Part shown: one piece after another, positions 1 through 64,000 of the stretch | Numbering within the stretch: the first letter of the stretch is position 1 | Layout of the letters: each line of letters starts with the position of its first letter | Source: Candidatus Daviesbacteria bacterium | Lineage (GTDB): Bacteria; Patescibacteriota; Microgenomatia; Daviesbacterales; UBA10151 | DNA length: 64,000 bases | Direction: 5' to 3' | Assembly (NCBI GenBank): GCA_016176405.1 | Contig: JACOXG010000004.1 | Coordinates: 9,082-73,081 of the forward strand | Notes under the pieces: generated by a model | What the model saw: the letters and a program-made list of their open reading frames with translations, nothing else | Database searches by the model: none | Told to the model about the DNA's origin: nothing | Position numbers and translations under genes: made by a program

Positions 1-225
1 GAAATAGATATTGTGGAAGTCAAGGCCAGACTCTCTCATGAATATGGTAAACCTGCTGAATCAATGACCCCATGGAAAATTAAATATTTGATAAAAACAG
101 CTAAATTTTATGTGAATAGAATCAATTGGGGCAGCAGGCCATATAGGTTGGATTTTATTGGCATAGATTATGCTGATGATAGAGATAACCCCACCATTGA
201 GCTAATTAAAAATATTACTTCTTAG
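1..225 (+). CDS. YraN-family (UPF0102) endonuclease-like protein, C-terminal fragment; ORF enters from upstream of window
   Basis: Reading frame open from base 1 (EIDIVEVKAR...); motifs VEVKAR and RLDFIG resemble YraN/UPF0102 family. Confidence 0.45.
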   Translation, partial: EIDIVEVKARLSHEYGKPAESMTPWKIKYLIKTAKFYVNRINWGSRPYRLDFIGIDYADDRDNPTIELIKNITS

Positions 226-1129
226 ATTGATTGCCTTCCACAGCAAATGGAATCTCTTCCCAATCGTGGACTTTCCTAATCTTTTTGTTGTACCGCCACA
301 TAGTTTCTAAAAGTGATACATCTACCCCTGCTTTTTTAAACTCCCCCATTAAAGCCACCAAATCTTTGGGGAAACATTTACCTCCAAAACCTCTCTGAGT
401 TGTCACATCTAAGTGAGCATCAACAATTCTTTTGTCAGCAGCGGCCATCCGTTTGACCTCCTCATATTTAATGCCAATTTTTTGACAATAATCATAAAAA
501 AAGTTGGCAAATGTGACTTTTAAGGAAAGGAAAGCATTGGCAAAATATTTGACTGCCTCAGCTGTGGTGGGATCTGTCTGATAGATGACACTTTTGGGGA
601 AACGTTGCTTATAAATGACTGCCACTCTCCTGGAAACTAAATCATTATTAGCCCCAATCACAGTTCTATCTGCATTTAAAAAATCCTCCAAAAAGGAAGC
701 TTCTTTTAAAAATTCTGGATTAAAACAAAAATGACTCTTAGGATATTTTTCTTCAAGTTCATCAGTTGTGCCGGGAATAATAGTTGATTTGATGACAATA
801 ATTTTATCCGTATTATCCGTCAAAGGGGCGATTTGAGTGAAGCTTTCTTTAAATATAGATAGATCAATACCTGACTCATCAGCTTTCATGGGAGTTGGCA
901 AGCAGACAAAAATAAATTCAGAGGCTTTAATGACCTCCTCTAAAGAGGAACTTTCCTTAAACTTGTCATAATATAAAATCTTATCTTTACCTTTGGAAGC
1001 AATATTAAATCCATTGGCCACAGCTTGACCAACAAAGCCATATCCAATAATGCCAATACTAATGGGAACTATTAAGTCATTTGTGGAATTCACATAAATG
1101 AGTATAGATAATATTGGAACATGTATCAA
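215..1129 (-). CDS. UDP-glucose/GDP-mannose dehydrogenase family protein (NAD-dependent)
   Basis: N-terminal Rossmann GxGxxG (IGYGFVG); catalytic-region motif GFGGKCFPKD typical of UDP-glucose 6-dehydrogenase family. Confidence 0.8.
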   Translation of the reverse strand: MIHVPILSILIYVNSTNDLIVPISIGIIGYGFVGQAVANGFNIASKGKDKILYYDKFKESSSLEEVIKASEFIFVCLPTPMKADESGIDLSIFKESFTQIAPLTDNTDKIIVIKSTIIPGTTDELEEKYPKSHFCFNPEFLKEASFLEDFLNADRTVIGANNDLVSRRVAVIYKQRFPKSVIYQTDPTTAEAVKYFANAFLSLKVTFANFFYDYCQKIGIKYEEVKRMAAADKRIVDAHLDVTTQRGFGGKCFPKDLVALMGEFKKAGVDVSLLETMWRYNKKIRKVHDWEEIPFAVEGNQSKK

Positions 1130-1555
1130 GTATTATGTATGATGGATAAAATGAGAATCATCCGAAAAGTGGCTATGGCAGTTTTTAAAAATAAAAAATT
1201 ACTTCAAGTTAGGACTCGTAAGCAAGATAAGGTCTTTTATACTTTGGGTGGGAAAATTGAAGAAGGGGAGTCGGAAATAGAGTGTTTAAAAAGGGAAGCG
1301 ATGGAGGAGGTGGCTTGCAACTTAGATGAGTCATCTTTGAAGTTTTTACATGAATTTGAGGATGTGGCTCATGGAAAAGATGAAACCTTAGTAAATATTA
1401 AAATGTATGTAGGGGAATTAATTGGTGAACCAAAACCTACATCAGAGGTAGTTGAGATCGGCTATTTTGATTCTAAATCAGATAAGCGGAATTTATCAGA
1501 AATCGCCCAACGAAAAATCTTTCCTTGGTTAAAAAAGAATGGTTACATAAATTAG
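1121..1555 (+). CDS. NUDIX hydrolase
   Basis: Nudix box GGKIEEGESEIECLKREAMEEV (Gx5Ex7REUxEExGU); true start may be a downstream in-frame Met (1139/1151), since 1121 overlaps the divergent gene. Confidence 0.75.
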   Translation: MYQVLCMMDKMRIIRKVAMAVFKNKKLLQVRTRKQDKVFYTLGGKIEEGESEIECLKREAMEEVACNLDESSLKFLHEFEDVAHGKDETLVNIKMYVGELIGEPKPTSEVVEIGYFDSKSDKRNLSEIAQRKIFPWLKKNGYIN

Positions 1556-1862
1556 ACATATTTAACGATATTCATACTTTTTCCATACAATATTTTAGTC
1601 ATTGTTAAACACCTACCCAGCTTCTAAAGCTCAACTGGTGGCAGCCTGCAATAATATGTCAGATTTTTCTGAAGAAGATAAAAAAGAGTTTGAAGCCAAA
1701 CTTCCAGAGGCCACCTATAATTCAGCAGATGAGGTAGTACAAGCTTTAGGTTTACAACAAGGGCCTAGTGCTCCACAGGCTTAGTGTTTTAAACTTCACA
1801 TTGATACATAAGCAACTCTAATTGGCAAAACGAACCTGCTTAAGGTATAATTTTTAAAGTTT

Positions 1863-1936
1863 GCCGCGTTCGTCTAGTGGTCTAGGACATCGGGCTTTCA
1901 TCCCGGAAATCACGGGTTCGACTCCCGTACGCGGTA
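1863..1936 (+). tRNA. tRNA-Glu (anticodon TTC)
   Basis: Cloverleaf by hand: acceptor gccgcgt/acgcggt, anticodon loop cTTTCAt, T-loop gGTTCGActc; CCA not fully encoded. Confidence 0.8.
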
Positions 1937-1955
1937 CCGAAAAAATGACTCTTTT

Positions 1956-2027
1956 GGTCCGGTAGCTCAACGGTAGAGCAGTGCCCTTTTAAGGCATTGG
2001 TTCAGGGTTCGAATCCCTGCCGGATCA
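1956..2027 (+). tRNA. tRNA-Lys (anticodon TTT)
   Basis: Acceptor ggtccgg/ccggatc, D-arm gctc..gagc, anticodon loop cTTTTaa, T-loop GGTTCGAATCC. Confidence 0.85.
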
Positions 2028-2122
2028 CTAGTTAACAATAGTTAAAAATAGATGAAAGAAGTTAACAGAAAGTAACTAATAGTGCTTGCTTTTCGATTGG
2101 ATTATTGAAATACTGAACTCCT

Positions 2123-3475
2123 ATGGATATAGAAAATACAAATCAACCGCTAGCACCCCTTGAGGGTTCTACTCAAAATCAGTCCTTACCTTCCGAAGAT
2201 CAACCTAGACAATCCAAGAAGCTCATAATTATTCTGGGCATCATTATTGTTCTTCTCGCCTTCGGAGTAGGTGGATATATATTGGGGTTAAGCAATAGTA
2301 GAATTATTGATAAAAATCAGAACAATACTGTTGCAGTTTCTCCTACAAACATCCAAACAGAAAATGCAGTTAACTCATTAAACAGACTTTCTTATATTTT
2401 TAATGGGGACCTATGGACTATAGATGCTGATGGTTCTAATGAGAAACAATTAACACACTATGGATATAATAAAAACTTAATGTGGTCTCCCAGCACTCTT
2501 AAAATAGCTTATAAATCATCCCCTCAAAGTGTTGTTAGTAAGGGCAAAACATACGCAGATTGTACTAATTATCACAATATTTGGATTATTAACAGTGATG
2601 GAACAGAGCCAATTCAAGTAACGAATAGTGAGGCATCACGAAGTGAACCAAGTTGGTCTCCTGACAGTAACAAAATCGTCTTTTCCGAAAACGAGAAAAT
2701 TATTGTCTATAATTTAGTAAGTAAAAGTAAGAAAATATTAGCCACTAATGCTTATTATGATAAAGACCCAAACCGATGTGGGGAAGGTGGCGGGGGTGGT
2801 ACCTCTAGTGTAAGCTGGCATCCTAAAGAAAATACAATACTTTACAACCCAGGATTTGGTATAGATTCAAAAGCACAACTCATTGATGCACAAGATGGAA
2901 AGGTGCTTAAAACATTAGACAGTTTTGGAGCTTGGTCTCCAGATGGAACTAAAATAGCTTACGTTGAATATGGTAAAGGTGAGCCAATAACTCAAAGTAT
3001 TGTTGTGTTAACAGTCGCTGATGGGAAAAAAGAGGCATTTAAACCATTTATGGATAGTGCCAACAGTCTCTATTGGTCACCCGATGGTAAAGAAATCCTC
3101 TATCATAGTTTTGAAGATTCAGTGTTTGGTTCCCCTCCATTAAAGATGAATACAGTGCATATTTTAACCTTAGCTACCAAAGCAGATAGAAATGTTTCAG
3201 ATAAGGCGTTAAGAAGATTCATTGAGCAGAGGAAGGACTCCGGTATGCAAGTTGGAGGAAGTTCAACACACGGTTGGTCGTCTGATGGGAAGTTTATTAT
3301 TGTTGATGTTAATACAGAAGAACATAGACCTCAATATGCGGGTATAAATCAAATCAATATCGTTGATGCTCAAACAGGAGAAGTCATTAGAACCTTAAAG
3401 GAAGCCAGAAGAACGTATGGAGACGTGAATGAGGGTAAGGGATATTATAATAGTATTAGTTGGTCTCCAAAATGA
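2123..3475 (+). CDS. TolB-like beta-propeller (PD40/WD40-like repeat) protein with N-terminal membrane anchor
   Basis: Repeated WSPDG(T/S)KIAY / WSPDSNKIVF / WSPDGKEILY PD40 motifs; N-terminal TM helix; poly-Gly run. Confidence 0.65.
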   Translation: MDIENTNQPLAPLEGSTQNQSLPSEDQPRQSKKLIIILGIIIVLLAFGVGGYILGLSNSRIIDKNQNNTVAVSPTNIQTENAVNSLNRLSYIFNGDLWTIDADGSNEKQLTHYGYNKNLMWSPSTLKIAYKSSPQSVVSKGKTYADCTNYHNIWIINSDGTEPIQVTNSEASRSEPSWSPDSNKIVFSENEKIIVYNLVSKSKKILATNAYYDKDPNRCGEGGGGGTSSVSWHPKENTILYNPGFGIDSKAQLIDAQDGKVLKTLDSFGAWSPDGTKIAYVEYGKGEPITQSIVVLTVADGKKEAFKPFMDSANSLYWSPDGKEILYHSFEDSVFGSPPLKMNTVHILTLATKADRNVSDKALRRFIEQRKDSGMQVGGSSTHGWSSDGKFIIVDVNTEEHRPQYAGINQINIVDAQTGEVIRTLKEARRTYGDVNEGKGYYNSISWSPK

Positions 3476-3903
3476 TTCTCTGTTTTAATGCGTCTGGGCC
3501 ATAGGGTCGAATTTCTACTATACATACTTAAGCATCTCTTAGCCCAAATAAATATGCATATTCAGAGTTTAGGCCGTCAGATAGGAATAAATTAAAGAAA
3601 TTATCCAGTCTGTTTAAGATACTAAGCGGATCACAAATATTAGATTGATATATCAATCTAAGGAAGATCTAGATTTTTAGTTTGATTTTGTTCAATTTTT
3701 AATTTTTCATTAGCGGCATTAACAGCATCTTTGGCTCTGTTTTCTATATTTTTAGGATTTGAAGTTGAGGAAGAGTTAAAGGGTGAAAGAGTAGAGTTGG
3801 AAAAAACCAAAAGAAGGATAATTATTAGAGTTGTCACAAGTATAGCAAGTAAACCCATTGACTTTATATTACTATATTTAAATTTCGTATAATATAAGGA
3901 GAG

Positions 3904-4854
3904 ATGTTTAATTGGGTGGATCTAGTTATTATTGGAGCCTTAATGTTTTTTGCCATCGAGGCTATTGGTAGACCAATACTACTGGAACTAATGGATTTTG
4001 GCTCATTTTTAATAGCCTTCTTTTTATCTTTCCGATATTATAATTTACCTGCCAAATTTTTTGAAAATAACTTTCAAATTCCTCATGGTTTATCTTTAGT
4101 GATTGGTTTTATGGTGATGTGGTTTTTGGCAGAAACCATATTTTATCTTTTAGTGAGAATACTTATTCCAAAAGTACCAAAAGTTAAAAGTTCAATTAAT
4201 AGTCTATCTATTATTCCAGCAATACTTCGTGGATTGATATTTATTTCCTTAGCACTGGTTCTTCTGGCCACTTTTCCCATTCAGCCTGCCATCAAAAAAG
4301 CTGTTCAAGATTCCCAAATAGGCAGTCGGATTTTGAAAAATGCTTACAGGTTAGAACAACCTGTCAAACAGGTTTTTGGGGGAGTGGCCAATGATTCTTT
4401 AAGTTTTTTAACCATTAGACCAAGGACTAATGAGAGAATTAATCTAGGTTTTCAAAATGTTCAATCCGAAGTTGATGAGACCACAGAGCGAGCCATGATT
4501 GATTTGGTCAACCAAGAAAGAACCTCCAGGGGACTTAGAGCTTTAACATTTGATGCCAACTTAAGAGAGGTGGCCAGAGCTCACAGTGAAGATATGTTTA
4601 AAAGAGGTTATTTTTCTCATTATTCTCCGGAAGGTGAGACAGTGGCAGATAGGGCTTCAAAAGTAGGGATAGATTTTTTGGTGATTGGGGAAAATTTGGC
4701 CTATGCTCCTAATTTGGAACTGGCTCATCGAGGTTTGATGAACTCGGAAGGTCACAGAGCCAATATTTTATCTGCTGATTATGGCAAAATCGGGATAGGG
4801 GTGATGGATGGAGGAGTGTACGGTAAGATGTACACACAGGTGTTTAGTAACTAG
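3904..4854 (+). CDS. CvpA-family membrane domain fused to CAP/SCP (PR-1-like) domain protein
   Basis: N-terminal CvpA-like 4-TM region (MFNWVDLVIIGALMFF...); C-terminal CAP-domain-like motifs (HRANILSADYGKIGIGV). Confidence 0.6.
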   Translation: MFNWVDLVIIGALMFFAIEAIGRPILLELMDFGSFLIAFFLSFRYYNLPAKFFENNFQIPHGLSLVIGFMVMWFLAETIFYLLVRILIPKVPKVKSSINSLSIIPAILRGLIFISLALVLLATFPIQPAIKKAVQDSQIGSRILKNAYRLEQPVKQVFGGVANDSLSFLTIRPRTNERINLGFQNVQSEVDETTERAMIDLVNQERTSRGLRALTFDANLREVARAHSEDMFKRGYFSHYSPEGETVADRASKVGIDFLVIGENLAYAPNLELAHRGLMNSEGHRANILSADYGKIGIGVMDGGVYGKMYTQVFSN

Positions 4855-5459
4855 TGATGAGTGATGGATTCAAAAAACGAATGAGTCAGAATTCAAGATT
4901 GCTAATACTATTTAGTGTTTTAATAATTCTAGTGGGATCTGGCCTTTTGTGGTCTGGGTTAAAGCTACCTGCCATCCCAATTCAACAAGCTTCTCCAACT
5001 CCCCTGGTGGAGACTGTACCAATTGCCACTAAATCAGCAAGCATTGATGTGGAGGGCGAGAGAGCATTTGTGAAGAGGGTGATTGATGGGGACACCATTG
5101 AACTAGATAACGGTTCAACAGTTAGACTGCTTGGTATAGATACACCTGAAACTGTTGATCCCAGAAAACCGGTTCAGTGTTTTGGCAAAGAAGCCTCCAA
5201 TAAACTCAAAAGCTTGGTCTTAAATCAGGTGGTCATTTTGCAAAAAGATGTTTCCGAAACTGATAAATATCAAAGATTATTAAGATATGTTTTGCTGCCT
5301 TTGGATAACGATCGGCTCCTCTTTATCAATGATTATTTAATCAGAGAGGGCTTTGCCAAAGTTTTAACTATTCCTCCTGATGTCAAATATACGGAACAAT
5401 TTCTAGAGGCTCAAAGGGAAGCCAGGGAAAATAAAAAGGGTCTTTGGGGAAGATGCTGA
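4854..5459 (+). CDS. Thermonuclease (staphylococcal nuclease, SNase) family secreted nuclease
   Basis: SNase motifs VIDGDTIEL, RLLGIDTPET, KYQRLLRYV; N-terminal TM/signal. Confidence 0.8.
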   Translation: MMSDGFKKRMSQNSRLLILFSVLIILVGSGLLWSGLKLPAIPIQQASPTPLVETVPIATKSASIDVEGERAFVKRVIDGDTIELDNGSTVRLLGIDTPETVDPRKPVQCFGKEASNKLKSLVLNQVVILQKDVSETDKYQRLLRYVLLPLDNDRLLFINDYLIREGFAKVLTIPPDVKYTEQFLEAQREARENKKGLWGRC

Positions 5460-5500
5460 CCCCTTGTAGTACTCCTTCTGCCTGTGATACGTTAATTTAG

Positions 5501-5995
5501 ATGAAGAAATTTGTAATCCAGTTTGTCTTACTGCTAATTGTGATTGGTGTAGCCTTATATTTTGCCAATCCAAATTCTCAAAGAGAGACACCATCCGTGC
5601 CATTTTTACCCCAACCCCCCCAGTATTCGGAGCTGACCATCAACGGTCATAAAATTAAGGTAGAAATTGCTGATACTAAGGAAAAAAGAGGTAAGGGTTT
5701 GGGAGGAAGGGAGATGTTGGCTTCTGATGAAGGCATGCTTTTTATCTTTGACAAGGAAGAAATACATTCTTTTTGGATGAAGGGTTTAACTTTTCCATTA
5801 GATTTTGTCTGGATTAAAGGTGATCAAGTGGCGGATATTTTAAAAAATATTCCGCCGCCGCAACCGGAACAAAAAGATGACACTCTACCTATTTATCGTC
5901 CATCTGTGCCAGTTGATAAGGTTTTGGAGGTGAATGCAGGAACTGCGGATAGACTTAATATTAAAGTTGGTGATACGATTCAATTAGTCCAATAA
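5501..5995 (+). CDS. DUF192 (COG1430) family protein
   Basis: Signal/TM then GLGGREMLASDEGMLFIFD...FWMKGLTFPLDFVWI, characteristic of DUF192. Confidence 0.55.
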   Translation: MKKFVIQFVLLLIVIGVALYFANPNSQRETPSVPFLPQPPQYSELTINGHKIKVEIADTKEKRGKGLGGREMLASDEGMLFIFDKEEIHSFWMKGLTFPLDFVWIKGDQVADILKNIPPPQPEQKDDTLPIYRPSVPVDKVLEVNAGTADRLNIKVGDTIQLVQ

Positions 5996-6001
5996 TCTAA
6001 T

Positions 6002-7515
6002 ATGGTTGAAGTTCTGCCCATTAGAATTTTAAGAGAAGAAGATGGACCTATTTTTGGAAAAGAGGGTGTGGCTCTGGGGAAACTTGACAGAGCCGGTATA
6101 CCGGTAGCATCAGGATTGGTGATAACTGCTCCCCATCTTAAGCTGAGAGTTATTTTAGAGCATCATGATTTTGGATCCAAAGAAGTTTTTGAGCAGTCCC
6201 TAACCTTAGTTAAAAAAGAAATAGAAAAAATTCCCATTCCTGAAGTTTTAGAGCGGGAAGTTGGTCAACACACTCACTTTTGGCTGGCAGATTCTCAAAT
6301 TAAATCAGTTAAAAAACTTTGGTTAAGTTTACTGTTTATTTGGATAGAAGAAATTAAAAATAGACTCTGGCAGGACGGATTTTACCAGGGGATCACGGAT
6401 GGATTGGAATCACAAACGGTGATTTTTGTTAAAAAAATAGAGGGATGGATTGGAATCACAAACGGTGATTTTTGTTAAAAAAATAGAGGCCTGGGGAAAT
6501 GCCTATTTTGATCCCATTCAAGATGAGGTGGTAGTTCATATAAAGCAGGATAAACTTCATCCAAATGATTTGGAAAAGTTGCAAGAAATGGTCAGGCTGG
6601 CCAATAAGAAACTATTTATTCCGCACCAATATGATTGGATTTTAGATAAAGGATTAAAGATCGTTGGAATAAAACCGTTCACACCACCCTTTACTTCACA
6701 TCTATCTGATTTGGTAATTCCTGGCATGTCTACTTATCCCATACAAATAACCCCACTTCATGGGAACGGCATGGGTAAAGAGGCAAAAAGAAGTGTGGTT
6801 AAGGTTTTTTTGGATTTATCAGATGGACTAATCATTGAAAGGGAGGCTGATGGAGTCTATATTGCCGCGGAGAAAATTTTTGATTTAAACAAACCCCGAG
6901 ATTCTTTCGAAGATTTGGTTTTCAGAGTAGTTGAGGCGGCTGTAACTTTTCCCAATAGTCAGATACTTTTTAAATTGGCAGATATGTCAGAAGGAATGGG
7001 AAAGGTAAGAGGTACCTTAAGACTGTTGCATCAAAAAAGTTTATTGGAGCCGCTGATTTGTCAGAGGAGTAGGGGAACTCGTAAAAATCAAACAAGAGTT
7101 ATCTATTAAGAAATTAAAACGCCAAGCCTCTTTACAGTTTTGGTTGGAAATAGCTGTGCCGGAAAATATTATTAATTTGGAGGATTATTTAATGGTGGGA
7201 ATAGATGGAGTAGTTTTAAATTTGGATGAGTTGATTGCTCATTTTAACGGTTTTGACCAAACGCAAGAAGACTTGGTATTTTACAAAAATGAGGTTTCCG
7301 GATTGCTTAAATTTTTAGAAGATAGCATAAAACTGCTTAATAAATCCAAAATTCCTTTTATAGCCTATGGATCTTTAAGCCAATACCAAAAAGTTTTGGA
7401 ATTTTTGGTGGAAAAAGGAGTATATGGAGTGGTGGTGGAAAGATATGAAGTCCCTTCAGCCAAAGATTTGTTGTACCAGACAGAAAAAAGGATGATTTTA
7501 AGAAAATCCTCCTAA
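6002..7515 (+). pseudogene. PEP-utilizing enzyme-like gene (PEP synthase/PPDK-type N-terminal PEP/pyruvate-binding domain + C-terminal TIM-barrel-like domain) broken into three ORFs (6002-6478, 6450-7109, 7144-7515)
   Basis: N-terminal GKEGVALGKL...GIPVASGLVIT resembles the ATP-grasp nucleotide-binding region of PEP synthase; first break coincides with a 46-bp tandem duplication (not a multiple of 3); second frame change near 7050-7060. Confidence 0.45.
6398..6489. repeat. Perfect 46-bp tandem duplication (gatggattggaatcacaaacggtgatttttgttaaaaaaatagagg x2) inside the PEP-utilizing-like gene
   Basis: Two identical adjacent copies read directly; creates the frame break between ORFs 6002-6478 and 6450-7109. 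Confidence 0.9.
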
Positions 7516-8162
7516 GATTTTTTTCTTCTAATTTTGTTAATAATAGTGGCTCTGATTTCTGCATCAACCAATGCATGATGAATGGCTGGTAAAATAGAGG
7601 CTATCACAATTAGTCCTACAATGGGCAGTAAATATTTATCAATATCCGGAATAGCACTACCCAGATAATAACCCAGTAGTGGAATGATAATAGCCCAAAG
7701 AACTGCTCCCACCAAATTAAAGATAACAAACTTTTTATATCTCATCAAACCTATTCCTGCCACCACCGGGGCAAAAGCTCTGATCACTGGGACAAATCTG
7801 GCTAAAATGATGGTTTTCCCCCCATGTTTATCATAAAATTTTTGGGCTCTCATCAGGTGATCTTTGTGGAACAAAATTGAATCCTCTTTAGAAAATAATT
7901 TTCTGCCAAACTTTTGGCCAATTAAGTAGCCAATACTATCCCCTGCCACGGCGGAGATAAAACAGCCAATAATTAAAATTTTGATATCTAAAAAATTTTG
8001 GGAAGCTAAGAAGCCGGCTGTAAAAAGAAGAGAATCTCCTGGAAAGAAAAAGCCCAACATCATCCCTGATTCCAAAAAAACAATGATAAAAACCCCAAAA
8101 TATCCCACAGTTTGAATAAGAGTAGCTAAATCCAAATGAGGCATATCAAATGAGTATATCAA
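7512..8162 (-). CDS. DedA/SNARE-associated family membrane protein
   Basis: DedA-type motifs (FFPGDSLLFTAGFL; RFVPVIRAFAPVVAGIGLMRYKKF) and multiple TM helices. Confidence 0.8.
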   Translation of the reverse strand: MIYSFDMPHLDLATLIQTVGYFGVFIIVFLESGMMLGFFFPGDSLLFTAGFLASQNFLDIKILIIGCFISAVAGDSIGYLIGQKFGRKLFSKEDSILFHKDHLMRAQKFYDKHGGKTIILARFVPVIRAFAPVVAGIGLMRYKKFVIFNLVGAVLWAIIIPLLGYYLGSAIPDIDKYLLPIVGLIVIASILPAIHHALVDAEIRATIINKIRRKKS

Positions 8163-8173
8163 AAACTAAGAAG

Positions 8174-8800
8174 CTATTGAAATCGCCTTATTACCCCTGT
8201 ACATTTGCCTTGAATTTTTAAAGATTCCGGATCATCTACATAGATTGGGTTCATGGTAGCATTGGCTGGTTCTAACCTAATCCTATTTGGCTCACGGAAA
8301 AATCTTTTTAAGGTGGCCAGACCATTGTCCAAAAGGGCCACCACAATATCTCCGTCATTGGCAATATTTTGCTCCTCAATGATGACAAAGTCTCCATCTA
8401 AAATTCCATCCTCAATCATGGAATCTCCTTTAACTTGTAAAACATATGATCTTTTTTTACCAGAAACCATGGAGGGTGAAACCTTGACTGTGGCATCAGG
8501 ATCTGTGTAGGTCATAATAGGCTGGCCCGCTGCTATAAATCCAAGAATGGGGAGTTCTACGCCTTGTAGAGCTGAGGAGATTTTTTGATCCAATACCTCA
8601 ATACCTCTGACAGCTCCTTCAAATCTTTTGATCACCCCTTTGGCAGATAATGCCTGTAAATGTTCATGAACTGTAGCTAAAGAAGATACTCCAATTGCCT
8701 CAGCGATCTCGCCCAAAGTAGGGGAATAACCATATTTATCAATATATTGTTTAATAAAATCTAAAATCTGTTTTTGCCGGCGGTATAAGGTGATAGGCAT
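8174..8800 (-). CDS. lexA: LexA repressor (SOS regulator; S24 peptidase)
   Basis: N-terminal winged-helix (LTxRQKQILDFI..GYSPTLGEIA), Ala-Gly cleavage-site region, S24 motifs VKGDSM and KR. Confidence 0.9.
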   Translation of the reverse strand: MPITLYRRQKQILDFIKQYIDKYGYSPTLGEIAEAIGVSSLATVHEHLQALSAKGVIKRFEGAVRGIEVLDQKISSALQGVELPILGFIAAGQPIMTYTDPDATVKVSPSMVSGKKRSYVLQVKGDSMIEDGILDGDFVIIEEQNIANDGDIVVALLDNGLATLKRFFREPNRIRLEPANATMNPIYVDDPESLKIQGKCTGVIRRFQ

Positions 8801-8882
8801 ACTATAACAATATCAAATATAACCCGAAACTGTCAACTGAGACAAACTATATCATTTTATTTTCTGTTATACTAAATATACA

Positions 8883-10433
8883 GTGAAACTGTCCATTAAA
8901 TTTGCTGTAATTATTTTTTTCTCTCTGCTGATTACCACCACCTGGTCCAATTTTTTAATCTTTCCTATCATTAATTCATTTATTAGTTCCAGACCAGTTG
9001 ATGACCCGCTGCTTTTGGGATTACTTGATTTAGCCTTGCTGCTCATTTTGGTAGTCGTACCAATGTCTTTGATGACCTATTTTTTACTTTCAAGGATAGT
9101 TATCAAACCGATTTCTTCATTTACTAAAATTGCCAAAATTATTGCCAGCGGCAATTTAGGAACTAGGTTAAAAATTTCTTCCAGAGATGAGATTGGAGAG
9201 TTAGGTATGCATATAAACACCATTATTGAACATCTGGTCAAAGCTTTCCAAAATATGGCTTATTCCTTAAAAGATGAGCGGTTAAAGGAAAGACAGCTGG
9301 CTGAGAGTTTGGAGCAGCTTAGGAAAGAGAAAGCTAAAGATGATGCCCTTCTTTCTAGTATAGGTGATGGGGTGATTGCCATAGATAAAAACCATCGGAT
9401 TATCCTTTTTAACAATGCAGCTAGTCAACTGACAGGATTTGGATTAAGTGAGGTTTTTAGCCTTCCATATCCAAATATTTTAAGAATTGTCAATGAAAAA
9501 GACCAAACTCCAGCAGAAGATTTTATAGGGTTGGTTTTATCAGGAGGAAATAATAAAAAACAAGAACATCTGGCCATTTTAACCAAAGATGGACGGGAGA
9601 TCCCCATCTCATATTCTTTGGGAGTTATTTATGACAGCGACAGGAGGGTGAATGGGGTGGTGGTGGTTTTAAGAGATATTACTCACGAAAGACAACTGGA
9701 TAAAATGAAAGATGAATTTGTCTCCATTGCCTCTCACGAACTGAGAACCCCTATGTCTGCCATCAAAAATTTAATGTCCATGATTTTTGAGGGAGATTTT
9801 GGGGAGGTTAATGAGCAGCTGAAGGACCCTTTAAAAGATGTAGCCATATCAACAGAGCGGCTAATTCAGTTGGTTAATGATATGTTGGATGTGTCCAGGC
9901 TGGAAACAGGTAGACTTAAAATTGTTTTAGAAGATGCTCCTTTGGCGGGACTTGTAGATGAGATAGTTAAGCTGATGCAATCTTTGGCTCAAGAAACAGG
10001 CAATCATATTTCGGTGGGATCAATTGATCAGAGTATGGTGAGAACCGATGTTAGTAAATTTAAAGAAATTTTGTCTAATTTAATAGGTAATGCCCTTAAA
10101 TTTACAGATAAAGGGCAAATATCAATTTCTACCAAAAGACAAGGTAGCTATATTTTTGTGTCTGTCTCAGATACAGGGATTGGGATTGCCGAAGAAGATA
10201 AGGCAAAACTGTTTGGTAAGTTTTCCCAAATTGGCACAGGGGCTTTAGTCAGGCCACCTGGTACAGGTTTAGGGCTCTATATTTCTCGTGAATTTGCCAG
10301 AAAAATGGGTGGAGATCTTTGGCTGGAGAGTTCTGGGGAAGGAAAGGGGAGTACTTTTACTTTTTCTGTGCCAGTGGCAGATCAGGCTTCTCAACAATCT
10401 GTAATTGAAGATACCAGTTTTATTCAAGCATAA
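8883..10433 (+). CDS. Sensor histidine kinase (TM, HAMP, PAS, HisKA, HATPase_c); GTG start
   Basis: H-box FVSIASHELRTPMSAI; N/G1/G2 boxes (LIGNALKFT; DTGIGI; GTGLGL); two N-terminal TM segments. Confidence 0.85.
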   Translation: MKLSIKFAVIIFFSLLITTTWSNFLIFPIINSFISSRPVDDPLLLGLLDLALLLILVVVPMSLMTYFLLSRIVIKPISSFTKIAKIIASGNLGTRLKISSRDEIGELGMHINTIIEHLVKAFQNMAYSLKDERLKERQLAESLEQLRKEKAKDDALLSSIGDGVIAIDKNHRIILFNNAASQLTGFGLSEVFSLPYPNILRIVNEKDQTPAEDFIGLVLSGGNNKKQEHLAILTKDGREIPISYSLGVIYDSDRRVNGVVVVLRDITHERQLDKMKDEFVSIASHELRTPMSAIKNLMSMIFEGDFGEVNEQLKDPLKDVAISTERLIQLVNDMLDVSRLETGRLKIVLEDAPLAGLVDEIVKLMQSLAQETGNHISVGSIDQSMVRTDVSKFKEILSNLIGNALKFTDKGQISISTKRQGSYIFVSVSDTGIGIAEEDKAKLFGKFSQIGTGALVRPPGTGLGLYISREFARKMGGDLWLESSGEGKGSTFTFSVPVADQASQQSVIEDTSFIQA

Positions 10434-10460
10434 AATATAATATGATATAAGGGAAATATT

Positions 10461-10829
10461 ATGGCCAAAGTTTTGATTGTTGAAGATGATCCTATCTTGC
10501 TAAAAATCTATCATAAAAAATTTGAGATAGAAGGATTTCAAGTAGAGACTGCCATAGATGGAGAGACAGGACTAACAAAGATAAAAACTATCATGCCAAA
10601 CCTTGTTTTAATGGATATCATGTTGCCTAAGATGAATGGGATTGATGCCATGGAAAAAGCCAAGGCAGATCCACAAACTGCCAACATCCCCTTTTTGATC
10701 TTGACCAATCTGTCTACTTCCTCTGATGCTCAGGAAGCGATGAAAAAAGGAGCAGTGGGATTTTTAGTTAAATCAGCTGTCACCCCTGCTCAGGTGGTTG
10801 CCAAAGTCAAAGAAATTCTCAAAATTTAA
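10461..10829 (+). CDS. Single-domain response regulator (CheY-like receiver)
   Basis: Receiver motifs VLIVEDD..., phospho-acceptor Asp in LVLMDIMLP, conserved T/K positions; no output domain. Confidence 0.85.
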   Translation: MAKVLIVEDDPILLKIYHKKFEIEGFQVETAIDGETGLTKIKTIMPNLVLMDIMLPKMNGIDAMEKAKADPQTANIPFLILTNLSTSSDAQEAMKKGAVGFLVKSAVTPAQVVAKVKEILKI

Positions 10830-10850
10830 GATATATGCTACACTTAATCT

Positions 10851-12569
10851 ATGCAGCTAGATCCTGCCTCAGCAGTTACCAAAACTACCACCAGTTTAGA
10901 TGATAATAAACTGACTCAGCTTCTGGTTGGGAGCGAGATTATATCCCAACAAGATATAGAGCACGCCAAAGAACTATCTTCTCAAAAAAAGATTTCACTA
11001 TATGAAGCCATCTTAGAAAAAGATCTGATCACAGATGAAAATTTAGGCAAAATTATTGCAGATAACTTTGGGGTACCACCTGTGACTTTAACCAAAGTCT
11101 CCATCCCGGTCAATCTGTTACATATCTTGCCAGAGAGTGTGGCTGAAAAGCAGCAAACATTAATTTTTGGTGCTGATAAAAATATTTTAAAAGTGGCCAC
11201 CACCAATCCTCAAAATAAAGACTTCTTACAGATGTTAGGAAAAAAGGCTGGCCAAAAAATACAAATCTACTATGCCACCCCCAGAGAGATTAAAAAAAGT
11301 CTCAACGTCTATAAGAAAGAGATGCTTTTGACCTTTGATGAACTGCTCAAGGAACAAATTAATAAAGCTGATAAATCCGGAGTAAAAAATGATGCTCCGA
11401 TTGCCAAAATTGTCGATACTTTAATTGAATATGCTTACAGATCAGCTGCCTCAGATATTCATATTGAACCTGAGGAAGAGAAGGTCTTGGTTAGATTTAG
11501 AATTGATGGAGTTTTACATGATGAACTGGATCTGCCACCCACCTTGCATGAACAGATTGTCACCAGAATTAAGGTTTTATCAAAACTTAGAATTGATGAA
11601 CATTTGAGCGCCCAGGATGGTAAGTTACAAGCTAAGCTGGAAGATGAAGATTTAGATGTCAGGGTGTCAATTGTGCCGGTGGTAGGTGGGGAAAAGGTGG
11701 TGTTGAGACTTTTGACTTCTCATTACAGACAATTTGGTTTAACAGATTTGGGCATGAACCCCAAAGATTTGGAAAAGGTCAAAAAGGCTTTTGAAAAACC
11801 TTTTGGTATGATTTTATCATCAGGTCCGACCGGTTCGGGTAAAACTACCACCATTTATGCCATTTTAAAAATTTTAAATACCAGAGATAAAAATATTGCC
11901 ACGGTAGAGGATCCGGTAGAGTATGAAATAGAGGGCATTAATCAAATACAGGTTAATCCCAAAACTAATTTAACTTTTGCCGAAGGTTTAAGATCAATCT
12001 TAAGACAAGATCCAGATATTATATATGTAGGAGAGATCAGGGATGAGGAAACTGCCGGAATTGCCATCAATTCTGCCATGACCGGACATTTGGTTTTATC
12101 AACTTTGCACACTAATAATGCAGCCACCGGTCTGCCAAGGTTAATTGATATGAAAATTGAACCATTTTTGGTCTCATCCACCGTTAATGCCATGATTGGT
12201 CAAAGGCTGGTCAGAAAGATTTGTGACAGGTGTAAATATTCTTACACGCAGAAATTGGAAGAATTAGTTAAGCAATACTCCAAAGAGATGATTGAGAAAC
12301 ATCTGGGTACTGAGGCTGAAACCAGACTCTATAAAGGCAAGGGCTGTAATGTTTGTCATATGAGTGGTTATTTAGGCAGAATAGGCATTTTTGAAGTATT
12401 GGAGTTGTCCCCCACCATTAAAGATATGATTCTTAAAAAAACAGATGCTGATACGATTAATGCACAAGCCATTAAAGATGGTATGACCACCATGTATGAG
12501 GATGGTTTGGATAAAGTTCAATTGGGATTAACCACTATCGAGGAGGTGCTTAGAGCAACCAGCGAATGA
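10851..12569 (+). CDS. pilB: Type IV pilus assembly / type II secretion ATPase (PilB/GspE family)
   Basis: Walker A GPTGSGKTTT, Asp/His boxes, tetracysteine CDRC...CNVC motif, N-terminal GSPII_E N-domain. Confidence 0.9.
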   Translation: MQLDPASAVTKTTTSLDDNKLTQLLVGSEIISQQDIEHAKELSSQKKISLYEAILEKDLITDENLGKIIADNFGVPPVTLTKVSIPVNLLHILPESVAEKQQTLIFGADKNILKVATTNPQNKDFLQMLGKKAGQKIQIYYATPREIKKSLNVYKKEMLLTFDELLKEQINKADKSGVKNDAPIAKIVDTLIEYAYRSAASDIHIEPEEEKVLVRFRIDGVLHDELDLPPTLHEQIVTRIKVLSKLRIDEHLSAQDGKLQAKLEDEDLDVRVSIVPVVGGEKVVLRLLTSHYRQFGLTDLGMNPKDLEKVKKAFEKPFGMILSSGPTGSGKTTTIYAILKILNTRDKNIATVEDPVEYEIEGINQIQVNPKTNLTFAEGLRSILRQDPDIIYVGEIRDEETAGIAINSAMTGHLVLSTLHTNNAATGLPRLIDMKIEPFLVSSTVNAMIGQRLVRKICDRCKYSYTQKLEELVKQYSKEMIEKHLGTEAETRLYKGKGCNVCHMSGYLGRIGIFEVLELSPTIKDMILKKTDADTINAQAIKDGMTTMYEDGLDKVQLGLTTIEEVLRATSE

Positions 12570-13642
12570 AACTGCCTGTCCTAAATTCAATATTTTTTAG
12601 GATCACCCTTTTAGACAAAGTGCTTTTTTCTAAACATTTAGCCATTATGTTAAAAAGCGGCATCCCGATTGCTGAAGCAATTATTTCTTTGAGAGATCAA
12701 ACCACCAATATGGCTTTTAAAGAAGTTTTAGCTGCAGTTACTGCTGATGTGGAAAATGGACAAAGCTTGGAAAAATCTTTATCAAAACATCCAAAAGTAT
12801 TTAATACTTTATATCTAAGTTTAGTCTCAACAGGTGAGAAAAGTGGAAATTTAGAAGAAAATTTAGATTATTTGGCTCAACAGCTTCGAAAAAGTTATGA
12901 TTTTGACAAAAAAATTCAGGGAGCCACTCTTTACCCAAAAATTGTACTTGCTGCCACAGCCATTATGGGAGGAACATTATCTTTGTTTGTTTTACCTCAA
13001 CTGGTGACTCTGTTTGCCTCATTAGATGTCAAACTGCCTCTGTCTACTAAAATTTTATTATTTTTTGCCAATACCATGAAAAATTTTGGTGTTTTTATAG
13101 CCTTAGGCTTAGTTATCGCCGCTATCATAGCTTCTCTTGTTTTAAAAACTCCCATCATTAAACCTCTCTGGCATAGATTTTTGATTAGATTGCCAATTTT
13201 TGGCAAGCTGATTCAAAATATAGAACTGGCCAATATCTGTCGAAACTTGGGGATTATGTTAAAGAGTGGTTTAACGGTGACCCAATCTCTTGATGCCCAA
13301 TTTGAAGCCACCCAAAATTTAGTCTTTAAAGATTATTTAGACCATTTAAGAAAAGCAGTAGAAAAAGGGAAAAAAATATCTGATGAGATGTCAGTCACTA
13401 AGTTTAAGTTTATCCCTGCCATAGTTCCCAAGATGGTGGGAGTAGGAGAACAAACAGGTAAGCTAGAAGATGTCTTGATATATTTGGGAGATTTTTTTGA
13501 GGAAGAAGCTGATGATGCCACTAAAAATTTATCAACCACCATCGAGCCAATTCTTTTGCTGATAGTCGGGACAGTGGTGGGATTTGTGGCTTTGGCTATA
13601 GTTACTCCCATCTATGACCTGACATCTGGTATCAAAAAATGA
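12566..13642 (+). CDS. pilC: Type IV pilus platform protein (PilC/GspF family)
   Basis: GspF-type repeated domains and 3 TM segments; translationally coupled to pilB (overlapping stop/start). Confidence 0.85.
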   Translation: MKLPVLNSIFFRITLLDKVLFSKHLAIMLKSGIPIAEAIISLRDQTTNMAFKEVLAAVTADVENGQSLEKSLSKHPKVFNTLYLSLVSTGEKSGNLEENLDYLAQQLRKSYDFDKKIQGATLYPKIVLAATAIMGGTLSLFVLPQLVTLFASLDVKLPLSTKILLFFANTMKNFGVFIALGLVIAAIIASLVLKTPIIKPLWHRFLIRLPIFGKLIQNIELANICRNLGIMLKSGLTVTQSLDAQFEATQNLVFKDYLDHLRKAVEKGKKISDEMSVTKFKFIPAIVPKMVGVGEQTGKLEDVLIYLGDFFEEEADDATKNLSTTIEPILLLIVGTVVGFVALAIVTPIYDLTSGIKK

Positions 13643-14115
13643 GCAAGCTCTTTTCTTCGAAAATGAACAAGTTCTTTTCTTCGAAAATGAGAGGGATCAC
13701 CCTGATTGAATTGCTCATTGTGATTGCTTTAGTTTTAATTGTTTCTGCCATGGGGCCAATCTTTTATTCCAGATTTTTATTACAAAATGCAGTGGAAGAT
13801 ACTGCCAATCAAATATCTGGCAGTTTAAGAAAAGCCCAGACCTATGCCATGATGGGAAAACAGGGTAGTGCTTGGTCCCTAAATTATTCTTCAAACACCC
13901 TAACTTTATATAAAGGTACTAACTTTGCCTTAAGAGATAGCTCATTTGATGAGAAGTTTGATATCAATCCTAATGTAACTATTTCCGGGACAGATATTTC
14001 ATTTGCCAAAGTCACTGGCTTACCAACTCCATCCTCTGCTACTATTACCATCACTTCTGGCAATAATTCTAAAACTTTAACTGTTAACAATCAAGGAGTG
14101 GTCTCAAGACAATGA
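13639..14115 (+). CDS. Prepilin-type N-terminal cleavage/methylation domain protein (pseudopilin/minor pilin)
   Basis: Class III signal MRG|ITLIELLIVIALVLIVSA; three in-frame Met starts created by a 24-bp tandem duplication; true start probably 13687. Confidence 0.7.
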   Translation: MSKLFSSKMNKFFSSKMRGITLIELLIVIALVLIVSAMGPIFYSRFLLQNAVEDTANQISGSLRKAQTYAMMGKQGSAWSLNYSSNTLTLYKGTNFALRDSSFDEKFDINPNVTISGTDISFAKVTGLPTPSSATITITSGNNSKTLTVNNQGVVSRQ

Positions 14116-16028
14116 AAAAGGCAACTGCCCTGAGCGATCCTGAGCGAGCGAAGCGAGTCGAAGGAGAGTCGAAGGGTTTTTCAATCTTAGAAGTCATTTT
14201 AGCCGCAGCCTTGTTTGTGACTTTTTCAGTAGGGGCAATAACCGTGGTGGTGTCCGGTTATAATGCCAATAGGTTAGGAGCAGAATTTAGTGTGGCTAAC
14301 CAGTTTGCCTCAGAAGGCATGGAGGCAGTTAAATCAATCAAAAATCAATCCTACTGTGACTTGGCAGCAGTTAGCTCATCAACCAGGGGACTTCTAAGAA
14401 CTGGAGGTGTCTGGGCTTTTGATGCTGACGGGACTGATGACCGTCTGACTCACAACAGTAGCGATGATTTTATCAGAACTGTTAAGGTGGAAAGAGTTCG
14501 AAGAAATGCTGCCGGGGATATTGTCATCTCAGGTGGAACAGTAGATTCTTATAGCAAAAAAATTACCTCAACGGTCAATTGGAATTTTAACACAGCCAGG
14601 CCTGAATCAATCAGCTTAGTCTCTTATTTGTCTGATTGGAGAAGACCGATCCCTGGGGGTAGTAACGGAATAATTATTTATACTGGTGAAGGCTCAAACA
14701 CACCAACCTATAGGATTTACGATGTTTGCTCTAATTCCTTTGGGCCAGAGTTTTCAACAGTGGCTGGGGGTCTTGGAAAAAATTTTGTGACTAGAACCTC
14801 GCCCACCAAAGGAGAAGTCATTGTAGGATATGGTGATAATTCAAACCCCCAGATACTTAGGGTGATGTGTTTTGATGGAGCAACTTGGAGTATTGAATGG
14901 TCAGCCACAGTTGGAGGAGATGGTAGCGGAACTAACGCTACTACCAGGCGATTTGATATTGCTTATGAAACCAATTCTGGTGATGTGCTGGTGGTATATT
15001 CCACTAATTCAGGCACAAATGAAATAGGTTATAAAACCAAGCCTGGTTCAGCAGACTGTGGTGCTAGTAATTGGGTTTCCTATCCTAACATTGATTCACC
15101 AGGAACCTCAGGTACTGTTACCTGGGTCACCATGGCTTGGGATCGAAGATCTACTTCCAATTTGATTGCAGCTGTTTGGGCTGATACTGCTAATGATTTG
15201 CAAGGAGCTGTTTGGGATGGGGATACCAACAGTTGGGTTCAAAGGACTACAGCCATGGATACATCACTGGCTCTTGGTTCAATTCAAGACGTAGAGTTTG
15301 AGTCAGTTTCTGGTGATATTATGGTAGTTTGGGCAAATGTGGCTGGTAATAATGGGACCAATGGAGCGCGTTACATGACTTGCGTAGGAGGAACAGCTAA
15401 CTGTACCTGGGATGCATCTGCCCAAACACCGCCCACTTTTTTGGATGCTGCGCAGAACTTAGATATAGCTGCCAACCCGCTAGATAATCAGCTTCTTTTT
15501 GCCTCTATTGGCTTCGATCCTAATGATTCAGGTGGACAGGATTTACAAGTTGGTCGCTGGGATGGTAGTGCCTGGGCCAATGTGGCCAATGTTGATACCT
15601 CTAGCAAGCCTCCCTTAGGAGCCGTGAGTAAAATGGTGGCTAATGGATGGTTAATTGCTGGTTCCACAGTCAGAGGAATAGTGGTTTATGTAGATAACGT
15701 AACTACTGGAGTAATCAGCTATCTAGTGATGACACCCTGTGGCCCCCCATATCCTTGTTCCCCGTCTTGGAGTGGCCTGCAGACTGCCAGCCCTGCACCC
15801 ACCATGGGAGGTAATCAGCTTTGGAATGATATTCAAATGGATCCTATTAATCAAGAATCCTTAATCTTAACTGCCTCCAATTTTACAAATGACTTGTTTG
15901 CTAAAAGATTGGTGATGACTGCTGGCCCCACTCTTACCTGGACTGATGCTAATAATGGCTCAGTTCTAGAGTTGGATTTGGGACAAAACAGCAGGAGTCC
16001 TTTCAGTTTTGCCTATTGGAGATACTGA
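14112..16028 (+). CDS. Large (638 aa) prepilin-type N-terminal domain protein (pilus-associated minor pilin/adhesin candidate)
   Basis: KGFSILEVILAAALFVTF prepilin cleavage/methylation motif after an unusually long 22-aa leader; Gly/Thr/Ser/Asn-rich beta-rich remainder. Confidence 0.6.
   Translation: MKKATALSDPERAKRVEGESKGFSILEVILAAALFVTFSVGAITVVVSGYNANRLGAEFSVANQFASEGMEAVKSIKNQSYCDLAAVSSSTRGLLRTGGVWAFDADGTDDRLTHNSSDDFIRTVKVERVRRNAAGDIVISGGTVDSYSKKITSTVNWNFNTARPESISLVSYLSDWRRPIPGGSNGIIIYTGEGSNTPTYRIYDVCSNSFGPEFSTVAGGLGKNFVTRTSPTKGEVIVGYGDNSNPQILRVMCFDGATWSIEWSATVGGDGSGTNATTRRFDIAYETNSGDVLVVYSTNSGTNEIGYKTKPGSADCGASNWVSYPNIDSPGTSGTVTWVTMAWDRRSTSNLIAAVWADTANDLQGAVWDGDTNSWVQRTTAMDTSLALGSIQDVEFESVSGDIMVVWANVAGNNGTNGARYMTCVGGTANCTWDASAQTPPTFLDAAQNLDIAANPLDNQLLFASIGFDPNDSGGQDLQVGRWDGSAWANVANVDTSSKPPLGAVSKMVANGWLIAGSTVRGIVVYVDNVTTGVISYLVMTPCGPPYPCSPSWSGLQTASPAPTMGGNQLWNDIQMDPINQESLILTASNFTNDLFAKRLVMTAGPTLTWTDANNGSVLELDLGQNSRSPFSFAYWRY
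14128..14176. repeat. GC-rich repeat insert (ccctgagcgatcctgagcgagcgaagcgagtcgaaggagagtcgaaggg) in the leader-coding region of the large pilin gene
   Basis: Local GC far above flanks; internal direct repeats (cctgagcga x2; gagtcgaagg x2); encodes LSDPERAKRVEGESKG. Confidence 0.6.
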
Positions 16029-16528
16029 TGATGGGAAAGCAAAAGGGTTTTACTTTCATTGAAATTATTCTATATGTCGTGATTGTTTCCATTATGATGG
16101 CTGCTTTAATTCCTTTTGCCTGGGATGTGATTGGAGGAGCTTCTAAAAGCGGTGCTCAGCAAGAGGTTTTTTCTCAAGCCAGGTTTGTTTCTGAAAGAAT
16201 TAAATATGAGATTAGGAATGCTAGTGGGATTACCTCGGTTGGAGCCAGTAGTATTAGTTTAACTAATTTTTCTCCAGATACTACCACTGTAATAGATCTT
16301 TCTGGAGGAAAGATTAGAATTAATAAAAACGGAGCAGGTGCAGTTAATTTAAATTCTGATGATACAAATGTTACTAATTTAACATTTACCAACTATACCT
16401 CGGGGGACAATAAAACCAAGCATATCCAATTTAGCTTTACCATAGATGATAATTATGGTAGTTCAAGGCAAGAATATGATGTTCCAGTCCAGACTATCCA
16501 GGGCAGTGCAGAAGTAAGGAGTAATTAA
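16016..16528 (+). CDS. Prepilin-type pseudopilin
   Basis: KGFTFIEIILYVVIVSIMMA class III signal motif. Confidence 0.7.
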   Translation: MEILMMGKQKGFTFIEIILYVVIVSIMMAALIPFAWDVIGGASKSGAQQEVFSQARFVSERIKYEIRNASGITSVGASSISLTNFSPDTTTVIDLSGGKIRINKNGAGAVNLNSDDTNVTNLTFTNYTSGDNKTKHIQFSFTIDDNYGSSRQEYDVPVQTIQGSAEVRSN

Positions 16529-16909
16529 ATGAAAGAGAAAGGATTCGTAGCCATTTCTGTAGTTTTAATTTTAATAGTAGTAGTTTTATCAATTGGTGCC
16601 ACCGTTACTTATTTATCTATTGGAGAAGGCCAATCAGGTTTAATTCTATACCAAGGTGAGGATAATCTTAGCTTTGTAGAAGGTTGTGCTGAGGATGTGA
16701 TGGTTAAAGTTAGATCCAATAGTGCTTTTAATGATACCTCAATCAGTCGGCCTGAGGGAACTTGTTCAATTACTTATAACTTGGGAGGGCCAACTGATTG
16801 GGATATTACTGTTTCCTCATCAACCACCACCAATGTCCAAAGAAAAATTCAAGTAATCTTTGTCAGAAATCCGACAGGAATAACTTTAACTAGTTGGAGG
16901 GAGATTTAA
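16529..16909 (+). CDS. Pilin-like protein (PilX-like minor pilin candidate)
   Basis: N-terminal KGFVAISVVLILIVVV hydrophobic prepilin-like segment; operonic with other pilins. Confidence 0.5.
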   Translation: MKEKGFVAISVVLILIVVVLSIGATVTYLSIGEGQSGLILYQGEDNLSFVEGCAEDVMVKVRSNSAFNDTSISRPEGTCSITYNLGGPTDWDITVSSSTTTNVQRKIQVIFVRNPTGITLTSWREI

Positions 16910-16912
16910 TTT

Positions 16913-18364
16913 TCACTTACGTTTGAAAATAAAAGCGTATGGATCATCATAGATTATTTCCCATTTTCCTTCCTGAACAAGTTGGATTAATCTGCCAAAA
17001 AGTGGTTTTTGAATTGAGATATAAACTAAATCATATTTAGTTTGATCAATATCAGTTTGGTTAGTTTCAATTAAAACATAATTATAAAAGGCATTGTAGC
17101 CTGTCTCGTCCTGCCAAAAAGCCATCCTGCCATCAATGGTAGGTTTTATCTTAGGATAGTTCCAAATTAACCACCCTCCGAAGTTAAAGTCTGAAAGAAG
17201 TGTGGAGGAATCTAGATGAGACTCTAAAAATTCAGCTGATTTTGGAGAACAATACAAATAATTACAATATGTGTCCCAGTTCATCGGGACAGATTTCAAA
17301 TCAGGTATCTTTATAAAGATGATAAAGATTAATCCTAAAATTAGCATGATACTTATCAGGATATTTTTAAGAAAGTTGCTTAATTTATCACTAAATGAAA
17401 ATAAGTGTTTAATAATAGGAATTGATAGTAAAAGTGTCACCCAAATATATCTTCTGATCTCAAAAGAGGCAAAGAGCAGGGCAAAAGCTAAAAGTATAAA
17501 GTAGGCATATTCAAAAAGCTTCTTTTTATAAATGATAATTAAACTACCAATTCCTATAAGAAACAGCCAAACATATAATTGCCACCAAAAAAAAGAATAA
17601 TCATCAACCGGACTCCATTCTTGAATATATTTTTGTGAAGTATTAGAAGCATGCCTAAAAACTTCTTTATAAATATCTGCACCGAAAGGGTTAATAAAAG
17701 TTACTAATACTGATGATAAAAAAATTACGCTTAAAAATTTTGCTTCATACTTAAGCTTAGAAAAATCCTTACTTTTTAAGAAATCTATACCTAGTTTAAA
17801 AGCTATCCAAATTAAAAATAAACCTAAACCTAATACAAATTGGCCATGAAAATTCACCCAGATTAAAAAAAGTGGAGGCAGTAAAAGTAGTGCTTTTTTA
17901 CTATTTTTTGAAAGAATGTAAAAAAGTATTGATAATCCTAAAAAGGATAGCATGTATCCTCTGAATGAATTTCTAAAAAGAGGGGCTTCAAAAAGTAAAA
18001 CTAGGGGTAAAACAAAGGTTTCCTGAAAAAGAGTCAGTTTTGAGGCTTTGGAAAAAAAGAAAAAGGTGAGTGTTAAAACTACTGCTGCGAGGATAGATAT
18101 ACCCCAAAAACCCCCCAGATAATAGGCCAGATATGTTATAACATCAGTTAACCAGGCTGAGTTAATGTATTTATAATCAGGCATTTCAACGGAAAAAGTG
18201 TTATTCATGAGGATTTGGCGATGTTGAAAAAAATATTCTCCGTATTTTAAATGCCAGCCTAAATCAGGGTCTTTTGGTATATACAAACAGAAGATAAAAA
18301 TGAAGGAGTAGATAAAAATTCGTAGTAAAAATGGGGTCTTGACAAACTTCAAAAACTTTGTCAT
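16913..18364 (-). CDS. Polytopic membrane protein, GT-C-fold glycosyltransferase-like (about 12 TM + C-terminal soluble domain)
   Basis: Hydropathy pattern and size only; divergent to the major pilin gene. Confidence 0.35.
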   Translation of the reverse strand: MTKFLKFVKTPFLLRIFIYSFIFIFCLYIPKDPDLGWHLKYGEYFFQHRQILMNNTFSVEMPDYKYINSAWLTDVITYLAYYLGGFWGISILAAVVLTLTFFFFSKASKLTLFQETFVLPLVLLFEAPLFRNSFRGYMLSFLGLSILFYILSKNSKKALLLLPPLFLIWVNFHGQFVLGLGLFLIWIAFKLGIDFLKSKDFSKLKYEAKFLSVIFLSSVLVTFINPFGADIYKEVFRHASNTSQKYIQEWSPVDDYSFFWWQLYVWLFLIGIGSLIIIYKKKLFEYAYFILLAFALLFASFEIRRYIWVTLLLSIPIIKHLFSFSDKLSNFLKNILISIMLILGLIFIIFIKIPDLKSVPMNWDTYCNYLYCSPKSAEFLESHLDSSTLLSDFNFGGWLIWNYPKIKPTIDGRMAFWQDETGYNAFYNYVLIETNQTDIDQTKYDLVYISIQKPLFGRLIQLVQEGKWEIIYDDPYAFIFKRK

Positions 18365-18909
18365 TGTTAAATCATAGCATGAAAAAGTTTCTGCCCAAGC
18401 TTTTTAAAGGTACTTCAGGTTTTACTTTAATTGAACTTTTAGTTGCTTTAACCATTGTCACTATTTTGGCTGTGGCTGTTTATGTTGCCCTAAATCCAGC
18501 CCAAAGATTAAAAGATTCTAAAGATGCCAGAAGAACTGCGGATATTGAATCAATACTAACAGCCATCCATCAATCAATTGTTGATAATAAGGGTACATAT
18601 CCTACTAATATGCCTGCTGATGGTACTGTTAGACAAATAGGAACTGGAAATGCTACAGATTGTCCAGTATCAGTTGGCACAGATTGTAATACTACTGATA
18701 TAACAGGATATGCTACTGTCTGTGCAGATTTAATGGCGGGTGGTCAAAATCTAAGCAACTATTTAGCCTCCATACCTCTTGATCCGTTGGGAGGATCAAC
18801 TGCTAATGCTGTTAAAACAGGATATGCTGTTGGAAAAACTTCAGTTGGTATTGTCACTGTTTACGCTTGCCACACAGATGGAACCTCTGTCATTAAGGTT
18901 TCCAGATAA
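18358..18909 (+). CDS. Type IV pilin (PilA-like, major pilin candidate)
   Basis: KGTSG|FTLIELLVALTIVTILAVAV canonical prepilin peptidase site with Glu5; Cys pair near C-terminus. Confidence 0.75.
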   Translation: MSLLNHSMKKFLPKLFKGTSGFTLIELLVALTIVTILAVAVYVALNPAQRLKDSKDARRTADIESILTAIHQSIVDNKGTYPTNMPADGTVRQIGTGNATDCPVSVGTDCNTTDITGYATVCADLMAGGQNLSNYLASIPLDPLGGSTANAVKTGYAVGKTSVGIVTVYACHTDGTSVIKVSR

Positions 18910-18940
18910 CTCCTTTTTCTGCTAATATATTATTACTGCT

Positions 18941-20023
18941 ATGTTTTCCTTAAACTCTAAAAGTTTAATTTTTATTAAAAAAGAAAAATTAGAGTTTTTT
19001 ATGGGTAAAATTAGGGATGAGTTAATTTTTCCCCCCTCAACTGTTTCCAATCTGGAGATTTTAAATATGGAAGCTTTCGAAAAAAGTGTCAGTGATTTTT
19101 TAGCTAAATTTAAGCTTAAGAAAAATAAACTACTGATTGTTTTATCTGAGGATATGAATTTTCAAAAGGATCTGCCTAAAAATCTGGATGAACAGTTAGA
19201 AGTCAAGGTCTCTGAATTTTTAAATACTGTACCTTTTGAGCCAGGCAAAATTGCCTTCAAAAAAATAGAGAAAGGTGAAACAGTGGAAATGTTTGCTGCC
19301 AATAGAACTTTTTTCAAAGTAATACAAAAGGTGGCTACAGCTGCCGGAGCTCAAATTTTAGGGATAGTACCGCTTTCAATTTTTAAAGAAAAGTATGGGT
19401 TGGGAACAGAACTTGATGAAGGTGGAGCTAAAAAAATTCTCTCTGACAAAAAATTAATTATAGCCGGAAATTTTCTGTCTGAGGAAGAGGGTCATATTGA
19501 GCCTGCCAAATTAAAATTCTCCAGGGTGCTGGTGATGATCATAATTTTTGGGGTATATGGGGGTGGTGGAATTATGGTATTGGGAATTTTACTGGGTTTG
19601 ATAGAGAATCCTTTTCCCTTCCTGCCGTTAGGGCCCGCCTTAAAGCCCCCTGTTCAGACCCAGGAGGTACAACCTAAAGTTTCTACTAATGAGGCGACTG
19701 AATCAGCCTCAGAGGCCACTGAATCTGCCAAAATTAGTAATCCTGATTTAAAAATCCAAGTCCTTAATGGATCAGGCATTGCTGGGCAAGCTACGGCTGT
19801 ACAAAAGCAAATTACTGATTTGGGCTTTGCCAGTGTGGAAATAGGCAATGCTTTAGGAACAGGTTCTACTGATACTACGGTGGTTTTTTCACCTAAAGTT
19901 ACTACTTCTGATCGGGATATCATAAAAAAAGAGCTGGAAAAAACTTTGCAAAAAGTTAATACCCAAGAGGGTGCAGAAGATGCAGAATTTGATGTAATCA
20001 TTACCACCGGCAGCTATTCTTAA
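18941..20023 (+). CDS. Membrane protein with C-terminal LytR_C-like domain
   Basis: Central TM; C-terminal KIQVLNGSGIAGQATAVQKQITDLGF..VEIGNA resembles LytR_C; Glu/Thr/Ser-rich linker. Confidence 0.45.
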   Translation: MFSLNSKSLIFIKKEKLEFFMGKIRDELIFPPSTVSNLEILNMEAFEKSVSDFLAKFKLKKNKLLIVLSEDMNFQKDLPKNLDEQLEVKVSEFLNTVPFEPGKIAFKKIEKGETVEMFAANRTFFKVIQKVATAAGAQILGIVPLSIFKEKYGLGTELDEGGAKKILSDKKLIIAGNFLSEEEGHIEPAKLKFSRVLVMIIIFGVYGGGGIMVLGILLGLIENPFPFLPLGPALKPPVQTQEVQPKVSTNEATESASEATESAKISNPDLKIQVLNGSGIAGQATAVQKQITDLGFASVEIGNALGTGSTDTTVVFSPKVTTSDRDIIKKELEKTLQKVNTQEGAEDAEFDVIITTGSYS

Positions 20024-20068
20024 GAAGTTAATTTGCTTTTTTAAACTCTCTATGCTAGAAAATGGCTG

Positions 20069-20575
20069 ATGAGTTTAGAAAAATATCCGGCTGAAGGGGA
20101 AATAGCAAAAGATCCTGTTTTTGGTAATTTATATACTGCCAGAAATTTGCAAGAAGCATTACGGGGTGGTGAACAAGTTAGAACAGAATATCAAGAAACT
20201 CTTAGAAAGCTTCATAATAATAAAGTGCATTCAATTATAGCGCTAAAGGAGCTTATAATTGAGGATAGTGTGGGAGCTAGTGATCTTGTTGAAGCTTTTA
20301 TATATGTTCCTAATCTTCGGCACAGTAGAGAAGCCGGCGTCTCAAGATTAACAAGAAGAATAATAATTTTTGATGATTCTGGAAATTGTGAGGTTACAGT
20401 CCATAAAAATGTAACAGCTCCTCTAACAGAGCTAAAAAATGATTGGTATTCTGATGTAATTTTACTTGGCGTTTATCATCCAGACGCCAGTTCTTTTTCT
20501 CTTACCCATTATCTTCATGGGCATGTACCAATAACTGAAATTAGACAAAGAGTACTTTACCCCAAAAAACCCTAA
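20069..20575 (+). CDS. Hypothetical protein
   Basis: ORF only; no recognisable motif. Confidence 0.4.
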   Translation: MSLEKYPAEGEIAKDPVFGNLYTARNLQEALRGGEQVRTEYQETLRKLHNNKVHSIIALKELIIEDSVGASDLVEAFIYVPNLRHSREAGVSRLTRRIIIFDDSGNCEVTVHKNVTAPLTELKNDWYSDVILLGVYHPDASSFSLTHYLHGHVPITEIRQRVLYPKKP

Positions 20576-20594
20576 TATTAAACTACGTTCCCAC

Positions 20595-20656
20595 ATCTCA
20601 AGTGGGAAGCTAGATTGTAAATTCCATCTCAAGTGGGAAGCTAGATTGTAAATTCC
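20595..20656. repeat. 31-bp perfect tandem direct repeat x2 (atctcaagtgggaagctagattgtaaattcc)
   Basis: Two adjacent identical copies with no spacer; overlaps the stop codon of the minus-strand ORF 20641-21297. Confidence 0.9.
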
Positions 20657-21297
20657 GCTAAGAATTCCTCTATTTGTGCTTGAGAGATACCAAGAAGCCT
20701 CAGATCTTTTAGGTCTTTTGGTCTGGGAGGTGCAATGTGTAGAGGTGTACTATGTAAATCAACTGATTTACTAAATGTTAATGCTAGAGCATCAAGAATA
20801 TAGACTGGTCTTCCATTAAATTGTACTGGGGTTGAATGACTAAAAAGAATCCTAATATTAGGTTCACTACCAGGAATTCTACGTGATTCGAGCCAGCGTT
20901 TTGCGCTTTTGGAAGGGGTTCCTGCAAATTTTTTCTCTGTCTCACTATCTTCGCTTCGAAGTACTAAATCTACATCCTCTGGAATTTGTCTTGTAGGTAT
21001 TAATAAATGTACCGCTACCCCACCTTCTATAAGGTATTGTAATTGTCCATTTTCAACTTGTGGAAAAATAGAAATTAAAAGATCTAGAATTTTATCCCAG
21101 GAGGGTTGAGGATTTTCCCTATATAATGCTTCCAATGAAGGATGCCTTGGATAGACTATTATTGGTGGGAGTTCTTTCATAAGTTGAATTATACAATAAT
21201 TCATGCATTTTCTTCGGGTCTTCTTAGTGGTAAAATGGAATTTTGTCCCAACGTCATTCCTGCGAATGCTCGCTTCGCGAAGCGAGCAGGAATCCAA
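20641..21297 (-). CDS. Hypothetical protein, possible nucleotidyltransferase-fold (GG...DVDLV); annotated N-terminus is probably repeat-derived
   Basis: IEGGVAVHLL...EDVDLVL motif; first 30 codons are the reverse-strand translation of palindromic element B, so the real start is probably MNYCII (about 21204). Confidence 0.4.
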   Translation of the reverse strand: MDSCSLREASIRRNDVGTKFHFTTKKTRRKCMNYCIIQLMKELPPIIVYPRHPSLEALYRENPQPSWDKILDLLISIFPQVENGQLQYLIEGGVAVHLLIPTRQIPEDVDLVLRSEDSETEKKFAGTPSKSAKRWLESRRIPGSEPNIRILFSHSTPVQFNGRPVYILDALALTFSKSVDLHSTPLHIAPPRPKDLKDLRLLGISQAQIEEFLAEFTI

Positions 21298-21345
21298 TTA
21301 ATAAAATCACGTTCAGAATTGGATCCCCGCCTACGCGGGGATGAC
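21253..21345. repeat. Palindromic element family B (two hairpins: cattcctgc..gcaggaatg and atccccgc-cta-gcggggat) with an extra nested palindrome (gctcgcttcgcgaagcgagc), 18 bp upstream of the uvrB start
   Basis: Near-identical copy in dinB (63114-63188) and a shorter inverted copy in tkt (46931-46987); translated on the plus strand it gives VIPAN...AGIQ...ELDPRLRGDD, a motif widespread in other bacteria. Confidence 0.8.
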
Positions 21346-21362
21346 GAAAGGAAGAATATTTT

Positions 21363-23375
21363 ATGGCAAAGTTTATGATAGTTTCTGACTTTAAACCTAC
21401 TGGGGATCAGCCACAGGCTATTGAGAAGCTGGTGAGTGGATTAAATAATAATGAGAAACATCAAGTTTTGCTTGGTGTGACAGGTTCTGGAAAAACTTTT
21501 ACCATGGCCAATGTGATCCAAAAAGTCCAAAGGCCTACCTTAGTTATTTCTCATAACAAAACTCTTGCAGGGCAGCTGGCTCAAGAATTCAGGTCCCTTT
21601 TTCCCAACAATGCCGTGGAATATTTCGTTTCATACTATGATTATTACCAGCCCGAGGCTTATGTGCCTCAATCAGATACTTATATAGAAAAAGAGACAGA
21701 AATTAATGAGGAAATTGAAAAATTAAGGCTTTCCACTACTACTTCTTTGATGACCCGAAAAGATGTGATTGTGGTGGCCTCAGTATCCTGTATCTATAAC
21801 TTAGGTTCTCCTGTTGAATATGGCGGAGCTATTTTGGAGCTTAAAGAAGGGGTAAGATCTGGATTCCAATCCATTTTGAAGATGTTACAGAAAATGTATT
21901 ACTTGCGGAATGATTTAGATTTTAGAAGATCTACTTATAGAGTTAGAGGTGATACATTGGATATTTATCCTTCATACGCAGATTCTGCTGTTAGAGTAGA
22001 GTTTTTGGGGGACAAGATTGAAAGAGTATCTCATCTTGATCCTTTAACTGGAACAGTTACACCTACTTCCCAAACTTTGACTATTTTTCCTGCCAAACAC
22101 TACATTACTTCTGAGGCCAGATTTGAAGGAGCTTTAAAACAGATTCAGGAAGATTTGGTGGCCAGATTAAAACAGCTTAGGAAACAGGGAAAACTGTTGG
22201 AAGCTCAAAGATTAGAGCAAAGAACTTATTATGATCTGGAAATGATCAAAGAGTTTGGATATTGTAATGGAATTGAGAATTATTCCAGGTATTTTGATGG
22301 AAGAGCTCCAGGTGAGTCACCTTTTACTTTAATGGAATATTTTCCTAAGGATTTTTTACTAATTATTGATGAATCACACATTACTCTTCCTCAAATTAGG
22401 GGTATGTATAATGGTGACAGATCCAGAAAAGAAACCTTGGTTGAGTTTGGATTTAGGCTTCCCTCAGCTTTAGATAATAGACCGCTAAAATACGAGGAAT
22501 TTCAAAGGAAAATAAATCAAGCTATCTATGTTTCAGCCACTCCTGATGAGTATGAATTGAGTTTGGCTGGGGCTCACCTCCGAGGTGAGGGCAAGGTGAC
22601 ATCTGGCACACACCTCGGAGGTGTGGTGGAACAACTGGTCAGGCCAACAGGGATCGTAGATCCACAAATTTCTGTTAGAGGAACCAAAGGACAAATTGAT
22701 GATGTGATCAAAGAGGTAGAAAAACGCGTGGAACGTGGAGAGCGAGTCTTGATCACTACACTTACCAAAAGAATGGCAGAGGATCTGACTGACTATTTGA
22801 AAGAGAAAGGAATTAAGGTGAACTATTTACATTCAGATATTGAGACATTAAAAAGGTCTGATATTTTACAATCTTTAAGATTAGGGGAATTTGATGTGAT
22901 TGTGGGAATTAATCTTTTAAGAGAAGGTTTAGATTTACCAGAAGTAACTTTAGTCATAATCTTAGATGCTGATAAAGAAGGATTTTTAAGATCAAAAACC
23001 TCACTTATACAAACCATGGGCAGAGCTGCTAGAAATATTGGAGGAGAGGTAATTATGTATGCAGATAATGTGACAAAGTCTATGAAAGCTGCTATAGAGG
23101 AGGTGGATAGAAGAAGACAATACCAGGAGGAATATAATAAAAAACATAAAATAAAACCTAGAAGTATTGAGAAAGCTTTAAGGGAAAGGTTAATTGAGCA
23201 AGTTGAAGAGTTAGAAGAGCAATTGGGTAAAAAAGAGTTAAGAGTGGAGGATATTCCACCAAAAGAAAGAGATAAAATGTTAAGAAATTTAGAAACTCAA
23301 ATGAAACAAGCAGCAGAACTTTTGGATTTTGAGGAAGCAGCAAGACTTAGGGATCAAATTAAGGAGCTAAGTTAG
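21363..23375 (+). CDS. uvrB: Excinuclease ABC subunit B (UvrB), carrying an in-frame 18-aa insertion from a palindromic repeat
   Basis: Walker A GVTGSGKTFT, helicase motifs, beta-hairpin region, C-terminal UvrBC coiled-coil domain (EEAARLRDQIKEL); insertion [18 protein letters not shown] between YELSLAG and VEQLVRPTG. Confidence 0.95.
   Translation: MAKFMIVSDFKPTGDQPQAIEKLVSGLNNNEKHQVLLGVTGSGKTFTMANVIQKVQRPTLVISHNKTLAGQLAQEFRSLFPNNAVEYFVSYYDYYQPEAYVPQSDTYIEKETEINEEIEKLRLSTTTSLMTRKDVIVVASVSCIYNLGSPVEYGGAILELKEGVRSGFQSILKMLQKMYYLRNDLDFRRSTYRVRGDTLDIYPSYADSAVRVEFLGDKIERVSHLDPLTGTVTPTSQTLTIFPAKHYITSEARFEGALKQIQEDLVARLKQLRKQGKLLEAQRLEQRTYYDLEMIKEFGYCNGIENYSRYFDGRAPGESPFTLMEYFPKDFLLIIDESHITLPQIRGMYNGDRSRKETLVEFGFRLPSALDNRPLKYEEFQRKINQAIYVSATPDEYELSLAGAHLRGEGKVTSGTHLGGVVEQLVRPTGIVDPQISVRGTKGQIDDVIKEVEKRVERGERVLITTLTKRMAEDLTDYLKEKGIKVNYLHSDIETLKRSDILQSLRLGEFDVIVGINLLREGLDLPEVTLVIILDADKEGFLRSKTSLIQTMGRAARNIGGEVIMYADNVTKSMKAAIEEVDRRRQYQEEYNKKHKIKPRSIEKALRERLIEQVEELEEQLGKKELRVEDIPPKERDKMLRNLETQMKQAAELLDFEEAARLRDQIKELS
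22575..22623. repeat. REPIN-like element family A (cacctcCgaggtg - 23 bp - cacctcGgaggtg) inserted in-frame in uvrB
   Basis: Two 13-bp palindromes in inverted orientation; same arms at 25176-25224 (uvrA), 63728-63777 (dinB) and related palindromes flanking the HuH transposase gene at 48785-48809/49524-49543. Confidence 0.85.
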
Positions 23376-23688
23376 GAGTTGCTTTCGCAGGGTCGGGAAC
23401 AGGAAGCTGATTTACAAAGTCCCTTATTTTCCCCCAATTATTTTCCTTTAATAGTCCACCTAATTGTTGCAAATCACTACCTGATATGAACCATGCTCTT
23501 CTTAATGATTCATTTAGTCCAGGTGCCCTCTCCCCTTCATTTTTAATGAGCTCAGTTATAGATTGGAACATGGCATCTGCATTGGCTTTAGGATTTTTTT
23601 GATTAATTAAGACTTGCTGAAGAGTAATCATGGCAAGCAAGTCTTGAGTTTCAAAATGGATACCTTCTTTTTGTTCTGCCTCAGCCAT
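23359..23688 (-). CDS. Hypothetical protein (109 aa)
   Basis: ORF only. Confidence 0.35.
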   Translation of the reverse strand: MAEAEQKEGIHFETQDLLAMITLQQVLINQKNPKANADAMFQSITELIKNEGERAPGLNESLRRAWFISGSDLQQLGGLLKENNWGKIRDFVNQLPVPDPAKATPNLAP

Positions 23689-23825
23689 ATAAAGTAATCT
23701 TATACCCCTTTAAAAATCTTGTCAAATACCTCATAATATGGTCTTTAAAGATTCAAGGGCTTCCAAAATCTTGCAAAAGAGATTATAATATCCCAGTCAT
23801 TTTTCGGGAATTTTTCGTATGCCTA

Positions 23826-25532
23826 TTGACAAAATTATTATCAAAGGTGCTCGTGAGCACAATCTTGGCTTTTGATACCCTATATGCTGAGGGGCAGAGA
23901 AGATATGTTGAATCCCTTTCTGCTTATGCCAGGCAGTTTTTGGGGGTCATGGATAAGCCTGATGTAGATTTAATTGAAGGATTATCTCCTGCTATTTCTA
24001 TTGATCAAAAAGGAGTTTCACACAATCCCAGATCTACTGTTGGAACAACTACTGAAATTTATGATTACTTAAGGCTACTTTTTGCCAGAATTGGCCATCC
24101 TCATTGTCCTATTTGTGGCAGGGAAATTAGTAGGATGAGTGTGGAACAGATTGTGGAAATAGTCATCAGTAGTCAGTCATCAGCTATCAGCAAGAAGGGG
24201 AGAAGAATCATGGTTTTGGCTCCTGTTGTTAAAGATAGAAAAGGGGAGTACTCCTCGCTTTTTGAAGATTTAAGAAAGAAAGGTTTTTCTAAAGCCAGAG
24301 TTGATGGGCAGATTAGGGATTTGAGTGAGGATTTTGTATTGATTAAAACTAATAAGCACACTATTGATGTCGTAGTTGATCGGCTCGTGTTAGAGTCTAG
24401 AGTCAAGAATCTAGAATCTAGTGAGACACAATATAGACTCTCGACTCTAGCGACTAGACTCTCACAAAGTATTGAAACAGCAGTTAAATTAGGTGAAGGA
24501 TCTGTAATAGTTTCTGATGTTTTAGATGCTTCTTTAGAATTTCCCCAGAGCCCTAAAAAAATGGAAGATCACCTATACTCTGAAAGATTTGCCTGTCCTG
24601 TTGACAATATAGCTCTATCTGAGGTTGAGCCCAGATTATTTTCTTTTAATTCCCCCCACGGAGCTTGTCCAACATGCTCCGGATTAGGTTCTCTTTTAGA
24701 GATTGATCCGGAAATGGTCTTAAACCCAATTTTATCCATTGCTGAGGGTGGAATTTTACCCTGGCAAAAATTAGCCACTCATGAAACCTGGTTTTCCAGG
24801 CTAATTGAGGCAGTGGGTAAGGAATATGGCTTTGACTTAAACACCAGATTAGGACAGCTTTCAGATGAGGCTAAAAAAGTGCTTCTACATGGTTCAGGAG
24901 ACGATGAATTCAGAGTGGAAGGTAGAAATAGACAAGGCAGATGGACCTCATTTTATTCTGAATTTCAAGGCTTAGTTCCATATTTAAAGCAAAGATACCA
25001 AGAATCTGAATCAGATTATGTCAGAGCAGAAATTGAAAAATATATGTATAAAGAAACATGTCCCAAATGTAAAGGGGCTAGGCTTAAAGATGAGGCTTTA
25101 TCAATCACCATTGATGGTTTAAATATTGCTGAGGTGACCACCCAATCTATCAACGAAGCTTTAGATTGGATTGCTCACCTCCGAGGTGAGGGCAAGGTGA
25201 TGTCTGGATCACACCTCGGAGGTGTACTCTCGGAACGAGAATGGCAAATTGCCACCTCAATTGTCAAAGAAATTAAAGCTAGATCACAGTTTTTGATTGA
25301 TGTAGGTTTAGATTATTTAACTTTAGATAGACCCTCTATGACTTTGGCAGGAGGGGAGTCACAAAGGATCAGATTGGCCTCTCAAATTGGTTCAGGGTTA
25401 TCTGGAGTTTTATATGTTTTAGATGAACCCTCAATTGGTTTACATCAAAGGGATAATGCCAGGTTGATTGATACTTTAAAGAGACTGCGGGATTTGGGAC
25501 GGAGGGAAAATTGTCGATACTGGAACCCCTGA
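23826..25532 (+). CDS. uvrA: Excinuclease ABC subunit A (UvrA), N-terminal/central segment; gene appears disrupted
   Basis: [26 protein letters not shown], zinc-finger Cys pairs, ABC signature [12 protein letters not shown]; a separate upstream start [16 protein letters not shown] (23819) is in another frame and the NBD-I Walker A segment is absent; contains three repeat-derived in-frame insertions. Confidence 0.85.
24391..24463. repeat. Palindromic element family C (tagagtctagagtc...agactctcgactctagcgactagactct) inserted in-frame in uvrA
   Basis: Related copy at 52335-52401 (intergenic in the MacAB-like operon); encodes [24 protein letters not shown]. Confidence 0.7.
25176..25224. repeat. 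REPIN-like element family A inserted in-frame in uvrA (encodes [18 protein letters not shown])
   Basis: Same 13-bp inverted palindromic arms as the uvrB copy; spacer differs at a few positions. Confidence 0.85.
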
Positions 25533-25590
25533 CCAAATTAAAAAGAGCCCAGCCTCTTTAACAGGTCAATATTTATCCGGAAAAAAGCAG

Positions 25591-26622
25591 GTGAGAGTTA
25601 ATGGAGAACTGAGAAGACAATATGTGAACATGGGACATTTAAAAATTAAGGGAGCCTCTCAGCATAATTTAAAAAATATCAATGTAGATTTTCCTTTGGG
25701 ACAATTTATAGCAATCACTGGAGTTTCAGGTTCAGGTAAATCAACTTTAATTCATGATATTTTATATAAAGCTTTAGCTCAGAAAGTTTATAAAACTAAG
25801 GAAAGACCAGGAGCTCATAAGGAATTGGAAGGTATGGAGTATGTGGACAAGGTGGTTTTAGTTGATCAATCACCAATTGGTCGGACTCCCCGCTCAAATC
25901 CAGCCACCTACACAGGCGCTTTTACTTTTATCAGAGATTTATTTGCCCAAAGTCCTGAGGCTAAAATCAGAGGTTATGGACCTGGCAGATTTTCTTTTAA
26001 TGTCAAAGGTGGCAGGTGTGAGGTTTGTGAGGGAGAAGGACAGCTCAAAATTGAGATGCAGTTTTTACCGGATGTGTATGTGACTTGTGAGGCATGTAAT
26101 GGTAAAAGATATAACAGAGAAGCTTTGGATATTCATTTTAAAGAAAAAAATATCTCAGATGTTTTAGAAATGACTGTGGAGGAAGGGTTAAAGTTTTTTG
26201 AAAATATTCCTAATTTAAAAAATAAATTACAGGTGTTAAATGATGTGGGGTTAGGTTATATAGGGTTAGGTCAGCCAGCCCCAACCTTGAGTGGTGGTGA
26301 AGCCCAAAGAATAAAACTCTCTTCAGAGCTGTCCAAAAGACCAACAGGACACACAGTTTATATTTTGGATGAGCCCACCACTGGTTTACATTTTGCGGAT
26401 ATAGAAAGGCTTTTGACCATTCTAAGAAGACTGGTTAATTTTGGGAATACGGTCATAATTATTGAGCATAATTTAGATGTGATTAAAAATACCGATTGGG
26501 TCATAGACTTAGGCCCAGAAGGTGGGGATAAAGGAGGGCAAATTATAGCAGAAGGCACTCCCCAAAATATAGCCAAAATCAAATCTTCATATACCGGTCA
26601 ATATTTGGCAAAAATACTCTAA
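25591..26622 (+). CDS. uvrA: UvrA C-terminal segment (NBD-II); frame extends upstream to about 25495
   Basis: Walker [12 protein letters not shown], zinc finger [17 protein letters not shown], signature [12 protein letters not shown], Walker [13 protein letters not shown]-loop IIIEHN; separated from the upstream segment by a frame change plus loss of about 29 aa (NBD-I Walker B/H-loop). Confidence 0.85.
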
Positions 26623-26659
26623 TTAGATTCATAACTCCTATTTTGTTACAATATGGGGA

Positions 26660-28591
26660 ATGTTTAAGAAGCTTTTCAGCCAAGTTATGAGTTATTGGTT
26701 ATGGGTTATGAGTGTCTTATTGTCTTTACTCATAACTCATAACTCATCACTCATCACTCCTGTCTATGCTGCTGAGGAGTTTGCTACCTCATATGAGGTG
26801 GTTTATGACATTACCGAAGATGGAATAACCACAGTTACTGAAAAAATTACCTTAATAAATTTAACTTCTCAATATTACGCCAACCAATTTAAGCTGACCA
26901 TTGGTGCCACCGAGGTTTTTGATGTCAAAGCCTCTGATGATGCTGGTGTCATGGAAGTCAATACCAAAAAGGAAGAAACTAGCACCTCTATTGAGGTTAA
27001 GTTTAACCAACAGGTGGCAGGTCTAGGTAAACAATTGCCCTGGACTTTACAATTTAAATCCAAAGATTTTGCCGAAAAAGTGGGAAAGGTTTGGGAAGTG
27101 AGAGCTCCCAAAATTTCCTCCAGCACCAATTTGGAGTCTTATAATCTGACCATTGCAGTTCCCCAAAGCTTTGGTGAACCAACCCTGATTACACCTAACC
27201 CCAAAAGCCAAACCAGCTCCACAGGTAGGCTATTTTTAACCTTTACCGAGGACCAGATTACCCAATCAGGAGTTTCTGCCAATTTTGGTACTATCCAGCT
27301 TTTTGATTTTGATCTGACCTATCATCTGGAAAATGACAATTTAGTACCCATCTTAACCAATATTGCTCTGCCTCCTGATACTGCTTTCCAGGATGTCATT
27401 TTTCAAAGGATTGAACCTAAGCCAATTAATGTCTCGGTTGATGAGGACGGCAATTATTTGGCCTGGTATCGACTAACCAGAGGCCAAAAATTGGATATTC
27501 AAGTAGTTGGTTCAGCCAAATTATATAGTAGTTCCAAAGTTAAAAATCCTATCTTAAGCGATGATCTCAAAAGAAAATATACCCGAGCAGACAAATATTG
27601 GGAAAGGGATAATCCCCAAATAATCTCCTTACTGACACAAATCCTGGGTGACACCCCTCCTGCCACTACATCAGAAAAGGCCAAATTAATTTTTCGCTAT
27701 GTGGTCAATAGCTTAAAATATGATCAATCCAGACTGACTGACGATATTGAAAGATATGGAGCAGTGACTGCTTTAAATAATCCTACTTCTGCGGTTTGTA
27801 TGGAATTTACTGATCTGTTTATTGCCCTGTCCCGGGCAGCTGGCATTCCTGCCAGGGAGCTCAATGGTTTTGCTTACTCAGCTAACCCAGCCTTAAGACC
27901 ACTTTCTCTAACCAAAGATATTTTGCACTCCTGGCCAGAATATTTCGATGAGAGAGTCGGTTGGGTCATGGTAGACCCCACCTGGGAAAATACCACTGGT
28001 GGGGTAGATTATTTTTCCAAACTTGATTTAAATCATTTTGTTTTTGTCACCAAAGGTTTATCTTCCATTCAACCGATTCCAGCCGGCTCTTATAAATACA
28101 GTGGGCAAGACAGCCGAGATGTCAAGGTGGTTTTATCTGATAAGGATTTTTTGGGGAAGGCCCAGATTAATGTGGAGGTTGAAGCTGCGAACCCCCTTCT
28201 GTCAGGTTTTGGAGGCAAAATAAAAGTTAAAATCACCAATCTAGGCAATGCTCTTTTTTCTTCTACCCCTTTTTCTTTGTCGAGTTCCCAAATATCTATT
28301 CAGTCCCACCAATCCTCAACCACTGGCCCTATACCTGCTTTTGGGACTGCTGAATTTGAATATAATGTCAAAACCAAATCATTATTTGATTCTTTTGATG
28401 ATAATTTAGTGGCTTTAGTCGGTGGGCAGAAATTTGAAAACCCCATCAGTGTTAGGCCTTTTATTCTCTTTCAAAGAGTACCCCTAATTATTTTCTCCAG
28501 CTTGATAGCTTTGATGGTGGTCCTTTATTTAACCATTCTTTTGGTCTTTACCTTAAGAAAAAGACACCTTTGGATATTTAGACCCAAATGA
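26660..28591 (+). CDS. Secreted transglutaminase-like (Cys-His-Asp) domain protein with C-terminal TM anchor
   Basis: Transglutaminase-core motifs AVCMEFTDLFIALSRAAGIPAR...HSWPEYF...VMVDPTW; signal peptide encoded by a heptamer inverted repeat. Confidence 0.7.
   Translation: MFKKLFSQVMSYWLWVMSVLLSLLITHNSSLITPVYAAEEFATSYEVVYDITEDGITTVTEKITLINLTSQYYANQFKLTIGATEVFDVKASDDAGVMEVNTKKEETSTSIEVKFNQQVAGLGKQLPWTLQFKSKDFAEKVGKVWEVRAPKISSSTNLESYNLTIAVPQSFGEPTLITPNPKSQTSSTGRLFLTFTEDQITQSGVSANFGTIQLFDFDLTYHLENDNLVPILTNIALPPDTAFQDVIFQRIEPKPINVSVDEDGNYLAWYRLTRGQKLDIQVVGSAKLYSSSKVKNPILSDDLKRKYTRADKYWERDNPQIISLLTQILGDTPPATTSEKAKLIFRYVVNSLKYDQSRLTDDIERYGAVTALNNPTSAVCMEFTDLFIALSRAAGIPARELNGFAYSANPALRPLSLTKDILHSWPEYFDERVGWVMVDPTWENTTGGVDYFSKLDLNHFVFVTKGLSSIQPIPAGSYKYSGQDSRDVKVVLSDKDFLGKAQINVEVEAANPLLSGFGGKIKVKITNLGNALFSSTPFSLSSSQISIQSHQSSTTGPIPAFGTAEFEYNVKTKSLFDSFDDNLVALVGGQKFENPISVRPFILFQRVPLIIFSSLIALMVVLYLTILLVFTLRKRHLWIFRPK
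26684..26759. repeat. Inverted arrays of heptamer-like direct repeats (gttatgag... / ...ctcataac) encoding the signal peptide of the transglutaminase-like protein
   Basis: Left arm gttatgagttattggttatgggttatgagtg versus right arm ctcataactcataactcatcactcatcactc. Confidence 0.7.
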
Positions 28592-29883
28592 TCCCATCTT
28601 TTATTGATAAATCCAATATTCCACATAGAAGTGGTGTCTATATTTTTAAGGATAATAGGCAAAGTGTTATTTATGTGGGAAAAGCGATTGATTTATATCA
28701 TCGAGTAGCCTCATATTTTGGCAATCATAGTGGTGATGTAAAACTAACAAATTTGGTAAGTAACATTTCTTCAGTGGAAACCATTATCGTGGAATATGAA
28801 CTGGAAGCCTTAATTTTGGAGGCCAACTTAATCAAAAAATACCTACCTCCTTTTAATGTTAGTTTAAAAGATGATAAAGATTATCTTTATATTGGTATTA
28901 CCAAAGAAGATTTTCCCAAAGTCATTACATTAAGAAAACAAGATTTAAAAAGGGTTAAGAAGTTTTTTGGCCCCTTTCCTTCTGCGAGGACCGTTAGAGA
29001 CACACTTAAGCTGTTGCGTCGGGTCTTCCCTTGGTGTGCCAATCCACCTGGATTAAGAAATAGATACTCAAGACCTTGTTTCTATTACCATATAGGTTTA
29101 TGTCCTGGTGTATGTGCTGGATTAATTACTAAACAAGATTACCAGAAAACTATTAGAAGATTTGCCTTCTTTTTGGAGGGGAAAAAAGAGGAGCTGGTAG
29201 AGGAGTTATTTAGAGAAATGGCTGAAGCAGCTAAAGAAGAAAAGTTTGAAGAAGCTTCTAAAGTCAAGAAAATGCTTGATGGTATCAATTATCTTCTCCA
29301 GCCAAATAGAGCTCAGATTTATTTGGAAAACCCTAATTTTTTACAGGAAGAAAACAAACAAGCTCTAGTTAAACTTCAGAAGGATCTTAATTTGGAAAAA
29401 TTACCGGAAAGGATTGAGGCTTATGATATTTCTAATATTCAAGGTAAAGACGCAGTAGGATCAATGGTAGTTTTAACAAATGGTGAGATTGATAAATCTC
29501 AGTACAGAAAATTCAGAATCAGAGTGGCCGGAAGACCAAATGATGTAGGTATGCATAAAGAGATGATCAGACGTCGTTTAAACCATCCAGAATGGCCAAT
29601 GCCTGACTTAATCTTAGTAGATGGAGGAAGGGGACAGGCAAGAGCTGTAAAATTACAAATTACAAATTACAAATTGAATAACCTGCCTTTGGCAGGACAA
29701 ATTCCAGTTCTCGGCTTGGCCAAAAGAATGGAGTGGTTGTACCCACCTGAGGGTGAAGTGATCAAACTTTCCAAAAGAAGTTTAGCATTGAAACTATTGC
29801 AAAAAATTAGAGATGAAGCTCACCGTTTTGCTGTGACCTTCCATAGAAAGTTACACCAAAAATCGGTTATACTGGGATTGTAA
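28588..29883 (+). CDS. uvrC: Excinuclease ABC subunit C (UvrC), short form lacking the C-terminal HhH region
   Basis: GIY-YIG motif SGVYIFKDNRQSVIYVGKA, UvrB-interaction region, RNase-H-like domain ending in IRDEAHRFAVTFHRK; only 431 aa. Confidence 0.8.
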   Translation: MIPSFIDKSNIPHRSGVYIFKDNRQSVIYVGKAIDLYHRVASYFGNHSGDVKLTNLVSNISSVETIIVEYELEALILEANLIKKYLPPFNVSLKDDKDYLYIGITKEDFPKVITLRKQDLKRVKKFFGPFPSARTVRDTLKLLRRVFPWCANPPGLRNRYSRPCFYYHIGLCPGVCAGLITKQDYQKTIRRFAFFLEGKKEELVEELFREMAEAAKEEKFEEASKVKKMLDGINYLLQPNRAQIYLENPNFLQEENKQALVKLQKDLNLEKLPERIEAYDISNIQGKDAVGSMVVLTNGEIDKSQYRKFRIRVAGRPNDVGMHKEMIRRRLNHPEWPMPDLILVDGGRGQARAVKLQITNYKLNNLPLAGQIPVLGLAKRMEWLYPPEGEVIKLSKRSLALKLLQKIRDEAHRFAVTFHRKLHQKSVILGL

Positions 29884-29888
29884 GGTAT

Positions 29889-30290
29889 ATGAGGACTCTT
29901 TTAAGGTATTTTTTAATAAATTTTGCCTCTCTTTGGGTAACTACCAAGATTTTGCCGGGATTAACCTATACAGGAGGATTGAGAACGCTCATTTTGGGAG
30001 GCTTGGTTTTTAGCATTATTAATTTTTTGCTGATTCCCCTACTGAAAGTGTTACTACTACCTCTAAATTTATTAACCTTAGGTTTGTTTGCCTGGCTAAC
30101 CAATGTACTGGCTTTATATGCTTTAACCACGGTGGTGGCTGGGTTTCACTTAAGACCATACCATTTCACGGGATTTGTCTATAATGGCTTTACCATACCA
30201 GCTGTTGATCTGTCCACCTTTTGGGTGGCTGTAGTAGCCTCATTAACCATTGGTCTAATCACCCATTTCCTCCAGTGGTTGAGCCATTAG
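29889..30290 (+). CDS. Small integral membrane protein (4 TM)
   Basis: Hydropathy only. Confidence 0.4.
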   Translation: MRTLLRYFLINFASLWVTTKILPGLTYTGGLRTLILGGLVFSIINFLLIPLLKVLLLPLNLLTLGLFAWLTNVLALYALTTVVAGFHLRPYHFTGFVYNGFTIPAVDLSTFWVAVVASLTIGLITHFLQWLSH

Positions 30291-30315
30291 CATCATGATA
30301 TAATCCATTGATACG

Positions 30316-30534
30316 ATGAAGCCTGTTATTTCATTTATACAGATTATCTTGGGTGTTTTACTGATTTTGGTAATTATTATTCAGCAAAAAGGCACCGGCT
30401 TAGGATCAACTTTCGGGGGAGAACTTGGCTTTTATAGAACTAAAAGGGGAGCGGAGAAGATGTTATTTTATGTAACCATTATTTTGGCTGCCGCCTTTAT
30501 CCTGTTATCTTTGGTAGGACTAATTGTGAGATGA
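30316..30534 (+). CDS. secG: Preprotein translocase subunit SecG
   Basis: 72 aa, two TM helices flanking a Gly-rich loop QQKGTGLGSTFGG typical of SecG. Confidence 0.7.
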   Translation: MKPVISFIQIILGVLLILVIIIQQKGTGLGSTFGGELGFYRTKRGAEKMLFYVTIILAAAFILLSLVGLIVR

Positions 30535-31925
30535 AATTTCCCAGGCTTTCAGCCATTAGGCTGTCTTTTTTAATAGTCATCCAGCTAGTTAAACGAAAAA
30601 AAATTTGGTTACTGGCTATTTTAGGATTAGTGATTGTTCTAATTTTGGCGGTACTGGTAGGCATTTTTTCCCCTAAACAGATTTTAAGAGAAGGGATGGT
30701 AGGTACTTATCAGCAACATGATTTACCAGTTGAGATTGTCGAGCTGGCCTCGGATGGTTTGGTGGAAATGGATGAGAATGGTCAGATCCAACCTAAACTG
30801 GTGGAAGGTTGGGATGTTAATAATGATGCCACCATTTTCAAATTTAAATTAAAGCAAGGGGTCCGCTGGATTGATGGAACTGACATTAAATCTGAGGATT
30901 TGGCTTTTGATATTGCCAATACTGAGGTGACTTATCCTGATAGCCAAACAATCCAGTTTAAACTTAAGGAAGCTTATTCACCTTTTCCTTCTCTTTTGGT
31001 CAGGCCTGTTTTTAAAAAAGGCACCCTGATTGGAACTGGGCCCTACAAAATTACCAAAGTGGAAAAATCCAGGATATTTATTACCAAGCTAAGCTTGGAT
31101 CCACAAATTAAAGATTTACCTCAAATCCAGGTCCGATTTTATCCTAATGATAAGGTGGCCTTGACTGGTTTTAATGTGGGAGAGGTGCAATCTCTTTTGG
31201 GAATTCCCAATCCGGATAATTTACAAAATAATCCCCAGCTTAAGCGTAAACAGATGGTTGATTTTAAAAAGATTGTGACTATTATTTATAATACCCAAGA
31301 TCCTCTCTTATCATCTAGATCTTTGCGTCAAGCTCTCTCTTTTCAGGCTCCTCTGGTGGAAGGAGAGGATGTGGCTAACAATCCTTACCCTCGCTCCTGG
31401 TGGGTTTATGCAGAGGATGCCAAAAAATATTTGAATAATCCAGAGGAGGCCAAAGAAGCTTTGGAGAGGGCCCAGTCTTCTCTTTCTGAAGAACAACTCA
31501 AAGGGGAACTGATTTTAACCACCACTCCCAATTTGGAGGAGATGGCTAAGATAATTGTGTTAGCCTGGAAGGGATTGGGGTTTGATGCCAAACTTCGAAT
31601 TGAATCAGGAATTCCCCAAAACTTCCAAGCCCTTCTGATTACCCAAAGTATCCCAGATGATCCTGATCAATATTTTCTTTGGCACTCCTCTCAAACTAAG
31701 ACCAATCTATCCAAATATTCTCAAGCTAGAGCGGATAAGGATTTAGAAGATGGCCGGAGGGTAATAAACGAGGAGGAACGTAAAAAAATCTATCATGATT
31801 TTCAAGCAACCATTTTGGAGGATGCCCCGGCTACTTTTTTATATTTTCCTAAATATCATGTGGTATATTTAAAAAAGGTAGAAAGTCTTTTAGACAAAGT
31901 TTTAAACATGCAGCTTGCCCTTTAA
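30531..31925 (+). CDS. Extracellular solute-binding protein, family 5 (Opp/Dpp-like) domain protein
   Basis: N-terminal TM then SBP_bac_5-like region (VEGWDVNNDATIFKFKLKQGVRWIDGTDI). Confidence 0.55.
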   Translation: MKFPRLSAIRLSFLIVIQLVKRKKIWLLAILGLVIVLILAVLVGIFSPKQILREGMVGTYQQHDLPVEIVELASDGLVEMDENGQIQPKLVEGWDVNNDATIFKFKLKQGVRWIDGTDIKSEDLAFDIANTEVTYPDSQTIQFKLKEAYSPFPSLLVRPVFKKGTLIGTGPYKITKVEKSRIFITKLSLDPQIKDLPQIQVRFYPNDKVALTGFNVGEVQSLLGIPNPDNLQNNPQLKRKQMVDFKKIVTIIYNTQDPLLSSRSLRQALSFQAPLVEGEDVANNPYPRSWWVYAEDAKKYLNNPEEAKEALERAQSSLSEEQLKGELILTTTPNLEEMAKIIVLAWKGLGFDAKLRIESGIPQNFQALLITQSIPDDPDQYFLWHSSQTKTNLSKYSQARADKDLEDGRRVINEEERKKIYHDFQATILEDAPATFLYFPKYHVVYLKKVESLLDKVLNMQLAL

Positions 31926-32316
31926 TATGTTAAGAAATGTTGAGAGGATGATGGGGATTATGCAAAAGGAGATGGGTTTATCTTCCGTTCATATTAGATT
32001 TAAACCTATTTCTCAGGAGCAAGTTACAGGTGATGGAGGAATTATTGGACATCATCTAATTGGTATCTCTCGCCTGGATAGAAGAAGCGGAACTGCAACA
32101 CTGTATTTTACGGAATTTCCAACAGCTGAAACAATCAGACATGAGTTAGTCCACTTACGTTGGCCATATAGAAATAAACCTGGTGACCATCGTTTAATAG
32201 ATGAGGAAACAGAACTTTGGGAAAATGGTGGGAGGAAATGGGTGACTGATTGGAATGGGTCTTTATGGGTAGCAAGTCAGAATATGTCAGAGGTGCTAGT
32301 TAATCTCCAAAGGTAA
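31915..32316 (+). CDS. Small putative zinc metallopeptidase (HExxH)
   Basis: HELVH motif in a 133-aa protein; otherwise uncharacterised. Confidence 0.35.
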   Translation: MPFNMLRNVERMMGIMQKEMGLSSVHIRFKPISQEQVTGDGGIIGHHLIGISRLDRRSGTATLYFTEFPTAETIRHELVHLRWPYRNKPGDHRLIDEETELWENGGRKWVTDWNGSLWVASQNMSEVLVNLQR

Positions 32317-34087
32317 AGGCATAAATTTTAGTACTTTTGGTTTGAAATTCTAGTTTGAGTTGGTGATTTTCTTGATTGGGTAAGTTGACCAACTCATATA
32401 GTTTTGGTTCTGTTATTTTGGCAAAACCATTTGAAACATCCTGACCCTGGTTTGTTTCATTAACCACTTCTCCATCCAAATAAACCTTAATAGATCCCTC
32501 AACTGAGTCAGGAGCAATTACCAGGAAAACCTTTTTAGCGTTGAAATTAATTTCTAACATAGATCCTTTTTCAGATTCAGCATACTCATTTTGTATGTTC
32601 CAGCTACCTGAAAGAGCCCAGTAATTTGCCTTTAAGTCTGTGGGGTAGGAATAAATCTGAAATCCCGTAGTAGGGGACTGAGGTGATAAAAATCTCTCCA
32701 ATCTGGCTAAACCTAGATAAGTTTCAGGGGTCAGTCTGCTTTTAGGTGTTTCATCTGGTAAGCTGGTTAGTGAAGTGTCAACTGTTTGTCCTGCTTCAGA
32801 GAGCAAAATTTGAATGGCTTGTTCAGTCTCCTCATATTTGCCTTCTCCAAAATGGATATATCTGACATTGCCTTGATGATCAATCAGATATTTGGCAGGC
32901 CAGAAGTGGTTATCATAAGCTTTCCAGGTCAGATAATTATTGTCTTGGGCCACTGGGTAAGTAATTTTGTATTGGGTGATGGCATTTTCCACATTGGTTG
33001 TTTTTTTCTCAAATTCAAACTCCGGGGTATGAACGCCTACCACTACCAATCCTTGGTCTTTATATTTTTCATACCAGGAGGTGACAAAGGGTAGCGTGCG
33101 AATGCAGTTAATACAAGTGTAAGTCCAAAAATCTATTAGCACCACTTTGCCTTTAAGATTTGCCATGGTGAGTGGTTCAGTATTTAACCAATTGATAATA
33201 CCTACAAATTCCGGAGCCAAACCATAATTAGGTAGCTTGGAATCTGATGTTTTATCACCTCCCATGGGCTCCGTTGGAGAAAAGATGGTATTTTTGGGCA
33301 TGTCTTCTTTCTCCCCAACTTTTAATTTTTTCAATTCGCTCTGAACAGCGGGATTGCCTTCTAATCTAAAGAGAAAATCAGAATAAGCAGGAATTGCATC
33401 CAAAAGTTGGGCCTGCAAGACCCGATCATAGCCGGTGAAGATGGCAATGGCAGTCAGAATCATAATGATGCCAAAAAATTGCTGGATTCTAGCTGTATAG
33501 GGTGAAAGGAGCCTGCTTCTGGTAAAGATGGTTGAGCCAATGGTGGCAAAGATAAAAAGAGGTATCCCAACTCCTGCCACATAGACTAAGGTGACCAAAA
33601 TAATCTGCCAATTAACAGAAGTGGTGGCAGCCAAAGTGGCAATGGTGGCTAAAATTGGACCAGCGCAGGGTGACCAAACTAGGCCAAGAGAGAAACCGGT
33701 AATCAGCCCTGACCAAAAGCCAGTTTTAGGTGGTTGGTTAGGATCCTGCTGTTGAGTTGGGGCAAATTTGGAACTGAGTCGGGATACAAATCCCTCCAAA
33801 ATTTGAGTCAATTTGGGAATGACTAAACTCAAACCCAGAAAGCTTATCACAATAACTGCAAAAAAGCGCAAAATATCCGGATCAAAAGGAATAATTTTGA
33901 TAAGATAAGATAAGGTCAAGGTAAATAGAGCAAAACTAGTTATAATTCCCAAAGTAATTCCCAATGGTTTTCTTCTTCCACCAGAGGTGGTGGCAGATAG
34001 AATAATTGGTAAAAGTGGCCAAATACAGGGAGCAAAAATGGTGACCAGTCCTGATAAAAAAGCAAACAGCAGGAGAATAAGCATCAC
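32300..34087 (-). CDS. DipZ-like protein: CcdA/DsbD transmembrane domain fused to TlpA-like thioredoxin and a C-terminal beta domain
   Basis: TM region with conserved Cys (FAPCIWP; WSPCAGP), thioredoxin active site WTYTCINCIRTLP; architecture matches mycobacterial DipZ. Confidence 0.75.
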   Translation of the reverse strand: MMLILLLFAFLSGLVTIFAPCIWPLLPIILSATTSGGRRKPLGITLGIITSFALFTLTLSYLIKIIPFDPDILRFFAVIVISFLGLSLVIPKLTQILEGFVSRLSSKFAPTQQQDPNQPPKTGFWSGLITGFSLGLVWSPCAGPILATIATLAATTSVNWQIILVTLVYVAGVGIPLFIFATIGSTIFTRSRLLSPYTARIQQFFGIIMILTAIAIFTGYDRVLQAQLLDAIPAYSDFLFRLEGNPAVQSELKKLKVGEKEDMPKNTIFSPTEPMGGDKTSDSKLPNYGLAPEFVGIINWLNTEPLTMANLKGKVVLIDFWTYTCINCIRTLPFVTSWYEKYKDQGLVVVGVHTPEFEFEKKTTNVENAITQYKITYPVAQDNNYLTWKAYDNHFWPAKYLIDHQGNVRYIHFGEGKYEETEQAIQILLSEAGQTVDTSLTSLPDETPKSRLTPETYLGLARLERFLSPQSPTTGFQIYSYPTDLKANYWALSGSWNIQNEYAESEKGSMLEINFNAKKVFLVIAPDSVEGSIKVYLDGEVVNETNQGQDVSNGFAKITEPKLYELVNLPNQENHQLKLEFQTKSTKIYAFTFGD

Positions 34088-34350
34088 ATATATTATAAGA
34101 ACCTGATTCGCACTTCACAATGAGATATTATAGTTTGTGCCCGCAGAACATGTTAATTTTCCTTTGGAAAATTATACAATTTTACGAAATTCTTACTCTG
34201 TTTTGATTTATTTCTAATTTATTAATGATGTAATGTAAGTTGCCTGCTGAGTTGATAGATAGAGCGACCGACAGTCAATTTATAAAAGACTATAAAATAC
34301 TCGCCCAATCGCTTCTTAAGCAGGTGGTTATGATTTTAAGTTTAGCAGAT

Positions 34351-34377
34351 CGCTCCCGCAGGGGAGCGGTCTTTTTT
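34351..34377 (+). terminator. Rho-independent terminator-like hairpin (cgctccc-gcag-gggagcg) followed by T-run
   Basis: 7-bp GC-rich stem, 4-nt loop, then tcttttttaa on the plus strand in an intergenic region between two minus-strand genes. Confidence 0.5.
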
Positions 34378-34379
34378 AA

Positions 34380-34931
34380 TCAAAGAGCTTTCCCAAGCTC
34401 CATCCTAAAGGTCTCTTGGTCCCAGGACAGTGATGATCTTGAGAATTCTTCTCCATTCTTTAAAATTATTTTGGTATGCTGATAGGGAACATTAAATTGT
34501 TTGGCTAAGTTTTCCTCATCTTGATCAGTTTCAGAATCATTAAAATTGACCCTAAAACCGATTACCTGATCAGAGGTAAGTCCATCAAATCCTTGATGGA
34601 TAGCTGGTTCTTCCCCTCTACAAATTGGACACCAATTGGCATAAAAATCCAAAAGAATTATTTTTCCCTCAGATAGGGCTTTTTCATAATCGGCTTGGTT
34701 AAATTCCAAAAATGGAGCAGCCTTCCCTGCCAAGAGTTTACCTTGAAAACCAGGAGCAGTTTTGACAGATGCAGTGGCCTCATTTTTGGTGGATAGTGAG
34801 ACAGGTGGGGTAGAGGTTTGATTGCGACTTAGCAAATAAAATCCACCTAAAACAAAGATGAGTAAAGCTACTCCTCCAAAAATAACATTTCGCATACATT
34901 TAAGCTTCAACCTTTTGAAAAAATTTGTCAA
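34380..34931 (-). CDS. TlpA-like membrane-anchored thioredoxin (thiol:disulfide oxidoreductase)
   Basis: N-terminal TM; active site FYANWCPICRGEEP. Confidence 0.7.
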   Translation of the reverse strand: MTNFFKRLKLKCMRNVIFGGVALLIFVLGGFYLLSRNQTSTPPVSLSTKNEATASVKTAPGFQGKLLAGKAAPFLEFNQADYEKALSEGKIILLDFYANWCPICRGEEPAIHQGFDGLTSDQVIGFRVNFNDSETDQDEENLAKQFNVPYQHTKIILKNGEEFSRSSLSWDQETFRMELGKAL

Positions 34932-34944
34932 GCCTATGGTGAAA

Positions 34945-36765
34945 TTAGTTATCTAAGTTAATTTTTCTGATTCTGATATTTTTGGGGGTGACTTCAACTA
35001 GTTCTGTATCATCAATATATTCAATAGCATTTTCTAAGCTCATTAGTTTTGGAGTATTAAAATGCTCAGATGTTCCCTCACCAGATGATCTGTGATTTGT
35101 TTGTTGTTTTTCTTTACAAACATTAATCCAAATATCATCTTCTCGGGAATTCTGCCCTATCACTTGCCCTTTATAAACTGGCTGTCCAGCTCCTACAAAA
35201 AGAGTTCCTCTATCTTGTGCACCTGTTAAAGCATAAAGCTTAGTTACTCCTGATTCATGAACTACCAAAGACCCTTGAGCTCTCTCAAATTTTTCCCCTG
35301 AGTCTTCTCTATATTCAAAAAAAGATGAGCTAATAATACCTAAACCTTTAGTATCTGTGATAAATTGACTTCTATATCCAAAAAATTCTTTGGTGGCAAT
35401 TATAAATTCTAAAAAGGTAGTTCTATTCTCAGTATTCATATCTAAAAGTTGGGCATGTCTTAAGCCCATCTTTTGCATGACTGTTCCAGATAAAGCCTCT
35501 GGTACTTCAATGGCTACTTTTTCAAAAGGTGTGAAAGTTTTACCCCCTTCTACTTTTTCTATAACTTGTGGTTTACCAACCTGAAATTCATAACCTTCTC
35601 TTCGCAGTCTCTCAATTAAAATTGCCAAATGTAGTTCTCCTCTGCCAGAAACTATTAAATCTCCCAGGCTTCCATCTTCAACTTTTAAAGCTACATCAGC
35701 CTCTTGAGCTTTCATTAATCTATCTCTAATTTGTCTGGCTGTTTTAAATTCTCCTTCTTTACCACCCAAAGGTGAGGTATTTACTCCAAATCTCATCTGA
35801 ACTGTTGAGGGCTCAATATCTAAAACAGGTAAGGCAATAGGATTTTGAGGATCTGCTATAGTTTCTCCAATGGTGATATCTGGAATGCCTGAAAGGGCAA
35901 TAATATCTCCAGCTTTTGCCTCAGTTATATCCACTCTTTCTAATCCTTCAAAACCCATTAAAGAAGTTAATTTAAACTTTTTTATTTCACCATTTCTGTT
36001 AATATGGGAAACATCTTGACCAGCTTTGATTTCTCCAGAATAAATTCTGCCTGTGGCTATTCTGCCCTTAAAATTATCATAAATAGTATTAGTGATAAGA
36101 ATTTGTAGGCCATTAGTTCCTACTGTGGAAGGGGAGGGGATGTGCTCTAAAACAGCATCAAACACAGGGCTAATACTATCCATTTTTGATAAATCTGGCT
36201 CTAGACCAGCTTTGCCAAATTTTCCAGAAGAATAAATAGTGGGAAAGTAAGCAGTTTTCTCATCTGCTCCCAATTCTAAAAATAAATCAAAAGTTTTGTT
36301 AATGACATAATTAATTCTGGCATCAGGCTTGTCTATTTTGTTTACTACCACAATAACTTTGTGACCCATCTCCAAAGCCTTTTTTAAAACAAATCTGGTT
36401 TGAGGCATGGGACCTTCTTTGGCATCAATTAAAAGTAAGGCTCCATCAGCCATTTTTAACACTCTTTCAACTTCCCCACCAAAATCAGCATGTCCAGGAG
36501 TATCAATAATATTTATTTTGGTGTTTTTCCAATTTACAGAGGCATTTTTGGAAAAAATAGTAATACCCCTTTCTTTTTCCAAATCATTAGAATCCATAAT
36601 AAGCTCAGAAGATTCAGAAAACTGTTTTCCAAGCTTAGTTTTGGATTGGCGAAGCAAGGCATCAACAAGAGTTGTTTTGCCATGATCAACGTGGGCTATA
36701 ATAGCTATATTTCTTATATCATTCATATGTTTACCATTTAAAAAACCGCCCTTATGGCGGTCCAT
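34945..36765 (-). CDS. typA: Translational GTPase TypA/BipA
   Basis: G1 AHVDHGKTT, G3 DTPGHADF, G4 NKID; EF-G-like domains; likely true start is the MNDIRN Met at 36726 because a hairpin+U-run lies in the annotated 5' extension. Confidence 0.9.
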   Translation of the reverse strand: MDRHKGGFLNGKHMNDIRNIAIIAHVDHGKTTLVDALLRQSKTKLGKQFSESSELIMDSNDLEKERGITIFSKNASVNWKNTKINIIDTPGHADFGGEVERVLKMADGALLLIDAKEGPMPQTRFVLKKALEMGHKVIVVVNKIDKPDARINYVINKTFDLFLELGADEKTAYFPTIYSSGKFGKAGLEPDLSKMDSISPVFDAVLEHIPSPSTVGTNGLQILITNTIYDNFKGRIATGRIYSGEIKAGQDVSHINRNGEIKKFKLTSLMGFEGLERVDITEAKAGDIIALSGIPDITIGETIADPQNPIALPVLDIEPSTVQMRFGVNTSPLGGKEGEFKTARQIRDRLMKAQEADVALKVEDGSLGDLIVSGRGELHLAILIERLRREGYEFQVGKPQVIEKVEGGKTFTPFEKVAIEVPEALSGTVMQKMGLRHAQLLDMNTENRTTFLEFIIATKEFFGYRSQFITDTKGLGIISSSFFEYREDSGEKFERAQGSLVVHESGVTKLYALTGAQDRGTLFVGAGQPVYKGQVIGQNSREDDIWINVCKEKQQTNHRSSGEGTSEHFNTPKLMSLENAIEYIDDTELVEVTPKNIRIRKINLDN

Positions 36766-36841
36766 TTAGCAGGTAACGTATCATACCATTTCCAGCTTCA
36801 GATAACAACTTTGTAGGTGAGAAGGTGATTTAGCATTTGAT

Positions 36842-37462
36842 TTGAGCCTCCCAAATAGGTATCATAATAAATCTATGTTTGAAGTGCGTGGAGGAGAAAG
36901 AGCATTTGTGTATGATTATGATGACACTGTTTTTGATAGAGGAAGTATTGTTAGAGGTGGAAGTTCTCTTAAAACCAGACGAGCACTAAGTCAACCCAAA
37001 CGAATTCCTTCTTTAAATACTATTCCAGTTCTTAATAGACAGGTAGTTGATGCCCCCATAATTAATCCTTTTGAGCTGATCTCATTTCTTTTCCACAGAC
37101 GAAGAGGAGTTTTTCCTCAAGCAAGAGATGAAATAACTAAAGCTTTTGAGGCAGGCATTGATATTTTTGGAAATACTGGGCGATTAAATAAAAAGCCCTG
37201 GGTAAATATAACAGATCGTACATTAGAAAGGGGAGGAATAAGACCTTTTCTCCAAGGATCTTTCTTTACCCCAGTTGGTGTAAGAGTACTTATAAGTAAA
37301 ATTGATGCATTAAGAGAGGTACAAAGTAAGTACGAAGTAGTTGATTATTTTGAAGATGATGAGGTTACAGCAAGGGGAGTAAAATTAGTTCTTCCAGAGG
37401 TGAATGTTCATATTGTTAGATTTGAGTCTAATAAAAGAGTTGTAAGTGATTTACTAAAATAG
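36842..37462 (+). CDS. Hypothetical protein, possible HAD-like fold
   Basis: DYDDT (DxDxT) near the N-terminus and acidic DDE near the C-terminus; weak. Confidence 0.3.
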   Translation: MSLPNRYHNKSMFEVRGGERAFVYDYDDTVFDRGSIVRGGSSLKTRRALSQPKRIPSLNTIPVLNRQVVDAPIINPFELISFLFHRRRGVFPQARDEITKAFEAGIDIFGNTGRLNKKPWVNITDRTLERGGIRPFLQGSFFTPVGVRVLISKIDALREVQSKYEVVDYFEDDEVTARGVKLVLPEVNVHIVRFESNKRVVSDLLK

Positions 37463-37464
37463 TT

Positions 37465-38727
37465 TTATTCTACAAAGGTTAATGCTGTGCCTTTTTTGTT
37501 GGCTCTGCCTGTTCTGCCAATTCTGTGAATATAATCATCATAAGTTTGAGGCAGATCATAATTTATCACATGAGACACATCTGGAATATCTAGACCCCTG
37601 GATGCTACATCTGTTGCCAAGAGGATATTTATCTGATCTGATTTAAAGCTTTGTAAAACTCTTTCCCTTTGGGACTGCCTTTTATTTCCATGAATACTAC
37701 CTACTTTAAAACCTCTAAATTGTAACTGCTTATTTAATTTCTCAATTCCATGTTTGGTTTTTCCAAAAATTAACACCTTTTCAAATCCTTCTTTAATTAA
37801 AAGATCATGTAATTTATTTATTTTACTATCCCCATTTTGAACTCTGATCACATCCTGATCCACATTCTCAGCAGTATCTTGGATTTTTACAGACACAGTG
37901 ACAGGGTTTTGGACAAAATATTGTAAAACTTCCCTTACCTTCGGAGAAATAGTGGCTGAGAAAAAGAGGGACTGTCTTACCTTTGGTAAAAAGCTGACAA
38001 AATATTTCACATCATTTATAAAGCCAATATCAACCATTAAATCAACCTCATCTAGCACAAAAATAGAAAAATCATTTAAATTTAACATTCTTCTTTGAAT
38101 TAAATCTTTAAGTCTGCCAGGGGTACCAATAATAACATTAGGAAATCTTTTCAAATCACTGATTTGCCTGTGCATATTAGATCCACCAATAAGTAGAGCA
38201 GAATATATGCTCATATTTTTAGAAAAAGCTCTTAACTCATCATTAATTTGAACTGCTAATTCTCTAGTTGGGGTAATAATAAAAGCTCTTTTAGATCTAT
38301 CCTGAAAAATTTTACTGATTATAGGTATTAAAAAAGCAGCTGTTTTACCAGTGCCAGTGTTAGCCAGACCTATTAAATCTCTGCCTTCTAAAATAGCTGG
38401 AATAGCTTGTTGTTGAATTGGTGTTGGGGTTATATAACCTTTTTCCTGGATGTTAATTTTTAAGGGATTTATTAAATTAAAATCAGAAAAAGTTTGTTGA
38501 AAAACAGTTTCTATCTCAGTTATTTCTTTAGCCTTTTTAATAAAGATATCTAGCTGTCCTTTTAACTTGCTCTCATGAGCACCTCTAGATTGAAATCTGG
38601 GTTTGTTAAAACCACCATTAGAAAAAGGTCTTCTGAATTTATTTTTAAATGAATCTCCTCGGCGGACCGAGGAGCGAAAGCCTTTAGGCTTATTTCTCGT
38701 AGAAAATCTACGCTCATTGTAATACAT
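37465..38727 (-). CDS. DEAD-box ATP-dependent RNA helicase with Arg-rich N-terminal extension
   Basis: Q-motif, motif I ANTGTGKTAAF, motif II DEVD, SAT, HRIGRTGR. Confidence 0.9.
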   Translation of the reverse strand: MYYNERRFSTRNKPKGFRSSVRRGDSFKNKFRRPFSNGGFNKPRFQSRGAHESKLKGQLDIFIKKAKEITEIETVFQQTFSDFNLINPLKINIQEKGYITPTPIQQQAIPAILEGRDLIGLANTGTGKTAAFLIPIISKIFQDRSKRAFIITPTRELAVQINDELRAFSKNMSIYSALLIGGSNMHRQISDLKRFPNVIIGTPGRLKDLIQRRMLNLNDFSIFVLDEVDLMVDIGFINDVKYFVSFLPKVRQSLFFSATISPKVREVLQYFVQNPVTVSVKIQDTAENVDQDVIRVQNGDSKINKLHDLLIKEGFEKVLIFGKTKHGIEKLNKQLQFRGFKVGSIHGNKRQSQRERVLQSFKSDQINILLATDVASRGLDIPDVSHVINYDLPQTYDDYIHRIGRTGRANKKGTALTFVE

Positions 38728-38912
38728 AAGTATTAAATTGAAAAAGAAAAAACTAATATTTGTAAATTAGTAGGGAGCTACATAAAAATGTAATCCCAAG
38801 GGGAAAATAATCTGTAGCTTAAAATTCTAAATCAACTATCTTTTAGTGTATCACATTTTATCCCATAAAGCAAATTTGGGGGCTTGACAAGGTAGTTATA
38901 ATAGTAAGACTA

Positions 38913-39986
38913 ATGCCCCACATTGCCCTAATTCCACTCCTTATAGTTATAACGTTAACCACAGGATTACTAACGATAGGAGGTCTAAAAGTTGATAAAG
39001 TTTCTGATACAAAAATTTCCAATCCACAAGTTTCTAGCTCACAAATAGAGGGAATTAAATCTGATCAAACAGAGCCTGAGAGGGTTTGTAAAATTATTTC
39101 AGGATTAAGATTTTGTTTTAAAAAACCTATCTCTCCAATCCGAACATCTTTTCCAGCTAAACCAAGGCCCTCTCCCAGCTCTTCACCCACTACTACACCA
39201 AGCAGTTCACCAACTTCCACACCCAAACCTACTTCAACCCCTACCAGTTCGCCAACAGCCACTCCTAATCCTCAAACAGGTGGGCCAGCTGCTATTGGGA
39301 TGACTGTTGAATCTTCTAATTTAAGTTGGTGGAATGAGAGAGCCTCTTCATCAGATTTAATATTTGGCAGTATTGGTTTGCTTAAATCTGTACCATCTGC
39401 CAAAGGAAATAAAGTTTTATTTGTTGATCCTAACAATCCTACCTCTGGTATGGATACTGCTAAAGCTAATGGCTGGATAGTCACTTCAAATATAGAGGAG
39501 GTTGATGTTAATTATGTGATCTCTAAAGAAAAAGAACATTATCAATTAGCCAAGGATCGGGGACTCACCTTTGTTTTTGGACCAATGGGACTTCAGCTTA
39601 AAGATCATTATGCTGATCAAGATTATGCCCTTTTAAAAAATACTGATATTATGGTTTATCAAACTCAAGCTTTTCAGGAAGATTCCAGAACGTTGGGAGT
39701 CTCGGATTCTAACAGTTATGTTTCAGCTTACAGTAGTAAAGTGAGGGATTTAATTGGAAAAATTAAACCATATATTGTCCAAAAGAAAGTTTGGGTCCAA
39801 GTTTCTGCTAATCCACCTCGGAGTAGGTGTATAAATGCGGATAGACTCATCCAATACATTGATTCTATTAGCAGTGGAAGCAATGCTGCTGATGCCGTAG
39901 TGATTTTTGTCTCTCCTCAATATGATTCTCAGTGTTCGGAAAAAAGAATAGATGTTGCCAAAAAAGTGGTTGATCATTATAGATAA
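38913..39986 (+). CDS. Secreted hypothetical protein with Pro/Ser/Thr-rich linker
   Basis: N-terminal TM/signal; low-complexity PSPSSSPTTTPSSSPTSTPKPTSTP stretch; globular C-terminal domain. Confidence 0.45.
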   Translation: MPHIALIPLLIVITLTTGLLTIGGLKVDKVSDTKISNPQVSSSQIEGIKSDQTEPERVCKIISGLRFCFKKPISPIRTSFPAKPRPSPSSSPTTTPSSSPTSTPKPTSTPTSSPTATPNPQTGGPAAIGMTVESSNLSWWNERASSSDLIFGSIGLLKSVPSAKGNKVLFVDPNNPTSGMDTAKANGWIVTSNIEEVDVNYVISKEKEHYQLAKDRGLTFVFGPMGLQLKDHYADQDYALLKNTDIMVYQTQAFQEDSRTLGVSDSNSYVSAYSSKVRDLIGKIKPYIVQKKVWVQVSANPPRSRCINADRLIQYIDSISSGSNAADAVVIFVSPQYDSQCSEKRIDVAKKVVDHYR

Positions 39987-40198
39987 TTCCAAACATCAGA
40001 GAGTTTTATTCATACTGATATTTTTAATCATAAAATACCAGTTTTACCAAATTCTTGCCAAGTATAGCCTGCTGGAAGCTTAGGAAGTCCACTATCTTGT
40101 TCAGTAGCCTTGTTGTGGTAAATATTAACTAATTAATTTGGTAGTTACAAGCATGGTAGAGAATTAGGAGATAAGTTGCTAAAATATACATGATTAAT

Positions 40199-40270
40199 GG
40201 GCCGGTAGCTCAATGGTAGAGCAACTCCCTCTTAAGGAGTAGGTTCTGGGTCCGAGTCCCAGTCGGCTCA
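40199..40270 (+). tRNA. tRNA-Lys (anticodon CTT)
   Basis: D-arm gctc..gagc, anticodon stem actcc/ggagt with loop cTCTTaa, T-arm ctggg-tccgagt-cccag, acceptor 3' tcggctc; 5' acceptor end pairing uncertain by one base. Confidence 0.75.
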
Positions 40271-40311
40271 CTAAAAATTAGAAAAAAATCAAAGCGGTTA
40301 TTTTGCAAGGA

Positions 40312-40872
40312 TTACTCTGTTTTACCTGTTAGGAGAGCATCAATAATATCATGAGGAAGAGCTGCAGCATTAAGTAAAGCTTTTCTGACTAAAGCTCCTC
40401 CATCAGATCCAATTTCATCTGCAGCTTTTAATGCTCCTTTAACAGCACTGGTTGCTAAATTTCCTGAATCTGCTCCAATATCACCTGCTGCCTCAATTGC
40501 ACCTCTGACTGCAGAAACTGCTGTTTCTCCTACATCTCCTCCCACCTTTGATACAGCATGAACAGCTGTAGATGAAGCTTCTTCAGCAGCCTGGGTAGTA
40601 TCCACACCCACATCTTTTGCTCCATCCACGACTCCTCTCACCAAGCCAGTCACTCCATCTGTAATAGATCCTCCGGCAGAAGACAGAGCTTCGACCCCTC
40701 CTGTGACTACATCAGAAACTGCCTGAGTTCCACTTGCAGCAACATCACCAGCGCCTTGAAGTGCTTTGACTATATTTTCTTTAGCTACATTTTGGGTAAC
40801 AGACACAATATCTCCAGCACCAGAAATAAGAGAACTTAGGGAGTTTTTAACATCATCAGTTATATTTGACAC
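40312..40872 (-). CDS. Ala/Gly/Val/Asp-rich repetitive protein (about 20-aa degenerate repeats)
   Basis: Repeated xAGDxxxxxxxAVxxVxxG-like units through most of the 186 aa. Confidence 0.4.
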   Translation of the reverse strand: MSNITDDVKNSLSSLISGAGDIVSVTQNVAKENIVKALQGAGDVAASGTQAVSDVVTGGVEALSSAGGSITDGVTGLVRGVVDGAKDVGVDTTQAAEEASSTAVHAVSKVGGDVGETAVSAVRGAIEAAGDIGADSGNLATSAVKGALKAADEIGSDGGALVRKALLNAAALPHDIIDALLTGKTE

Positions 40873-40945
40873 TAATAAAAAACTACCACATTCCTAATTC
40901 TCTGTCAATGGCAGCTTACAATCTAAATTATGCTAAAATTTTTAT

Positions 40946-41278
40946 ATGTTACTACGGGAAAGACAAAGAGGAATAGAAAATATTTATCCAGATTCAGAAC
41001 AGTTGAATCAAACTAGATGGGCTAAAATGCTTGGAATATCTATAAGTGGTTTACAAGCTGCAATGAGGCGAGGAGGGGTGGAAACGCGAATAGTTCACGG
41101 CCGCTATCATCCCTCTATACTCACTCGCGTAGAGGACTTTCCTAGCATTATACGAGGATTGATTTCTTCAAGGCGTCGAAGGGACCGTTATCTCTGGCCT
41201 GAGGTTGATACAACCAAAGATTTTCAAATTAAAGCTAGATCAGGTGCAATTTTAATTTATGAATATCCTCACTCTTGA
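40946..41278 (+). CDS. Hypothetical protein (110 aa, basic)
   Basis: ORF only. Confidence 0.3.
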   Translation: MLLRERQRGIENIYPDSEQLNQTRWAKMLGISISGLQAAMRRGGVETRIVHGRYHPSILTRVEDFPSIIRGLISSRRRRDRYLWPEVDTTKDFQIKARSGAILIYEYPHS

Positions 41279-41563
41279 TTTTTGTCTGCTTTATCTATAA
41301 CTTCTTGGGAATTTAATTCTTTAGGTCCTTGATCATCATTTGGCAATCCCACTGATTTTAAAGTTTCATCAATATCCTCAGTCTCCTCTGATGCATGACC
41401 TAAGGGAGAGGATTCATCTTGAAGTTCTTCATCAGCTTTTTGAGCATCTTCATGTTTTTGATCATCTGTTATAGTTGGTTTTGGCATTTTTTCACCTCCT
41501 TTTATGGTACCCCTGGAAGGAAGGTTGCTGCGCAATGCCTCCTTCGGAGGAACGAACCTTCAG

Positions 41564-41635
41564 CGCCCCTGGAGGGATTCGAACCCCCACAATGTGGTCC
41601 GAAGCCACATGGTCTATCCGTTAGCCTACAGGGGC
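41564..41635 (-). tRNA. tRNA-Arg (anticodon TCG)
   Basis: Reverse complement gives acceptor gcccctg/caggggc, anticodon stem tgtgg/ccaca with loop cTTCGga, T-arm ggggg-ttcgaat-ccctc. Confidence 0.8.
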
Positions 41636-42058
41636 AATGTGTTAATTTTACCAGATTCTTACTATTTATTTGTTTATTTATTAACTCATTGAAATATGAT
41701 TCAAAAGCTAAAAGAAAGGGGGTGAGATTTATGGCCAGAGGTCGAAAGAAGACCAAGACAGAAGAGGAAGAGCTTCCAGAAAAAGAAGAAATGGAAGAAG
41801 AGGAACCAGTTTATCATGAGATTAGCCAAGACGATGAAGAAGAGGGTAAGGAGAAATAGATGGGATATGAGTTAAAGTGGATGAATGATGTGCAGACGGT
41901 TGTCCCGTTTGCACATCACCTATTGACAGACACCCTGTAGTCTGATTATGATTATTTCATAAGCTGCCCATCTTGCATGGACAACTCAACCACAAAAAAC
42001 AACCAATTTCTTCAAAAATTTGAGATTTTTATCCTAATAAAAAGAAATAAGAGAGGGG

Positions 42059-42760
42059 GTGAACTCTAATCTTATTATGGAAGCAATTGGACTTACAGTA
42101 ACAACTATAGTTACTACATCTTTAGCCAGATTTGGCTCATACCTACCACAGCTGATTGCCGGATTGGTTTTGCTACTGATTGGTCTGGCCATAGCTGCTA
42201 TTTTAAAGGAGGCTGTTTTAAGACTGTTAAATTTTCTTAATGTGGAGGAATGGCTCAGTAATGTGACTGAGTGGTTTAATCAGATCAGAGATGAAAAGGC
42301 AGCCAGAGGCAGAATTTGGCCAAGACTTTTATCTGAACTGGTCCGCTGGACAGTAGTGATTTTGTTTTTAGTCCCAGCAGCAGAGGCTTGGGGACTTCCC
42401 AGAGTCACAGAGCTGTTAAATCAGTTCTTGCTCTATGTACCAAACGTTTTTGTGGCGGTGGTAATTGGCTTTATTGGACTAGTGGTAGCTAATTTAGTGT
42501 CTGAGGTGGTCAGACATGCTTCAAGAGGTTTGGGCAGCGCATCAGCCAATTTGTTATCAACCTTTGCCAGGTATGCCTTGTTTTTCTTCACAGCCCTGGT
42601 AGTTTTGAATCAACTGGGGATCGCGGCAGATTTGGTGAGGATTTTATTTACCGGTATTGTGGCCATGCTGGCCATAGCCGGAGGACTGGCTTTTGGCATG
42701 GGGGGACAGGAGATGGCCAGAAAGTTTTTGGCGGAGTTACAAAAGAGACTGGAAAAGTAG
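42059..42760 (+). CDS. Integral membrane protein with conserved TM-helix repeats (MscS N-terminal-like)
   Basis: Four to five TM helices with repeated loop pattern; locally higher GC. Confidence 0.4.
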   Translation: MNSNLIMEAIGLTVTTIVTTSLARFGSYLPQLIAGLVLLLIGLAIAAILKEAVLRLLNFLNVEEWLSNVTEWFNQIRDEKAARGRIWPRLLSELVRWTVVILFLVPAAEAWGLPRVTELLNQFLLYVPNVFVAVVIGFIGLVVANLVSEVVRHASRGLGSASANLLSTFARYALFFFTALVVLNQLGIAADLVRILFTGIVAMLAIAGGLAFGMGGQEMARKFLAELQKRLEK

Positions 42761-42816
42761 GGTTGATATTATCAGGTGCGACCTTGATTGAGGTGCGTCC
42801 TCAACAGATGCGAGTG

Positions 42817-43644
42817 TTAATTTTGGCTAAGGAGCTGGAGAGCTCCATATAATCCAGCTAAGTCACCAAGTTTAGCTGGAACTATATCTGGAGGATTTGG
42901 AAAGATGGTTAAAACATCTTTCAAGTATGATTTGACTTTATCAAGTGAAATACTCTTCATCACCGCTCCACCTAAAATCACCACGTCTGGTGACCAATGA
43001 ACAATGGTGTTATTTAAACCAATTGCTAAATATTTGGTTACTTTATCCCAAATTGCCTGATCAGTGATATCTTGGCCTTTTTGGTGGTAATCTCTTCCTA
43101 AATAATAACCACCCACGTAGGCTTCAAAATGGCCTTTACCCCCACAATGACAAAGAACCCCATCAATTACAATAATTTGATGTCCTGGTTCAAAACCTAA
43201 AGAGTTTTTATCTATTTTTTGATCAACAACTCTCACCCCTCCAATCCCAGTACTAATAGTGAGGTATGCTACAATACTTTTTCCTATACCAGCACCAGAT
43301 GTAGCCTCACCTAACCCTGCCATGGCAGTGTCATTTTCCAAGTGCACAGGAGAGTTAAGATTACTTTGAAGTGTTTCTTTTAAAGGTTTATTAACCCAAC
43401 CATGAAGATGAGAGGTATGGGTGGCAATGCTTTTATCCTTGTTAAACACCACAGCTATTCCACCTGAAACAGCTTCAATTTTTTCTCCTGCACAAAGCTC
43501 ATTAGCTGTTTGAGTAAGAAGCTTTATTCCTTGTTCAAAATCATCAGCAGGAGTTGGAACAATCCTAGTCTCTTTAAGAGTTTTGCCATCAGAGGATGTG
43601 GCAATCCTCATATTTGTTCCACCAATATCAAACACTAAATACAT
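42817..43644 (-). CDS. ROK-family sugar kinase (glucokinase)
   Basis: N-terminal ATPase motif VFDIGGTNMR; ROK zinc motif CHCGGKGHFE. Confidence 0.8.
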   Translation of the reverse strand: MYLVFDIGGTNMRIATSSDGKTLKETRIVPTPADDFEQGIKLLTQTANELCAGEKIEAVSGGIAVVFNKDKSIATHTSHLHGWVNKPLKETLQSNLNSPVHLENDTAMAGLGEATSGAGIGKSIVAYLTISTGIGGVRVVDQKIDKNSLGFEPGHQIIVIDGVLCHCGGKGHFEAYVGGYYLGRDYHQKGQDITDQAIWDKVTKYLAIGLNNTIVHWSPDVVILGGAVMKSISLDKVKSYLKDVLTIFPNPPDIVPAKLGDLAGLYGALQLLSQN

Positions 43645-43674
43645 ATAAAACTAGTTTACACAAATAATGGTTTT

Positions 43675-44610
43675 ATGTATAGTGTACTCATGAAATTAGG
43701 ATTTATTGGTTTAGGCAGAATGGGTGGTAATATGGTCCGAAAGCTTCTTGATGATGGTCATGAGCTAGTAGTTTGGAACAGATCTCCTGAGCCAAGAGTA
43801 GAATTAAAGAAAGAAAGGCCCATAGTTGAAATAGCAGATTCTATTGAGGATTTAGTAAAAAGATTGGAAAAACCAAGAGTAGTTTGGTCTATGGTTCTAG
43901 TTGGTGAACCTACAGAGGAAGTTTTAAGAGAAATAGAAAGATATATTGAGCAAAACGATATTATAGTTGAAGGTAGCAACGCCAATTATAATGACACTCA
44001 AAGAAGATACGAGTATTTTACAAAAAAGGGTATCAGATTTTTAGGAACTGGTGTTGCAGGTGGAATTTTAGGTCCTAAGGAAGGGTATGCAATTATGGCT
44101 GGTGGAGATAAAAGCGCGTATCAGCATGTAATTTCTATTTTAGATACTTTGGTTAAACCAAAAGCTGATCATGGCTATTTTGGTGAAGGGGGCGCAGGAC
44201 ACTTCGTGAAAATGATTCATAATGCCATTGAATATGGATATATGCAAGCGATTGGTGAAGGTTTCGATGTTTTAGCGCATTCACCTTATAAATTAGACTT
44301 GCTTAAAGCTGCTAAACTTTGGCAAAAGAGCTCTCTGGTATCTGGATTTATGATGGATCGCACAGTTGAAGTTTTAGAAGAGGATCCTAAGTTGGCAGGT
44401 TTGACAGGAGTTGTGGATGCAACAGGAGAAGCTTTATGGGCAGTGCAAACAGCCAAAAAATTGGGTATACCTGTTGAAATAATAGAGGCTTCCTTAAACT
44501 ATAGAGCAAGATCGCAAACTAATCCTAAGATACAAAAATCATATACTGCTAGAATGGTTGCTGCTCTACGTCATGCTTTTGGAGCTCATGGGATTCACAA
44601 GAGAAAATAA
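43675..44610 (+). CDS. gnd: 6-phosphogluconate dehydrogenase (decarboxylating), short YqeC/Gnd-like form
   Basis: Rossmann GFIGLGRMGGNM; 6PGD C-terminal domain motifs. Confidence 0.75.
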   Translation: MYSVLMKLGFIGLGRMGGNMVRKLLDDGHELVVWNRSPEPRVELKKERPIVEIADSIEDLVKRLEKPRVVWSMVLVGEPTEEVLREIERYIEQNDIIVEGSNANYNDTQRRYEYFTKKGIRFLGTGVAGGILGPKEGYAIMAGGDKSAYQHVISILDTLVKPKADHGYFGEGGAGHFVKMIHNAIEYGYMQAIGEGFDVLAHSPYKLDLLKAAKLWQKSSLVSGFMMDRTVEVLEEDPKLAGLTGVVDATGEALWAVQTAKKLGIPVEIIEASLNYRARSQTNPKIQKSYTARMVAALRHAFGAHGIHKRK

Positions 44611-44618
44611 TTGCAAGG

Positions 44619-46070
44619 CTAAATTCTACAAAATTCCATGGATGGTTCTAACCATTTTCTTCCATCAGCCTCAATTAACTGATCAGCTTCTTTTGGTCCC
44701 CAAGAACCAACTTTATAAATTATGGGTTTACCCCGAACTTTAGAAAGGGGATCAGTAAAGGCCCACTGGGCTTCAACTTCTTGGGCATCATTAAAAAAGG
44801 TCTGATCTCCTCTGATGGTATCAACCAGTAACCTTTCATATGGATCAGGTACAAAATGTGTATGAGGATCAATTCTATAGCAATACTGCATATACTCTGG
44901 TTGTAGTTTTACCCCATGGCCAGGCAGTTTAGTTAAGATTTTTAAAACTACTCCCTCGTTTGGCTGAATTCTGTAAACCAAAATATTGGGTTCATCCCCG
45001 CTTTTTAGGTTTTTGAATAACCTGTTGACCGGATTTTTGAAGACAAGGGAAATTTCCGTGACATACTGTTTTAGTTTTTTTCCAGCTCTGATATAAATGG
45101 GAACATCTTTGAATCTGTCATTTTTGATAAAAGTTTTTAGGGCATAATAGGTATCGGTGGTAGAGTTGGAATCAACATTTGGCTCTTTGTTATAACCTTC
45201 ATATTGACCAAATACCACTTTATTAGGCATTGGGACTAAACTTTTTAGAATTTTAATCCTTTCTTTGGTAACAGCCTCATTAGTAAAGCGCGATGGAGCA
45301 TCCATGGTGGCAAAGGCCAGCATCTGTAGCTGATGATTTTGTCCCACATCTTTCAATGATCCAACCTGGTCATAATACCCACCCCTTCTGCCAATGCCAA
45401 AATCCTCAGTGGCTGTGATTTGAATATGGTCAACAAAATCTTTATTAACTAAAGGCTCAAAAATATCATTGGCAAATCTAAAAGTTAAAATGTTTTGCAA
45501 GGTCTCTTTACCTAAATAATGATCTAATCGATAAATTTGATCCTCTGTAAAATATTTCAGTAAGAGTTGATTTAAGGCTTTGGCCGAAGGTAAATCTGAG
45601 CCAATTGGTTTTTCAATCATCAGCCTGACCCAACCGCTGTTTTGCAAATTTAATTTATACTTTTGTAGATTTTCAAAAATATAATGATATAAATCTGGAT
45701 ATGTAGCCAGATAGTAGATTCTATTGTCATGTTTTAAATAATTCTGTAACTTTTTATATAATGCCGGATCTTGAATTTCACCACTTAAGTATTTAAGTCT
45801 TTTGCAAAGTTTACTGAAGATATCTTCTTTGATTTCATGTTGATGATGAACATTTTCTAAATGTAGAACCTTATGTACGTATTCTTTCAGAGTTTGATCA
45901 GACATTTCCCTTCTGGCGATGCCTAAAATAGTCATATCGGCAGGTAGAAGATTTTTTTCTTCCATATCATAGAGAGCGGGGATAAGTTTGATCTGAGCCA
46001 AATTGCTGGTGATACCAAAAATTACCAAGGCGAAAGATTCCATGGGAATAGAATATATCATATGATACAA
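44619..46070 (-). CDS. zwf: Glucose-6-phosphate 1-dehydrogenase
   Basis: NAD(P) fold GxxGDLA-like N-terminus; G6PD signature RLDHYLGKE. Confidence 0.9.
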   Translation of the reverse strand: MYHMIYSIPMESFALVIFGITSNLAQIKLIPALYDMEEKNLLPADMTILGIARREMSDQTLKEYVHKVLHLENVHHQHEIKEDIFSKLCKRLKYLSGEIQDPALYKKLQNYLKHDNRIYYLATYPDLYHYIFENLQKYKLNLQNSGWVRLMIEKPIGSDLPSAKALNQLLLKYFTEDQIYRLDHYLGKETLQNILTFRFANDIFEPLVNKDFVDHIQITATEDFGIGRRGGYYDQVGSLKDVGQNHQLQMLAFATMDAPSRFTNEAVTKERIKILKSLVPMPNKVVFGQYEGYNKEPNVDSNSTTDTYYALKTFIKNDRFKDVPIYIRAGKKLKQYVTEISLVFKNPVNRLFKNLKSGDEPNILVYRIQPNEGVVLKILTKLPGHGVKLQPEYMQYCYRIDPHTHFVPDPYERLLVDTIRGDQTFFNDAQEVEAQWAFTDPLSKVRGKPIIYKVGSWGPKEADQLIEADGRKWLEPSMEFCRI

Positions 46071-47567
46071 TTTCGGACAATGAATAATCTAAGAGAGCTA
46101 GCTAAGCTAGTTAGGTACTTTATCTTAATTTCCACCACTGAGGCAGGGTCTGGGCATCCTACCTCATCTCTATCCGCCACCGACTTGATGGTGGCTCTTT
46201 TTTTTGGAGGATTTCTTCATTTTGATTTGAAAAATATAGATAATGCCAATAATGATCGTTTAATTTTCTCTAAAGGTCACGCCTCCCCTCTTTTCTACTC
46301 AATTTATGGGGCAGCCGGTGCAGTTTCTGAAAAGGAGCTTCTGACTCTGAGAAAGTTTGACAGTCCATTAGAGGGGCATCCTTCCACGGAGTTTCCCTTT
46401 ACCGAGGTTCCCACAGGATCTTTGGGTCAAGGTTTATCTGTTGGAGTTGGTATGGCTATTAATGCTAAATATCTGGATAAATTGGGATATAAAACTTTTG
46501 TACTATTGGGTGATTCTGAGATGGCAGAAGGATCTGTTTGGGAGGCAATTCAGCTGGCAGCATTTTACAAATTGGACAATTTGGTGGCAATTTTGGATGT
46601 GAACAGATTGGGACAAAGAGGGCAGACTATGTATGGACATGATGTTAAAGCATATCAGCAAAGAGTTTCCAGTTTTAGTTGGAAAACTATTGTAATTGAT
46701 GGACATAATTTGGCTCAGATTAAAAGGGCGTATCAGCGAGCCTTAAAGACTAAAAATGTCCCTACTATGATTATTGCTAAAACTATTAAAGGTAAAGGAT
46801 TTTCAATTTGGGAGGATAAAGATGGTTGGCATGGGAAGGCACTTCCTAAGGAGGATTTGGAAAGGGCTTTGAAGGAATTGGGTTATATAAATAAGAAACT
46901 TCGTGGAAAACTCAGCTTACCCACAAAGTCATCCCCGCTTTCGCGGGGATCCATAAATAATTGGATTCCTGCCTCCGCAGGAATGACAAACTATTCCCAA
47001 GGTGACATGGTGGCAACAAGAAAGGCCTATGGTAATGCTTTAGTAAGGCTTGCTCCCAAATATCCTGATATGGTGGTATTAGATGCCGAGGTGAATAACT
47101 CTACTTATTCAGAATTTTTTGCCCAAAAATTTCCCCAAAAATATTTTGAGATGTTTATTGCTGAACAAAATATGGTGGGAGTGGCTTTGGGACTTTCAAG
47201 GCGGGGCAAAATGCCTTTTATCTCCACCTTCGCCGCCTTTTTAACTAGAGCTTTCGATCAAATCAGAATGGCTCAGTATGCCAAAACTAATATTAAGTTT
47301 TGTGGTTCTCATGCAGGAGTTTCCATAGGGGAAGATGGGCCCTCTCAGATGGGATTAGAAGACATTGCCATGTTTAGGACAATTATGGGTAGTGTGGTGT
47401 TGTATCCTTCTGATGCTGTCTCTTGCGAAAAATTGGTGGAAGAGGCTGCAAAGCATTATGGCATGGTTTATATTAGAACCACCAGAAAAGATACACCTGT
47501 TATTTATTCTAATAATGAGCAATTCAAAGTGATCATGACCAGGTTACTATTTTGGGAGCAGGGATAA
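46062..47567 (+). CDS. tkt: Transketolase (N-terminal TPP-binding + pyrimidine-binding domains), with an in-frame repeat insertion and a 3' frameshift
   Basis: TPP motifs GSGHPTSSLS, GDSEMAEGSVWEA; 19-aa insertion SSPLSRGSINNWIPASAGM from palindromic element B; frame changes around 47527-47545 into ORF 47552-47896. Confidence 0.85.
   Translation: MIQFRTMNNLRELAKLVRYFILISTTEAGSGHPTSSLSATDLMVALFFGGFLHFDLKNIDNANNDRLIFSKGHASPLFYSIYGAAGAVSEKELLTLRKFDSPLEGHPSTEFPFTEVPTGSLGQGLSVGVGMAINAKYLDKLGYKTFVLLGDSEMAEGSVWEAIQLAAFYKLDNLVAILDVNRLGQRGQTMYGHDVKAYQQRVSSFSWKTIVIDGHNLAQIKRAYQRALKTKNVPTMIIAKTIKGKGFSIWEDKDGWHGKALPKEDLERALKELGYINKKLRGKLSLPTKSSPLSRGSINNWIPASAGMTNYSQGDMVATRKAYGNALVRLAPKYPDMVVLDAEVNNSTYSEFFAQKFPQKYFEMFIAEQNMVGVALGLSRRGKMPFISTFAAFLTRAFDQIRMAQYAKTNIKFCGSHAGVSIGEDGPSQMGLEDIAMFRTIMGSVVLYPSDAVSCEKLVEEAAKHYGMVYIRTTRKDTPVIYSNNEQFKVIMTRLLFWEQG
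46931..46987. repeat. Palindromic element family B (short form, inverted orientation) inserted in-frame in tkt
   Basis: atccccgc-tttc-gcggggat hairpin plus cattcctgc-ctcc-gcaggaatg hairpin; 57 bp = 19 codons. Confidence 0.8.
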
Positions 47568-47896
47568 CTCTTCATGAGGCTCTAGCTGCTTATGAGGAGC
47601 TAAAGAAGAGTAATATATTTGTTCGAGTAATTGATTTATACAGTATTAAGCCTTTAGATACTGATACCCTGAAAAAAGTTGCGAGAGAAACAAAAGCTAT
47701 TATTACTGTAGAAGATCATCATTTAGAAGGTGGGATGGGGGAGGCAGTGGCCACAGCATTGGCTGGTGTAAATATACCTGTTATCAATTTGGCTGTTACC
47801 AAGGTCCCCAAGAGCGGTAAGCCTGCTGAACTTTTAGACTATGAGGAAATTTCAGCAGGTGCTATTATTGATAATGTTAAAAAGATCATTAAATGA
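47552..47896 (+). CDS. tkt: Transketolase C-terminal domain segment (continuation of tkt after frameshift)
   Basis: Transketolase_C-like motifs (VTILGAGITL...KPLD); in the +1 frame relative to the upstream segment. Confidence 0.75.
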   Translation: MGAGITLHEALAAYEELKKSNIFVRVIDLYSIKPLDTDTLKKVARETKAIITVEDHHLEGGMGEAVATALAGVNIPVINLAVTKVPKSGKPAELLDYEEISAGAIIDNVKKIIK

Positions 47897-48756
47897 GACC
47901 TGCAAATTTAAAAAGTAAAATATTTTTAGATAGTGGCGACACTGATGAGACAAAGCAAATTCTGGATGCTTTAGGTTTTTTGGATGGACAAACTACTAAT
48001 CCTACTTTAATTGCCAAAAATCCCACTTCTCAAAAAAGACTGGCTGAAGGCAAAAAATTTAGTAAAGACGAAGTGTATTCATTTTACAAAGATGTGGTGG
48101 AGCAAATATTTAGTTTGATTCCCAATGGTTCAGTATCTGTAGAAGTTTATGCTGATGCGAATACTTCTTCAGAGGAAATGTTTATTCAAGGTAAGCGGAT
48201 GTTTTTTTGGATTCCTAATGCTCATATTAAATATCCCACAATAAAAGCTGGATTAAAAGCTGCTAGTAGGTCAATCAAAGAGGGAATGAGGGTGAATATG
48301 ACTTTATGTTTTTCTCAACAACAAGCTGCCGCGGTCTATGCTGCTACCAAAGGAGCTAAAAAGGGTGATGTGTTTGTCTCCCCTTTTGTGGGCAGGCTGG
48401 ATGATAGGGGAGAAAACGGTATGGAATTTATTAAAAATGTTATCCAGATGTATAAAGGTAGTGATGGACATATGGAGGTTTTAACAGCCAGTGTCAGAAA
48501 TTTAGATCATCTTTTATATGCTATTCAGCTAGGTAGTGATATTATCACCTCCCCTTTTAAAATCCTATTAGAATGGTCTGAAAAAGGATTACCAATGCCG
48601 GATGAAAATTTTACTTATTCACCTGATGGTTTAAAAAATATTTTATATGAGGAAATCAGTTTGGATAAAGATTGGTCAGAATATGATCTGTCTCATCCTT
48701 TAACAGATGCCGGAATTGAAAGATTTTCCGGTGACTGGAATAATCTCATTAAATAA
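47893..48756 (+). CDS. tal: Transaldolase
   Basis: TIM-barrel transaldolase motifs LDGQTTNPTLIAKN; Schiff-base lysine region (HIKYPT). Confidence 0.8.
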   Translation: MRPANLKSKIFLDSGDTDETKQILDALGFLDGQTTNPTLIAKNPTSQKRLAEGKKFSKDEVYSFYKDVVEQIFSLIPNGSVSVEVYADANTSSEEMFIQGKRMFFWIPNAHIKYPTIKAGLKAASRSIKEGMRVNMTLCFSQQQAAAVYAATKGAKKGDVFVSPFVGRLDDRGENGMEFIKNVIQMYKGSDGHMEVLTASVRNLDHLLYAIQLGSDIITSPFKILLEWSEKGLPMPDENFTYSPDGLKNILYEEISLDKDWSEYDLSHPLTDAGIERFSGDWNNLIK

Positions 48757-48784
48757 GGATTTTTAAATAAGTATTAGTTGCTAT

Positions 48785-48809
48785 CATTCCTACCTCGGAG
48801 GTAGGAATG
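48785..48809. repeat. REP-like perfect palindrome (cattcctacctc-g-gaggtaggaatg) 3' of tal and flanking the HuH transposase gene
   Basis: 25-bp palindrome whose core acctcNgaggt matches family A arms; followed by a T-run, so it may also terminate tal. Confidence 0.8.
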
Positions 48810-48840
48810 AATGTGCACGTAGGGTTTTATCCAGTATTTT

Positions 48841-49518
48841 TTATTCAAGAAGCTTATGTTTAATTAATTCAAGCTTTCTAGCATAATCTACTTGATCTAG
48901 TACAAATTGTTCATATCTTTTGGAATTTTTAAATAATGAGATAACAACTTCCTTATTGCAAATTTTATCTTCTTGTAATTCAAGATAGGATACATATGAT
49001 GACCAAGGATAGTCTCTTAAGTTTTTAACTAAATAGGAAGCAATTGGGTTTAGGTGTATATATCGTGATAAATGTATCAATTGTTCATCTGATTCCACTC
49101 TGACAGCCTTAAATTGTCCTTGGAAGAGTGGCCCAACGCGCTCATGACGTGTATTAAAGTACTTAGTATAGCTGTTAGAAACCTTATTAATGAATTCAGA
49201 GATTCCCTTTTCTTCGAGCTGCCGCAACATAAAGTGATAATGGTTAGGCATTAGGCAATAGCAAATTATTTCCACAATTCTTTTGTTCTTCTCATACTCA
49301 AAATCCTTAAAACGATTTAACTGAGAAAATTGAGGTTTGGGTCCCTGGAATTGGTAATAGTAGATCGTCTCTAAGAATCGATTGTAATCTCTTCGATCAT
49401 CAAATACCGGCATCTTTGCCACTCCACGATTAAAAACATGGTAGACTTGGCCAGTGGCCAATGGAATTATTCGATAGGGCATAAATTCTACTAAACCACA
49501 TATTACCCAAGGTGTCAA
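48841..49518 (-). mobile_element. IS200/IS605-type HuH tyrosine transposase, probable REP-associated tyrosine transposase (RAYT)
   Basis: HuH motif LMPNHYHFM, catalytic Tyr region LSRYIHLNPIASYLV (compare E. coli RAYT YIYINPVKHGWV); flanked on both sides by REP-like palindromes of the same family dispersed in the window. Confidence 0.75.
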
Positions 49519-49523
49519 TACAT

Positions 49524-49543
49524 TTCCACCTCGGAGGTAGGAG
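49524..49543. repeat. REP-like palindrome (ttccacctc-g-gaggtaggag) immediately 5' of the HuH transposase gene
   Basis: Matches the left-flank palindrome and family A arms. Confidence 0.8.
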
Positions 49544-49586
49544 TAAGTTTGGAGTATTGTATACTTAATAAATCTAACTAGAGCTT

Positions 49587-49919
49587 ATGAACAAACAACA
49601 AAATTTGCTTAAGATAGTTAAACTGTGGAAGGTAAATCTTACCCCTGAGTACAGAGGATTTAGGTGTGCGGATTGTCAAAGATATCTTTATAAAGCATAT
49701 CATCACTTTCTTGATTATGGAGTGTTTAAAGCTCCAGTTCATTTTTGTCATAAATGCCAGAAAAAATTTAGCCCAGCAAATGACATAAAGCATAAAATAT
49801 TTACCTGCGATAATTGCGGCAGGAATTTATATAAAAGCTTTCATGTTTGGACAAAAAGGAATAAAAAATTAACTGAAGAGCACTACTGTAAAAGTTGTTG
49901 GAAAAATCTGCTAAGATAA
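49587..49919 (+). CDS. Cys-rich zinc-ribbon protein (four CxxC pairs)
   Basis: CADCQ...CHKCQ...CDNCG...CKSCW. Confidence 0.45.
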   Translation: MNKQQNLLKIVKLWKVNLTPEYRGFRCADCQRYLYKAYHHFLDYGVFKAPVHFCHKCQKKFSPANDIKHKIFTCDNCGRNLYKSFHVWTKRNKKLTEEHYCKSCWKNLLR

Positions 49920-49923
49920 AGAT

Positions 49924-50949
49924 ATGAATTTAGACCCCAACAATGTGGAAGGTTCAACTGGGATGTTAACCTTGCAGTGTGAGCAGATTTGGCAAGATAT
50001 TCAAGCATTAGATTTTCCTCCGGATTTTAAAGATTGTCAAAATATAGTTCTTTGTGGGATGGGAGGGTCCGCATATGGAGGGTATGTAATTAATAGTTTA
50101 TATAAAGACCAATTAAAAATTCCCTTAATTTCTAATAATGATTATGCATTACCATCTTTCGTTAGCCAAAAAACTCTAGTTATTTTGTCCAGTTATTCTG
50201 GATCAACAGAGGAGGTTTTATCATGTGCCCAAGAAGCTTTGGGGAAAGGAGCCAAAATTGCAGGCATAGCTGGTGGAGGTACACTGTCAGAATTCTTCAA
50301 ATCCAATAATATCTTAAGCATAGTATTTGATCCCAAGCACAATCCCTCTGGACAGCCCAGATTAGGAACAGGTTATATGGTTTTAGGTACTATTGCTATT
50401 TTAAACAAAATTGGGGTAATTAGTGTTCCAGATGAACAAGTAAACCAAGCGATTTCTGAGCTGAAGACGGAGCAAGAAAATATTAAGAATATGGGTAGGG
50501 AGTTAGCAGCTAAATTCCAAGGATTTATCCCAGTGATATTTTGTGCCGAATTTCTGGAAGGCAATGCTCATATCTTAAGAAATCAGTTTAATGAAACAGC
50601 TAAAAGTTTTTCAGCTTTTTCTATCCTGCCTGAGTTAAATCACCATCTAATGGAAGGATTAAAAAATCCCGAAGATAAAAAATTAAAAGTTTTATTTATT
50701 ACCTCCGAGCTCTATTCTGATAAATTAAAAAGAAGAGTAGAATTAACTAAAGATGTGGTGGAAAAAAATGAGGTGGGATATGAAGAATACCAAGTAATAG
50801 GGAGTTCCAAGCTTTCTCAAATGTTAAATGCTTTGTCTTTTGGAGGTTACTTAACTCTTTATTTAGCATTCCTGTATGGCCAAGACCCTAGTTTAATTCC
50901 TTGGGTAGACTATTTTAAAAAGCAGTTGGAGGGAGGTGAAAAAACTTGA
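49924..50949 (+). CDS. Bifunctional phosphoglucose/phosphomannose isomerase (SIS-domain, archaeal-type PGI/PMI)
   Basis: Two SIS-like halves; CGMGGSAYGG and SYSGSTEE motifs typical of PGI/PMI family. Confidence 0.7.
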   Translation: MNLDPNNVEGSTGMLTLQCEQIWQDIQALDFPPDFKDCQNIVLCGMGGSAYGGYVINSLYKDQLKIPLISNNDYALPSFVSQKTLVILSSYSGSTEEVLSCAQEALGKGAKIAGIAGGGTLSEFFKSNNILSIVFDPKHNPSGQPRLGTGYMVLGTIAILNKIGVISVPDEQVNQAISELKTEQENIKNMGRELAAKFQGFIPVIFCAEFLEGNAHILRNQFNETAKSFSAFSILPELNHHLMEGLKNPEDKKLKVLFITSELYSDKLKRRVELTKDVVEKNEVGYEEYQVIGSSKLSQMLNALSFGGYLTLYLAFLYGQDPSLIPWVDYFKKQLEGGEKT

Positions 50950-51134
50950 ATCAAAAAACATACAATCAAGTAACAGGGTTAATATTTTCTGTGGTGGCGG
51001 TGGTTCATATTTTTAGGCTGGCGAATCGCTGGGAGGCAAATATAGCTGGCTGGCCTGTTCCACTTTTGGGAAGTGCCTTGGCAGCTGTGGTAGCAGTATT
51101 TCTGGCCTATTCAGCATATAAATTGATGAAATAA
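50946..51134 (+). CDS. Small membrane protein (62 aa, 2 TM)
   Basis: Hydropathy only. Confidence 0.3.
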   Translation: MNQKTYNQVTGLIFSVVAVVHIFRLANRWEANIAGWPVPLLGSALAAVVAVFLAYSAYKLMK

Positions 51135-51136
51135 GA

Positions 51137-52327
51137 CTACTCATGTCTTAATGCTTCGATGGGATCTAGTTTAGCTGCCCTGATAGCTGGAGCGACTCCG
51201 AAGATTATTCCTACCAGCATGGAGAAGCTAAAAGCCAGGGCTACTGACCAAATAGGAACGGTGGTAGTGAAAAATCTGCCAATTATAAATGACAGGCCAA
51301 TACCCAAAATAATCCCAATAATTCCACCAATCCCAGATAAAGTCACTGCCTCAATTAAAAACTGATTTCTAATATCAGAAGGTTTAGCTCCCACAGCTTT
51401 TCTTAGACCAATTTCTCTGGTTCTTTCTGTCACGGATACCAACATGATATTCATAATTCCAATCCCTCCCACAATTAAGGATATAGCCGCAATTCCTCCC
51501 AAAGCTGCTGTTAAAACCCCGGTGATTTGGGAGATAGTAGATAAAGTTTGTTCCTGTGTTTGAACAGTAAATTCATCCTCAGATAATCTTTTTCCCAAAA
51601 TACCTTGGGCCCTTTTTTGTACATCCTTAACATCTTCAGCAGTCTTGGCAGAAATATAAATGGTATTAAGATTCTCAATACCAAATTGTCTTTCGGCCGA
51701 AGCAAAGGGTACATAAATAGAGTTATCAAAATCTATGCCAAAAACAGCCCCCCTGGGTCCTAAAACGCCAATCACAATATATTTTAATCCCGCCACATCA
51801 ATAGTTTGATTCAAAGCTTTGCCTGAAGCAAATAGATTACTTTTAACTGTTGGTCCAATCACCGCCACTTTCTTGGAGGAATCAGCCTCAGACTGTCTAA
51901 AAAATCTGCCCTCTGTAATTTTAATGGAAATAACCTCTGGATAATTGGCCTCCACTCCGAAAACAGCTGCTCCCTTATCTGTTTTACTGCCATATTTTAA
52001 GGTAGCATTTCTTTGAATTGCAGCTGAAACATCCGCTTCACCATCTAATTTATTCCTTAAATTAATAGCGTCCTGGTAAACTAATCTGTTGGCCTGGACT
52101 CCGCCAGGGGATCTGGCTCCCCCAATCCTACCAGGGATAACAATCAATAGATTTGAACCTAAACCTTGAATTTGAGACGTAATAAAAGTTTGCAAACCGG
52201 AAACCAAGGAGATGAGCAAAATGACTGATGTTACACCGATCACAATACCAAGAATGGTCAGAAATGACCTCATTCTATTGGCAAGAATAGCAGTTAAAGC
52301 CGACTGTGTTGTTTCCAAAAAATCCAT
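51137..52327 (-). CDS. ABC transporter permease, MacB/FtsX-like
   Basis: N-terminal TM, large periplasmic MacB_PCD-like domain, C-terminal FtsX 3-TM bundle. Confidence 0.8.
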   Translation of the reverse strand: MDFLETTQSALTAILANRMRSFLTILGIVIGVTSVILLISLVSGLQTFITSQIQGLGSNLLIVIPGRIGGARSPGGVQANRLVYQDAINLRNKLDGEADVSAAIQRNATLKYGSKTDKGAAVFGVEANYPEVISIKITEGRFFRQSEADSSKKVAVIGPTVKSNLFASGKALNQTIDVAGLKYIVIGVLGPRGAVFGIDFDNSIYVPFASAERQFGIENLNTIYISAKTAEDVKDVQKRAQGILGKRLSEDEFTVQTQEQTLSTISQITGVLTAALGGIAAISLIVGGIGIMNIMLVSVTERTREIGLRKAVGAKPSDIRNQFLIEAVTLSGIGGIIGIILGIGLSFIIGRFFTTTVPIWSVALAFSFSMLVGIIFGVAPAIRAAKLDPIEALRHE

Positions 52328-52334
52328 AGTTAGT

Positions 52335-52401
52335 GACTAGAGTCGAGAGTCAAGAGTCTAGATTTGTTTTCCTAGACTCTAGATTCTAGCGACTAGACTC
52401 T
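52335..52401. repeat. Palindromic element family C between the MacB-like permease and ATPase genes
   Basis: gactagagtcgagagtcaagagtctag ... ctagactctagattctagcgactagactct; related to the insertion in uvrA. Confidence 0.7.
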
Positions 52402-53063
52402 ATTCTCCCATCCTTCAGCCTAATAATCCTCTTGGCATGTTTGGCAATATTTGCTTCATGTGTAATCATAATAATAGTTTTGCCTTCCCAATTTAGTTTT
52501 TGGAAAATTTTGATAATTTCCTCACCCGATTTAGTATCCAAATTTCCGGTTGGCTCATCTGCTAGAATAAGTTCAGGATTATTAACTAAGGCTCTGGCAA
52601 TGGCCACTCTTTGTTGCTGACCACCTGAGAGTTGATTAGGATGAGATTGCAGCTTGTCTGCCAGCCCCACCTCATCTAATGCCTGTTTTGCTCTTTGCAG
52701 TCTCTCTGGTTTGCTCACTCCCGCATAAATCAAAGGTATGGACACATTATCCAAGGCAGAGGTTCTGGGTAAAAGATTGAAAGATTGAAAAACAAAGCCA
52801 ATTTTTTGATTTCTAATTTCTGCTAATCTTTCTTCTTGGAGATGAGCTGTGTTTTGTCCATCAAGTTCATATATTCCTGAAGTTGGATGATCTAACAGCC
52901 CAATAATATTCATTAAAGTGGATTTGCCGGAACCGGAAGCGCCTATGATGGCTATGTATTCACCTTTTTTGACCACTAAATTAATACCTGCTAGGGCTTT
53001 CAGAGAAACTTCACCGCTGACATAGATTTTGTTTATATTGGTTAGTTTAACTAGGGTGCTCAT
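52386..53063 (-). CDS. ABC transporter ATP-binding protein (MacB/LolD-type)
   Basis: Walker A GASGSGKST, signature LSGGQQQRVAIA, Walker B ILADEPTGNLD, H-loop ITHE. Confidence 0.9.
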   Translation of the reverse strand: MSTLVKLTNINKIYVSGEVSLKALAGINLVVKKGEYIAIIGASGSGKSTLMNIIGLLDHPTSGIYELDGQNTAHLQEERLAEIRNQKIGFVFQSFNLLPRTSALDNVSIPLIYAGVSKPERLQRAKQALDEVGLADKLQSHPNQLSGGQQQRVAIARALVNNPELILADEPTGNLDTKSGEEIIKIFQKLNWEGKTIIMITHEANIAKHAKRIIRLKDGRIESSR

Positions 53064-54160
53064 CTTCCCCGAAAGAGACGAAGAATTCCCACGTCTCTTT
53101 GCTCATTTAAGTTAGATGGAGGATTAGGAATGACTTTATCACCCTCACTTAAGCCCTCTTTAATCTCAACTTCTGTATCTGACCTTATGCCGGTGACTAC
53201 CTTTTTGGATATTGGTCCCTGGGGGGTTTCTACCACCACTGTATCATCATCTCTTAAAGCCTCAATTGGTATTACTAAAGTATTTTTAGCCTCAGATAAA
53301 ATCACCTCAGCCTGGCCACTTAATCCCTGAATGAAGGTAATAGAAGAGCTCAATATAATTCTGACAGTGATGATGGTGGCACCAGAAGTGGTAGTTTTGG
53401 TAAAGGGAATAATCTGGGAAACCTCTCCTGCAAATGTTTGAGTGGGGTAGGCATCTAAAACAATTTCCCCTTTTTGCCCCACCTTTATTTTACCAATATC
53501 AGCTTCATCAATTTCCGAATCAAAATAAATTGTATCTGTGGTAGCAATTTTTAGGACAATATCTGTGGCAGAAAGTGTCTGGCCAATGATGGCGTTGACT
53601 TGAGTAATGATGCCCTTATCTGGAGAGACTATCCTGGTATCATCAAAAGAAATTTGGGCGCTTTTGACTCCTTCTTGTGCATTATCCCGGGCCACCTCGG
53701 CCGTAGTTCTCAGTTGCCGTTGAGTCATGGTTTCATTACTAGAGCCAATATTGGCAAATCCGCCCATGCCATATTGAAAAAGATGGATATCATCTATTAC
53801 TTTATCAACTGTGGCTTGTTTATCCCTTAAGGTATTTTTAGCCTCATTTAAGGCAATCTGCTGTTGTCTGCTATCTGTTGACACCAACAGTTGTCCCTGA
53901 GAAACCTCATCTCCTTCCTTAACACCCAGATAGGTAATTTTACCGCCGCTTTTCACTTTCAGATCCAAGGAATTTTGACCAGTCAATATACCTGATGCAG
54001 AAACAACCTCCTTGATATCTGATCGTGCCACAGTGTAAAACTCAAAAGTATCTTGAGGCCTTCTGGGAAAAATGAAAAATCCCACCAGTGCCAAAATAAT
54101 TAGCCCTATAATGATGAACCTTTTGTTAATTTTTCTTAACGCTTTGAGCCCATTTTTCAT
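53060..54160 (-). CDS. Efflux periplasmic adaptor (HlyD/MacA-type membrane fusion protein)
   Basis: N-terminal TM, coiled-coil hairpin, biotinyl-lipoyl-like and beta-barrel segments. Confidence 0.8.
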   Translation of the reverse strand: MKNGLKALRKINKRFIIIGLIILALVGFFIFPRRPQDTFEFYTVARSDIKEVVSASGILTGQNSLDLKVKSGGKITYLGVKEGDEVSQGQLLVSTDSRQQQIALNEAKNTLRDKQATVDKVIDDIHLFQYGMGGFANIGSSNETMTQRQLRTTAEVARDNAQEGVKSAQISFDDTRIVSPDKGIITQVNAIIGQTLSATDIVLKIATTDTIYFDSEIDEADIGKIKVGQKGEIVLDAYPTQTFAGEVSQIIPFTKTTTSGATIITVRIILSSSITFIQGLSGQAEVILSEAKNTLVIPIEALRDDDTVVVETPQGPISKKVVTGIRSDTEVEIKEGLSEGDKVIPNPPSNLNEQRDVGILRLFRGR

Positions 54161-54213
54161 GCGTGGCGTATTGTATAATATTTATATATTGAAGTAAAAC
54201 CCAGTTAAATTTA

Positions 54214-54837
54214 TTAGAGGCCAGTTTTCTTAGTTTCTATCAGTTTGACAATTTGCTCAATAGTTTGATCCAACTTTCCCGGCACATTTACTATCACACG
54301 ATCATAATTTTGTTGATATTTGTTCCAAATCAACTGGTCATCCCTCATTCTTTTATTGATTTCATCTTCTGGTAGATTTCTCTCCTTCAGTCTTTGCAAA
54401 ATAACATCCTCTGCACAGGTGATAAAAATGACCATTAATCCTTTTAGAATTTTCTCAGCTGTTTCTGGTGGAAAAGATTGTTTAATAAAATCCCTAATTT
54501 GACCAGCCCTGGATGGATCAATCCTCCAAATGGAGTCCTGATCAAGAGCTTTGTCTATCTCAGATTTGTAGGTGCCATATAAATTTCCTCCATATTCCAC
54601 GTACTCCACAAATTCACCCTGGGAAATTTTACGTCTAAACTCCTCCTCACTTAAGAAAAAATAATTAACTCCATTTCTTTCCCCAATCCTGGGGGAACGA
54701 GAGGTGGTGGTGATAACTTTTTTAACATTGGAGTATTTTAGCAGAAGCTGAGATTGGATAGTATCCTTGCCAGCAGCAGTTCTTCCGGTGAGGACAATTA
54801 ACATTTTAATTAAGACAGTGGGTACAACGGCAAGCAA
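54214..54837 (-). CDS. Guanylate kinase-like P-loop NMP kinase
   Basis: P-loop LTGRTAAGKDT; TTTSRSPRIGE...GVNYFF resembles the GMP-binding TTRxxRxGE..G.dYhF motif. Confidence 0.6.
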   Translation of the reverse strand: MLAVVPTVLIKMLIVLTGRTAAGKDTIQSQLLLKYSNVKKVITTTSRSPRIGERNGVNYFFLSEEEFRRKISQGEFVEYVEYGGNLYGTYKSEIDKALDQDSIWRIDPSRAGQIRDFIKQSFPPETAEKILKGLMVIFITCAEDVILQRLKERNLPEDEINKRMRDDQLIWNKYQQNYDRVIVNVPGKLDQTIEQIVKLIETKKTGL

Positions 54838-55175
54838 ATACTCTTATGTGTCCTCTGGGAAGAGTTAATCCTTGAATAATCCCCCCCAGAAGCAATCCTC
54901 TGGTGATGGAATGATCCAAAACCCCAATGGTGGTAAAACCTGATAAAGCTAGAAGGATAGAGAAATTAATCCAATGATGGAAATGGATGGGTCTGCCGAA
55001 CATATAAACTCTGATGATGGGGAAAAGTTGTAGCCTTTTGATTTTAATATTGGGAAGTTTTTTCCTTATTCTGGCATTAGGATGAGTGGTGGCTTTTAAG
55101 GTCCAGTAACCCAATGCTGTGGCAGGTACTAATGATAAATATTCCATGGATTATTTATATTGGATTTTTAATAAA

Positions 55176-55195
55176 ATGTCAATTGCAATTGACAT
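55176..55195. promoter_or_regulatory. Perfect 20-bp palindrome atgtcaattg|caattgacat in a divergent intergenic region (candidate operator)
   Basis: Read directly; lies about 30 bp upstream of ORF 55228 and of the divergent ORF 54806-55147. Confidence 0.5.
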
Positions 55196-55227
55196 CCTAC
55201 CAGTAATTACCCATAATTTAGGTAAGG

Positions 55228-56007
55228 ATGTTCCCTCGAAGAAGAAATACCATCTATCTTTGGCAATTGGTTTTGCTACTACTAGTCATTTTTCTGACCT
55301 TATTCCCAGTTTTTTATGGTTCTCCCAGAAAAACCAATATATTTAATCTTTTTTATGCCAAACCTAAATCATTTGCCGGAGAGATCAATATTATTCCTAA
55401 GGTAGATTTAAAAGTTACTTATCAAGGAAGCTCTTATGATGGAACGGTTAATGTCACCAAAGAAGAGACTCCGTTAGTTTTATCATGGACTGTGGAAGGT
55501 AATGCTACCTCCTGCATCGGTAGGGTGGGAGGATCAACCACAGAGGATTTTTCCTGGAAAGGATCAAAGGATTCTGCTGGGGGAACTTTTACCACAGCCA
55601 GACTTGATCAAAATAATCCTTATGTTTATACCATTGATTGTCAAAATGAGAGAGGGGACGCAGCAGGGGATAGCGTGGTCATTAACGTGGGAGCGCTATC
55701 ACAGAATACCCTTCCTCAGCTAATTAATTTGGGGATCATGGTGGGGGACGTGAAATTTGACGGACAAGCCCCGATTGAGGCAAGTAGCGGAGAGATTGCA
55801 CAATTTAATTGGACTTCGCTTAATACCACCACTCCTTATTCCATCTGCCTATCTACTGGTTCTTGGCCTACTATTTATCAGTATCTGGGGAATAATACAA
55901 TTTCGGAAAGCTTTAGGCTTGAACAAAGAAAAATTTACAGTTACCGAATTTTTTGTAGCAATGAGAGCTCGTATTTGGAAAAAACAATTTTTGTATTTGT
56001 TAAATAA
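55228..56007 (+). CDS. Secreted/membrane-anchored hypothetical protein
   Basis: N-terminal TM; beta-rich; no motif. Confidence 0.4.
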   Translation: MFPRRRNTIYLWQLVLLLLVIFLTLFPVFYGSPRKTNIFNLFYAKPKSFAGEINIIPKVDLKVTYQGSSYDGTVNVTKEETPLVLSWTVEGNATSCIGRVGGSTTEDFSWKGSKDSAGGTFTTARLDQNNPYVYTIDCQNERGDAAGDSVVINVGALSQNTLPQLINLGIMVGDVKFDGQAPIEASSGEIAQFNWTSLNTTTPYSICLSTGSWPTIYQYLGNNTISESFRLEQRKIYSYRIFCSNESSYLEKTIFVFVK

Positions 56008-56009
56008 TC

Positions 56010-57431
56010 ATGGAATACAAAGTGCCACCTAAAATTCAATATGGACCCGTCCCGGTGATCTTTGAGGATCCTAATAAAGATGATCAGGATAAAAAGATCA
56101 ACTTTCTCAAAAAGATTATTGAGATAGAAATCGGTATTAACATGGTGATTGGAGCAGTGTTGGTCTTTTTGGTAATTTTGATGATTGCCTGGAAAACAAA
56201 TCTATCTTCTAGGCCAACGGATCAATCTTCAGCCGAAAATTTTCAATCTCAGGTTAGGGTAGTTGAACCAGCTGAGGCTACTGATCAAAGAATTATTACT
56301 GCCAAAGGGATTGCCCCTATTTATATCCATGAACAAATCGTCAATATCGAGAGGGCTTTTAGTGCTCCTGCTGATGAAATAATCCTGACAGTCCACGGAC
56401 CCTTAAAAAAAGAAGTCTTAGGATTTTTGCCTTATTGGGCTTTGGATAAACTGGATGATATTAGTTTGAAGGTTTTATCACAGGTAAGTTGGTTTGGATT
56501 AGAGGTTGATGGGGAAGGCAATATTATCAAATCAGATCTCAATGGACAAACTGTGTCCCATTGGGCATATCTCAATGATCCAAAATTTGATAAGTTTTTG
56601 GATAAAGCTAAAAGAGAGAGGCTAAAAGTTTATGTGACTTTGAAATGTTTTAACCAGGACAATATTGTCAAAATTGCTACCTCGCCTGAAGCCAGGCAGA
56701 ATTTTATTAAGCAAGCCCTGTTTTTAATGAATTCAAAAAATTTTGATGGGATTAATTTGGATTTTGAATATATTGGTACTCCTACCGACAATGTCAGAAA
56801 TGGTTTTTCTTTGTTGGTGATTAATCTAAATAAGGAGTTAAAAAGGCAACATCCGAAGGCTCAACTGACTATTGACACCTTTATTGATGCAGCATCCAAC
56901 ATAAGAATTCATGATGTCCCAGTCCTAGCACAAAACTCTGATGCTTTGGTGATTATGGGTTATGATTTTTCTACTCCTAATTCATCTACAGCCGGACCAG
57001 TTGCACCGATGGAAGGAGGCTATTCCATTTTTAATTTTATGAGCAGTTATTTAGAAAAGGCTCCCTCAGATAAATTGATTTTGGCAGTACCCTACTATGG
57101 TTATGATTGGCCAGTCATATCTGCCTCATTTAATGCCCCTGTCTCAGGTAGTCGAGCTGATGTAAGAATCAGGCCATATGCAGAAATTGCTGATGCTACT
57201 AAGAATACTCAAATAAACTGGGACGAAGCATCTCAAACTCCTTGGTTTTCCTATATAGATGCGGAAAATGGAGCTACCAGAGTGACCCACTTTGAAAATA
57301 CCCGCTCGCTGGGGATCAAGTATGATTTTATTAATGATAAAAATCTAAAAGGAGTGGGTATCTGGGCATTAGGATTTGATGGGAAAAGAAATGATCTAGC
57401 TCAACTTCTCTCTGACAAATTTGCAAAATGA
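56010..57431 (+). CDS. Glycoside hydrolase family 18 (chitinase-like) protein with N-terminal TM
   Basis: GH18 catalytic motif DGINLDFEY (DGxDxDxE); C-terminal GIWALGFDG. Confidence 0.75.
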   Translation: MEYKVPPKIQYGPVPVIFEDPNKDDQDKKINFLKKIIEIEIGINMVIGAVLVFLVILMIAWKTNLSSRPTDQSSAENFQSQVRVVEPAEATDQRIITAKGIAPIYIHEQIVNIERAFSAPADEIILTVHGPLKKEVLGFLPYWALDKLDDISLKVLSQVSWFGLEVDGEGNIIKSDLNGQTVSHWAYLNDPKFDKFLDKAKRERLKVYVTLKCFNQDNIVKIATSPEARQNFIKQALFLMNSKNFDGINLDFEYIGTPTDNVRNGFSLLVINLNKELKRQHPKAQLTIDTFIDAASNIRIHDVPVLAQNSDALVIMGYDFSTPNSSTAGPVAPMEGGYSIFNFMSSYLEKAPSDKLILAVPYYGYDWPVISASFNAPVSGSRADVRIRPYAEIADATKNTQINWDEASQTPWFSYIDAENGATRVTHFENTRSLGIKYDFINDKNLKGVGIWALGFDGKRNDLAQLLSDKFAK

Positions 57432-57465
57432 AATCTAATTTTTTCTTAACATTTTCTTAACATGT

Positions 57466-58101
57466 ATGGATATGATAATTATAATGGCTGATAGTGAGAG
57501 AGAAAGAGGTATAGGTTGGGGGATACGAGATTTACCACATAGGCTAGGAGGGATACTTCGGATTTTTTCTCCTCGGAGTGATTTACAAAGTCTTTATGAA
57601 CAAGCGGCTTTAAAGCTTCTAAGCAGTTTACATGAAAACGGTTATTTTTATAATGAAAGTCCTAATGGTGATACAGGATATGAAAAGGTTTACCTTAGAG
57701 GAAATAGCGATCAAAGGAGATTTGATGTGGAACTGAGACACTCTGGAAGAGATATATTAACAGTTTGTGACAGTTTTAGCCTACCCTTTCGCACCCTCAG
57801 TTTTGACCTAACCCGCTTACGAGAACTTCATCCTTCACAAGGATATAATTGGCAGGCAAATCATGTAATTACAATCACATGCACTAACCGCGATACTATA
57901 CACCTTAATGGAGAATCTCCTGAAATTGAGGCAAGTTTAACCAGGAGGGAGCAGATAGAACTTCTTGAGGAAGTGATTGCTGCTGAAGATAATTGGAAAG
58001 ATACAGCAGAGGAGTTTATGGAATTCAGATTACATACTGATCACTCAAGAGTGGGCTGGATAAGTGAGAAGCCACCTTTCCCAAATCCCCTGGCAGCTTA
58101 A
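57466..58101 (+). CDS. Hypothetical protein (211 aa)
   Basis: ORF only. Confidence 0.35.
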   Translation: MDMIIIMADSERERGIGWGIRDLPHRLGGILRIFSPRSDLQSLYEQAALKLLSSLHENGYFYNESPNGDTGYEKVYLRGNSDQRRFDVELRHSGRDILTVCDSFSLPFRTLSFDLTRLRELHPSQGYNWQANHVITITCTNRDTIHLNGESPEIEASLTRREQIELLEEVIAAEDNWKDTAEEFMEFRLHTDHSRVGWISEKPPFPNPLAA

Positions 58102-58122
58102 TATGTGTTATACTAGATACTC

Positions 58123-58572
58123 ATGCATAAATCATTTTATGCAAGTGGATTCCTTTATAACCTAAAGACTAATCAAATTCTCTTGCTTCAACCCAAAACT
58201 AGGGATAATTTAGCCTCTAATTGGTCTATGTTGGGAGGGGAAAGTAAAGAAGGAGAAGATGCTCAAGATACATTTCAAAGAATAGTCTTAGAAAAGCTCA
58301 ACTTAAATATTAAAATAAAACATATTTACCCTGTTTATGATTACATTGATGAAGCATCAGATAAAGTTAATTATGTATTTTATGCTGAAGTAAAAAGAAA
58401 TCTAAATTTTGATCCTTTAGAAGAGAGCACTTTATCCTGGGTGACTTTTCAAGAAACCCTAAAACTTTTATTTTCCGCTCAAACGAAACAAGACGTAGTA
58501 GTTGGAGGACGGGTGATTGATGCCAAATGGCGAGAAGATGCAGCTATCAAAGCATATGATCAAGAAGAATGA
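58123..58572 (+). CDS. NUDIX-like hydrolase (degenerate Nudix box)
   Basis: GGESKEGEDAQDTFQRIVLEKLNL partially matches Gx5Ex7REUxEExGU. Confidence 0.4.
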   Translation: MHKSFYASGFLYNLKTNQILLLQPKTRDNLASNWSMLGGESKEGEDAQDTFQRIVLEKLNLNIKIKHIYPVYDYIDEASDKVNYVFYAEVKRNLNFDPLEESTLSWVTFQETLKLLFSAQTKQDVVVGGRVIDAKWREDAAIKAYDQEE

Positions 58573-58910
58573 GCTACGGGATACTAGGAGATTTGAGCCC
58601 CTTGACTAAAAATCCTTTGATAAATGCTTTCTTGGCAGTTTTATATATAGTTGTGGTGGCCTCAGTGATGTTTTATGGAACTAAGAATGCACCTAGAGTT
58701 GAGTCAGTTATTATCCCAATTGCCATGATTTCACTTTTTACCCTCTCTGCTGCTGTGATGGGATATCTTTTTCTATCTCAACCTCTTCAACTTTATTTAG
58801 ACGGAAAGAAAAAAGAAGCAGTTAATCTTTTTCTTCAAACCCTGGCTATTTTTGCAGGTATTACAGCTTTTACTCTAATCCTTCTTTTTTCAGGAGTTCT
58901 GTTTTACTAG
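58569..58910 (+). CDS. Small membrane protein (3 TM)
   Basis: Hydropathy only. Confidence 0.35.
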   Translation: MSYGILGDLSPLTKNPLINAFLAVLYIVVVASVMFYGTKNAPRVESVIIPIAMISLFTLSAAVMGYLFLSQPLQLYLDGKKKEAVNLFLQTLAIFAGITAFTLILLFSGVLFY

Positions 58911-59623
58911 AAAAATCTTACTAAGGCAGCACTTACTGTTGCTAGAATATATGCTACAACACTGTAGGCAATAAAAGGATATTTTCTAAATCTCCATTTA
59001 ATTTTTTGGGCAAAATAAATTGAAATAATCATCAGAACTGTGGAGAAAAATAATCCTACTAATACCTTATCAAAGGCAGAATAAACAAACCAGGTAAAAG
59101 CAAATACCACACTATTTATAAAAAGTATTACCATATCTTTTTTATTAAATTCTTTCATTGGGTAAAATGAGGCAAGAGTAAGAAGGGAAACATTCATCAT
59201 CAGCCCGCCAATAAAAAATATGATATTCCCTGTGTAATAATCATTAATAAAAAGCCCGTTACACAAATTACCTACTAAATTTTTTAAGTCACAATACTGA
59301 TTTAAGGTAAAACTAGAAACTTCATGCCAACCTTCACCTGCCCCAAAAAGATAAGTCCCCATTAAAAAAAGTAACATCAGTAAAAAATCTCTTTTTTTAC
59401 TTAGAGTTTGAAGATTATTAGTAAATATTTGTAAATAGAAAAAGGATAAAATTACTGTAGCTAATAAAAAAATAACTGTTTGGTTTATTTGGTGAAGTCT
59501 AATAAAATTATATGGTTGTAGTAATGGTGAGGGTAGTAAACGCTCAATGATAATAACAAGAGCAGTAAGAGAATAAAGTGTAAATAAAATATTTAATTTC
59601 TTCACACCTTTAGCGTACAACAA
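58907..59623 (-). CDS. Integral membrane protein (6-7 TM)
   Basis: Hydropathy only. Confidence 0.4.
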   Translation of the reverse strand: MLYAKGVKKLNILFTLYSLTALVIIIERLLPSPLLQPYNFIRLHQINQTVIFLLATVILSFFYLQIFTNNLQTLSKKRDFLLMLLFLMGTYLFGAGEGWHEVSSFTLNQYCDLKNLVGNLCNGLFINDYYTGNIIFFIGGLMMNVSLLTLASFYPMKEFNKKDMVILFINSVVFAFTWFVYSAFDKVLVGLFFSTVLMIISIYFAQKIKWRFRKYPFIAYSVVAYILATVSAALVRFF

Positions 59624-59699
59624 CTAATAAATTTCTTAAAGCCAAACTGTCAAATAGCCCTTTTAAAATGGAGGTGGTTGATAAAGATTTAGTTTGTAA

Positions 59700-60269
59700 C
59701 TAAGCTATTAGTATCTCTTGACGAGGTAATACACCAGATCTTAGATATGATACACCTAAAGCCAAGCTTCTATGCACACCATCAATAATATGAAGATAGC
59801 CATCTGGTCTTGCTCCACCTGGTCTAGAGCTCAAAATTAGTGGTGGTAACTCAATTCCCTGAGAGTATCCCTCTAAGGCCCTTTCAAAAGAATCTTCTCT
59901 CCATTGATCAACTAGACGGGGGTCATACTCCATACCTATACAATTTCGAGCAACACTTAATAAATCCCTTTCCAACCCTCCTTTAGTCAAAATATTCGAA
60001 ATATGTCTATCATTTTGATAATCAAAATACCAAATAATGGTAGGTAAATCCCGAGCATCCAATAATCTTTTTCTGTATACCTTATGGAATCTTATAAGAT
60101 CTACCGTATTTTGTTCAATCCCATGCCCTGAAAATTGTTGATAAATATTTAAAACCTCTGTTGATGTAACACGAGTACCTTCTTTCGGTAAATTACCGAA
60201 GTACATTTCTCTAACTTCAGCGAGTGGTAAATTCCTTCCAATTTTTTCAAGGCTCTCTTTTATAAACAT
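59700..60269 (-). CDS. Hypothetical protein with ParB/sulfiredoxin-like motif (IIDGVHR)
   Basis: DGxHR motif reminiscent of ParB N-terminal nuclease-like / DGQHR domains; adjacent to tRNA-His. Confidence 0.35.
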   Translation of the reverse strand: MFIKESLEKIGRNLPLAEVREMYFGNLPKEGTRVTSTEVLNIYQQFSGHGIEQNTVDLIRFHKVYRKRLLDARDLPTIIWYFDYQNDRHISNILTKGGLERDLLSVARNCIGMEYDPRLVDQWREDSFERALEGYSQGIELPPLILSSRPGGARPDGYLHIIDGVHRSLALGVSYLRSGVLPRQEILIA

Positions 60270-60292
60270 GCTTAAATAATTCCGGAATTAAG

Positions 60293-60365
60293 GGTGGTCG
60301 ACGGGAATTGAACCCGCAACATTCAGTTCCACAAACTGACGCTCTGCCATTGAGCTACGACCACC
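60293..60365 (-). tRNA. tRNA-His (anticodon GTG) with genomically encoded G-1
   Basis: Reverse complement: g-gtggtcg acceptor with extra 5' G pairing to discriminator C, anticodon loop tTGTGga, T-arm gcggg-ttcaatt-cccgt. Confidence 0.85.
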
Positions 60366-60548
60366 ATAATGCTTATTTTAACAGATTTACCATTTTTAAG
60401 CACGAAAAAAGCCCCTTGCGGGACTTTCTTCGAGAACCTGTCTAAATAATCTTGCGATTATTTAGGACCTTGCGGTTTTTTACAGGTATCTTTCTTTATA
60501 TACCCAATTTATATTTCTGTCAACTATGATCATTTGAATCAAACTATA

Positions 60549-62267
60549 TCAGTCGGAAAATGGTAGCAGCTGCCAAAGCTCTTTTGGGTTTAATAAATTA
60601 GCCAAAATTGCTGGCTGAAGTTCACCAAAATCCAAGGTATTTAGACCTGATAAGACTTTTTGACGAATGGTTACAGGATGATAGGATTTTCTTTCCAAAG
60701 TAAAGTCAAAAGCGTAATCAGGCAGTAAGTACCTAGCCTCCATTTCCTTTGACAAACCATCATCATCAAGATTAACAGCTTGTAAACTCTCACCAGCCGG
60801 ACCTTCTATCCTGAGAAGATATTCACCCTCCGCTGATTCTTTCCATTTTAAAGAAGATTTTAATTTTAGGATGACAGGGGATTTAATTTGAGTATTAAAT
60901 TCTAAAGGAGGAGAATCAAATTGTCTGATATTTGAAAAGAGATTTAGAACACTCTTAAAAGGTCCTTTAATCGGTGCTTTAACACTAAAATTAAAGGTAT
61001 ATTCTTTTCCGGGCTCAACTTTTATATCTTTAGGTATTGGTATTTCTGCAATACCTGACTGATCAGCCCCTTGAATAAATTTAAGTTTGACTAAATCTCC
61101 ATCATTCCAAATTGACTGACCATTATTTTTAAATTTTAAGGAAATATTATATTCCTCTCCTGCTACCATAGTAGAAAATATTTCACCTTTTTCAAGTTGA
61201 GCTCTATTTTCTTGCCGAGGTTTTCCAGCTATTTTAGGCATATCTAAAATAGTTTGAAATTGAGGGTAAAACTCGGAAGACTCAACCTTTTTAAATGAAA
61301 AATGAGCAAATAAAGGTTCCTGATAACTTAGTAAAAATGGAGTAATGGCCACAATATTTTGAGAATTCCATGCTCCTTCAAAAGCATTTTTATAATGAGT
61401 AGCAACTGTGTCTGCACTTGGCAAAGATGGATCAAAGCTTACTCCCTCAGCATGTTTCCATCCGGTTTCAGTGATAAATACTGGTAAGTCTTTACTTAGC
61501 CCTAAACTTCTTAAAACTTGTAGCTCCCAAATATAAGTTTTGACAGTGCCTCTACCTACTGCAGTAGGAGAACCTCTAAATTCCGGATTTGGGTATGAAT
61601 GGGATACCCAGCCATCAAGTTTATTAAATATACCTGGAACAGCTTTTTCCATTTCTTGTAAAAATAATCTTTCATCAAAATAGTTAGGGGGCTGATGTGG
61701 GGCAGAAGCATCAAGACCCGCGTTAAGAACAAAAAAATCCTCAGATTTTTTCTTTAAAGCATCGATAGTTTTATTTAAAACTTGGGCATAAGAGATAGGA
61801 TCTGTCACATTATTCCACTCTTTGCCATGGTTGGGCTCATTGTAGATAATCACATATCTGTTTTTGGTAGGCCAATTCAGATTATCCAAAAAGTCTGCCC
61901 AAGCTTGTTCTTCTCCCTCATATGGCCTTTCCCAATGCTCATTTAAAGGTTTGGTAGCCAATCTGACAATGGGAATCAGATGTCTTTTTCTTAAATCATT
62001 AAAAAATTCCTGCCATTTTCCCTGATTCCTATCTTTACTCTCTATTAAAAAAGTAATATATCCCCAGTCTCCATTGGTATTTACCAACTGAGCAGCTGGA
62101 GAGGATTCATCAGGAGTAGCCTGAATAATATGGATGCCAAACTTGTTGTTTGGGACAGTGAGGGGGTCAACTATTGCTGAAACAGTGGACAGTGGACAGG
62201 TTACAGTGAACAGGTAGAATAAAATACTGTAACCTAATACCTGTAACCTAAAACCTAATTTGCTCAT
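60549..62267 (-). CDS. Secreted glycoside hydrolase, GH5-like (cellulase superfamily) with C-terminal beta domains
   Basis: Catalytic acid/base IYNEPNHG (NEP) and nucleophile FITETGW motifs; signal peptide encoded by a heptamer inverted repeat. Confidence 0.55.
   Translation of the reverse strand: MSKLGFRLQVLGYSILFYLFTVTCPLSTVSAIVDPLTVPNNKFGIHIIQATPDESSPAAQLVNTNGDWGYITFLIESKDRNQGKWQEFFNDLRKRHLIPIVRLATKPLNEHWERPYEGEEQAWADFLDNLNWPTKNRYVIIYNEPNHGKEWNNVTDPISYAQVLNKTIDALKKKSEDFFVLNAGLDASAPHQPPNYFDERLFLQEMEKAVPGIFNKLDGWVSHSYPNPEFRGSPTAVGRGTVKTYIWELQVLRSLGLSKDLPVFITETGWKHAEGVSFDPSLPSADTVATHYKNAFEGAWNSQNIVAITPFLLSYQEPLFAHFSFKKVESSEFYPQFQTILDMPKIAGKPRQENRAQLEKGEIFSTMVAGEEYNISLKFKNNGQSIWNDGDLVKLKFIQGADQSGIAEIPIPKDIKVEPGKEYTFNFSVKAPIKGPFKSVLNLFSNIRQFDSPPLEFNTQIKSPVILKLKSSLKWKESAEGEYLLRIEGPAGESLQAVNLDDDGLSKEMEARYLLPDYAFDFTLERKSYHPVTIRQKVLSGLNTLDFGELQPAILANLLNPKELWQLLPFSD
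62183..62258. repeat. Inverted arrays of heptamer repeats (..ggttacag.. / ..ctgtaacc..) encoding the signal peptide of the GH5-like protein
   Basis: acagtggacaggttacagtgaacaggtag versus ctgtaacctaatacctgtaacctaaaacctaa. Confidence 0.65.
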
Positions 62268-62340
62268 AAGCTTTATATTTTATCATCTACTTGAAAGTAC
62301 TCCTTGACCTTTGGGTTTTATTGGGGTAATAATATAGCGT

Positions 62341-62398
62341 GTCACAAGTCAAGGGTCATGTGTCATGATACCTGATACATGATACTTGATACATGATC
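62341..62398. repeat. Heptamer-type repeat array (gtcacaagtcaagggtcatgtgtcatga / tacctgatacatgatacttgatacatgatc)
   Basis: Direct and inverted 6-7 nt units; overlaps the start of small ORF 62393-62635. Confidence 0.6.
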
Positions 62399-63113
62399 CA
62401 ACTCTCAGAACCTATTAAAGTTTGGGTATTTTTTGAAAATGGAACTTTAAAGCCTCATTTATTTTTCTGGAATAAAAGACAAATTAAAATAGAAAAAATT
62501 AATTTAGTTCATACCACTAAAAATGGCTCTTCTCCTGCTTATCATTTTTCAGTTTCCTCTAGAGGGAATTTTTACAGACTAGGATTTGATTTATTCACTT
62601 TAAAATGGTTTCTGGAGGCTGTGGAAGAGGGATAGCTGGTTGCTCCTGGGAGCTATGGGTTGATTCTGAAGAAGCAATTTCTCCAGGAAGTGGTCCGTGA
62701 AATATAGAACTACCAAGGGGACACGGCCTCCAAGAGACATCATTAGGTGCGTGGGTTTGGGGTAATTCCTTCTCTACCATGACACGTACAAATTAAAATA
62801 ACTGTTAAATTATGTCAAGAGGGATTTATGAGAACCATTTTACACATTGATTTTAACTCATACTTTGCCTCTGTTGAACAGCAGGCAAATCCACACCTTC
62901 GGGGTAAACCTATTGGGGTAACTGGAGGAGATAGACTAAAGAGGACAGTGATTGGGGCAGCCTCAATTGAGGCCAAAAAGTTTGGGGTAAAAACCAGGAG
63001 ATTCTGATAAGTATTTAGAAACAACCAAGAAATTTATAAATATTTTAAAGGACTTTAGCCCAAATTTGGAGGTGTTCTCTATAGATGAGTGCTTTTTGGA
63101 ATTACCCTTTTCT

Positions 63114-63188
63114 GTCATTCCTGCGAATGCAGGAATCCAATTAAATGAATCACGTTCGGAATTGGATCCCCGCCTACGCGGGGATGAC
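63114..63188. repeat. Palindromic element family B inserted in-frame in dinB (encodes VIPANAGIQLNESRSELDPRLRGDD)
   Basis: Near-identical to the 21253-21345 copy minus its nested palindrome. Confidence 0.85.
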
Positions 63189-63727
63189 TTGGTAAAAGTT
63201 GCCCAAGATATTAAATCTCGTATCCGCTCTGAAATTGGAGAATGGATCAGATGCTCTATAGGTATTTCATATAACAAGCTCATGGCCAAGTTGGCTGGGT
63301 CTTTACAAAAACCGGATGGACTGGTGGTTATTCCAAACCAGAAAGAGGCTATCAAAGTGTTGGATAAGATAGAATTGGATGAAATTTGTGGGATCGGCGG
63401 AAGGATTAAAAAAAGATTAAATAATATGGGAGTGTTCGGTTTTAAACAGCTAAGATATGTACCTCTAGAGGCTCTGCTGGCCTCATTTAAGAGCTATGGA
63501 CAGATTTTATATAACATGGCTCGGGGAATAGATTATTCACCCATCATTCCCTTTTATGAAAAAGGAGAAGTAAAAAGTGTGGGGCATAGACATACCATTG
63601 ATCACGATACAAATGACCCAGCAGAAATAAAGCAAATTCTTTTAAAACTTACAGAACTGGTGGCCAGAAGACTGCGGGCTAAAAAAATGGTAGGGAAAAC
63701 TGTCCATTGTTGGTATCGTCAGGCATT

Positions 63728-63777
63728 CCACCTCCGAGGTGAACCCAGTATTTCAACTAGTGCACACCTCGGAGGTG
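63728..63777. repeat. REPIN-like element family A inserted in-frame in dinB (encodes HLRGEPSISTSAHLGGV)
   Basis: ccacctcCgaggtg - 23 bp - cacctcGgaggtg. Confidence 0.85.
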
Positions 63778-64000
63778 TATTTTCGGGAGATGGGATGCAG
63801 ATGACTATCTCTTACAGCAATGATGGATTGGCAATCTTCCATGCAGCCTGGAAAATTTTCCAGAAACTGTGGAATGAAGACAAGATTAGAATGGTTGGTG
63901 TATCCATATCTAACCTCAAATCCCAAAATCCTCAGAATCTATCATTACTTGAAGATTTTTTAACTCAGGAAAAAATTATTCAAACCATGGATAAAATTAA

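Follow-up and report, generated by a model that had tools for sequence, protein, structure and literature searches.

Rickettsia palindromic elements (RPEs) are dispersed palindromes found in intergenic regions as well as within unrelated housekeeping genes, where they are in frame and the extra peptides are compatible with protein fold and function (PMC10969869). We analyzed a 64-kb stretch of DNA (hereafter, the window) from a Candidatus Daviesbacteria genome (CPR/Patescibacteria) and found in it two copies of a short hairpin-forming repeat, denoted family C, that we classify as an RPE-like repeat of a new, heptamer-armed kind. Like RPEs, family C is multicopy (two copies in the window and four in the fetched parts of a 769-kb scaffold) and resides in frame within conserved genes (four genomes have such a copy in uvrA, and two in a dinB-like gene), and the hosts of both types of repeats have small genomes with little intergenic space. 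However, RPEs are about 100-150 bp long, contain a conserved ORF of their own and no 7-nt units, and have been described as simple insertions, whereas family C elements span 58-78 nt, their standard copies are closed in six of six frames, and the uvrA copy overwrites native sequence; furthermore, family C is hosted by a CPR bacterium and shares no sequence similarity with RPEs.

Other known systems share individual features with family C. REPs are defined by a conserved GTAG or CGTC head (PMC3733652). Family C resembles the REP/REPIN-RAYT systems in that it consists of short hairpin-forming repeats that are persistent and conserved over long times, but it has no conserved GTAG or CGTC end tetranucleotide, its arms are heptamer arrays, it flanks none of the three Y1 genes examined, and it is not purely extragenic (uvrA, the dinB-like gene, and an arm in uvrB). 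MITEs, such as Correia/NEMIS and ERIC, are small, non-autonomous elements with inverted ends that occasionally form in-frame fusions (PMC10969869). Terminal inverted repeats are common to these elements and family C, the whole of which is an imperfect palindrome, but the loci fetched contain no recognizable parent insertion sequence, and family C is, over its entire length, a hairpin composed of short tandem units. The cyanobacterial heptamer repeats (STRR) and small dispersed repeats (SDR), described by Mazel in 1990 and by Elhai in 2008, reportedly include tandem 7-nt units, often in inverted, hairpin-capable arrays, and very small repeats that arise at new sites with no target duplication. 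Family C likewise consists of tandem heptanucleotide units, with period 7 detected by TRF in both arms of both copies in the window, but the described STRR/SDR families are those of heterocystous cyanobacteria, whereas the family C host belongs to another phylum (CPR), and the unit sequences differ, TAGAGTC not being known among the STRR units. TAACTGA heptamer arrays of Beggiatoaceae and cyanobacteria are abundant (169 direct sets and one indirect) and intergenic (PMC4679880); these are direct arrays and, unlike family C, neither form complementary-arm hairpins nor reside in ORFs. In the literature searched, we found no description of palindromic or REPIN elements, or of family C-like repeats, in CPR/Patescibacteria.

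The hairpin-forming element in uvrA

The uvrA gene (23819..26622, forward strand) contains, in frame and on the same strand, a 73-nt hairpin-forming element (24391..24463) with the sequence TAGAGTC TAGAGTC AAGAATC TAGAATC TAG / tgagacacaata / TAGACTC TCGACTC TAGCGAC TAGACTC TC. Four TAGAGTC-type heptamers (left arm, 24391-24421, comprising 4.4 TAGAGTC/AAGAATC units) are followed by a 12-nt loop (24422-24433) and four complementary heptamers (right arm, 24434-24463). An inverted-repeat finder paired positions 24388-24420 with 24434-24466 as 33-nt arms, 76% complementary and spaced by 13 nt, and the uvrA frame is open across the copy, with a predicted peptide of 23 residues. Together with the period-7 signal, these features bear out an earlier, sequence-only reading of the window, which had proposed a palindromic element in frame in uvrA at this position. 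With up to two mismatches, TAGAGTCTAGAGTC occurs nine times in the window, every time within the two family C loci, against an expectation of 0.30 from shuffles, and none of 100 shuffles reached nine. The RNA folding energies of the two elements are modestly lower than those of shuffled sequences (z = -1.4 and -2.3); the statistical case stands on the repeat family and not on folding energy.

In the window, uvrA is split into three frames by two deletions, of 77 nt after position 23866 and of 86 nt near 25499. Four independent assemblies of this organism lack the first of these, so that a contig error is probable, and we rejected the possibility that uvrA is a pseudogene. A contig that is not error-free, with at least one deletion in uvrA that independent assemblies lack, invites the suspicion that the element itself is an assembly or sequencing artefact. 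However, the full element occurs at the identical uvrA codon in three further, independently assembled genomes (L001, L002, and L012), and the second copy in the window is partly covered by an independent Logan contig of the same organism, which terminates within it; we therefore regard the probability of an artefact as negligible.

A second copy at a MacB-like gene junction

The sister copy (52331..52402, forward strand) is close to the family consensus, contains stops in six of six frames, and lies at the junction of genes encoding a MacB-like permease (51137..52327) and a MacB-like ABC ATPase (52386..53063), both on the reverse strand. On the forward strand, it consists of a left arm (52331-52362; TAGTGAC TAGAGTC GAGAGTC AAGAGTC TAGA), a loop (52363-52371), and a right arm (52372-52402), and the inverted-repeat finder delineated 31-nt arms (52331-52361 and 52372-52402) that are 74% complementary and spaced by 10 nt. 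The permease start codon (ATG, 52325-52327) is 3 nt off one end of the element. At the other end, the ATPase ORF overlaps the element by 17 nt, so that its final five codons and the TAG stop (52386-52402), corresponding to the C-terminus ..GRIESSR*, are element-encoded. The earlier reading had placed an intergenic copy at 52335-52401, between the permease and ATPase genes: the location was correct, but the designation "intergenic" was not, given the overlap with the 3' end of the ATPase ORF. Relatives whose permeases are 87% and 85% identical have the two genes overlapping or 2 nt apart, whereas the window contains the approximately 70-nt element between them. Judging from these junctions, the second copy is a true insertion at a site that is empty in close relatives. 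A terminator and promoter scan of 52000-52700 detected no site at the element.

Family C across Daviesbacteria genomes

A pattern scan of species-representative genomes identified 29 loci, of which roughly half lie in low-GC contigs of the Daviesbacteria type, and a metagenome scan identified eight more. The family includes 24 distinct copies from about a dozen Daviesbacteria assemblies, with the consensus TAGTGACTAGAGTCGAGAGTCAAGAGTCTAGA-loop-CCTAGACTCTAGATTCTAGCGACTAGACTCTA and the ends (T/A)AGTGAC... and ...GACTAGACTCT(A/T). Each arm is a short run of heptamers containing CTAG, either TAGAGTC and its variants or the complement of this unit. Copies differ by whole 7-nt units; for example, the difference between L008 and both L018 and L049 is exactly one heptamer. 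Stops are present in all six frames of the intergenic copies (19 of 19), whereas one or two frames, among them the one that is used, are open in each of the four copies in uvrA and in the dinB-like ORF copy, and these genic copies have lost the in-frame TAGs. In addition, uvrB of the P0011 genome (L002) contains a family C left arm, TTAGAGTCTAGAATCAAGAGTCTAGAGTCAAGT, that encodes LESRIKSLESS and occupies the exact place of a native helix of the same length in other genomes. The sister copy in the window and the copies in other Daviesbacteria confirm the proposed membership of the uvrA element in a dispersed palindromic repeat family.

These copies also bear on a local origin of the element, whereby the hairpin grew within uvrA by slippage from native seeds (TTAGAG... 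coding for L-E and ...AGACTC coding for R-L), and its likeness to the MacAB-like copy is a convergence. The element ends do coincide with codons for conserved residues (LES and SRLS), an element-free ortholog (L040) natively contains GTAGACTCTCA at SRLS, and heptamer number does shift by slippage, in a window where period-7 arrays dominate the tandem repeats. Nevertheless, the right arms of the uvrA and MacAB-like copies are alike in 27 of 29 bases, the irregular unit TAGCGAC included, the MacAB-like site is empty in relatives, and more than 20 near-identical copies occupy unrelated loci in about a dozen assemblies, which largely refutes this scenario and leaves it very improbable.

Many intergenic copies are located inside operons, with a start codon adjoining one side and a stop codon the other, and orthologous intergenic copies are 90% identical compared to 68% for the flanking gene. 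Conservation of the arms well above the flanking coding DNA, with variable loops, at coding as well as orthologous intergenic sites, along with the contacts between many intergenic copies and start or stop codons, would fit a cis-acting DNA or RNA element, that is, a protein-binding site, an mRNA stabilizer or attenuator, or a translation-coupling device, the uvrA copy of which is incidentally translated. Such adjacency is, however, expected anyway given spacers of 0-60 nt; an Rfam search of the window at gathering thresholds found five tRNAs only, with no match at the family C elements; no terminator-like site is present at the element; and the folding z-scores are modest. We consider a cis-acting role unlikely.

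Distribution of the element among UvrA orthologs

Among 120 Daviesbacteria UvrA orthologs, 112 lack any form of family C at this site, four carry the full element, and four carry a shortened one; most of the element-free orthologs have a short linker, such as LDTKVIHEQTFT. Thus, as the earlier reading had implied, the segment is not a part of UvrA that is conserved in orthologs without such repeats. The four full copies agree in boundaries, in length (73 nt), and in a TAG-to-TCG change, and the UvrAs that carry them form no clade, each being 87-92% identical to element-free UvrAs but only 80-83% to one another. To account for this combination, one allele would have to have spread laterally, or the element would have to have been captured repeatedly at this specific site. 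A recombination patch exchanged between lineages was considered and rejected: codon identity is at the background level right outside the element, although this leaves room for an old transfer. Nor can the shared TAG-to-TCG change be taken as proof of a single origin: within the consensus left arm GAGTCGAGAG, the triplet CGA is exactly complementary to TCG, so that arm-to-arm correction could make this change repeatedly. The bearers checked come from assemblies with other family C DNA: the JACPDA01 scaffold (769 kb, fetched parts) contains the uvrA copy and three intergenic copies, and the CAZAZW01 contig, from a bearer assembly, contains a family C arm in uvrB; no second copy was seen for GCA_034680565 (L001), and P0019 was left out of this check.

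The same site in uvrA harbors other sequences of this type. Decayed half-copies of the element were found in P0024, P0049, and P0115, and in other Daviesbacteria, the site is occupied by unrelated hairpins, GTCATTGCGAGC... and GTCATTCTGAGG..., with folding energies of -40 and -45 kcal/mol. This UvrA loop has been filled by at least three unrelated hairpin elements across Daviesbacteria lineages. Among the four full copies, the loop codons vary (ETQY, NNDP, and ESQS), and the identity of codons for the same amino acid is 86% in the element arms, falling sharply at the element boundaries to 46% elsewhere in the gene.

The insert in the UvrA protein

The element lies in the UvrB/Mfd-binding domain of UvrA, directly N-terminal to the homolog of E. 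coli R216, a residue of the UvrB contact surface (PMC3025350). At the DNA level, 73 nt stand in place of 46 nt of the native linker of element-free Daviesbacteria, and in the protein, 21 residues replace the 12-residue linker that leads from the final strand to the final helix of the domain. The net gain is 9 aa relative to element-free Daviesbacteria UvrA and 15 aa relative to the solved UvrA structures, all of which have a 15-aa gap at the element position. The earlier estimate of about 25 added residues is accordingly too high, the native linker having been overwritten. The element ends re-encode native residues: L-E-S in place of L-D-T/K, and T-R-L-S in place of S-R-L-S, where R is the R216 homolog. 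Because three 7-nt units equal seven codons, the arms translate into heptad-like peptides. In an AlphaFold2 model, the left-arm peptide is a low-confidence loop (residues 100-108; pLDDT below 50 at 103-106), and the right-arm peptide is helical and continuous with the native helix (109-132), so the right arm is predicted to lengthen this helix, and the left arm to form a flexible loop.

The segment could have been recruited as a 21-residue protein module that is kept by selection for a UvrA function, such as tuning of UvrB/Mfd binding. Compatible with this possibility, the insert immediately precedes, within the UvrB/Mfd-binding domain, the R216/E222 contact helix (PMC3025350), the right arm is predicted to extend this helix, and the peptide arms are conserved in four genomes. 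But the conservation is at the codon level and ends abruptly at the element ends, the loop codons are free to vary, the segment is missing from 112 of the 120 orthologs, and decayed half-copies and unrelated elements are found at the same site, all of which makes a selected module quite improbable. We infer instead that the insert has little or no effect on UvrA function; given that it lies 1-2 residues away from the R216 homolog, this neutrality is an assumption.

Other repeats in uvrA and the window

Downstream in uvrA, a family-A palindromic doublet (25176..25224, forward strand; CACCTCCGAGGTG ... CACCTCGGAGGTG) is also in frame and encodes 16 residues, adding about 10 aa relative to most UvrA orthologs. 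Its units, ACCTCCGAGGT at 25177 and ACCTCGGAGGT at 25213, corroborate the family-A copy noted previously in this gene. A third repeat-derived insertion, proposed as three copies of agtcatcag at 24165-24195, did not hold up. TRF reports there 3.3 copies with 75% matches and a score of 32 (floor 30), that is, a weak period-7 array (AGTCATC x3.3; 24161..24195, forward strand) that encodes 11 residues of a variable loop. This stretch has the modal length among 121 Daviesbacteria UvrAs, and its sequence is partly conserved in orthologs: the peptide QSSAISKKG is present also in P0025 and P0028, and QSSAISRKG in P0029.

More generally, the tandem repeats that TRF detected in the window are predominantly period-7 arrays, and perfect tandem duplications of 31 nt and 46 nt are present as well. 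Single family-A palindromes are present on the flanks of the Y1_Tnp ORF of the window (48841-49518), and, together with the family-A doublets, they represent a system of the REP/REPIN-RAYT type in this stretch. A connection between family C and a Y1 transposase was considered and rejected: none of the three Y1 genes examined, namely this ORF and its paralogs in L011 and L012, is flanked by family C, the palindromes around them being of other types.

Origin and spread of family C

The probable explanation, in our assessment, is that family C elements are selfish or neutral, non-autonomous repeats that form hairpins and are dispersed in Daviesbacteria genomes, and that the uvrA copy is a tolerated in-frame survivor. 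The repeat would be copied to new places, chiefly tiny intergenic spacers and, now and then, genes. A perfect (TAGAGTC)n array would have a stop every 21 nt in each frame, so that survival within a gene would require both an in-frame non-TAG unit (AAG, GAG, or TCG) and a permissive surface loop; such a survivor would be the uvrA copy, with its non-TAG in-frame unit. Counting against the selfish-repeat explanation, neither an enzyme nor a donor copy was found.

As for the mode of spread, cut-and-paste transposition seems to us less likely than templated copying, in which microhomology would seed ectopic gene conversion or template switching. The same-length overwrite in uvrB, the lack of a visible target-site duplication, and the lack of family C around the three Y1 genes examined would fit templated overwriting. 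No consistent target-site duplication was found in the 24 copies, the available empty sites being from 85-87% identical relatives with differing junctions, and no full-length insertion sequence with family C ends was seen in the loci fetched. Conservation of the arms above the level of neutral sites implies that family C is not purely selfish, decaying DNA, and points to ongoing homogenization, recent arrival, or sequence-specific constraint. A reading that joins these observations, which we put forward tentatively as a minority possibility, holds that family C is no transposon but a product of templated overwriting of native 7-nt-like stretches, with arms held by a sequence-specific factor across Daviesbacteria species, and a recurrent source of helices. 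Under this joint reading, the amphipathic, heptad-like arm peptides (ESRVKSL / RLSTLxx) could supply helical segments, perhaps signal peptides, and the same permissive loops, for example, the one beside R216 of UvrA, could be captured repeatedly.

Implications

In-frame "selfish" palindromic DNA in housekeeping genes, so far treated mainly as a Rickettsia peculiarity, is now found in a CPR bacterium, in a build that is new compared to RPEs: 7-nt units compose the arms, and no frame is open in standard copies. Repeats of this type break short-read contigs and inflate the apparent variation of protein length in CPR gene families, and they may account for many "lineage-specific insertions" in CPR proteins. 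The conservation of the arms beyond the synonymous level, the same-length overwrite in uvrB, and the distribution among UvrAs that do not form a clade jointly make family C a testable case for the movement and persistence of tiny repeats without an obvious transposase.

Architecture of the window copies

The family-C copy in uvrA (24391-24463) consists of a left arm of four heptamers (TAGAGTC, TAGAGTC, AAGAATC, and TAGAATC) plus TAG, a 12-nt loop, and a right arm of four heptamers (TAGACTC, TCGACTC, TAGCGAC, and TAGACTC) roughly complementary to those on the left. The repeat finder delineated 33-nt hairpin arms at 24388-24420 and 24434-24466 (76% complementary) and, at the MacB-like permease/ATPase junction, where the sequence-only reading had placed a related copy, a second hairpin at 52331-52402 (arms 52331-52361 and 52372-52402). 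Tandem Repeats Finder detected period 7 in every arm of both copies, and, at a tolerance of two mismatches, the 14-mer TAGAGTCTAGAGTC matched nine times in the window (0.30 expected), all nine inside the two family-C loci. The right arms of the two copies are identical at 27 of 29 bases and have the off-consensus unit TAGCGAC in common, which points to copying rather than convergence as their origin. The two copies fold at -24 and -27.5 kcal/mol; the corresponding z-scores (-1.4 and -2.3) are modest.

About a third of the tandem-repeat rows in the window have period 7 or 14, including AAATTAC x3.7 (100% matches) in the uvrC ORF (29650-29675) and CATGATA x4.9 (62364-62397). Heptamer-armed hairpins with other units are located at 26677-26771 (AGTTATG/ACTCATA) and 62181-62258 (ACAGTGG-type/AACCTGT-type). 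These encode hydrophobic, signal-peptide-like N-termini of ORFs 26660-28591 (plus strand, transglutaminase-like) and 60549-62267 (minus strand); the N-termini of orthologues of the transglutaminase-like ORF are unrelated, some being also repeat-like.

The copy in uvrA

ORF annotation places the first copy among lexA-like, uvrB, uvrA, transglutaminase-like, and uvrC genes, and the closest relatives of its UvrA (up to 83% identity) all come from Candidatus Daviesbacteria or Patescibacteria. When aligned, the solved UvrAs of M. tuberculosis, Geobacillus, and E. coli show a 15-residue gap exactly at the element site. In most of 120 aligned Daviesbacteria UvrAs, VDRLV is followed by a linker of about 12 residues (for example, LDTKVIHEQTFT) and then by SRLSQS; the window UvrA has 21 residues at this site, followed by TRLSQS. 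The 21-residue form recurs in orthologues P0022, P0011, P0005, and P0019 from this set, and shortened forms of the segment are present in P0024, P0049, P0115, and P0091. At the DNA level, the 73-nt palindromic element occupies an identical codon register in uvrA of the window and of three other loci (L001, L012, and L002, the P0011 genome). The nearest element-free uvrA genes (L003 and L039) carry 46 unrelated nucleotides at the site, so that the net gain is nine codons rather than the approximately 25 residues estimated initially. Native residues are encoded anew by both ends of the element, LES standing for LD(T/K) and TRLS for SRLS. These alignments show the uvrA copy to be an insertion, one that overwrote native sequence.

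The insertion site lies within the UvrB/Mfd-binding domain (residues 131-248 in E. coli and 129-255 in M. tuberculosis; PMC3025350, PMC3167621), preceded by the strand ..IDVVVDR.. and followed by the helix RL.(E/Q)S.ETAL. When residues are counted in the alignment to 4DFC chain B, the Arg and Glu in this helix correspond to E. coli R216 and E222, which have been mutated as “UvrB interaction surface” (PMC3025350); the R216-equivalent Arg is encoded by the last AGA of the element. AF2 modeling of the domain (mean pLDDT 78) predicted a strand (residues 89-99), a low-confidence loop corresponding to the left-arm peptide (residues 100-108), and a helix (109-132) in which the right-arm peptide is continuous with the native helix.

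The window uvrA is split into three frames by two frame-shifting deletions, one of 77 nt (at 23866-23867), eliminating Walker A from the first ATPase module, and one of 86 nt (approximately 25499-25500), which removes the region from Walker B to the H-loop of the same module. Logan data for the same organism (L050-L053, four independent assemblies) show an intact 5' region, which makes it probable that the 77-nt deletion reflects an error in the contig or else a minor variant. The in-frame status of the element is independent of this contig because intact full-length UvrAs of other species bear it in frame. The window also has perfect tandem duplications with units of 46 nt (6397-6489) and 31 nt (20594-20656), as well as a 24-nt repeat (13636-13691; 2.3 copies, 90% identity); given the uvrA deletion in the same contig, they may stem from joins made in assembly and not from biology.

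Inserts in UvrA loops

Among the 120 aligned UvrAs, others carry different inserts at the family-C site, which appears to be a hot spot for inserts. Two of these, checked at the DNA level at the same point, form strong hairpins of other families: GTCATTGCGAGCGTAGCGAAGCAATC...GATTGCTTCGTCG...CGCAATGAC in L040 (-40.6 kcal/mol) and GTCATTCTGAGGCC...CAGGATGAC in L041 (-44.9 kcal/mol). Both palindromes (GTCATTGCGAGC... and GTCATTCTGAGG... types) are in frame, at the codon position matching window 24391. The inserts of P0009, P0070, P0082, and P0101 start with SVI and end with ND, consistent with GTCATT...AATGAC ends.

The family-A copy previously noticed in uvrA is indeed present in a second UvrA loop (25176-25224), where it codes for 16 residues, and, of the orthologues listed, at least seven more have a family-A element at that loop. 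The agtcatcag x3 stretch, also proposed as repeat-derived, is a marginal period-7 array according to Tandem Repeats Finder; its loop has the modal length for Daviesbacteria UvrAs and a near-identical peptide in other species. It is not an insertion in this genome, and uvrA thus holds two repeat-derived insertions instead of the suggested three or more.

The copy in the MacAB-like operon

The second copy is located between the genes for the MacB-like permease (51137-52327, minus strand) and ATPase (52386-53063, minus strand), downstream of the membrane-fusion protein gene. It was described as intergenic, which holds for its placement between the two genes but not for its entire length, because the ATPase terminates within the element (..GRIESSR*). 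An NCBI Daviesbacteria protein, encoded on a 75.6-kb contig, matches the window permease at 100% identity. Compared with relatives encoding permeases of 87% and 85% identity, in which the two genes share 1 base or are 2 nt apart, the window junction contains about 70 extra nucleotides; by this comparison, the MacAB-like copy is a true insertion. A Logan contig from the same organism begins within the element, as expected of a repeat.

Family C in other genomes

The pattern AGAGTCNAGAGTCN{25,55}GACTAGACTCT, scanned against a single genome from each species, matched 29 loci, about half on low-GC, Daviesbacteria-type contigs, and a metagenome scan added 8. Combined, the scans gave 24 distinct family-C copies of 58-78 nt, whose clear consensus differs very little from the MacAB-like copy of the window. 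Nineteen copies are intergenic, typically squeezed in between one stop codon and the start codon that follows. Four genomes have an in-gene copy in uvrA; L005 and L022 have one in a Y-family DNA polymerase-like ORF (L005 2495-3796 and L022 5957-7225), where the element lies in frame, in the opposite orientation, just past the SIDEVFLE motif. Whatever the frame, translation of a perfect (TAGAGTC)n array gives *SLESRV, with one stop per 21 nt; AAG and GAG heptamer variants give open frames. All 19 intergenic copies are closed in six of six frames; copies inside genes leave one or two frames open, the used frame among them, and the in-frame units of the uvrA copies are AAG (left arm) and TCG (right arm).

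Several loci (L006-L008, L015, L019, L022, and L026) are titled “uncultured Gammaproteobacteria bacterium.” These titles appear wrong, given the GC content of about 40% and the fact that L006 is the same contig as L002, encoding the Daviesbacteria-type UvrA P0011. The GC-rich MAG DATMIB01 (titled Steroidobacteraceae; L009, L014, L017, L020, L021, and L027-L033) contains at least 15 heptamer-array hairpins, with AGAGTCT/AGAGTTC arrays around a GC-rich core palindrome; the architecture is that of family C, the lineage is unrelated, and the shared unit is imposed by the search pattern.

Evolution and spread of family C

Where the window, L001, and L002 agree in amino acid, they also agree in codon in 86% of cases in the arms versus 46% in the remaining uvrA. 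Over the six codons flanking the element on each side, codon identity is down to background, and the loop codons vary freely. Orthologous intergenic copies are 90% identical versus 68% for the flanking gene, and one such pair differs by exactly one heptamer. Element-bearing UvrAs show 87-92% identity to element-free ones versus 80-83% to other bearers; in the P0011/P0005/P0019 group, bearer-to-bearer identity reaches 90%. The four uvrA copies have boundaries, length, and the TCG unit in common. This pattern can be read either as one old uvrA allele, spread laterally or sorted among lineages, with arms fixed by DNA-level constraint, or as repeated capture of family C at the same uvrA microhomologies.

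In behavior, the closest analogue of family C is the Rickettsia palindromic element (PMC10969869), of which it is not a member. Neither does it belong to REP/REPIN, and what it shares with MITEs is its palindromic structure. The heptamer-array arms recall the cyanobacterial STRR/SDR repeats.

An IS200-like Y1_Tnp ORF of 225 aa (48841-49518, minus strand; Pfam E-value 1.2e-8) has single family-A palindromes, ACCTCGGAGGT, on both sides, at 48792 and 49528 (region 48790-49545). Family-A doublets with a 36-nt spacing occur in frame in uvrB (22575-22623) and uvrA (25176-25224), and a third doublet is at 63730/63766 (63729-63777). Together, family A and Y1_Tnp form a REPIN/RAYT-like arrangement. Y1 paralogues in L011 and L012 are flanked by different palindromes of their own. 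Hairpin-handling enzymes are thus predicted to be present, none of them tied to family C.

In the P0011 genome, uvrB contains the family-C left arm TTAGAGTCTAGAATCAAGAGTCTAGAGTCAAGT (L002 8275-8310, coding for LESRIKSLESS), which takes exactly the place of a helix-coding stretch of equal length native to other genomes. The native DNA at that site is itself weakly 7-nt periodic, and the window uvrB has the native sequence. No consistent target duplications are visible among the 24 distinct copies compared, and none of the three Y1 genes examined (window, L011, and L012) is bracketed by family C. Taken together with the same-length uvrB arm and the 46 nt replaced in uvrA, these observations favor templated overwriting, through ectopic conversion or template switching, over cut-and-paste as the route by which family C would spread.

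Follow-up and report, generated by a model that had tools for sequence, protein, structure and literature searches.

What kind of system is formed by a lone HUH transposase-like gene set among pentose-phosphate genes, when the palindrome at its ends recurs as inverted pairs inside other genes of the same genome? Most of what is known about REP/RAYT systems comes from Proteobacteria, and their repeats are considered intergenic. The DNA analysed here, a 64-kb stretch that we refer to as the window, belongs to a Candidatus Daviesbacteria (CPR, Microgenomates) genome with almost no intergenic space, and repeats of the REP/RAYT kind sit inside its genes.

A Y1 transposase-like gene, single-copy in the window

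The initial annotation had described a 225-aa HUH protein on the minus strand. The mechanical open reading frame at 48841-49518 (minus strand) does encode 225 aa with NHYHFM and RYIHLNP, starting from a TTG at 49518. The true start is probably the ATG at 49482, which yields a protein of 213 aa (48841..49482, minus strand). We prefer this start because the identical NCBI protein, P0002, is called from it and all orthologues begin there. The upstream TTG falls within a conserved TATTGACA box.

In the 213-aa numbering, the HUH motif comprises N80, H81, Y82, and H83, the catalytic tyrosine is Y141 within RYIHLNP, and an SS motif occupies residues 161-162. N80, H81, H83, and Y141 are invariant in an alignment of 45 homologues, as is the Y---NP tyrosine motif. 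The profile searches that the initial annotation had proposed gave a divided result. The Pfam Y1_Tnp profile (PF01797) matched at 35.5 bits (E=1.2e-8), above its gathering score of 23, whereas the NCBIfam equivalog for REP-associated tyrosine transposases (NF047646, REP_Tyr_transpos) reached 62.3 bits, below its cut-off of 80.

The closest sequence match in the PDB was 4ER8, the complex of E. coli TnpA_REP with a REP hairpin. One alone of five AF2 models was confident (pLDDT 90.9). A Foldseek search with this model again placed 4ER8 first (E=4.4e-8, TM 0.68), followed by the IS200/IS605 TnpAs of ISDra2 and IS608 at ~1e-4. The resemblance to YafM-type RAYTs that had been proposed is therefore seen in sequence and in predicted fold, as well as in the Y---NP motif. 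The last 55 aa are helical in the model, and no C-terminal Bac_DnaA_C, HTH_23, or HTH_28 match was found in Pfam at E<=1. Judged by profile, motif conservation, and modelled fold taken together, the protein is a member of the Y1 HUH superfamily.

The gene is flanked by zwf, tkt, and tal on one side and by a bacterial PGI/SIS gene on the other, as its annotated position between tal and pgi implied. Its description as single-copy holds at the scope of the window, where tblastn detected no second Y1 gene. The initial annotation had set its RAYT proposal against a standard IS200 TnpA with a TnpB partner. The tyrosine motif is Y---NP rather than Y---Q, and no TnpB was found among the open reading frames of the window or the gene neighbours; on its sequence features, the protein is not a standard IS200 TnpA.

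Terminal inverted repeats tipped with a palindrome

At either end of the gene lies one arm of a 43-nt terminal inverted repeat (TIR) tipped with a short GC-rich palindrome, YACCTC-S-GAGGTR, which has the core YACCTCSGAGGTR (Table 1). Palindromes had been annotated at both ends, and both were recovered, the 3' one perfect and the 5' one imperfect. The 3' palindrome, placed where the tal and RAYT genes converge, folds as DNA at -11.7 kcal/mol (z -5.1 against shuffles). The 5' palindrome alone folds weakly (z -1.2).

Table 1. Positions of the transposase-like gene, its flanking repeats and the dispersed doublets within the window.
Feature	Position	Strand	Evidence or remarks
Y1 HUH transposase-like gene (RAYT/TIRYT class)	48841..49482	-	Pfam, NCBIfam, PDB, fold, homologue alignment
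3'-flank REP-like palindrome, TCATTCCTACCTC-G-GAGGTAGGAATGA	48784..48810		perfect 13-nt (13-bp) arms, one central base
5'-flank REP-like palindrome, imperfect, TCCACCTC-G-GAGGTAGGA (copy TCCACCTCGGAGGTAGGA)	49524..49543		sequence, core search
Terminal inverted repeat, 3' arm, 43 nt	48788..48830		74% complementary to 49500-49542; REP palindrome at its outer tip
Terminal inverted repeat, 5' arm	49500..49542		holds the conserved TATTGACA box (minus-strand TTGACA, 49513-49518)
REPIN-like doublet, CACCTCCGAGGTG-23 nt-CACCTCGGAGGTG	22575..22623	+	in frame in uvrB; encodes 16 aa
REPIN-like doublet	25176..25224	+	in frame in uvrA; encodes 16 aa
REPIN-like doublet	63729..63777	+	in frame in a dinB-type (IMS family) polymerase gene; encodes HLRGEPSISTSAHLGG

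The TATTGACA box in the 5' TIR arm could belong to the element end or serve as a -35 element; a consensus promoter scan called no promoter at this box. The GGGGWSAS motif was absent from the TIRs read in the window and at the orthologous loci. At the foot of the hairpin there is no canonical 5' GT[AG]G guide tetranucleotide, and the adjacent positions carry no conserved tetranucleotide; GTAG/GTGG is found inside the stem, in its 3' half. Read directly from the sequence, the core joins an SD-like GGAGGTG to its complement.

Dispersed doublets in frame within window genes

The ACCTCNGAGGT core occurs eight times in the window, against 0.05 occurrences expected from shuffled sequence, and 0 of 100 shuffles reach eight. 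Two of these sites are the gene flanks. The other six form three doublets at 22575, 25176, and 63729, where the initial annotation had located the shared core. Allowing up to two mismatches gave 13 sites against 1.25 expected, the five extra sites being weak.

Each doublet consists of two CACCTCSGAGGTG copies in inverted arrangement (centre C, then centre G), 23 nt apart and 49 nt in total, and these REPIN-like elements are dispersed through the window. The single-stranded form of every doublet is predicted to make a single hairpin, with a 13-bp stem closing a 23-nt loop (z -4.3 to -5.6 against shuffles). Over 53 nt, the doublets of uvrA and uvrB share 92% identity. The stems of the dispersed doublets read CACCTC...GAGGTG, compared with TACCTC...GAGGTA in the flanks, so that the outer base pair is C:G in the former and T:A in the latter, while the 5' flank mixes both types. 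Flanks and doublets are therefore not identical families. We also considered the doublets as a simple internal-deletion derivative of the TIRs, and found the overall similarity too weak to make this claim. The octamer TGACAYCT stands 9 nt past the palindrome in both doublets and TIRs.

All three window doublets lie inside open reading frames and are in frame. Two of the host genes show apparent out-of-frame deletions, of 77 and 86 nt in uvrA and of 53 nt in dinB. The uvrB doublet is an insertion relative to solved UvrB and to the orthologues on L249 and L250, and the uvrA doublet is an insertion relative to its orthologues. Repeats placed in this way, inside conserved genes, with the frame intact and absent from orthologues, are RPE-like in their position. 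In uvrB as in uvrA, the filled site is longer than the empty orthologous site by a net 42 nt, where a clean insertion would add 49-54 nt, and UvrB orthologues carry degenerate remnants in the same loop. The dinB site is also occupied in the orthologue on L222; this doublet is therefore old and has not moved recently. At that site the arms are more conserved than the spacer, a comparison that carries no weight, since exact arms were the criterion by which L222 had been selected.

Genes of the window also contain, in frame, a second palindrome family (family B), which is unrelated to the first and has no cognate enzyme in view. An Rfam search of the window for structured RNAs returned five tRNAs and nothing else.

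Location and reading frame of doublets in metagenomic sequences

Among 76 low-GC metagenomic doublets, 84% lie in open reading frames of at least 100 aa, compared with 87% of random positions. The inverted C..G arrangement is found in 96 of 112 unique copies, and 91 of the 112 (~81%) have a frame-keeping length of 46, 49, or 52 nt. Their host proteins are conserved housekeeping proteins, including SecA, PurL, UvrD, DnaX, Pol IV, the CCA-adding enzyme, and ATP synthase. Two reading frames are in use (36 versus 25 doublets) and give unrelated peptides, indicating that the DNA rather than the peptide is conserved. Outside the element the flanks are not conserved, except that position -1 is almost never G.

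Two further ideas did not hold. Elements "designed" to be stop-free in all frames were rejected, with a mean of 3.57 of 6 frames open against 3.44 with random spacers. The location of all three window doublets in repair genes has a post-hoc chance of ~8e-4, and enrichment in DNA-repair genes was not established, with at least 9 of 76 replication/repair hosts against at least 3 of 58 control open reading frames (Fisher p = 0.23). A repair-gene bias of intragenic REPs has also been reported by Di Nocera et al. (PMC3733652).

The palindrome in orthologues and distant homologues

The flanking arrangement is kept in orthologues with 61-74% identity. Those on L004, L005, L006, and L008 (63-74% identity) carry the same palindrome at both gene ends, and the loci on L004, L006, and L008 have TIRs of 39-45 nt at 76-78%. 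The pentose-phosphate neighbourhood is kept in the three closest orthologous lineages (~73% amino acid identity) and is absent in L007 and L008. The enrichment predicted by the initial annotation is evident in the window, and many related genomes contain the palindrome as well.

Different homologues go with different palindromes, as described for RAYT/REP pairs. L007 holds two related genes 6 kb apart, each with its own palindrome on both flanks (TCCACCCTTGGGGTGGA and CAAACCSGGTTTG). We regard these as old paralogues rather than recent copies because they are ~54-61% identical to the query and their palindromes differ. The homologue on L137 has its own palindrome, AAGGAGWCTCCTT, on both flanks, and that on L239 has TCCCAC..GTGGGA, seen next to the gene upstream only; further copies of both palindromes lie elsewhere on their contigs. 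On L102, a Chloroflexota homologue with 34% identity has the ACCTCSGAGGT core of the window on its flanks, and 14 copies of this core occur within 8 kb.

Weighing the explanations

The explanation that we favour, with a probability of roughly three in four, is a RAYT-type system in which an apparently vertically inherited single-copy Y1 gene is accompanied by cognate palindromic repeats. It builds on the class and fold of the protein, the architecture and conservation of the flanks, the change of palindrome with the homologue, the hairpin potential of the elements, and their in-frame position within genes. The RAYT/REPIN arrangement proposed by the initial annotation stands in that the palindromes are enriched and the flanks conserved in orthologues. 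It does not stand in its usual form, since the doublets are intragenic and the RAYT equivalog score falls below its cut-off. Also counting against a RAYT-type system are the differing stems of flanks and doublets, the missing GT[AG]G foot, a motif signature typical of subclass 2.1, a total of three doublets in 64 kb, and the net gain of 42 nt at filled sites. An ordinary autonomous insertion sequence (IS200/IS605 or another TIR-bounded type) lying among pentose-phosphate genes, with the palindromes as solo ends or derived MITEs, is very improbable. Such an element would account for the Y1_Tnp domain, for 43-nt TIRs that resemble those of an IS, and for the two related genes of L007. Yet the L007 pair are old paralogues with differing palindromes, the window holds one copy and no TnpB, and the tyrosine motif is Y---NP instead of the Y---Q of IS200. 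Furthermore, the gene neighbourhood is kept in three orthologous lineages, and the fold is nearer to TnpA_REP than to the IS608 and ISDra2 TnpAs.

The doublets might instead have been dispersed by another enzyme or by recombination, or be ancient relics, with the Y1 protein serving some other host function on single-stranded DNA. We consider this unlikely, though less so than an ordinary insertion sequence. The base pair that separates flank and doublet stems fits it, as do the age of the dinB doublet, common to an orthologue, the tendency of palindromic repeats to cluster, and the in-frame occurrence of family B with no cognate enzyme in view; subclass 2.1 proteins, moreover, have been reported without REPs (PMC6006769). 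Against it, orthologues with identities as low as 61% have palindromes at corresponding places on either side of the gene, within a conserved TIR. Distant homologues have different palindromes, on both flanks in three cases, and the core of the window is found on the flanks of the Chloroflexota homologue with 34% identity. With flank conservation and palindrome switching together, chance accumulation is hard to accept. There is also little to commend the idea that the palindromes, rather than being selfish mobile DNA, act chiefly as signals in RNA or DNA (as terminators, as hairpins that stabilise mRNA, or through SD/anti-SD-like GGAGGTG/CACCTCC pairing), or that the encoded peptides are selected protein modules, even though the 3' palindrome lies between convergent genes and the core contains an SD-like stretch plus its complement. 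The hairpins have no T-run and a terminator scan called none. The doublets sit mid-frame in unrelated proteins and, read in two frames, yield unrelated peptides, and the spacers show no surplus of open frames other than the frame that is read (3.57 open frames versus 3.44 with random spacers). The degenerate remnants in UvrB orthologues likewise fit decay without selection.

Proposed mechanism and implications

For the RAYT-type system, we model a mechanism on E. coli TnpA_REP and on the IS608 and ISDra2 TnpAs. The palindrome, or a whole doublet, would fold into a hairpin in single-stranded DNA, for example at a replication fork, and be bound by the Y1 enzyme. With a divalent metal held by H81 and H83 of the HUH motif, Tyr141 would cut beside the hairpin and form a 5'-phosphotyrosine link. 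The excised or copied strand would then be rejoined at a new single-stranded site without target duplication. By this analogy we infer both catalysis by the Y1 protein and its mobilisation of the doublets.

In a gene-dense CPR lineage, landing in coding DNA would occur at about the chance rate, and elements would survive where the frame is kept and no stop codon lies inside. In housekeeping proteins, the survivors would be translated within tolerant loops as inserts of ~16-18 aa (HLRG...HLGG or TSEV...TSEV). In-frame inserts would be tolerated at about the rate given by random insertion combined with a frame and stop-codon filter.

More tentatively, and with slightly less than even confidence, we propose that a subclass 2.1 RAYT-type enzyme in CPR (Microgenomates) maintains a REPIN population mainly inside coding genes and so gives housekeeping proteins inserted peptides of ~16-18 aa that leave the reading frame intact. 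If this is true, a Y1 transposase would become a candidate for what drives RPE-type 'selfish DNA in protein-coding genes' and for a source of the lineage-specific protein insertions seen in CPR genomes, with the ACCTCSGAGGT core and the enzyme clade spanning CPR, Chloroflexota, and other phyla. Subclass 2.1/TIRYT enzymes, reported without REPs, would have a candidate REP-like partner here. Inserts of this kind would inflate and fragment CPR protein families, could mislead homology-based annotation and alignment-based phylogeny, and would show where essential proteins, among them UvrB, SecA, DnaX, and PurL, have permissive loops.

Intragenic REPs and Rickettsia RPEs have already been described. 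In a literature search of limited journal coverage, we found no paper combining REP/RAYT systems with CPR, and no mention of the ACCTCSGAGGT core in this context. To our knowledge, the REPIN/RAYT literature and that on Rickettsia-type in-frame palindromes have developed separately. The present system may provide a bridge between them, as it would supply the first-named catalyst for in-frame palindromic elements.

Comparison with known systems

The protein is most similar to E. coli TnpA_REP (RAYT, YafM; 4ER8), its best match by structure and sequence, with which it shares the Y1 HUH fold and the class-2 Y---NP tyrosine motif. As in the E. coli REPtron, a gene, here with one copy in the window, is flanked by a palindrome that recurs at other sites, here through the window, and forms inverted, REPIN/BIME-like doublets. 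TnpA_REP is, however, 165 aa long compared with 213 aa here, where ~60 additional C-terminal residues are helical, and it has a WE/WQ motif in place of FQ. The elements differ as well. Here the palindrome is short (6-bp core) and has no 5' GTAG foot, the flanks are 43-nt TIRs, and the dispersed copies are intragenic.

A second relative is TnpA_Y1 subclass 2.1, which we take to be the same as Bertels group 1 and the 'TIRYT/TIRtron' of Di Nocera et al. 2013. Its signature is NH[YF]H / FQ / Y[IV]HLNP / SS (Table 1 of PMC6006769), and a by-eye match to that table finds NHYH, FQGQF, YIHLNP, and PWSSY in our protein. Motif signature, length range, and the bracketing of the gene by TIRs are thus common to both. 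Quentin et al. reported this subclass without REPs (PMC6006769), and for TIRYT/TIRtrons some TIRs were found to be self-complementary and to form small repeat families (PMC3733652). In contrast to that subclass, no DnaA_C, HTH_23, or HTH_28 C-terminal domain was detected here and the TIRs have no GGGGWSAS. Moreover, a REP-like hairpin forms the TIR tip here and recurs elsewhere as REPIN-like doublets.

REPINs, extragenic by definition, occur in hundreds of copies per genome (Bertels & Rainey 2011, PMC3116915). Like those of Pseudomonas fluorescens SBW25, the doublets consist of two short inverted palindromes with a short spacer, form one long hairpin, are associated with the flanks of an apparently single-copy RAYT, and persist at orthologous sites. 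The SBW25 elements are extragenic, whereas those described here lie in coding DNA at the rate of random positions.

The IS200/IS605 TnpAs of IS608 and ISDra2, the second-best structural matches, have in common with our protein the HUH/Tyr catalytic core and the use of hairpin ends in single-stranded DNA. They differ in their Y---Q motif, high near-identical copy number, and frequent TnpB, and the left and right ends of IS200/IS605 elements differ from each other and are not inverted repeats (PMC6006769).

For the position of the doublets, the nearest parallels are RPEs and the intragenic GTAG/CGTC REPs of Opitutus, Thauera, and Xanthomonas (PMC3733652), which are likewise in-frame palindromes in housekeeping genes that give short peptide inserts. 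Hosts in both cases include excinuclease subunits, UvrD, and error-prone polymerases. RPEs are longer and are not linked here to a cognate transposase, whereas in this CPR lineage the palindrome core of the inserts also brackets a Y1 gene.

A class-2 Y1 transposase gene between palindromic repeats

The low-GC window, from Candidatus Daviesbacteria (CPR/Microgenomates), holds one Y1 gene. An ORF is present where the initial annotation placed a 225-aa protein, although the start Met at 49482, common to the NCBI call and all orthologues, shortens the product to 213 aa. This 213-aa protein matches the Pfam Y1_Tnp profile (35.5 bits, threshold 23), and the NCBIfam REP-associated tyrosine transposase model matches with E=4e-17 and 62.3 bits, below its 80-bit equivalog cut-off. 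The predicted HUH motif (N80-H81-Y82-H83) and downstream catalytic tyrosine region (R140-Y141-IHLNP) are both present and show no variation among 45 homologues. The tyrosine signature is Y---NP, the class-2 (TnpA_REP) type; that of IS200 is Y---Q (Quentin et al., PMC6006769).

Among solved structures, a sequence search gives one meaningful relative, E. coli TnpA_REP (4ER8); the match is weak (E=0.031), with the HUH and Y---NP motifs aligned. AlphaFold2 modeling from the 45 homologues gave a best model with a pLDDT of 90.9, which we treat with caution because the other four models were poor. Its closest structure is again 4ER8 (E=4.4e-8, TM 0.68), with IS200/IS605 TnpAs about four orders of magnitude weaker. 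The protein is a class-2 Y1 HUH enzyme with a TnpA_REP-like fold, in itself an ordinary transposase. Matched by eye to Table 1 of Quentin et al. (PMC6006769), the combination NHYH, FQ (replacing WQ/WE), YIHLNP and SS is the second motif variant of TnpA_Y1 subclass 2.1. This subclass, the same as Bertels group 1 and for the most part the 'TIRYT' of Di Nocera et al., is reported without REPs (PMC6006769).

No TnpB gene, named beforehand as a sign against a RAYT, adjoins the Y1 gene. Apart from the small Cys-rich ORF upstream, its neighborhood consists of zwf, tkt and tal together with a PGI/SIS gene, which bears out the location among pentose-phosphate genes. The transketolase is encoded by two overlapping ORFs, suggesting either that a frameshift is present or that the gene really is split.

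Palindromes lie on both sides of the Y1 gene. Their core, ACCTCNGAGGT, is present in 8 copies across the 64 kb, where 0.05 would be expected, and the six copies away from the flanks form three dispersed doublets (family A), as had been proposed. With the ORF, the flank palindromes and the core copies all found in place, the original observation is confirmed, and the motifs, the 4ER8 fold match and the flanking palindromes support, with the qualifications noted, the reading of a RAYT-like HuH transposase.

Coordinates of the features discussed
Feature	Position	Strand	Details
Y1 gene ORF	48841-49518	-	225 aa as mechanical ORF
Upstream neighbor of Y1 gene			110-aa ORF; small Cys-rich protein
Flank palindrome	48784-48810		perfect, 13+1+13
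Flank palindrome	49524-49543		imperfect
Family-A doublet	22575-22623		host uvrB; in-frame
Family-A doublet	25176-25224		host uvrA; in-frame
Family-A doublet	63729-63777		host dinB-type polymerase; in-frame; peptide FHLRGEPSISTSAHLGGV
Family-B doublets	21286-21345, 46923-46988, 63113-63193		GTCATTCCTGC..GCAGGAATCCA + GGATCCCCGC..GCGGGGATGAC
Transketolase ORF	46062-47567		N-terminal + pyrimidine-binding domains
Transketolase ORF	47552-47896		C-terminal domain
uvrA	23819-26622		split into ORFs 23826-25532 and 25591-26622
dinB-type polymerase	62828-64000		out-of-frame deletion near 62995
Tandem duplication, perfect	6397-6488		2 x 46 nt
Tandem duplication, perfect	20594-20655		2 x 31 nt

Palindromes accompany the gene across homologues

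In four orthologues (L004, L005, L006 and L008; 63-74% identity), CCTACCTCSGAGGTAGG is found on both sides of the gene at the same distances. In the window and at these loci the flanks are terminal inverted repeats of 39-45 nt, 74-78% complementary, with the palindrome at the outer tip and a conserved TATTGACA box in the inner part, some 40 nt before the start codon. Gene and palindromic terminal repeats form a conserved unit. Flank stems read TACCTC...GAGGTA and dispersed doublets CACCTC...GAGGTG; the 5' flank in the window is a hybrid of both.

More distant homologues carry other palindromes. The two paralogues at locus L007, separated by 6 kb, each have their own palindrome on both flanks (TCCACCCTTGGGGTGGA and CAAACCSGGTTTG); the L137 homologue has AAGGAGWCTCCTT on either side, and that of L239 has TCCCAC..GTGGGA upstream, with no matching copy seen downstream of the gene. 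The L137 and L239 palindromes have further copies on their own contigs, including in-frame within the gene itself. At L102, a Thermoflexia MAG (Chloroflexota) whose homologue is 34% identical to the Y1 protein, both flanks are doublets with the same ACCTCSGAGGT core as in the window, and 14 cores occur in 8 kb. From these sequence comparisons, the conserved flanks, the palindromes that differ from one homologue to the next and the recurrence across phyla argue against chance accumulation and resemble the behavior described for RAYT/REP pairs.

Homologues with their own palindrome in-frame include L102, as a doublet (TSEVSETSEV, 5438-5468) between the HUH and Tyr motifs, and L137, at ~8498 and ~8812 (KESPL). 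Relative to the catalytic motifs, these copies are placed either between them or beyond them.

Doublets within host genes

Each family-A doublet is REPIN-like: it pairs two palindromes in inverted orientation across a 23-nt spacer, and as single-stranded DNA it gives a single hairpin, its stem 13 bp and its loop 23 nt (z -4.3 to -5.6). The flank palindrome is also dispersed as hairpin-forming inverted doublets, and these survive in-frame within genes: all three lie inside long ORFs, in the same frame. Compared with solved UvrB, the uvrB doublet has been inserted where YEL(E) would adjoin (G)VVEQ, and at this point the window exceeds its nearest orthologues that lack an insert (L249 and L250) by 42 nt; the uvrA copy likewise makes the window 42 nt longer than L249. 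Most of 120 Daviesbacteria UvrB orthologues have 654-658 aa, and dozens hold different or degenerate inserts at the same loop, such as HLPGE...HLGG, HLRGGVAPAAHLGG and one family-B-type VIPANAGIQ...MDSRLRGND (P0123); this loop therefore tolerates insertion and has taken inserts either repeatedly or long ago. In the L222 orthologue the dinB doublet is present at the identical site.

The L222 gene also has an extra 36-nt insert with another palindrome (CTCACCCCAGGGGTGAG) directly downstream of the shared doublet, and a different repeat-derived insert at the family-B site; the same permissive loops therefore gather different palindromes in different lineages. Family B, a second and unrelated doublet family, encodes VIPANAGIQ...DPRLRGDD / WIPASAGMT-type peptides and is in-frame in tkt and dinB, and also next to the region upstream of uvrB. 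For this family the window showed no cognate Y1 gene. The dinB-type polymerase thus holds in-frame inserts of both families; a 53-nt deletion relative to L222 splits it after ~56 codons. uvrA has two out-of-frame internal deletions (77 and 86 nt) relative to intact L249 and L250, the first removing the N-terminal Walker A region, and represents a pseudogene unless the assembly is at fault; the adjoining uvrB is intact.

In all copies, the arms CACCTCC / GGAGGTG amount to the Shine-Dalgarno consensus together with its complement, and that complement has the very sequence of the 16S rRNA anti-SD tail. Host-gene transcripts therefore carry an internal SD-like site, sequesterable in the 13-bp hairpin; the likeness may be coincidence.

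Distribution beyond this genome

Scanning one genome per species for ACCTCSGAGGT-N15-40-ACCTCSGAGGT returned at least 120 loci against ~4-7 by chance, a rough estimate for uniform composition. The matches listed include Chloroflexota, Desulfobacterota, Ignavibacteria, Acidobacteriota, cyanobacteria, Thiotrichaceae and several CPR groups; among them, the CACCTC...GGTG form with ~23-nt spacers is largely CPR. A metagenome scan for the CACCTC form gave at least 120 loci; nearly all of those listed are on low-GC groundwater or sediment contigs.

Among the metagenome matches listed, 96 of 112 unique copies have the C..G arrangement and 91 of 112 measure 46, 49 or 52 nt, frame-preserving steps of three. 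ORFs of at least 100 aa hold 84% of the 76 copies with enough flank and 87% of random positions on the same contigs; the doublets therefore do not avoid coding DNA. Reading frames in these matches are HLRG...HLGG (36), TSEV...TSEV (25) and a third, PPRC (3). Given two reading frames, what the copies share is DNA, not peptide; one spacer subfamily is found in both orientations. Apart from the frame in use, the spacers show no excess of open frames (3.57 vs 3.44 of 6 with random spacers), in keeping with random insertion and later filtering for frame and stop codons, not with special design.

Among these matches the doublets sit in conserved proteins of housekeeping function: Pol IV (4), SecA (3), PurL (3), CCA-adding enzyme (3), and UvrD, DnaX, TsaD, ATP synthase subunits, GAPDH, RF-1 and others. 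The repair-gene bias seen in the window, and reported for intragenic REPs by Di Nocera et al. (PMC3733652), was not significant in the metagenome sample (9/76 vs 3/58, p=0.23). One doublet-hosting UvrD/PcrA helicase (L155, 9292-12321) also has an intein (Intein_splicing domain), so two kinds of selfish insert have invaded one gene. In three MAGs labeled 'uncultured Gammaproteobacteria' (L065, L127 and L044), contigs of 39-41% GC contain CACCTC doublets of the CPR type; these labels may be wrong.

Interpretation

The best explanation, to which we assign a probability of roughly 0.75, is a RAYT-type system comprising the Y1 enzyme and cognate palindromic repeats. By analogy with E. coli TnpA_REP and IS608/ISDra2, the enzyme would recognize the hairpin on single-stranded DNA, Tyr141 would cut the strand with the help of a metal bound by H81 and H83, and the cut strand would be rejoined elsewhere.

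That the doublets have nothing to do with the enzyme is improbable, given that the palindrome changes with the homologue and recurs across phyla. Far less credible is an ordinary active IS, which the Tyr motif, copy number, synteny and fold speak against; a terminator or peptide-module function for the palindromes is just as hard to credit in view of their mid-ORF location, the two frames and the decay at orthologous sites.

Comparison with known systems

RAYT/REP/REPIN systems are well described, as are TIR-flanked relatives ('TIRYT') and REPs within excinuclease, UvrD and error-prone polymerase genes (Di Nocera et al., PMC3733652); the classic case of palindromic inserts that keep the frame is the Rickettsia RPEs (PMC3733652). 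In subclass 2.4, in-frame REPs within the transposase gene itself are already reported, and the L102 and L137 genes likewise hold their own palindromes. In the literature searched, whose coverage was incomplete, we found no description of REP/RAYT in CPR bacteria, of the ACCTCSGAGGT core, of a REP-like partner for a subclass-2.1-type enzyme, or of a REPIN-like family in coding DNA at the random-position rate. The present system differs from canonical RAYT/REP pairs in its score below the NCBIfam cut-off, its lack of the GTAG foot and its repeats not being extragenic. By analogy, gene and repeats would nevertheless work in the same manner as a REPtron/TIRtron; what deserves attention is the intragenic, frame-preserving repeats in a CPR genome and the tie to a supposedly REP-less subclass.

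Follow-up and report, generated by a model that had tools for sequence, protein, structure and literature searches.

Palindromic inserts that lie in frame within genes are known from work on Rickettsia, and REPINs are usually viewed as extragenic. The Rickettsia palindromic elements (RPEs) are selfish repeats of a small genome. They are read in frame in housekeeping proteins that have no relation to one another, where they occupy surface loops, and they are inherited by orthologues before they decay. In the REPIN-RAYT systems of Pseudomonas and E. coli (TnpA-REP, PDB 4er8), two palindromic REPs in inverted orientation form one hairpin, and the Y1/HUH gene is flanked by its own REPs, is syntenic in relatives and leaves no target duplication. 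The IS200/IS605 elements and the PATEs also involve a Y1 HUH transposase, with subterminal hairpins that are recognised on single-stranded DNA (ssDNA) and with no target duplication.

REPs located inside genes were described by Di Nocera et al. 2013 (PMC3733652), who reported REP dimers that encode about 20-30 aa within uvrA, uvrB, polA and error-prone polymerase genes. In that work, the intragenic GTAG and CGTC REPs of Proteobacteria, Opitutus and Rickettsia showed a bias towards repair and replication genes, and a mutator effect was put forward as a speculation. The CGTC-1 REP consists of a CGTC or TGTC tag, an 8-bp stem beginning with AT, a 4-nt loop and a CCA tail, arranged as a head-to-head dimer. 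Its class takes in Neisseria dRS3 and Rickettsia RPE-6, and no dedicated transposase was reported for it (PMC3733652).

The window, by which we mean the whole 64-kb stretch of DNA analysed here, holds two families of small, selfish palindromic repeats, A and B, that can be compared with these systems. Family A has in common with the REPIN-RAYT systems the two inverted palindromic REPs in one hairpin, a Y1/HUH gene flanked by its own REPs and syntenic in relatives, the lack of a target duplication, and a predicted enzyme fold that is nearest to 4er8. It differs from them by the very small size of its doublet (49 nt, with 13-nt arms) and by the absence of a GTAG tag. In contrast to the extragenic REPINs, family A is found mostly inside genes and in frame: among the matches listed, 72 of the 85 doublets fall within ORFs of at least 150 aa, and in the window all three doublets are intragenic. 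The in-frame position, the surface loops, the unrelated housekeeping hosts, the small genome and the inheritance followed by decay are those of the RPEs. Elements of the RPE-1 type are longer, about 100-150 bp, and are not known to have a transposase, whereas family A has a candidate. With the IS200/IS605 elements and the PATEs, family A would share the Y1 HUH transposase, the subterminal hairpins recognised on ssDNA and the absence of target duplication.

Family B displays the same tag, 8-bp AT stem, 4-nt loop, CCA tail and dimer layout as the intragenic CGTC REPs (PMC3733652). RPE-6 and RPE-4 have been assigned to the CGTC class (PMC3733652), and it is by this published class that family B is likened to them. 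With respect to the REPs of that paper, the phylum is new for the class, two classes occur in one gene, and family A combines a link to a RAYT with the lack of a GTAG tag.

Family-A doublets in the window and in other genomes

The original prediction had placed in dinB, at 63728-63777, a family-A doublet regarded as the third copy of the window. The doublet is present on the plus strand with its true start one base later (63729..63777), and it is indeed the third copy, since doublets were also found in uvrB (22575-22623) and uvrA (25176-25224). In dinB, the element occupies the loop of the little-finger beta-hairpin and reads FHLRGEPSISTSAHLGGV; the two translations proposed earlier, HLRGEPSISTSAHLGGV and VIPANAGIQLNESRSELDPRLRGDD, are right in the dinB frame. 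Its arms, CACCTCCGAGGTG (63729-63741) and CACCTCGGAGGTG (63765-63777), are 100% complementary and are separated by a spacer of 23 nt. Each 13-nt arm is palindromic in itself, and the inverted orientation of the two arms is marked by their loop triplets, CCG and CGG. When compared with empty-site orthologues reading WYRSADFKGSGMQ, the site has gained 17 codons, and the insert corresponds to a gap in the alignment with the solved Pol IV structure 7yll.

The uvrB doublet (22575..22623, plus strand) is located in the linker that precedes VEQLVRPTG and coincides with a 16-residue gap in the alignment to UvrB 3uwx_B. In L008, this site is occupied by a member of the spacer-17 subfamily. The uvrA doublet (25176..25224, plus strand) coincides with a 14-residue gap relative to Geobacillus UvrA 2r6f, and an orthologous insert is found at the same site in L055 and L072. 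Over the window as a whole, orthologous copies of the family-A inserts were found in L044, L015, L055 and L072. All three doublets read (A/F)HLRGE...HLGGV in the frame of their host. As ssDNA, each of them is predicted to form a single hairpin whose stem is 13 bp long (dG -14.7 to -19.5 kcal/mol, z -4.2 to -5.0), the values for the dinB copy being -14.7 kcal/mol and z -5.0.

A search of the window for the family-A 13-mer, with up to 2 mismatches allowed, gave 16 strand-matches, against 0.28 expected from shuffles; thus, the repeat is not due to chance. These matches are accounted for by the three doublets, two sites flanking the ORF 48841-49518 and one site at 39814. An Rfam search of the 64-kb window returned five tRNAs only and no match to the elements.

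An exact-doublet scan of the GTDB species-representative genomes returned at least 82 doublets in at least 80 loci. Most of the loci listed belong to Microgenomates, i.e. Daviesbacteria, Curtissbacteria, Roizmanbacteria and Levybacteria. Several of the listed MAGs bear the label 'Gammaproteobacteria'; as they show 70-80% DNA identity to the window and a GC content of about 38%, they were considered to be mislabelled CPR genomes. Exact-arm doublets also occurred, among the matches listed, in a few non-CPR MAGs with a GC content of 0.46-0.70. A scan of viral contigs for the doublet gave 0 matches, and hence no sign of a phage vector for family A.

Among the matches listed, the spacer was 23 nt long in 45 copies, 17 nt in 16 and 15 nt in 5, other lengths being found as well. 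Within ORFs of at least 150 aa, the listed doublets were read as HLRG..HLGG in 46 cases, as TSEV..TSEV in 24 and as PPR in 2. The consensus of the copies with a 23-nt spacer, gCT-CACCTCCGAGGTG-AAGyyAAGGTGACACCTGGATCA-CACCTCGGAGGTG-TA, is open in one of its six frames, and this frame is the one observed. Because no more than one frame of the consensus is open, the uniform reading and orientation can be ascribed to selection. HLRGE was counted 21 times and HLRGV 4 times among the matches listed. A strand-specific insertion was considered as the origin of this bias and was dropped, the single open frame of the consensus being a simpler explanation. That 69 of the 82 listed spacers have a length of 2 mod 3 was likewise downgraded as independent evidence of frame selection, as lengths are shared by descent within a subfamily; among the matches listed, 5 of the 10 distinct spacer lengths are 2 mod 3.

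No target-site duplication was detected: in the 85 listed doublets, no direct repeat of 2-5 nt exceeded chance at any boundary offset. Terminal inverted repeats together with a target-site duplication, by which DDE-type MITEs are defined, do not describe family A.

A RAYT-like transposase flanked by family-A repeats

The ORF 48841-49518, on the minus strand and 14 kb from the dinB inserts, matches the Pfam family Y1_Tnp (PF01797). It contains the gene of a RAYT-like Y1/HUH transposase of 213 aa (48841..49482, minus strand), with the HUH motif NHYHF and the tyrosine motif RYIHLNP, both of which are invariant among its homologues. Against the NCBIfam model NF047646, 'REP-associated tyrosine transposase', the protein gave an E value of 4e-17 and 62 bits. 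This score is below the curated cutoff of 80 and, together with the Patescibacteria/CPR host, it sets the enzyme apart from the described REPIN-RAYT systems. The identical protein P0121 is named 'transposase' by NCBI and occurs on one contig in the protein collection.

The AlphaFold2 model of the transposase (pLDDT 85.7, pTM 0.83) had as its best structural match 4er8_A, the E. coli TnpA-REP, a REP-associated tyrosine transposase (RAYT) that was solved in complex with a REP hairpin (TM 0.72 on target, E 1.2e-6). The matches to the IS608 and ISDra2 TnpA proteins had E values of 3.5e-4 or worse, so that the modelled enzyme would be structurally nearer to TnpA-REP than to these. It also differs from the IS200/IS605 transposases by its syntenic position, its presence on one contig, a length greater than that of IS200 TnpA and a C-terminal helical extension. 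On its sequence, the enzyme is apparently intact.

The gene is flanked by a REP on each side. The first, TACCTCCGAGGTG (49527..49539, minus strand), lies 45-57 nt upstream of the start codon and shares 12 of its 13 positions with the family-A arm. The second, TCATTCCTACCTC-C-GAGGTAGGAATGA (48784..48810, minus strand), begins about 31 nt past the stop codon and has a 13-bp stem (z -5.7). Both hold the family-A core ACCTCCGAGGT; relative to the doublet arms, 1-2 of their outer bases are changed (T/A, not C/G), and their loops have the same orientation. Apart from one match, all the non-doublet family-A matches of the window flank this Y1_Tnp gene.

The same arrangement was found in relatives. 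RAYT orthologues with 73-76% identity, which fall into three groups, share with the window a G6PD/6PGD pentose-phosphate neighbourhood. In the orthologous loci L161-167, a family-A palindrome precedes the ATG by about 57 nt, and another is found about 30 nt past the stop codon; in L165-167, these palindromes match both arms of the doublet exactly, with CACCTCCGAGGTG on the 5' side and CACCTCGGAGGTG on the 3' side. Among metagenomic homologue loci, 56 of 69 possess a sequence of at least 11 nt common to both flanks, whereas shuffled pairings gave a mean of 3.7. The sequence of the flanking hairpin varies by lineage, and the clade closest to the window has CACCT-NNN-AGGTG stems. A transposase homologue is also encoded at 5 of the 80 listed loci that had been chosen for the A doublet alone. 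Other palindromes flank some of the RAYT homologues in genomes containing the A doublet (L049, L072 and L055), so that enzyme and repeat would be paired in a lineage-specific way. No unpaired GTAG tag is present in the doublet arms, which end in GGTGAG or GGTGTA; GGTAG occurs only in the RAYT-flanking copies, inside the stem.

Family A is thus best described, as far as sequence can tell, as a putative REPIN-like REP doublet with a cognate RAYT, because the Y1/HUH gene carries the family-A core on both sides and its orthologues in L165-167 carry exactly both arms. Such an arrangement corresponds to the REPtron/REPIN architecture. We infer by analogy that the doublet would be mobilised by this enzyme. 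As for E. coli TnpA-REP and the IS200/IS605 TnpA proteins, the RAYT would recognise the folded family-A hairpin on ssDNA, and it would cut and paste, or copy, the doublet with no target duplication. Against such a mobility, near-identical strains showed no presence/absence polymorphism of the doublets. In the small and gene-dense genomes of the CPR, the copies would insert into genes, and the survivors would be those having a frame-keeping length, a stop-free frame and a tolerant surface loop as their site. The uniform HLRGE...HLGGV reading would then result from the survival of only such copies.

This kind of biology is already known from the REP/REPIN-RAYT systems, the intragenic REPs and the RPE-like in-frame inserts. 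A literature search retrieved no paper tying RAYT or REPIN to Patescibacteria, and nothing relevant on the arm sequences or peptides of the families. What the window brings is a gene-resident repeat that, by sequence and architecture, can be paired with a specific RAYT-like enzyme in an uncultured CPR lineage. Owing to this pairing, one protein and a 49-nt oligonucleotide would suffice to test the mechanism in vitro.

Family B and the two insertion sites of dinB

A family-B double hairpin had been predicted in the same gene at 63114-63188. It was found on the plus strand at 63113..63188, so that the predicted coordinates were right within one base, with arms at 63114-63142 and 63160-63188. The element adds 25 codons after the DE catalytic motif, as compared with empty-site orthologues reading EISKKPIKIAK. 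It reads TGTC-ATTCCTGC-GAAT-GCAGGAAT-CCA ... TGG-ATCCCCGC-CTAC-GCGGGGAT-GAC, in which a first 8-bp stem (ATTCCTGC), a 4-nt loop, a CCA tail and a spacer are followed by a second, inverted unit with the stem ATCCCCGC. Its predicted fold is three-way (dG -20.4 kcal/mol, z -4.8).

Two other family-B dimers were found in the window. One, of 60 nt, is intragenic and in frame in the transketolase gene (46928..46987, minus strand; KSSPLSRGSINNWIPASAGMT), a host that is not a repair gene. The other (21252..21346, plus strand) is intergenic and stands 16 nt before the ATG of uvrB; its ends are the canonical CGTC...GACG, and its first loop encloses a further hairpin. The sequence of family B fits a CGTC-1 REP head-to-head heterodimer, all the published features being matched. 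The dinB copy would accordingly represent an independent insertion of a widespread CGTC-type REP dimer into a second tolerant loop.

Both elements are real insertions, and the earlier statement that dinB hosts two unrelated palindromic families is correct. The two sites were then compared in 119 Daviesbacteria DinB orthologues gathered by protein similarity (61-72% identity). At the A site, 8 orthologues were empty, 11 had an intact family-A element, 16 a degenerate doublet, 25 a single A-like arm and 6 a family-A element in the TSEV frame; family B was present in 2, an HTPGV/HNPGL family in 7 and other content in 44. At the B site, 25 orthologues were empty, family B was present in 8, family A (not subdivided) in 4, a VIA...LAMT family in 16, a family C in 4 and other content in 62. 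In L044, for example, the B site contains a family-A doublet, and in L015 an unrelated third insert of about 115 nt. Both dinB sites are therefore hypervariable loops, which are insertion hot spots for many palindromic families. Because both are hot spots across the 119 orthologues, the presence of two families in one dinB is ordinary in this clade. The inserts enlarge and diversify CPR proteins, as illustrated by these DinB orthologues, whose length ranges from 370 to 485 aa.

The family-A arms decay over time, which argues against a conserved function of the dinB copy. This copy appears, from the alignments, to be old, vertically inherited and decaying; it would have been common to other Daviesbacteria and would then have undergone neutral decay. 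Selection on the arms, which the perfect arms of L044 and L015 had suggested, was rejected, as those loci had been retrieved by their exact arms and decay is evident in the unbiased DinB set.

Repair genes among the hosts and the state of dinB

The original prediction had further pointed out that the coding insertions concentrate in DNA-damage genes and that lexA itself lies at 8174-8800. The position of lexA was confirmed by Pfam (8174..8800, minus strand; LexA_DNA_bind and Peptidase_S24), and the gene is mentioned here as context only. Pfam also identified uvrA, uvrB and uvrC (28588-29883). About 8 intragenic palindromic inserts were found in the window: one in uvrB, two in uvrA, two in dinB, and one each in the genes for transketolase, a transglutaminase-like protein and a DEAD-box helicase. 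About 5 of these 8 lie in uvrA, uvrB and dinB, i.e. in about 10% of the sequence, and uvrC contains no palindromic insert. The concentration in DNA-damage genes therefore holds for the window, but the hosts in other genomes span all functional classes.

This spectrum was established on 68 family-A host ORFs from other genomes, among the matches listed, which matched 125 Pfam families. Repair and replication proteins made up 14 of these 68 listed hosts (21%) and SOS-type proteins 7 (10%; UvrA 2, UvrB 1, DinB 2, UvrD 2), and 54 were unrelated housekeeping proteins. The listed hosts include CCA-adding/poly(A) polymerase (4), PurL, ATP-dependent DNA ligase, GT1 glycosyltransferases, SpoU methylases and GatA (3 each), and topoisomerase I, SecA, class II aminoacyl-tRNA synthetases and the PolA 5'-3' exonuclease (2 each). 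ATP synthase gamma, M1 aminopeptidase, GAPDH, RF, L7/L12, Era, ArgRS, CarA, TsaD, FolD, aspartokinase and others were each listed once. The SOS-type share of about 10% can be set against about 1% expected by gene length, the latter being a rough, uncomputed estimate, and orthologous sites recur in the sample. A repair-gene bias of the inserts is plausible, and would now be seen in a fourth unrelated lineage.

The explanation that we favour, and hold to be probable, is that family A is REPIN-like and mobilised by the RAYT of the window, that family B is independent of it, and that the clustering in uvrA, uvrB and dinB is not connected with LexA. This clustering would most likely reflect tolerance or weak selection in long repair proteins, possibly with an insertion bias.

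A preferential insertion or retention in DNA-damage-response genes, for a mechanistic or an adaptive reason, is possible but doubtful. Under damage, ssDNA would be exposed in the transcribed SOS genes while the Y1 enzyme is active; otherwise, a weakened repair with a mutator effect would be selected. Such a preference would account for an excess of repair genes that tolerance alone does not explain, as seen in 5 of about 8 inserts within about 10% of the window and in the 14 listed repair and replication hosts (UvrA, UvrB, UvrD, DinB, PolA, ATP-dependent ligase and topoisomerase I), and the same bias has been published for the GTAG and CGTC REPs (PMC3733652). However, unrelated housekeeping proteins account for 54 of the 68 listed hosts, uvrC is free of inserts in the window, and orthologous inserts have been counted more than once. 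Moreover, the dinB sites host many families and are often empty, which points to tolerance rather than function.

It is rather unlikely that the three repair-gene copies of family A result from chance alone, i.e. from random insertion in a genome that is about 90% coding. Just three copies are concerned in the window, the hosts elsewhere are broad and the functional category was picked post hoc. Nevertheless, all three copies fall within about 10% of the sequence, an outcome with a probability of about 1e-3, and both the independent sample and the earlier paper (PMC3733652) point in the same direction.

A more far-reaching proposal, which we regard as improbable, is that Daviesbacteria and related Microgenomates possess a gene-resident RAYT-REPIN system, with frame-sized elements recycled in loops, that truly prefers repair and replication genes. 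The preference would come from insertion on damage-exposed ssDNA, or from a weakened repair that helps the element or the host. If the gene-resident reading were true, the spread of Rickettsia-type elements into genes would receive a mechanistic model in which the enzyme is named.

A hitch-hiking regulatory role, raised in the original prediction, found no support in the searches. No LexA-box was shared by the regions upstream of lexA, uvrB, uvrA and dinB when the E. coli, Cheo, alpha and cyanobacterial patterns were used, which may not be those of the CPR; one of the patterns searched had a spacing of 14, not 12. No palindrome was common to at least three of the four upstream regions. A search of the window for the CTGT/ACAG pattern gave a CTGT-N12-ACAG palindrome at 8864 that concerns lexA only and is not kept in L008. 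The family-A element itself does not resemble a LexA box. A LexA-regulon or regulatory link is thus not supported.

In a wider sense, the hairpins could be cis-regulatory signals, as RNA hairpins or as mimics of the Shine-Dalgarno or anti-Shine-Dalgarno sequence that tune translation. The arms contain GGAGGTG and CACCTCC, which correspond to a Shine-Dalgarno sequence and to the 3' end of the 16S rRNA; in addition, one family-B dimer is situated 16 nt before the start codon of uvrB, and the stable folds hold for RNA too. In spite of these features, a regulatory role is very improbable, given the dozens of non-SOS host genes, the decay of the arms in orthologues, the lack of a shared LexA-box and an Rfam search without a match beyond tRNAs. 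Equally remote is a local and independent origin of the inserts (template-switch or slippage palindromes in flexible loops), or a selected His-containing HLRG/HLGG peptide module: the very diverse hairpin-like sequences at both dinB sites and compensated variants such as CACCCC-N-GGGGTG would suit it, but it appears largely refuted by DNA sequence common to different frames and hosts, with identical 13-mers in unrelated genes, in three frames (HLRG, TSEV and PPR) and in the noncoding RAYT flanks, a spacer consensus common across hosts, and a peptide that is not kept where the DNA arms decay.

The dinB gene of the window (62828-64000) encodes a Y-family DNA polymerase with the Pfam domains IMS, IMS_HHH_1 and IMS_C, and it is broken. 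On the plus strand, an N-terminal fragment of 59 aa (62828..63007) runs from the ATG at 62828 to a frameshift stop at 63007, and the main body, with the IMS, IMS_HHH and IMS_C domains, continues in another frame (63006..64000) past the end of the window. When the DNA was aligned with the orthologous loci L044 and L015, 53 nt present in both proved to be absent at the junction 62995/62996, and the frame opened at 62828 stops at 63007 because these nucleotides are missing. Both dinB inserts had been predicted to preserve the downstream frame. This is valid as history, since the insert is also found in orthologues that are intact. In functional terms it does not hold for the present genome, where the gene is frameshifted upstream.

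In uvrA, two deletions similar to that of dinB were observed: one of 77 nt, which takes out the first Walker A motif, and one of about 86 nt at 25498/25499. The transketolase gene has a small deletion near 47530 that shifts its frame. The lesions of dinB, uvrA and transketolase may be real pseudogenes, or local assembly errors beside repeats; inserts of this kind may, in addition, give rise to deletions or to local misassembly in MAGs. In the public record, only a dinB remnant of 336 aa is annotated, starting at the TTG at 63093 and 100% identical to the window (P0001, 'hypothetical protein HYS94_00990 [Candidatus Daviesbacteria bacterium]'). Spurious 'hypothetical' peptides, VIPAxAGIQ and HLRGE among them, are a further product of the inserts.

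Possible exchange of family-A copies, and RAYT homologues

At the uvrB linker site, the window carries a family-A doublet of the spacer-23 subfamily (22575-22623), whereas Daviesbacteria STB_119 (locus L008, 4788-4830) carries a spacer-17 copy, in which the spacer GTGTTGCGCCTGCGGCA is conserved. One more host family was found with differing subfamilies at one site, namely spacer-23 in comparison locus L010 versus spacer-15 in L060. Since different spacer subfamilies occupy one site in two host families, these data suggest that existing family-A copies have been replaced, or that re-insertion has occurred at their sites.

In the window, hairpins with the family-A core lie on both sides of the RAYT-like Y1 transposase gene (48784-49539). 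This gene is set in a pentose-phosphate cluster (G6PD, tkt, tal, PGI), a position which is kept in orthologues. The RAYT homologues of L049, L072, L055 and L074 are each flanked by a palindrome of their own (ACACACCTGGTGTGT, CAACCTGAAAGGTTGA, AAGGTCGGACCTT and GGTTCAACC, respectively). When translated, the first of these reads HTPGV, a peptide present at the DinB A site of several orthologues. Because the homologues possess their own palindromes, including one that reads as at this site, the sequences hint that further intragenic palindromic families, too, have cognate RAYTs.

The family-A arm (e.g., in the dinB copy, 63729-63777) includes CACCTCC, the sequence at the 3' end of 16S rRNA, as well as GGAGGTG, a perfect Shine-Dalgarno sequence. 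The family-A hairpin would therefore pair Shine-Dalgarno-like with anti-Shine-Dalgarno-like sequence inside mRNAs; this likeness may be a coincidence.

Frameshifting deletions

Comparison with orthologues revealed four frameshifting deletions: 53 nt in dinB (62995/62996), 77 nt in uvrA, which takes out the Walker A motif (about 23866), about 86 nt further on in uvrA (25498/25499), and a small one in the transketolase gene (about 47530). In three of four disrupted genes, palindromic elements are located 100-550 nt away from the deletion. The deletions in dinB, uvrA and the transketolase gene represent either real pseudogenes or mis-assembly beside repeats. In the public record, dinB is truncated there too.

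Other palindromes and record titles

A third palindromic family, of the AGAGTCTAGAGTC type, has two window copies (24390-24465 and 52331-52402), one inside uvrA and the other in the stretch that separates the MacB-like permease gene from the ABC ATPase gene. Some dinB orthologues carry this family, too, at their B site (ESSRKSLESS). A family-B dimer (CGTC...GACG; 21252-21346), whose first loop has a second hairpin, TGCTCGCTTCGCGAAGCGAGCA, nested within it, is located 16 nt ahead of the ATG of uvrB and could, from this position, influence the uvrB 5' UTR. A long imperfect palindrome (26677-26771; AGTTATGAGTTATTGG... / ...ACTCATAACTCAT) falls within the first 40 or so codons of a transglutaminase-like protein, and could be another repeat family or code for a signal/TM segment.

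The divergent intergenic region between lexA and a histidine kinase gene contains the palindrome CTGTTATACTAAATATACAG (CTGT-N12-ACAG; 8864-8883), a possible operator. It was not conserved in the orthologous region of L008, and is absent upstream of uvrA, uvrB and dinB.

Several MAGs obtained from binchicken co-assemblies (L010, L017, L054-056, L066, L072, L078 and other GTDB loci) are titled 'uncultured Gammaproteobacteria'. As their GC content is about 38%, and as L055 and L072 share 70-80% DNA identity with the Daviesbacteria window across uvrA/uvrB, these titles look taxonomically wrong.
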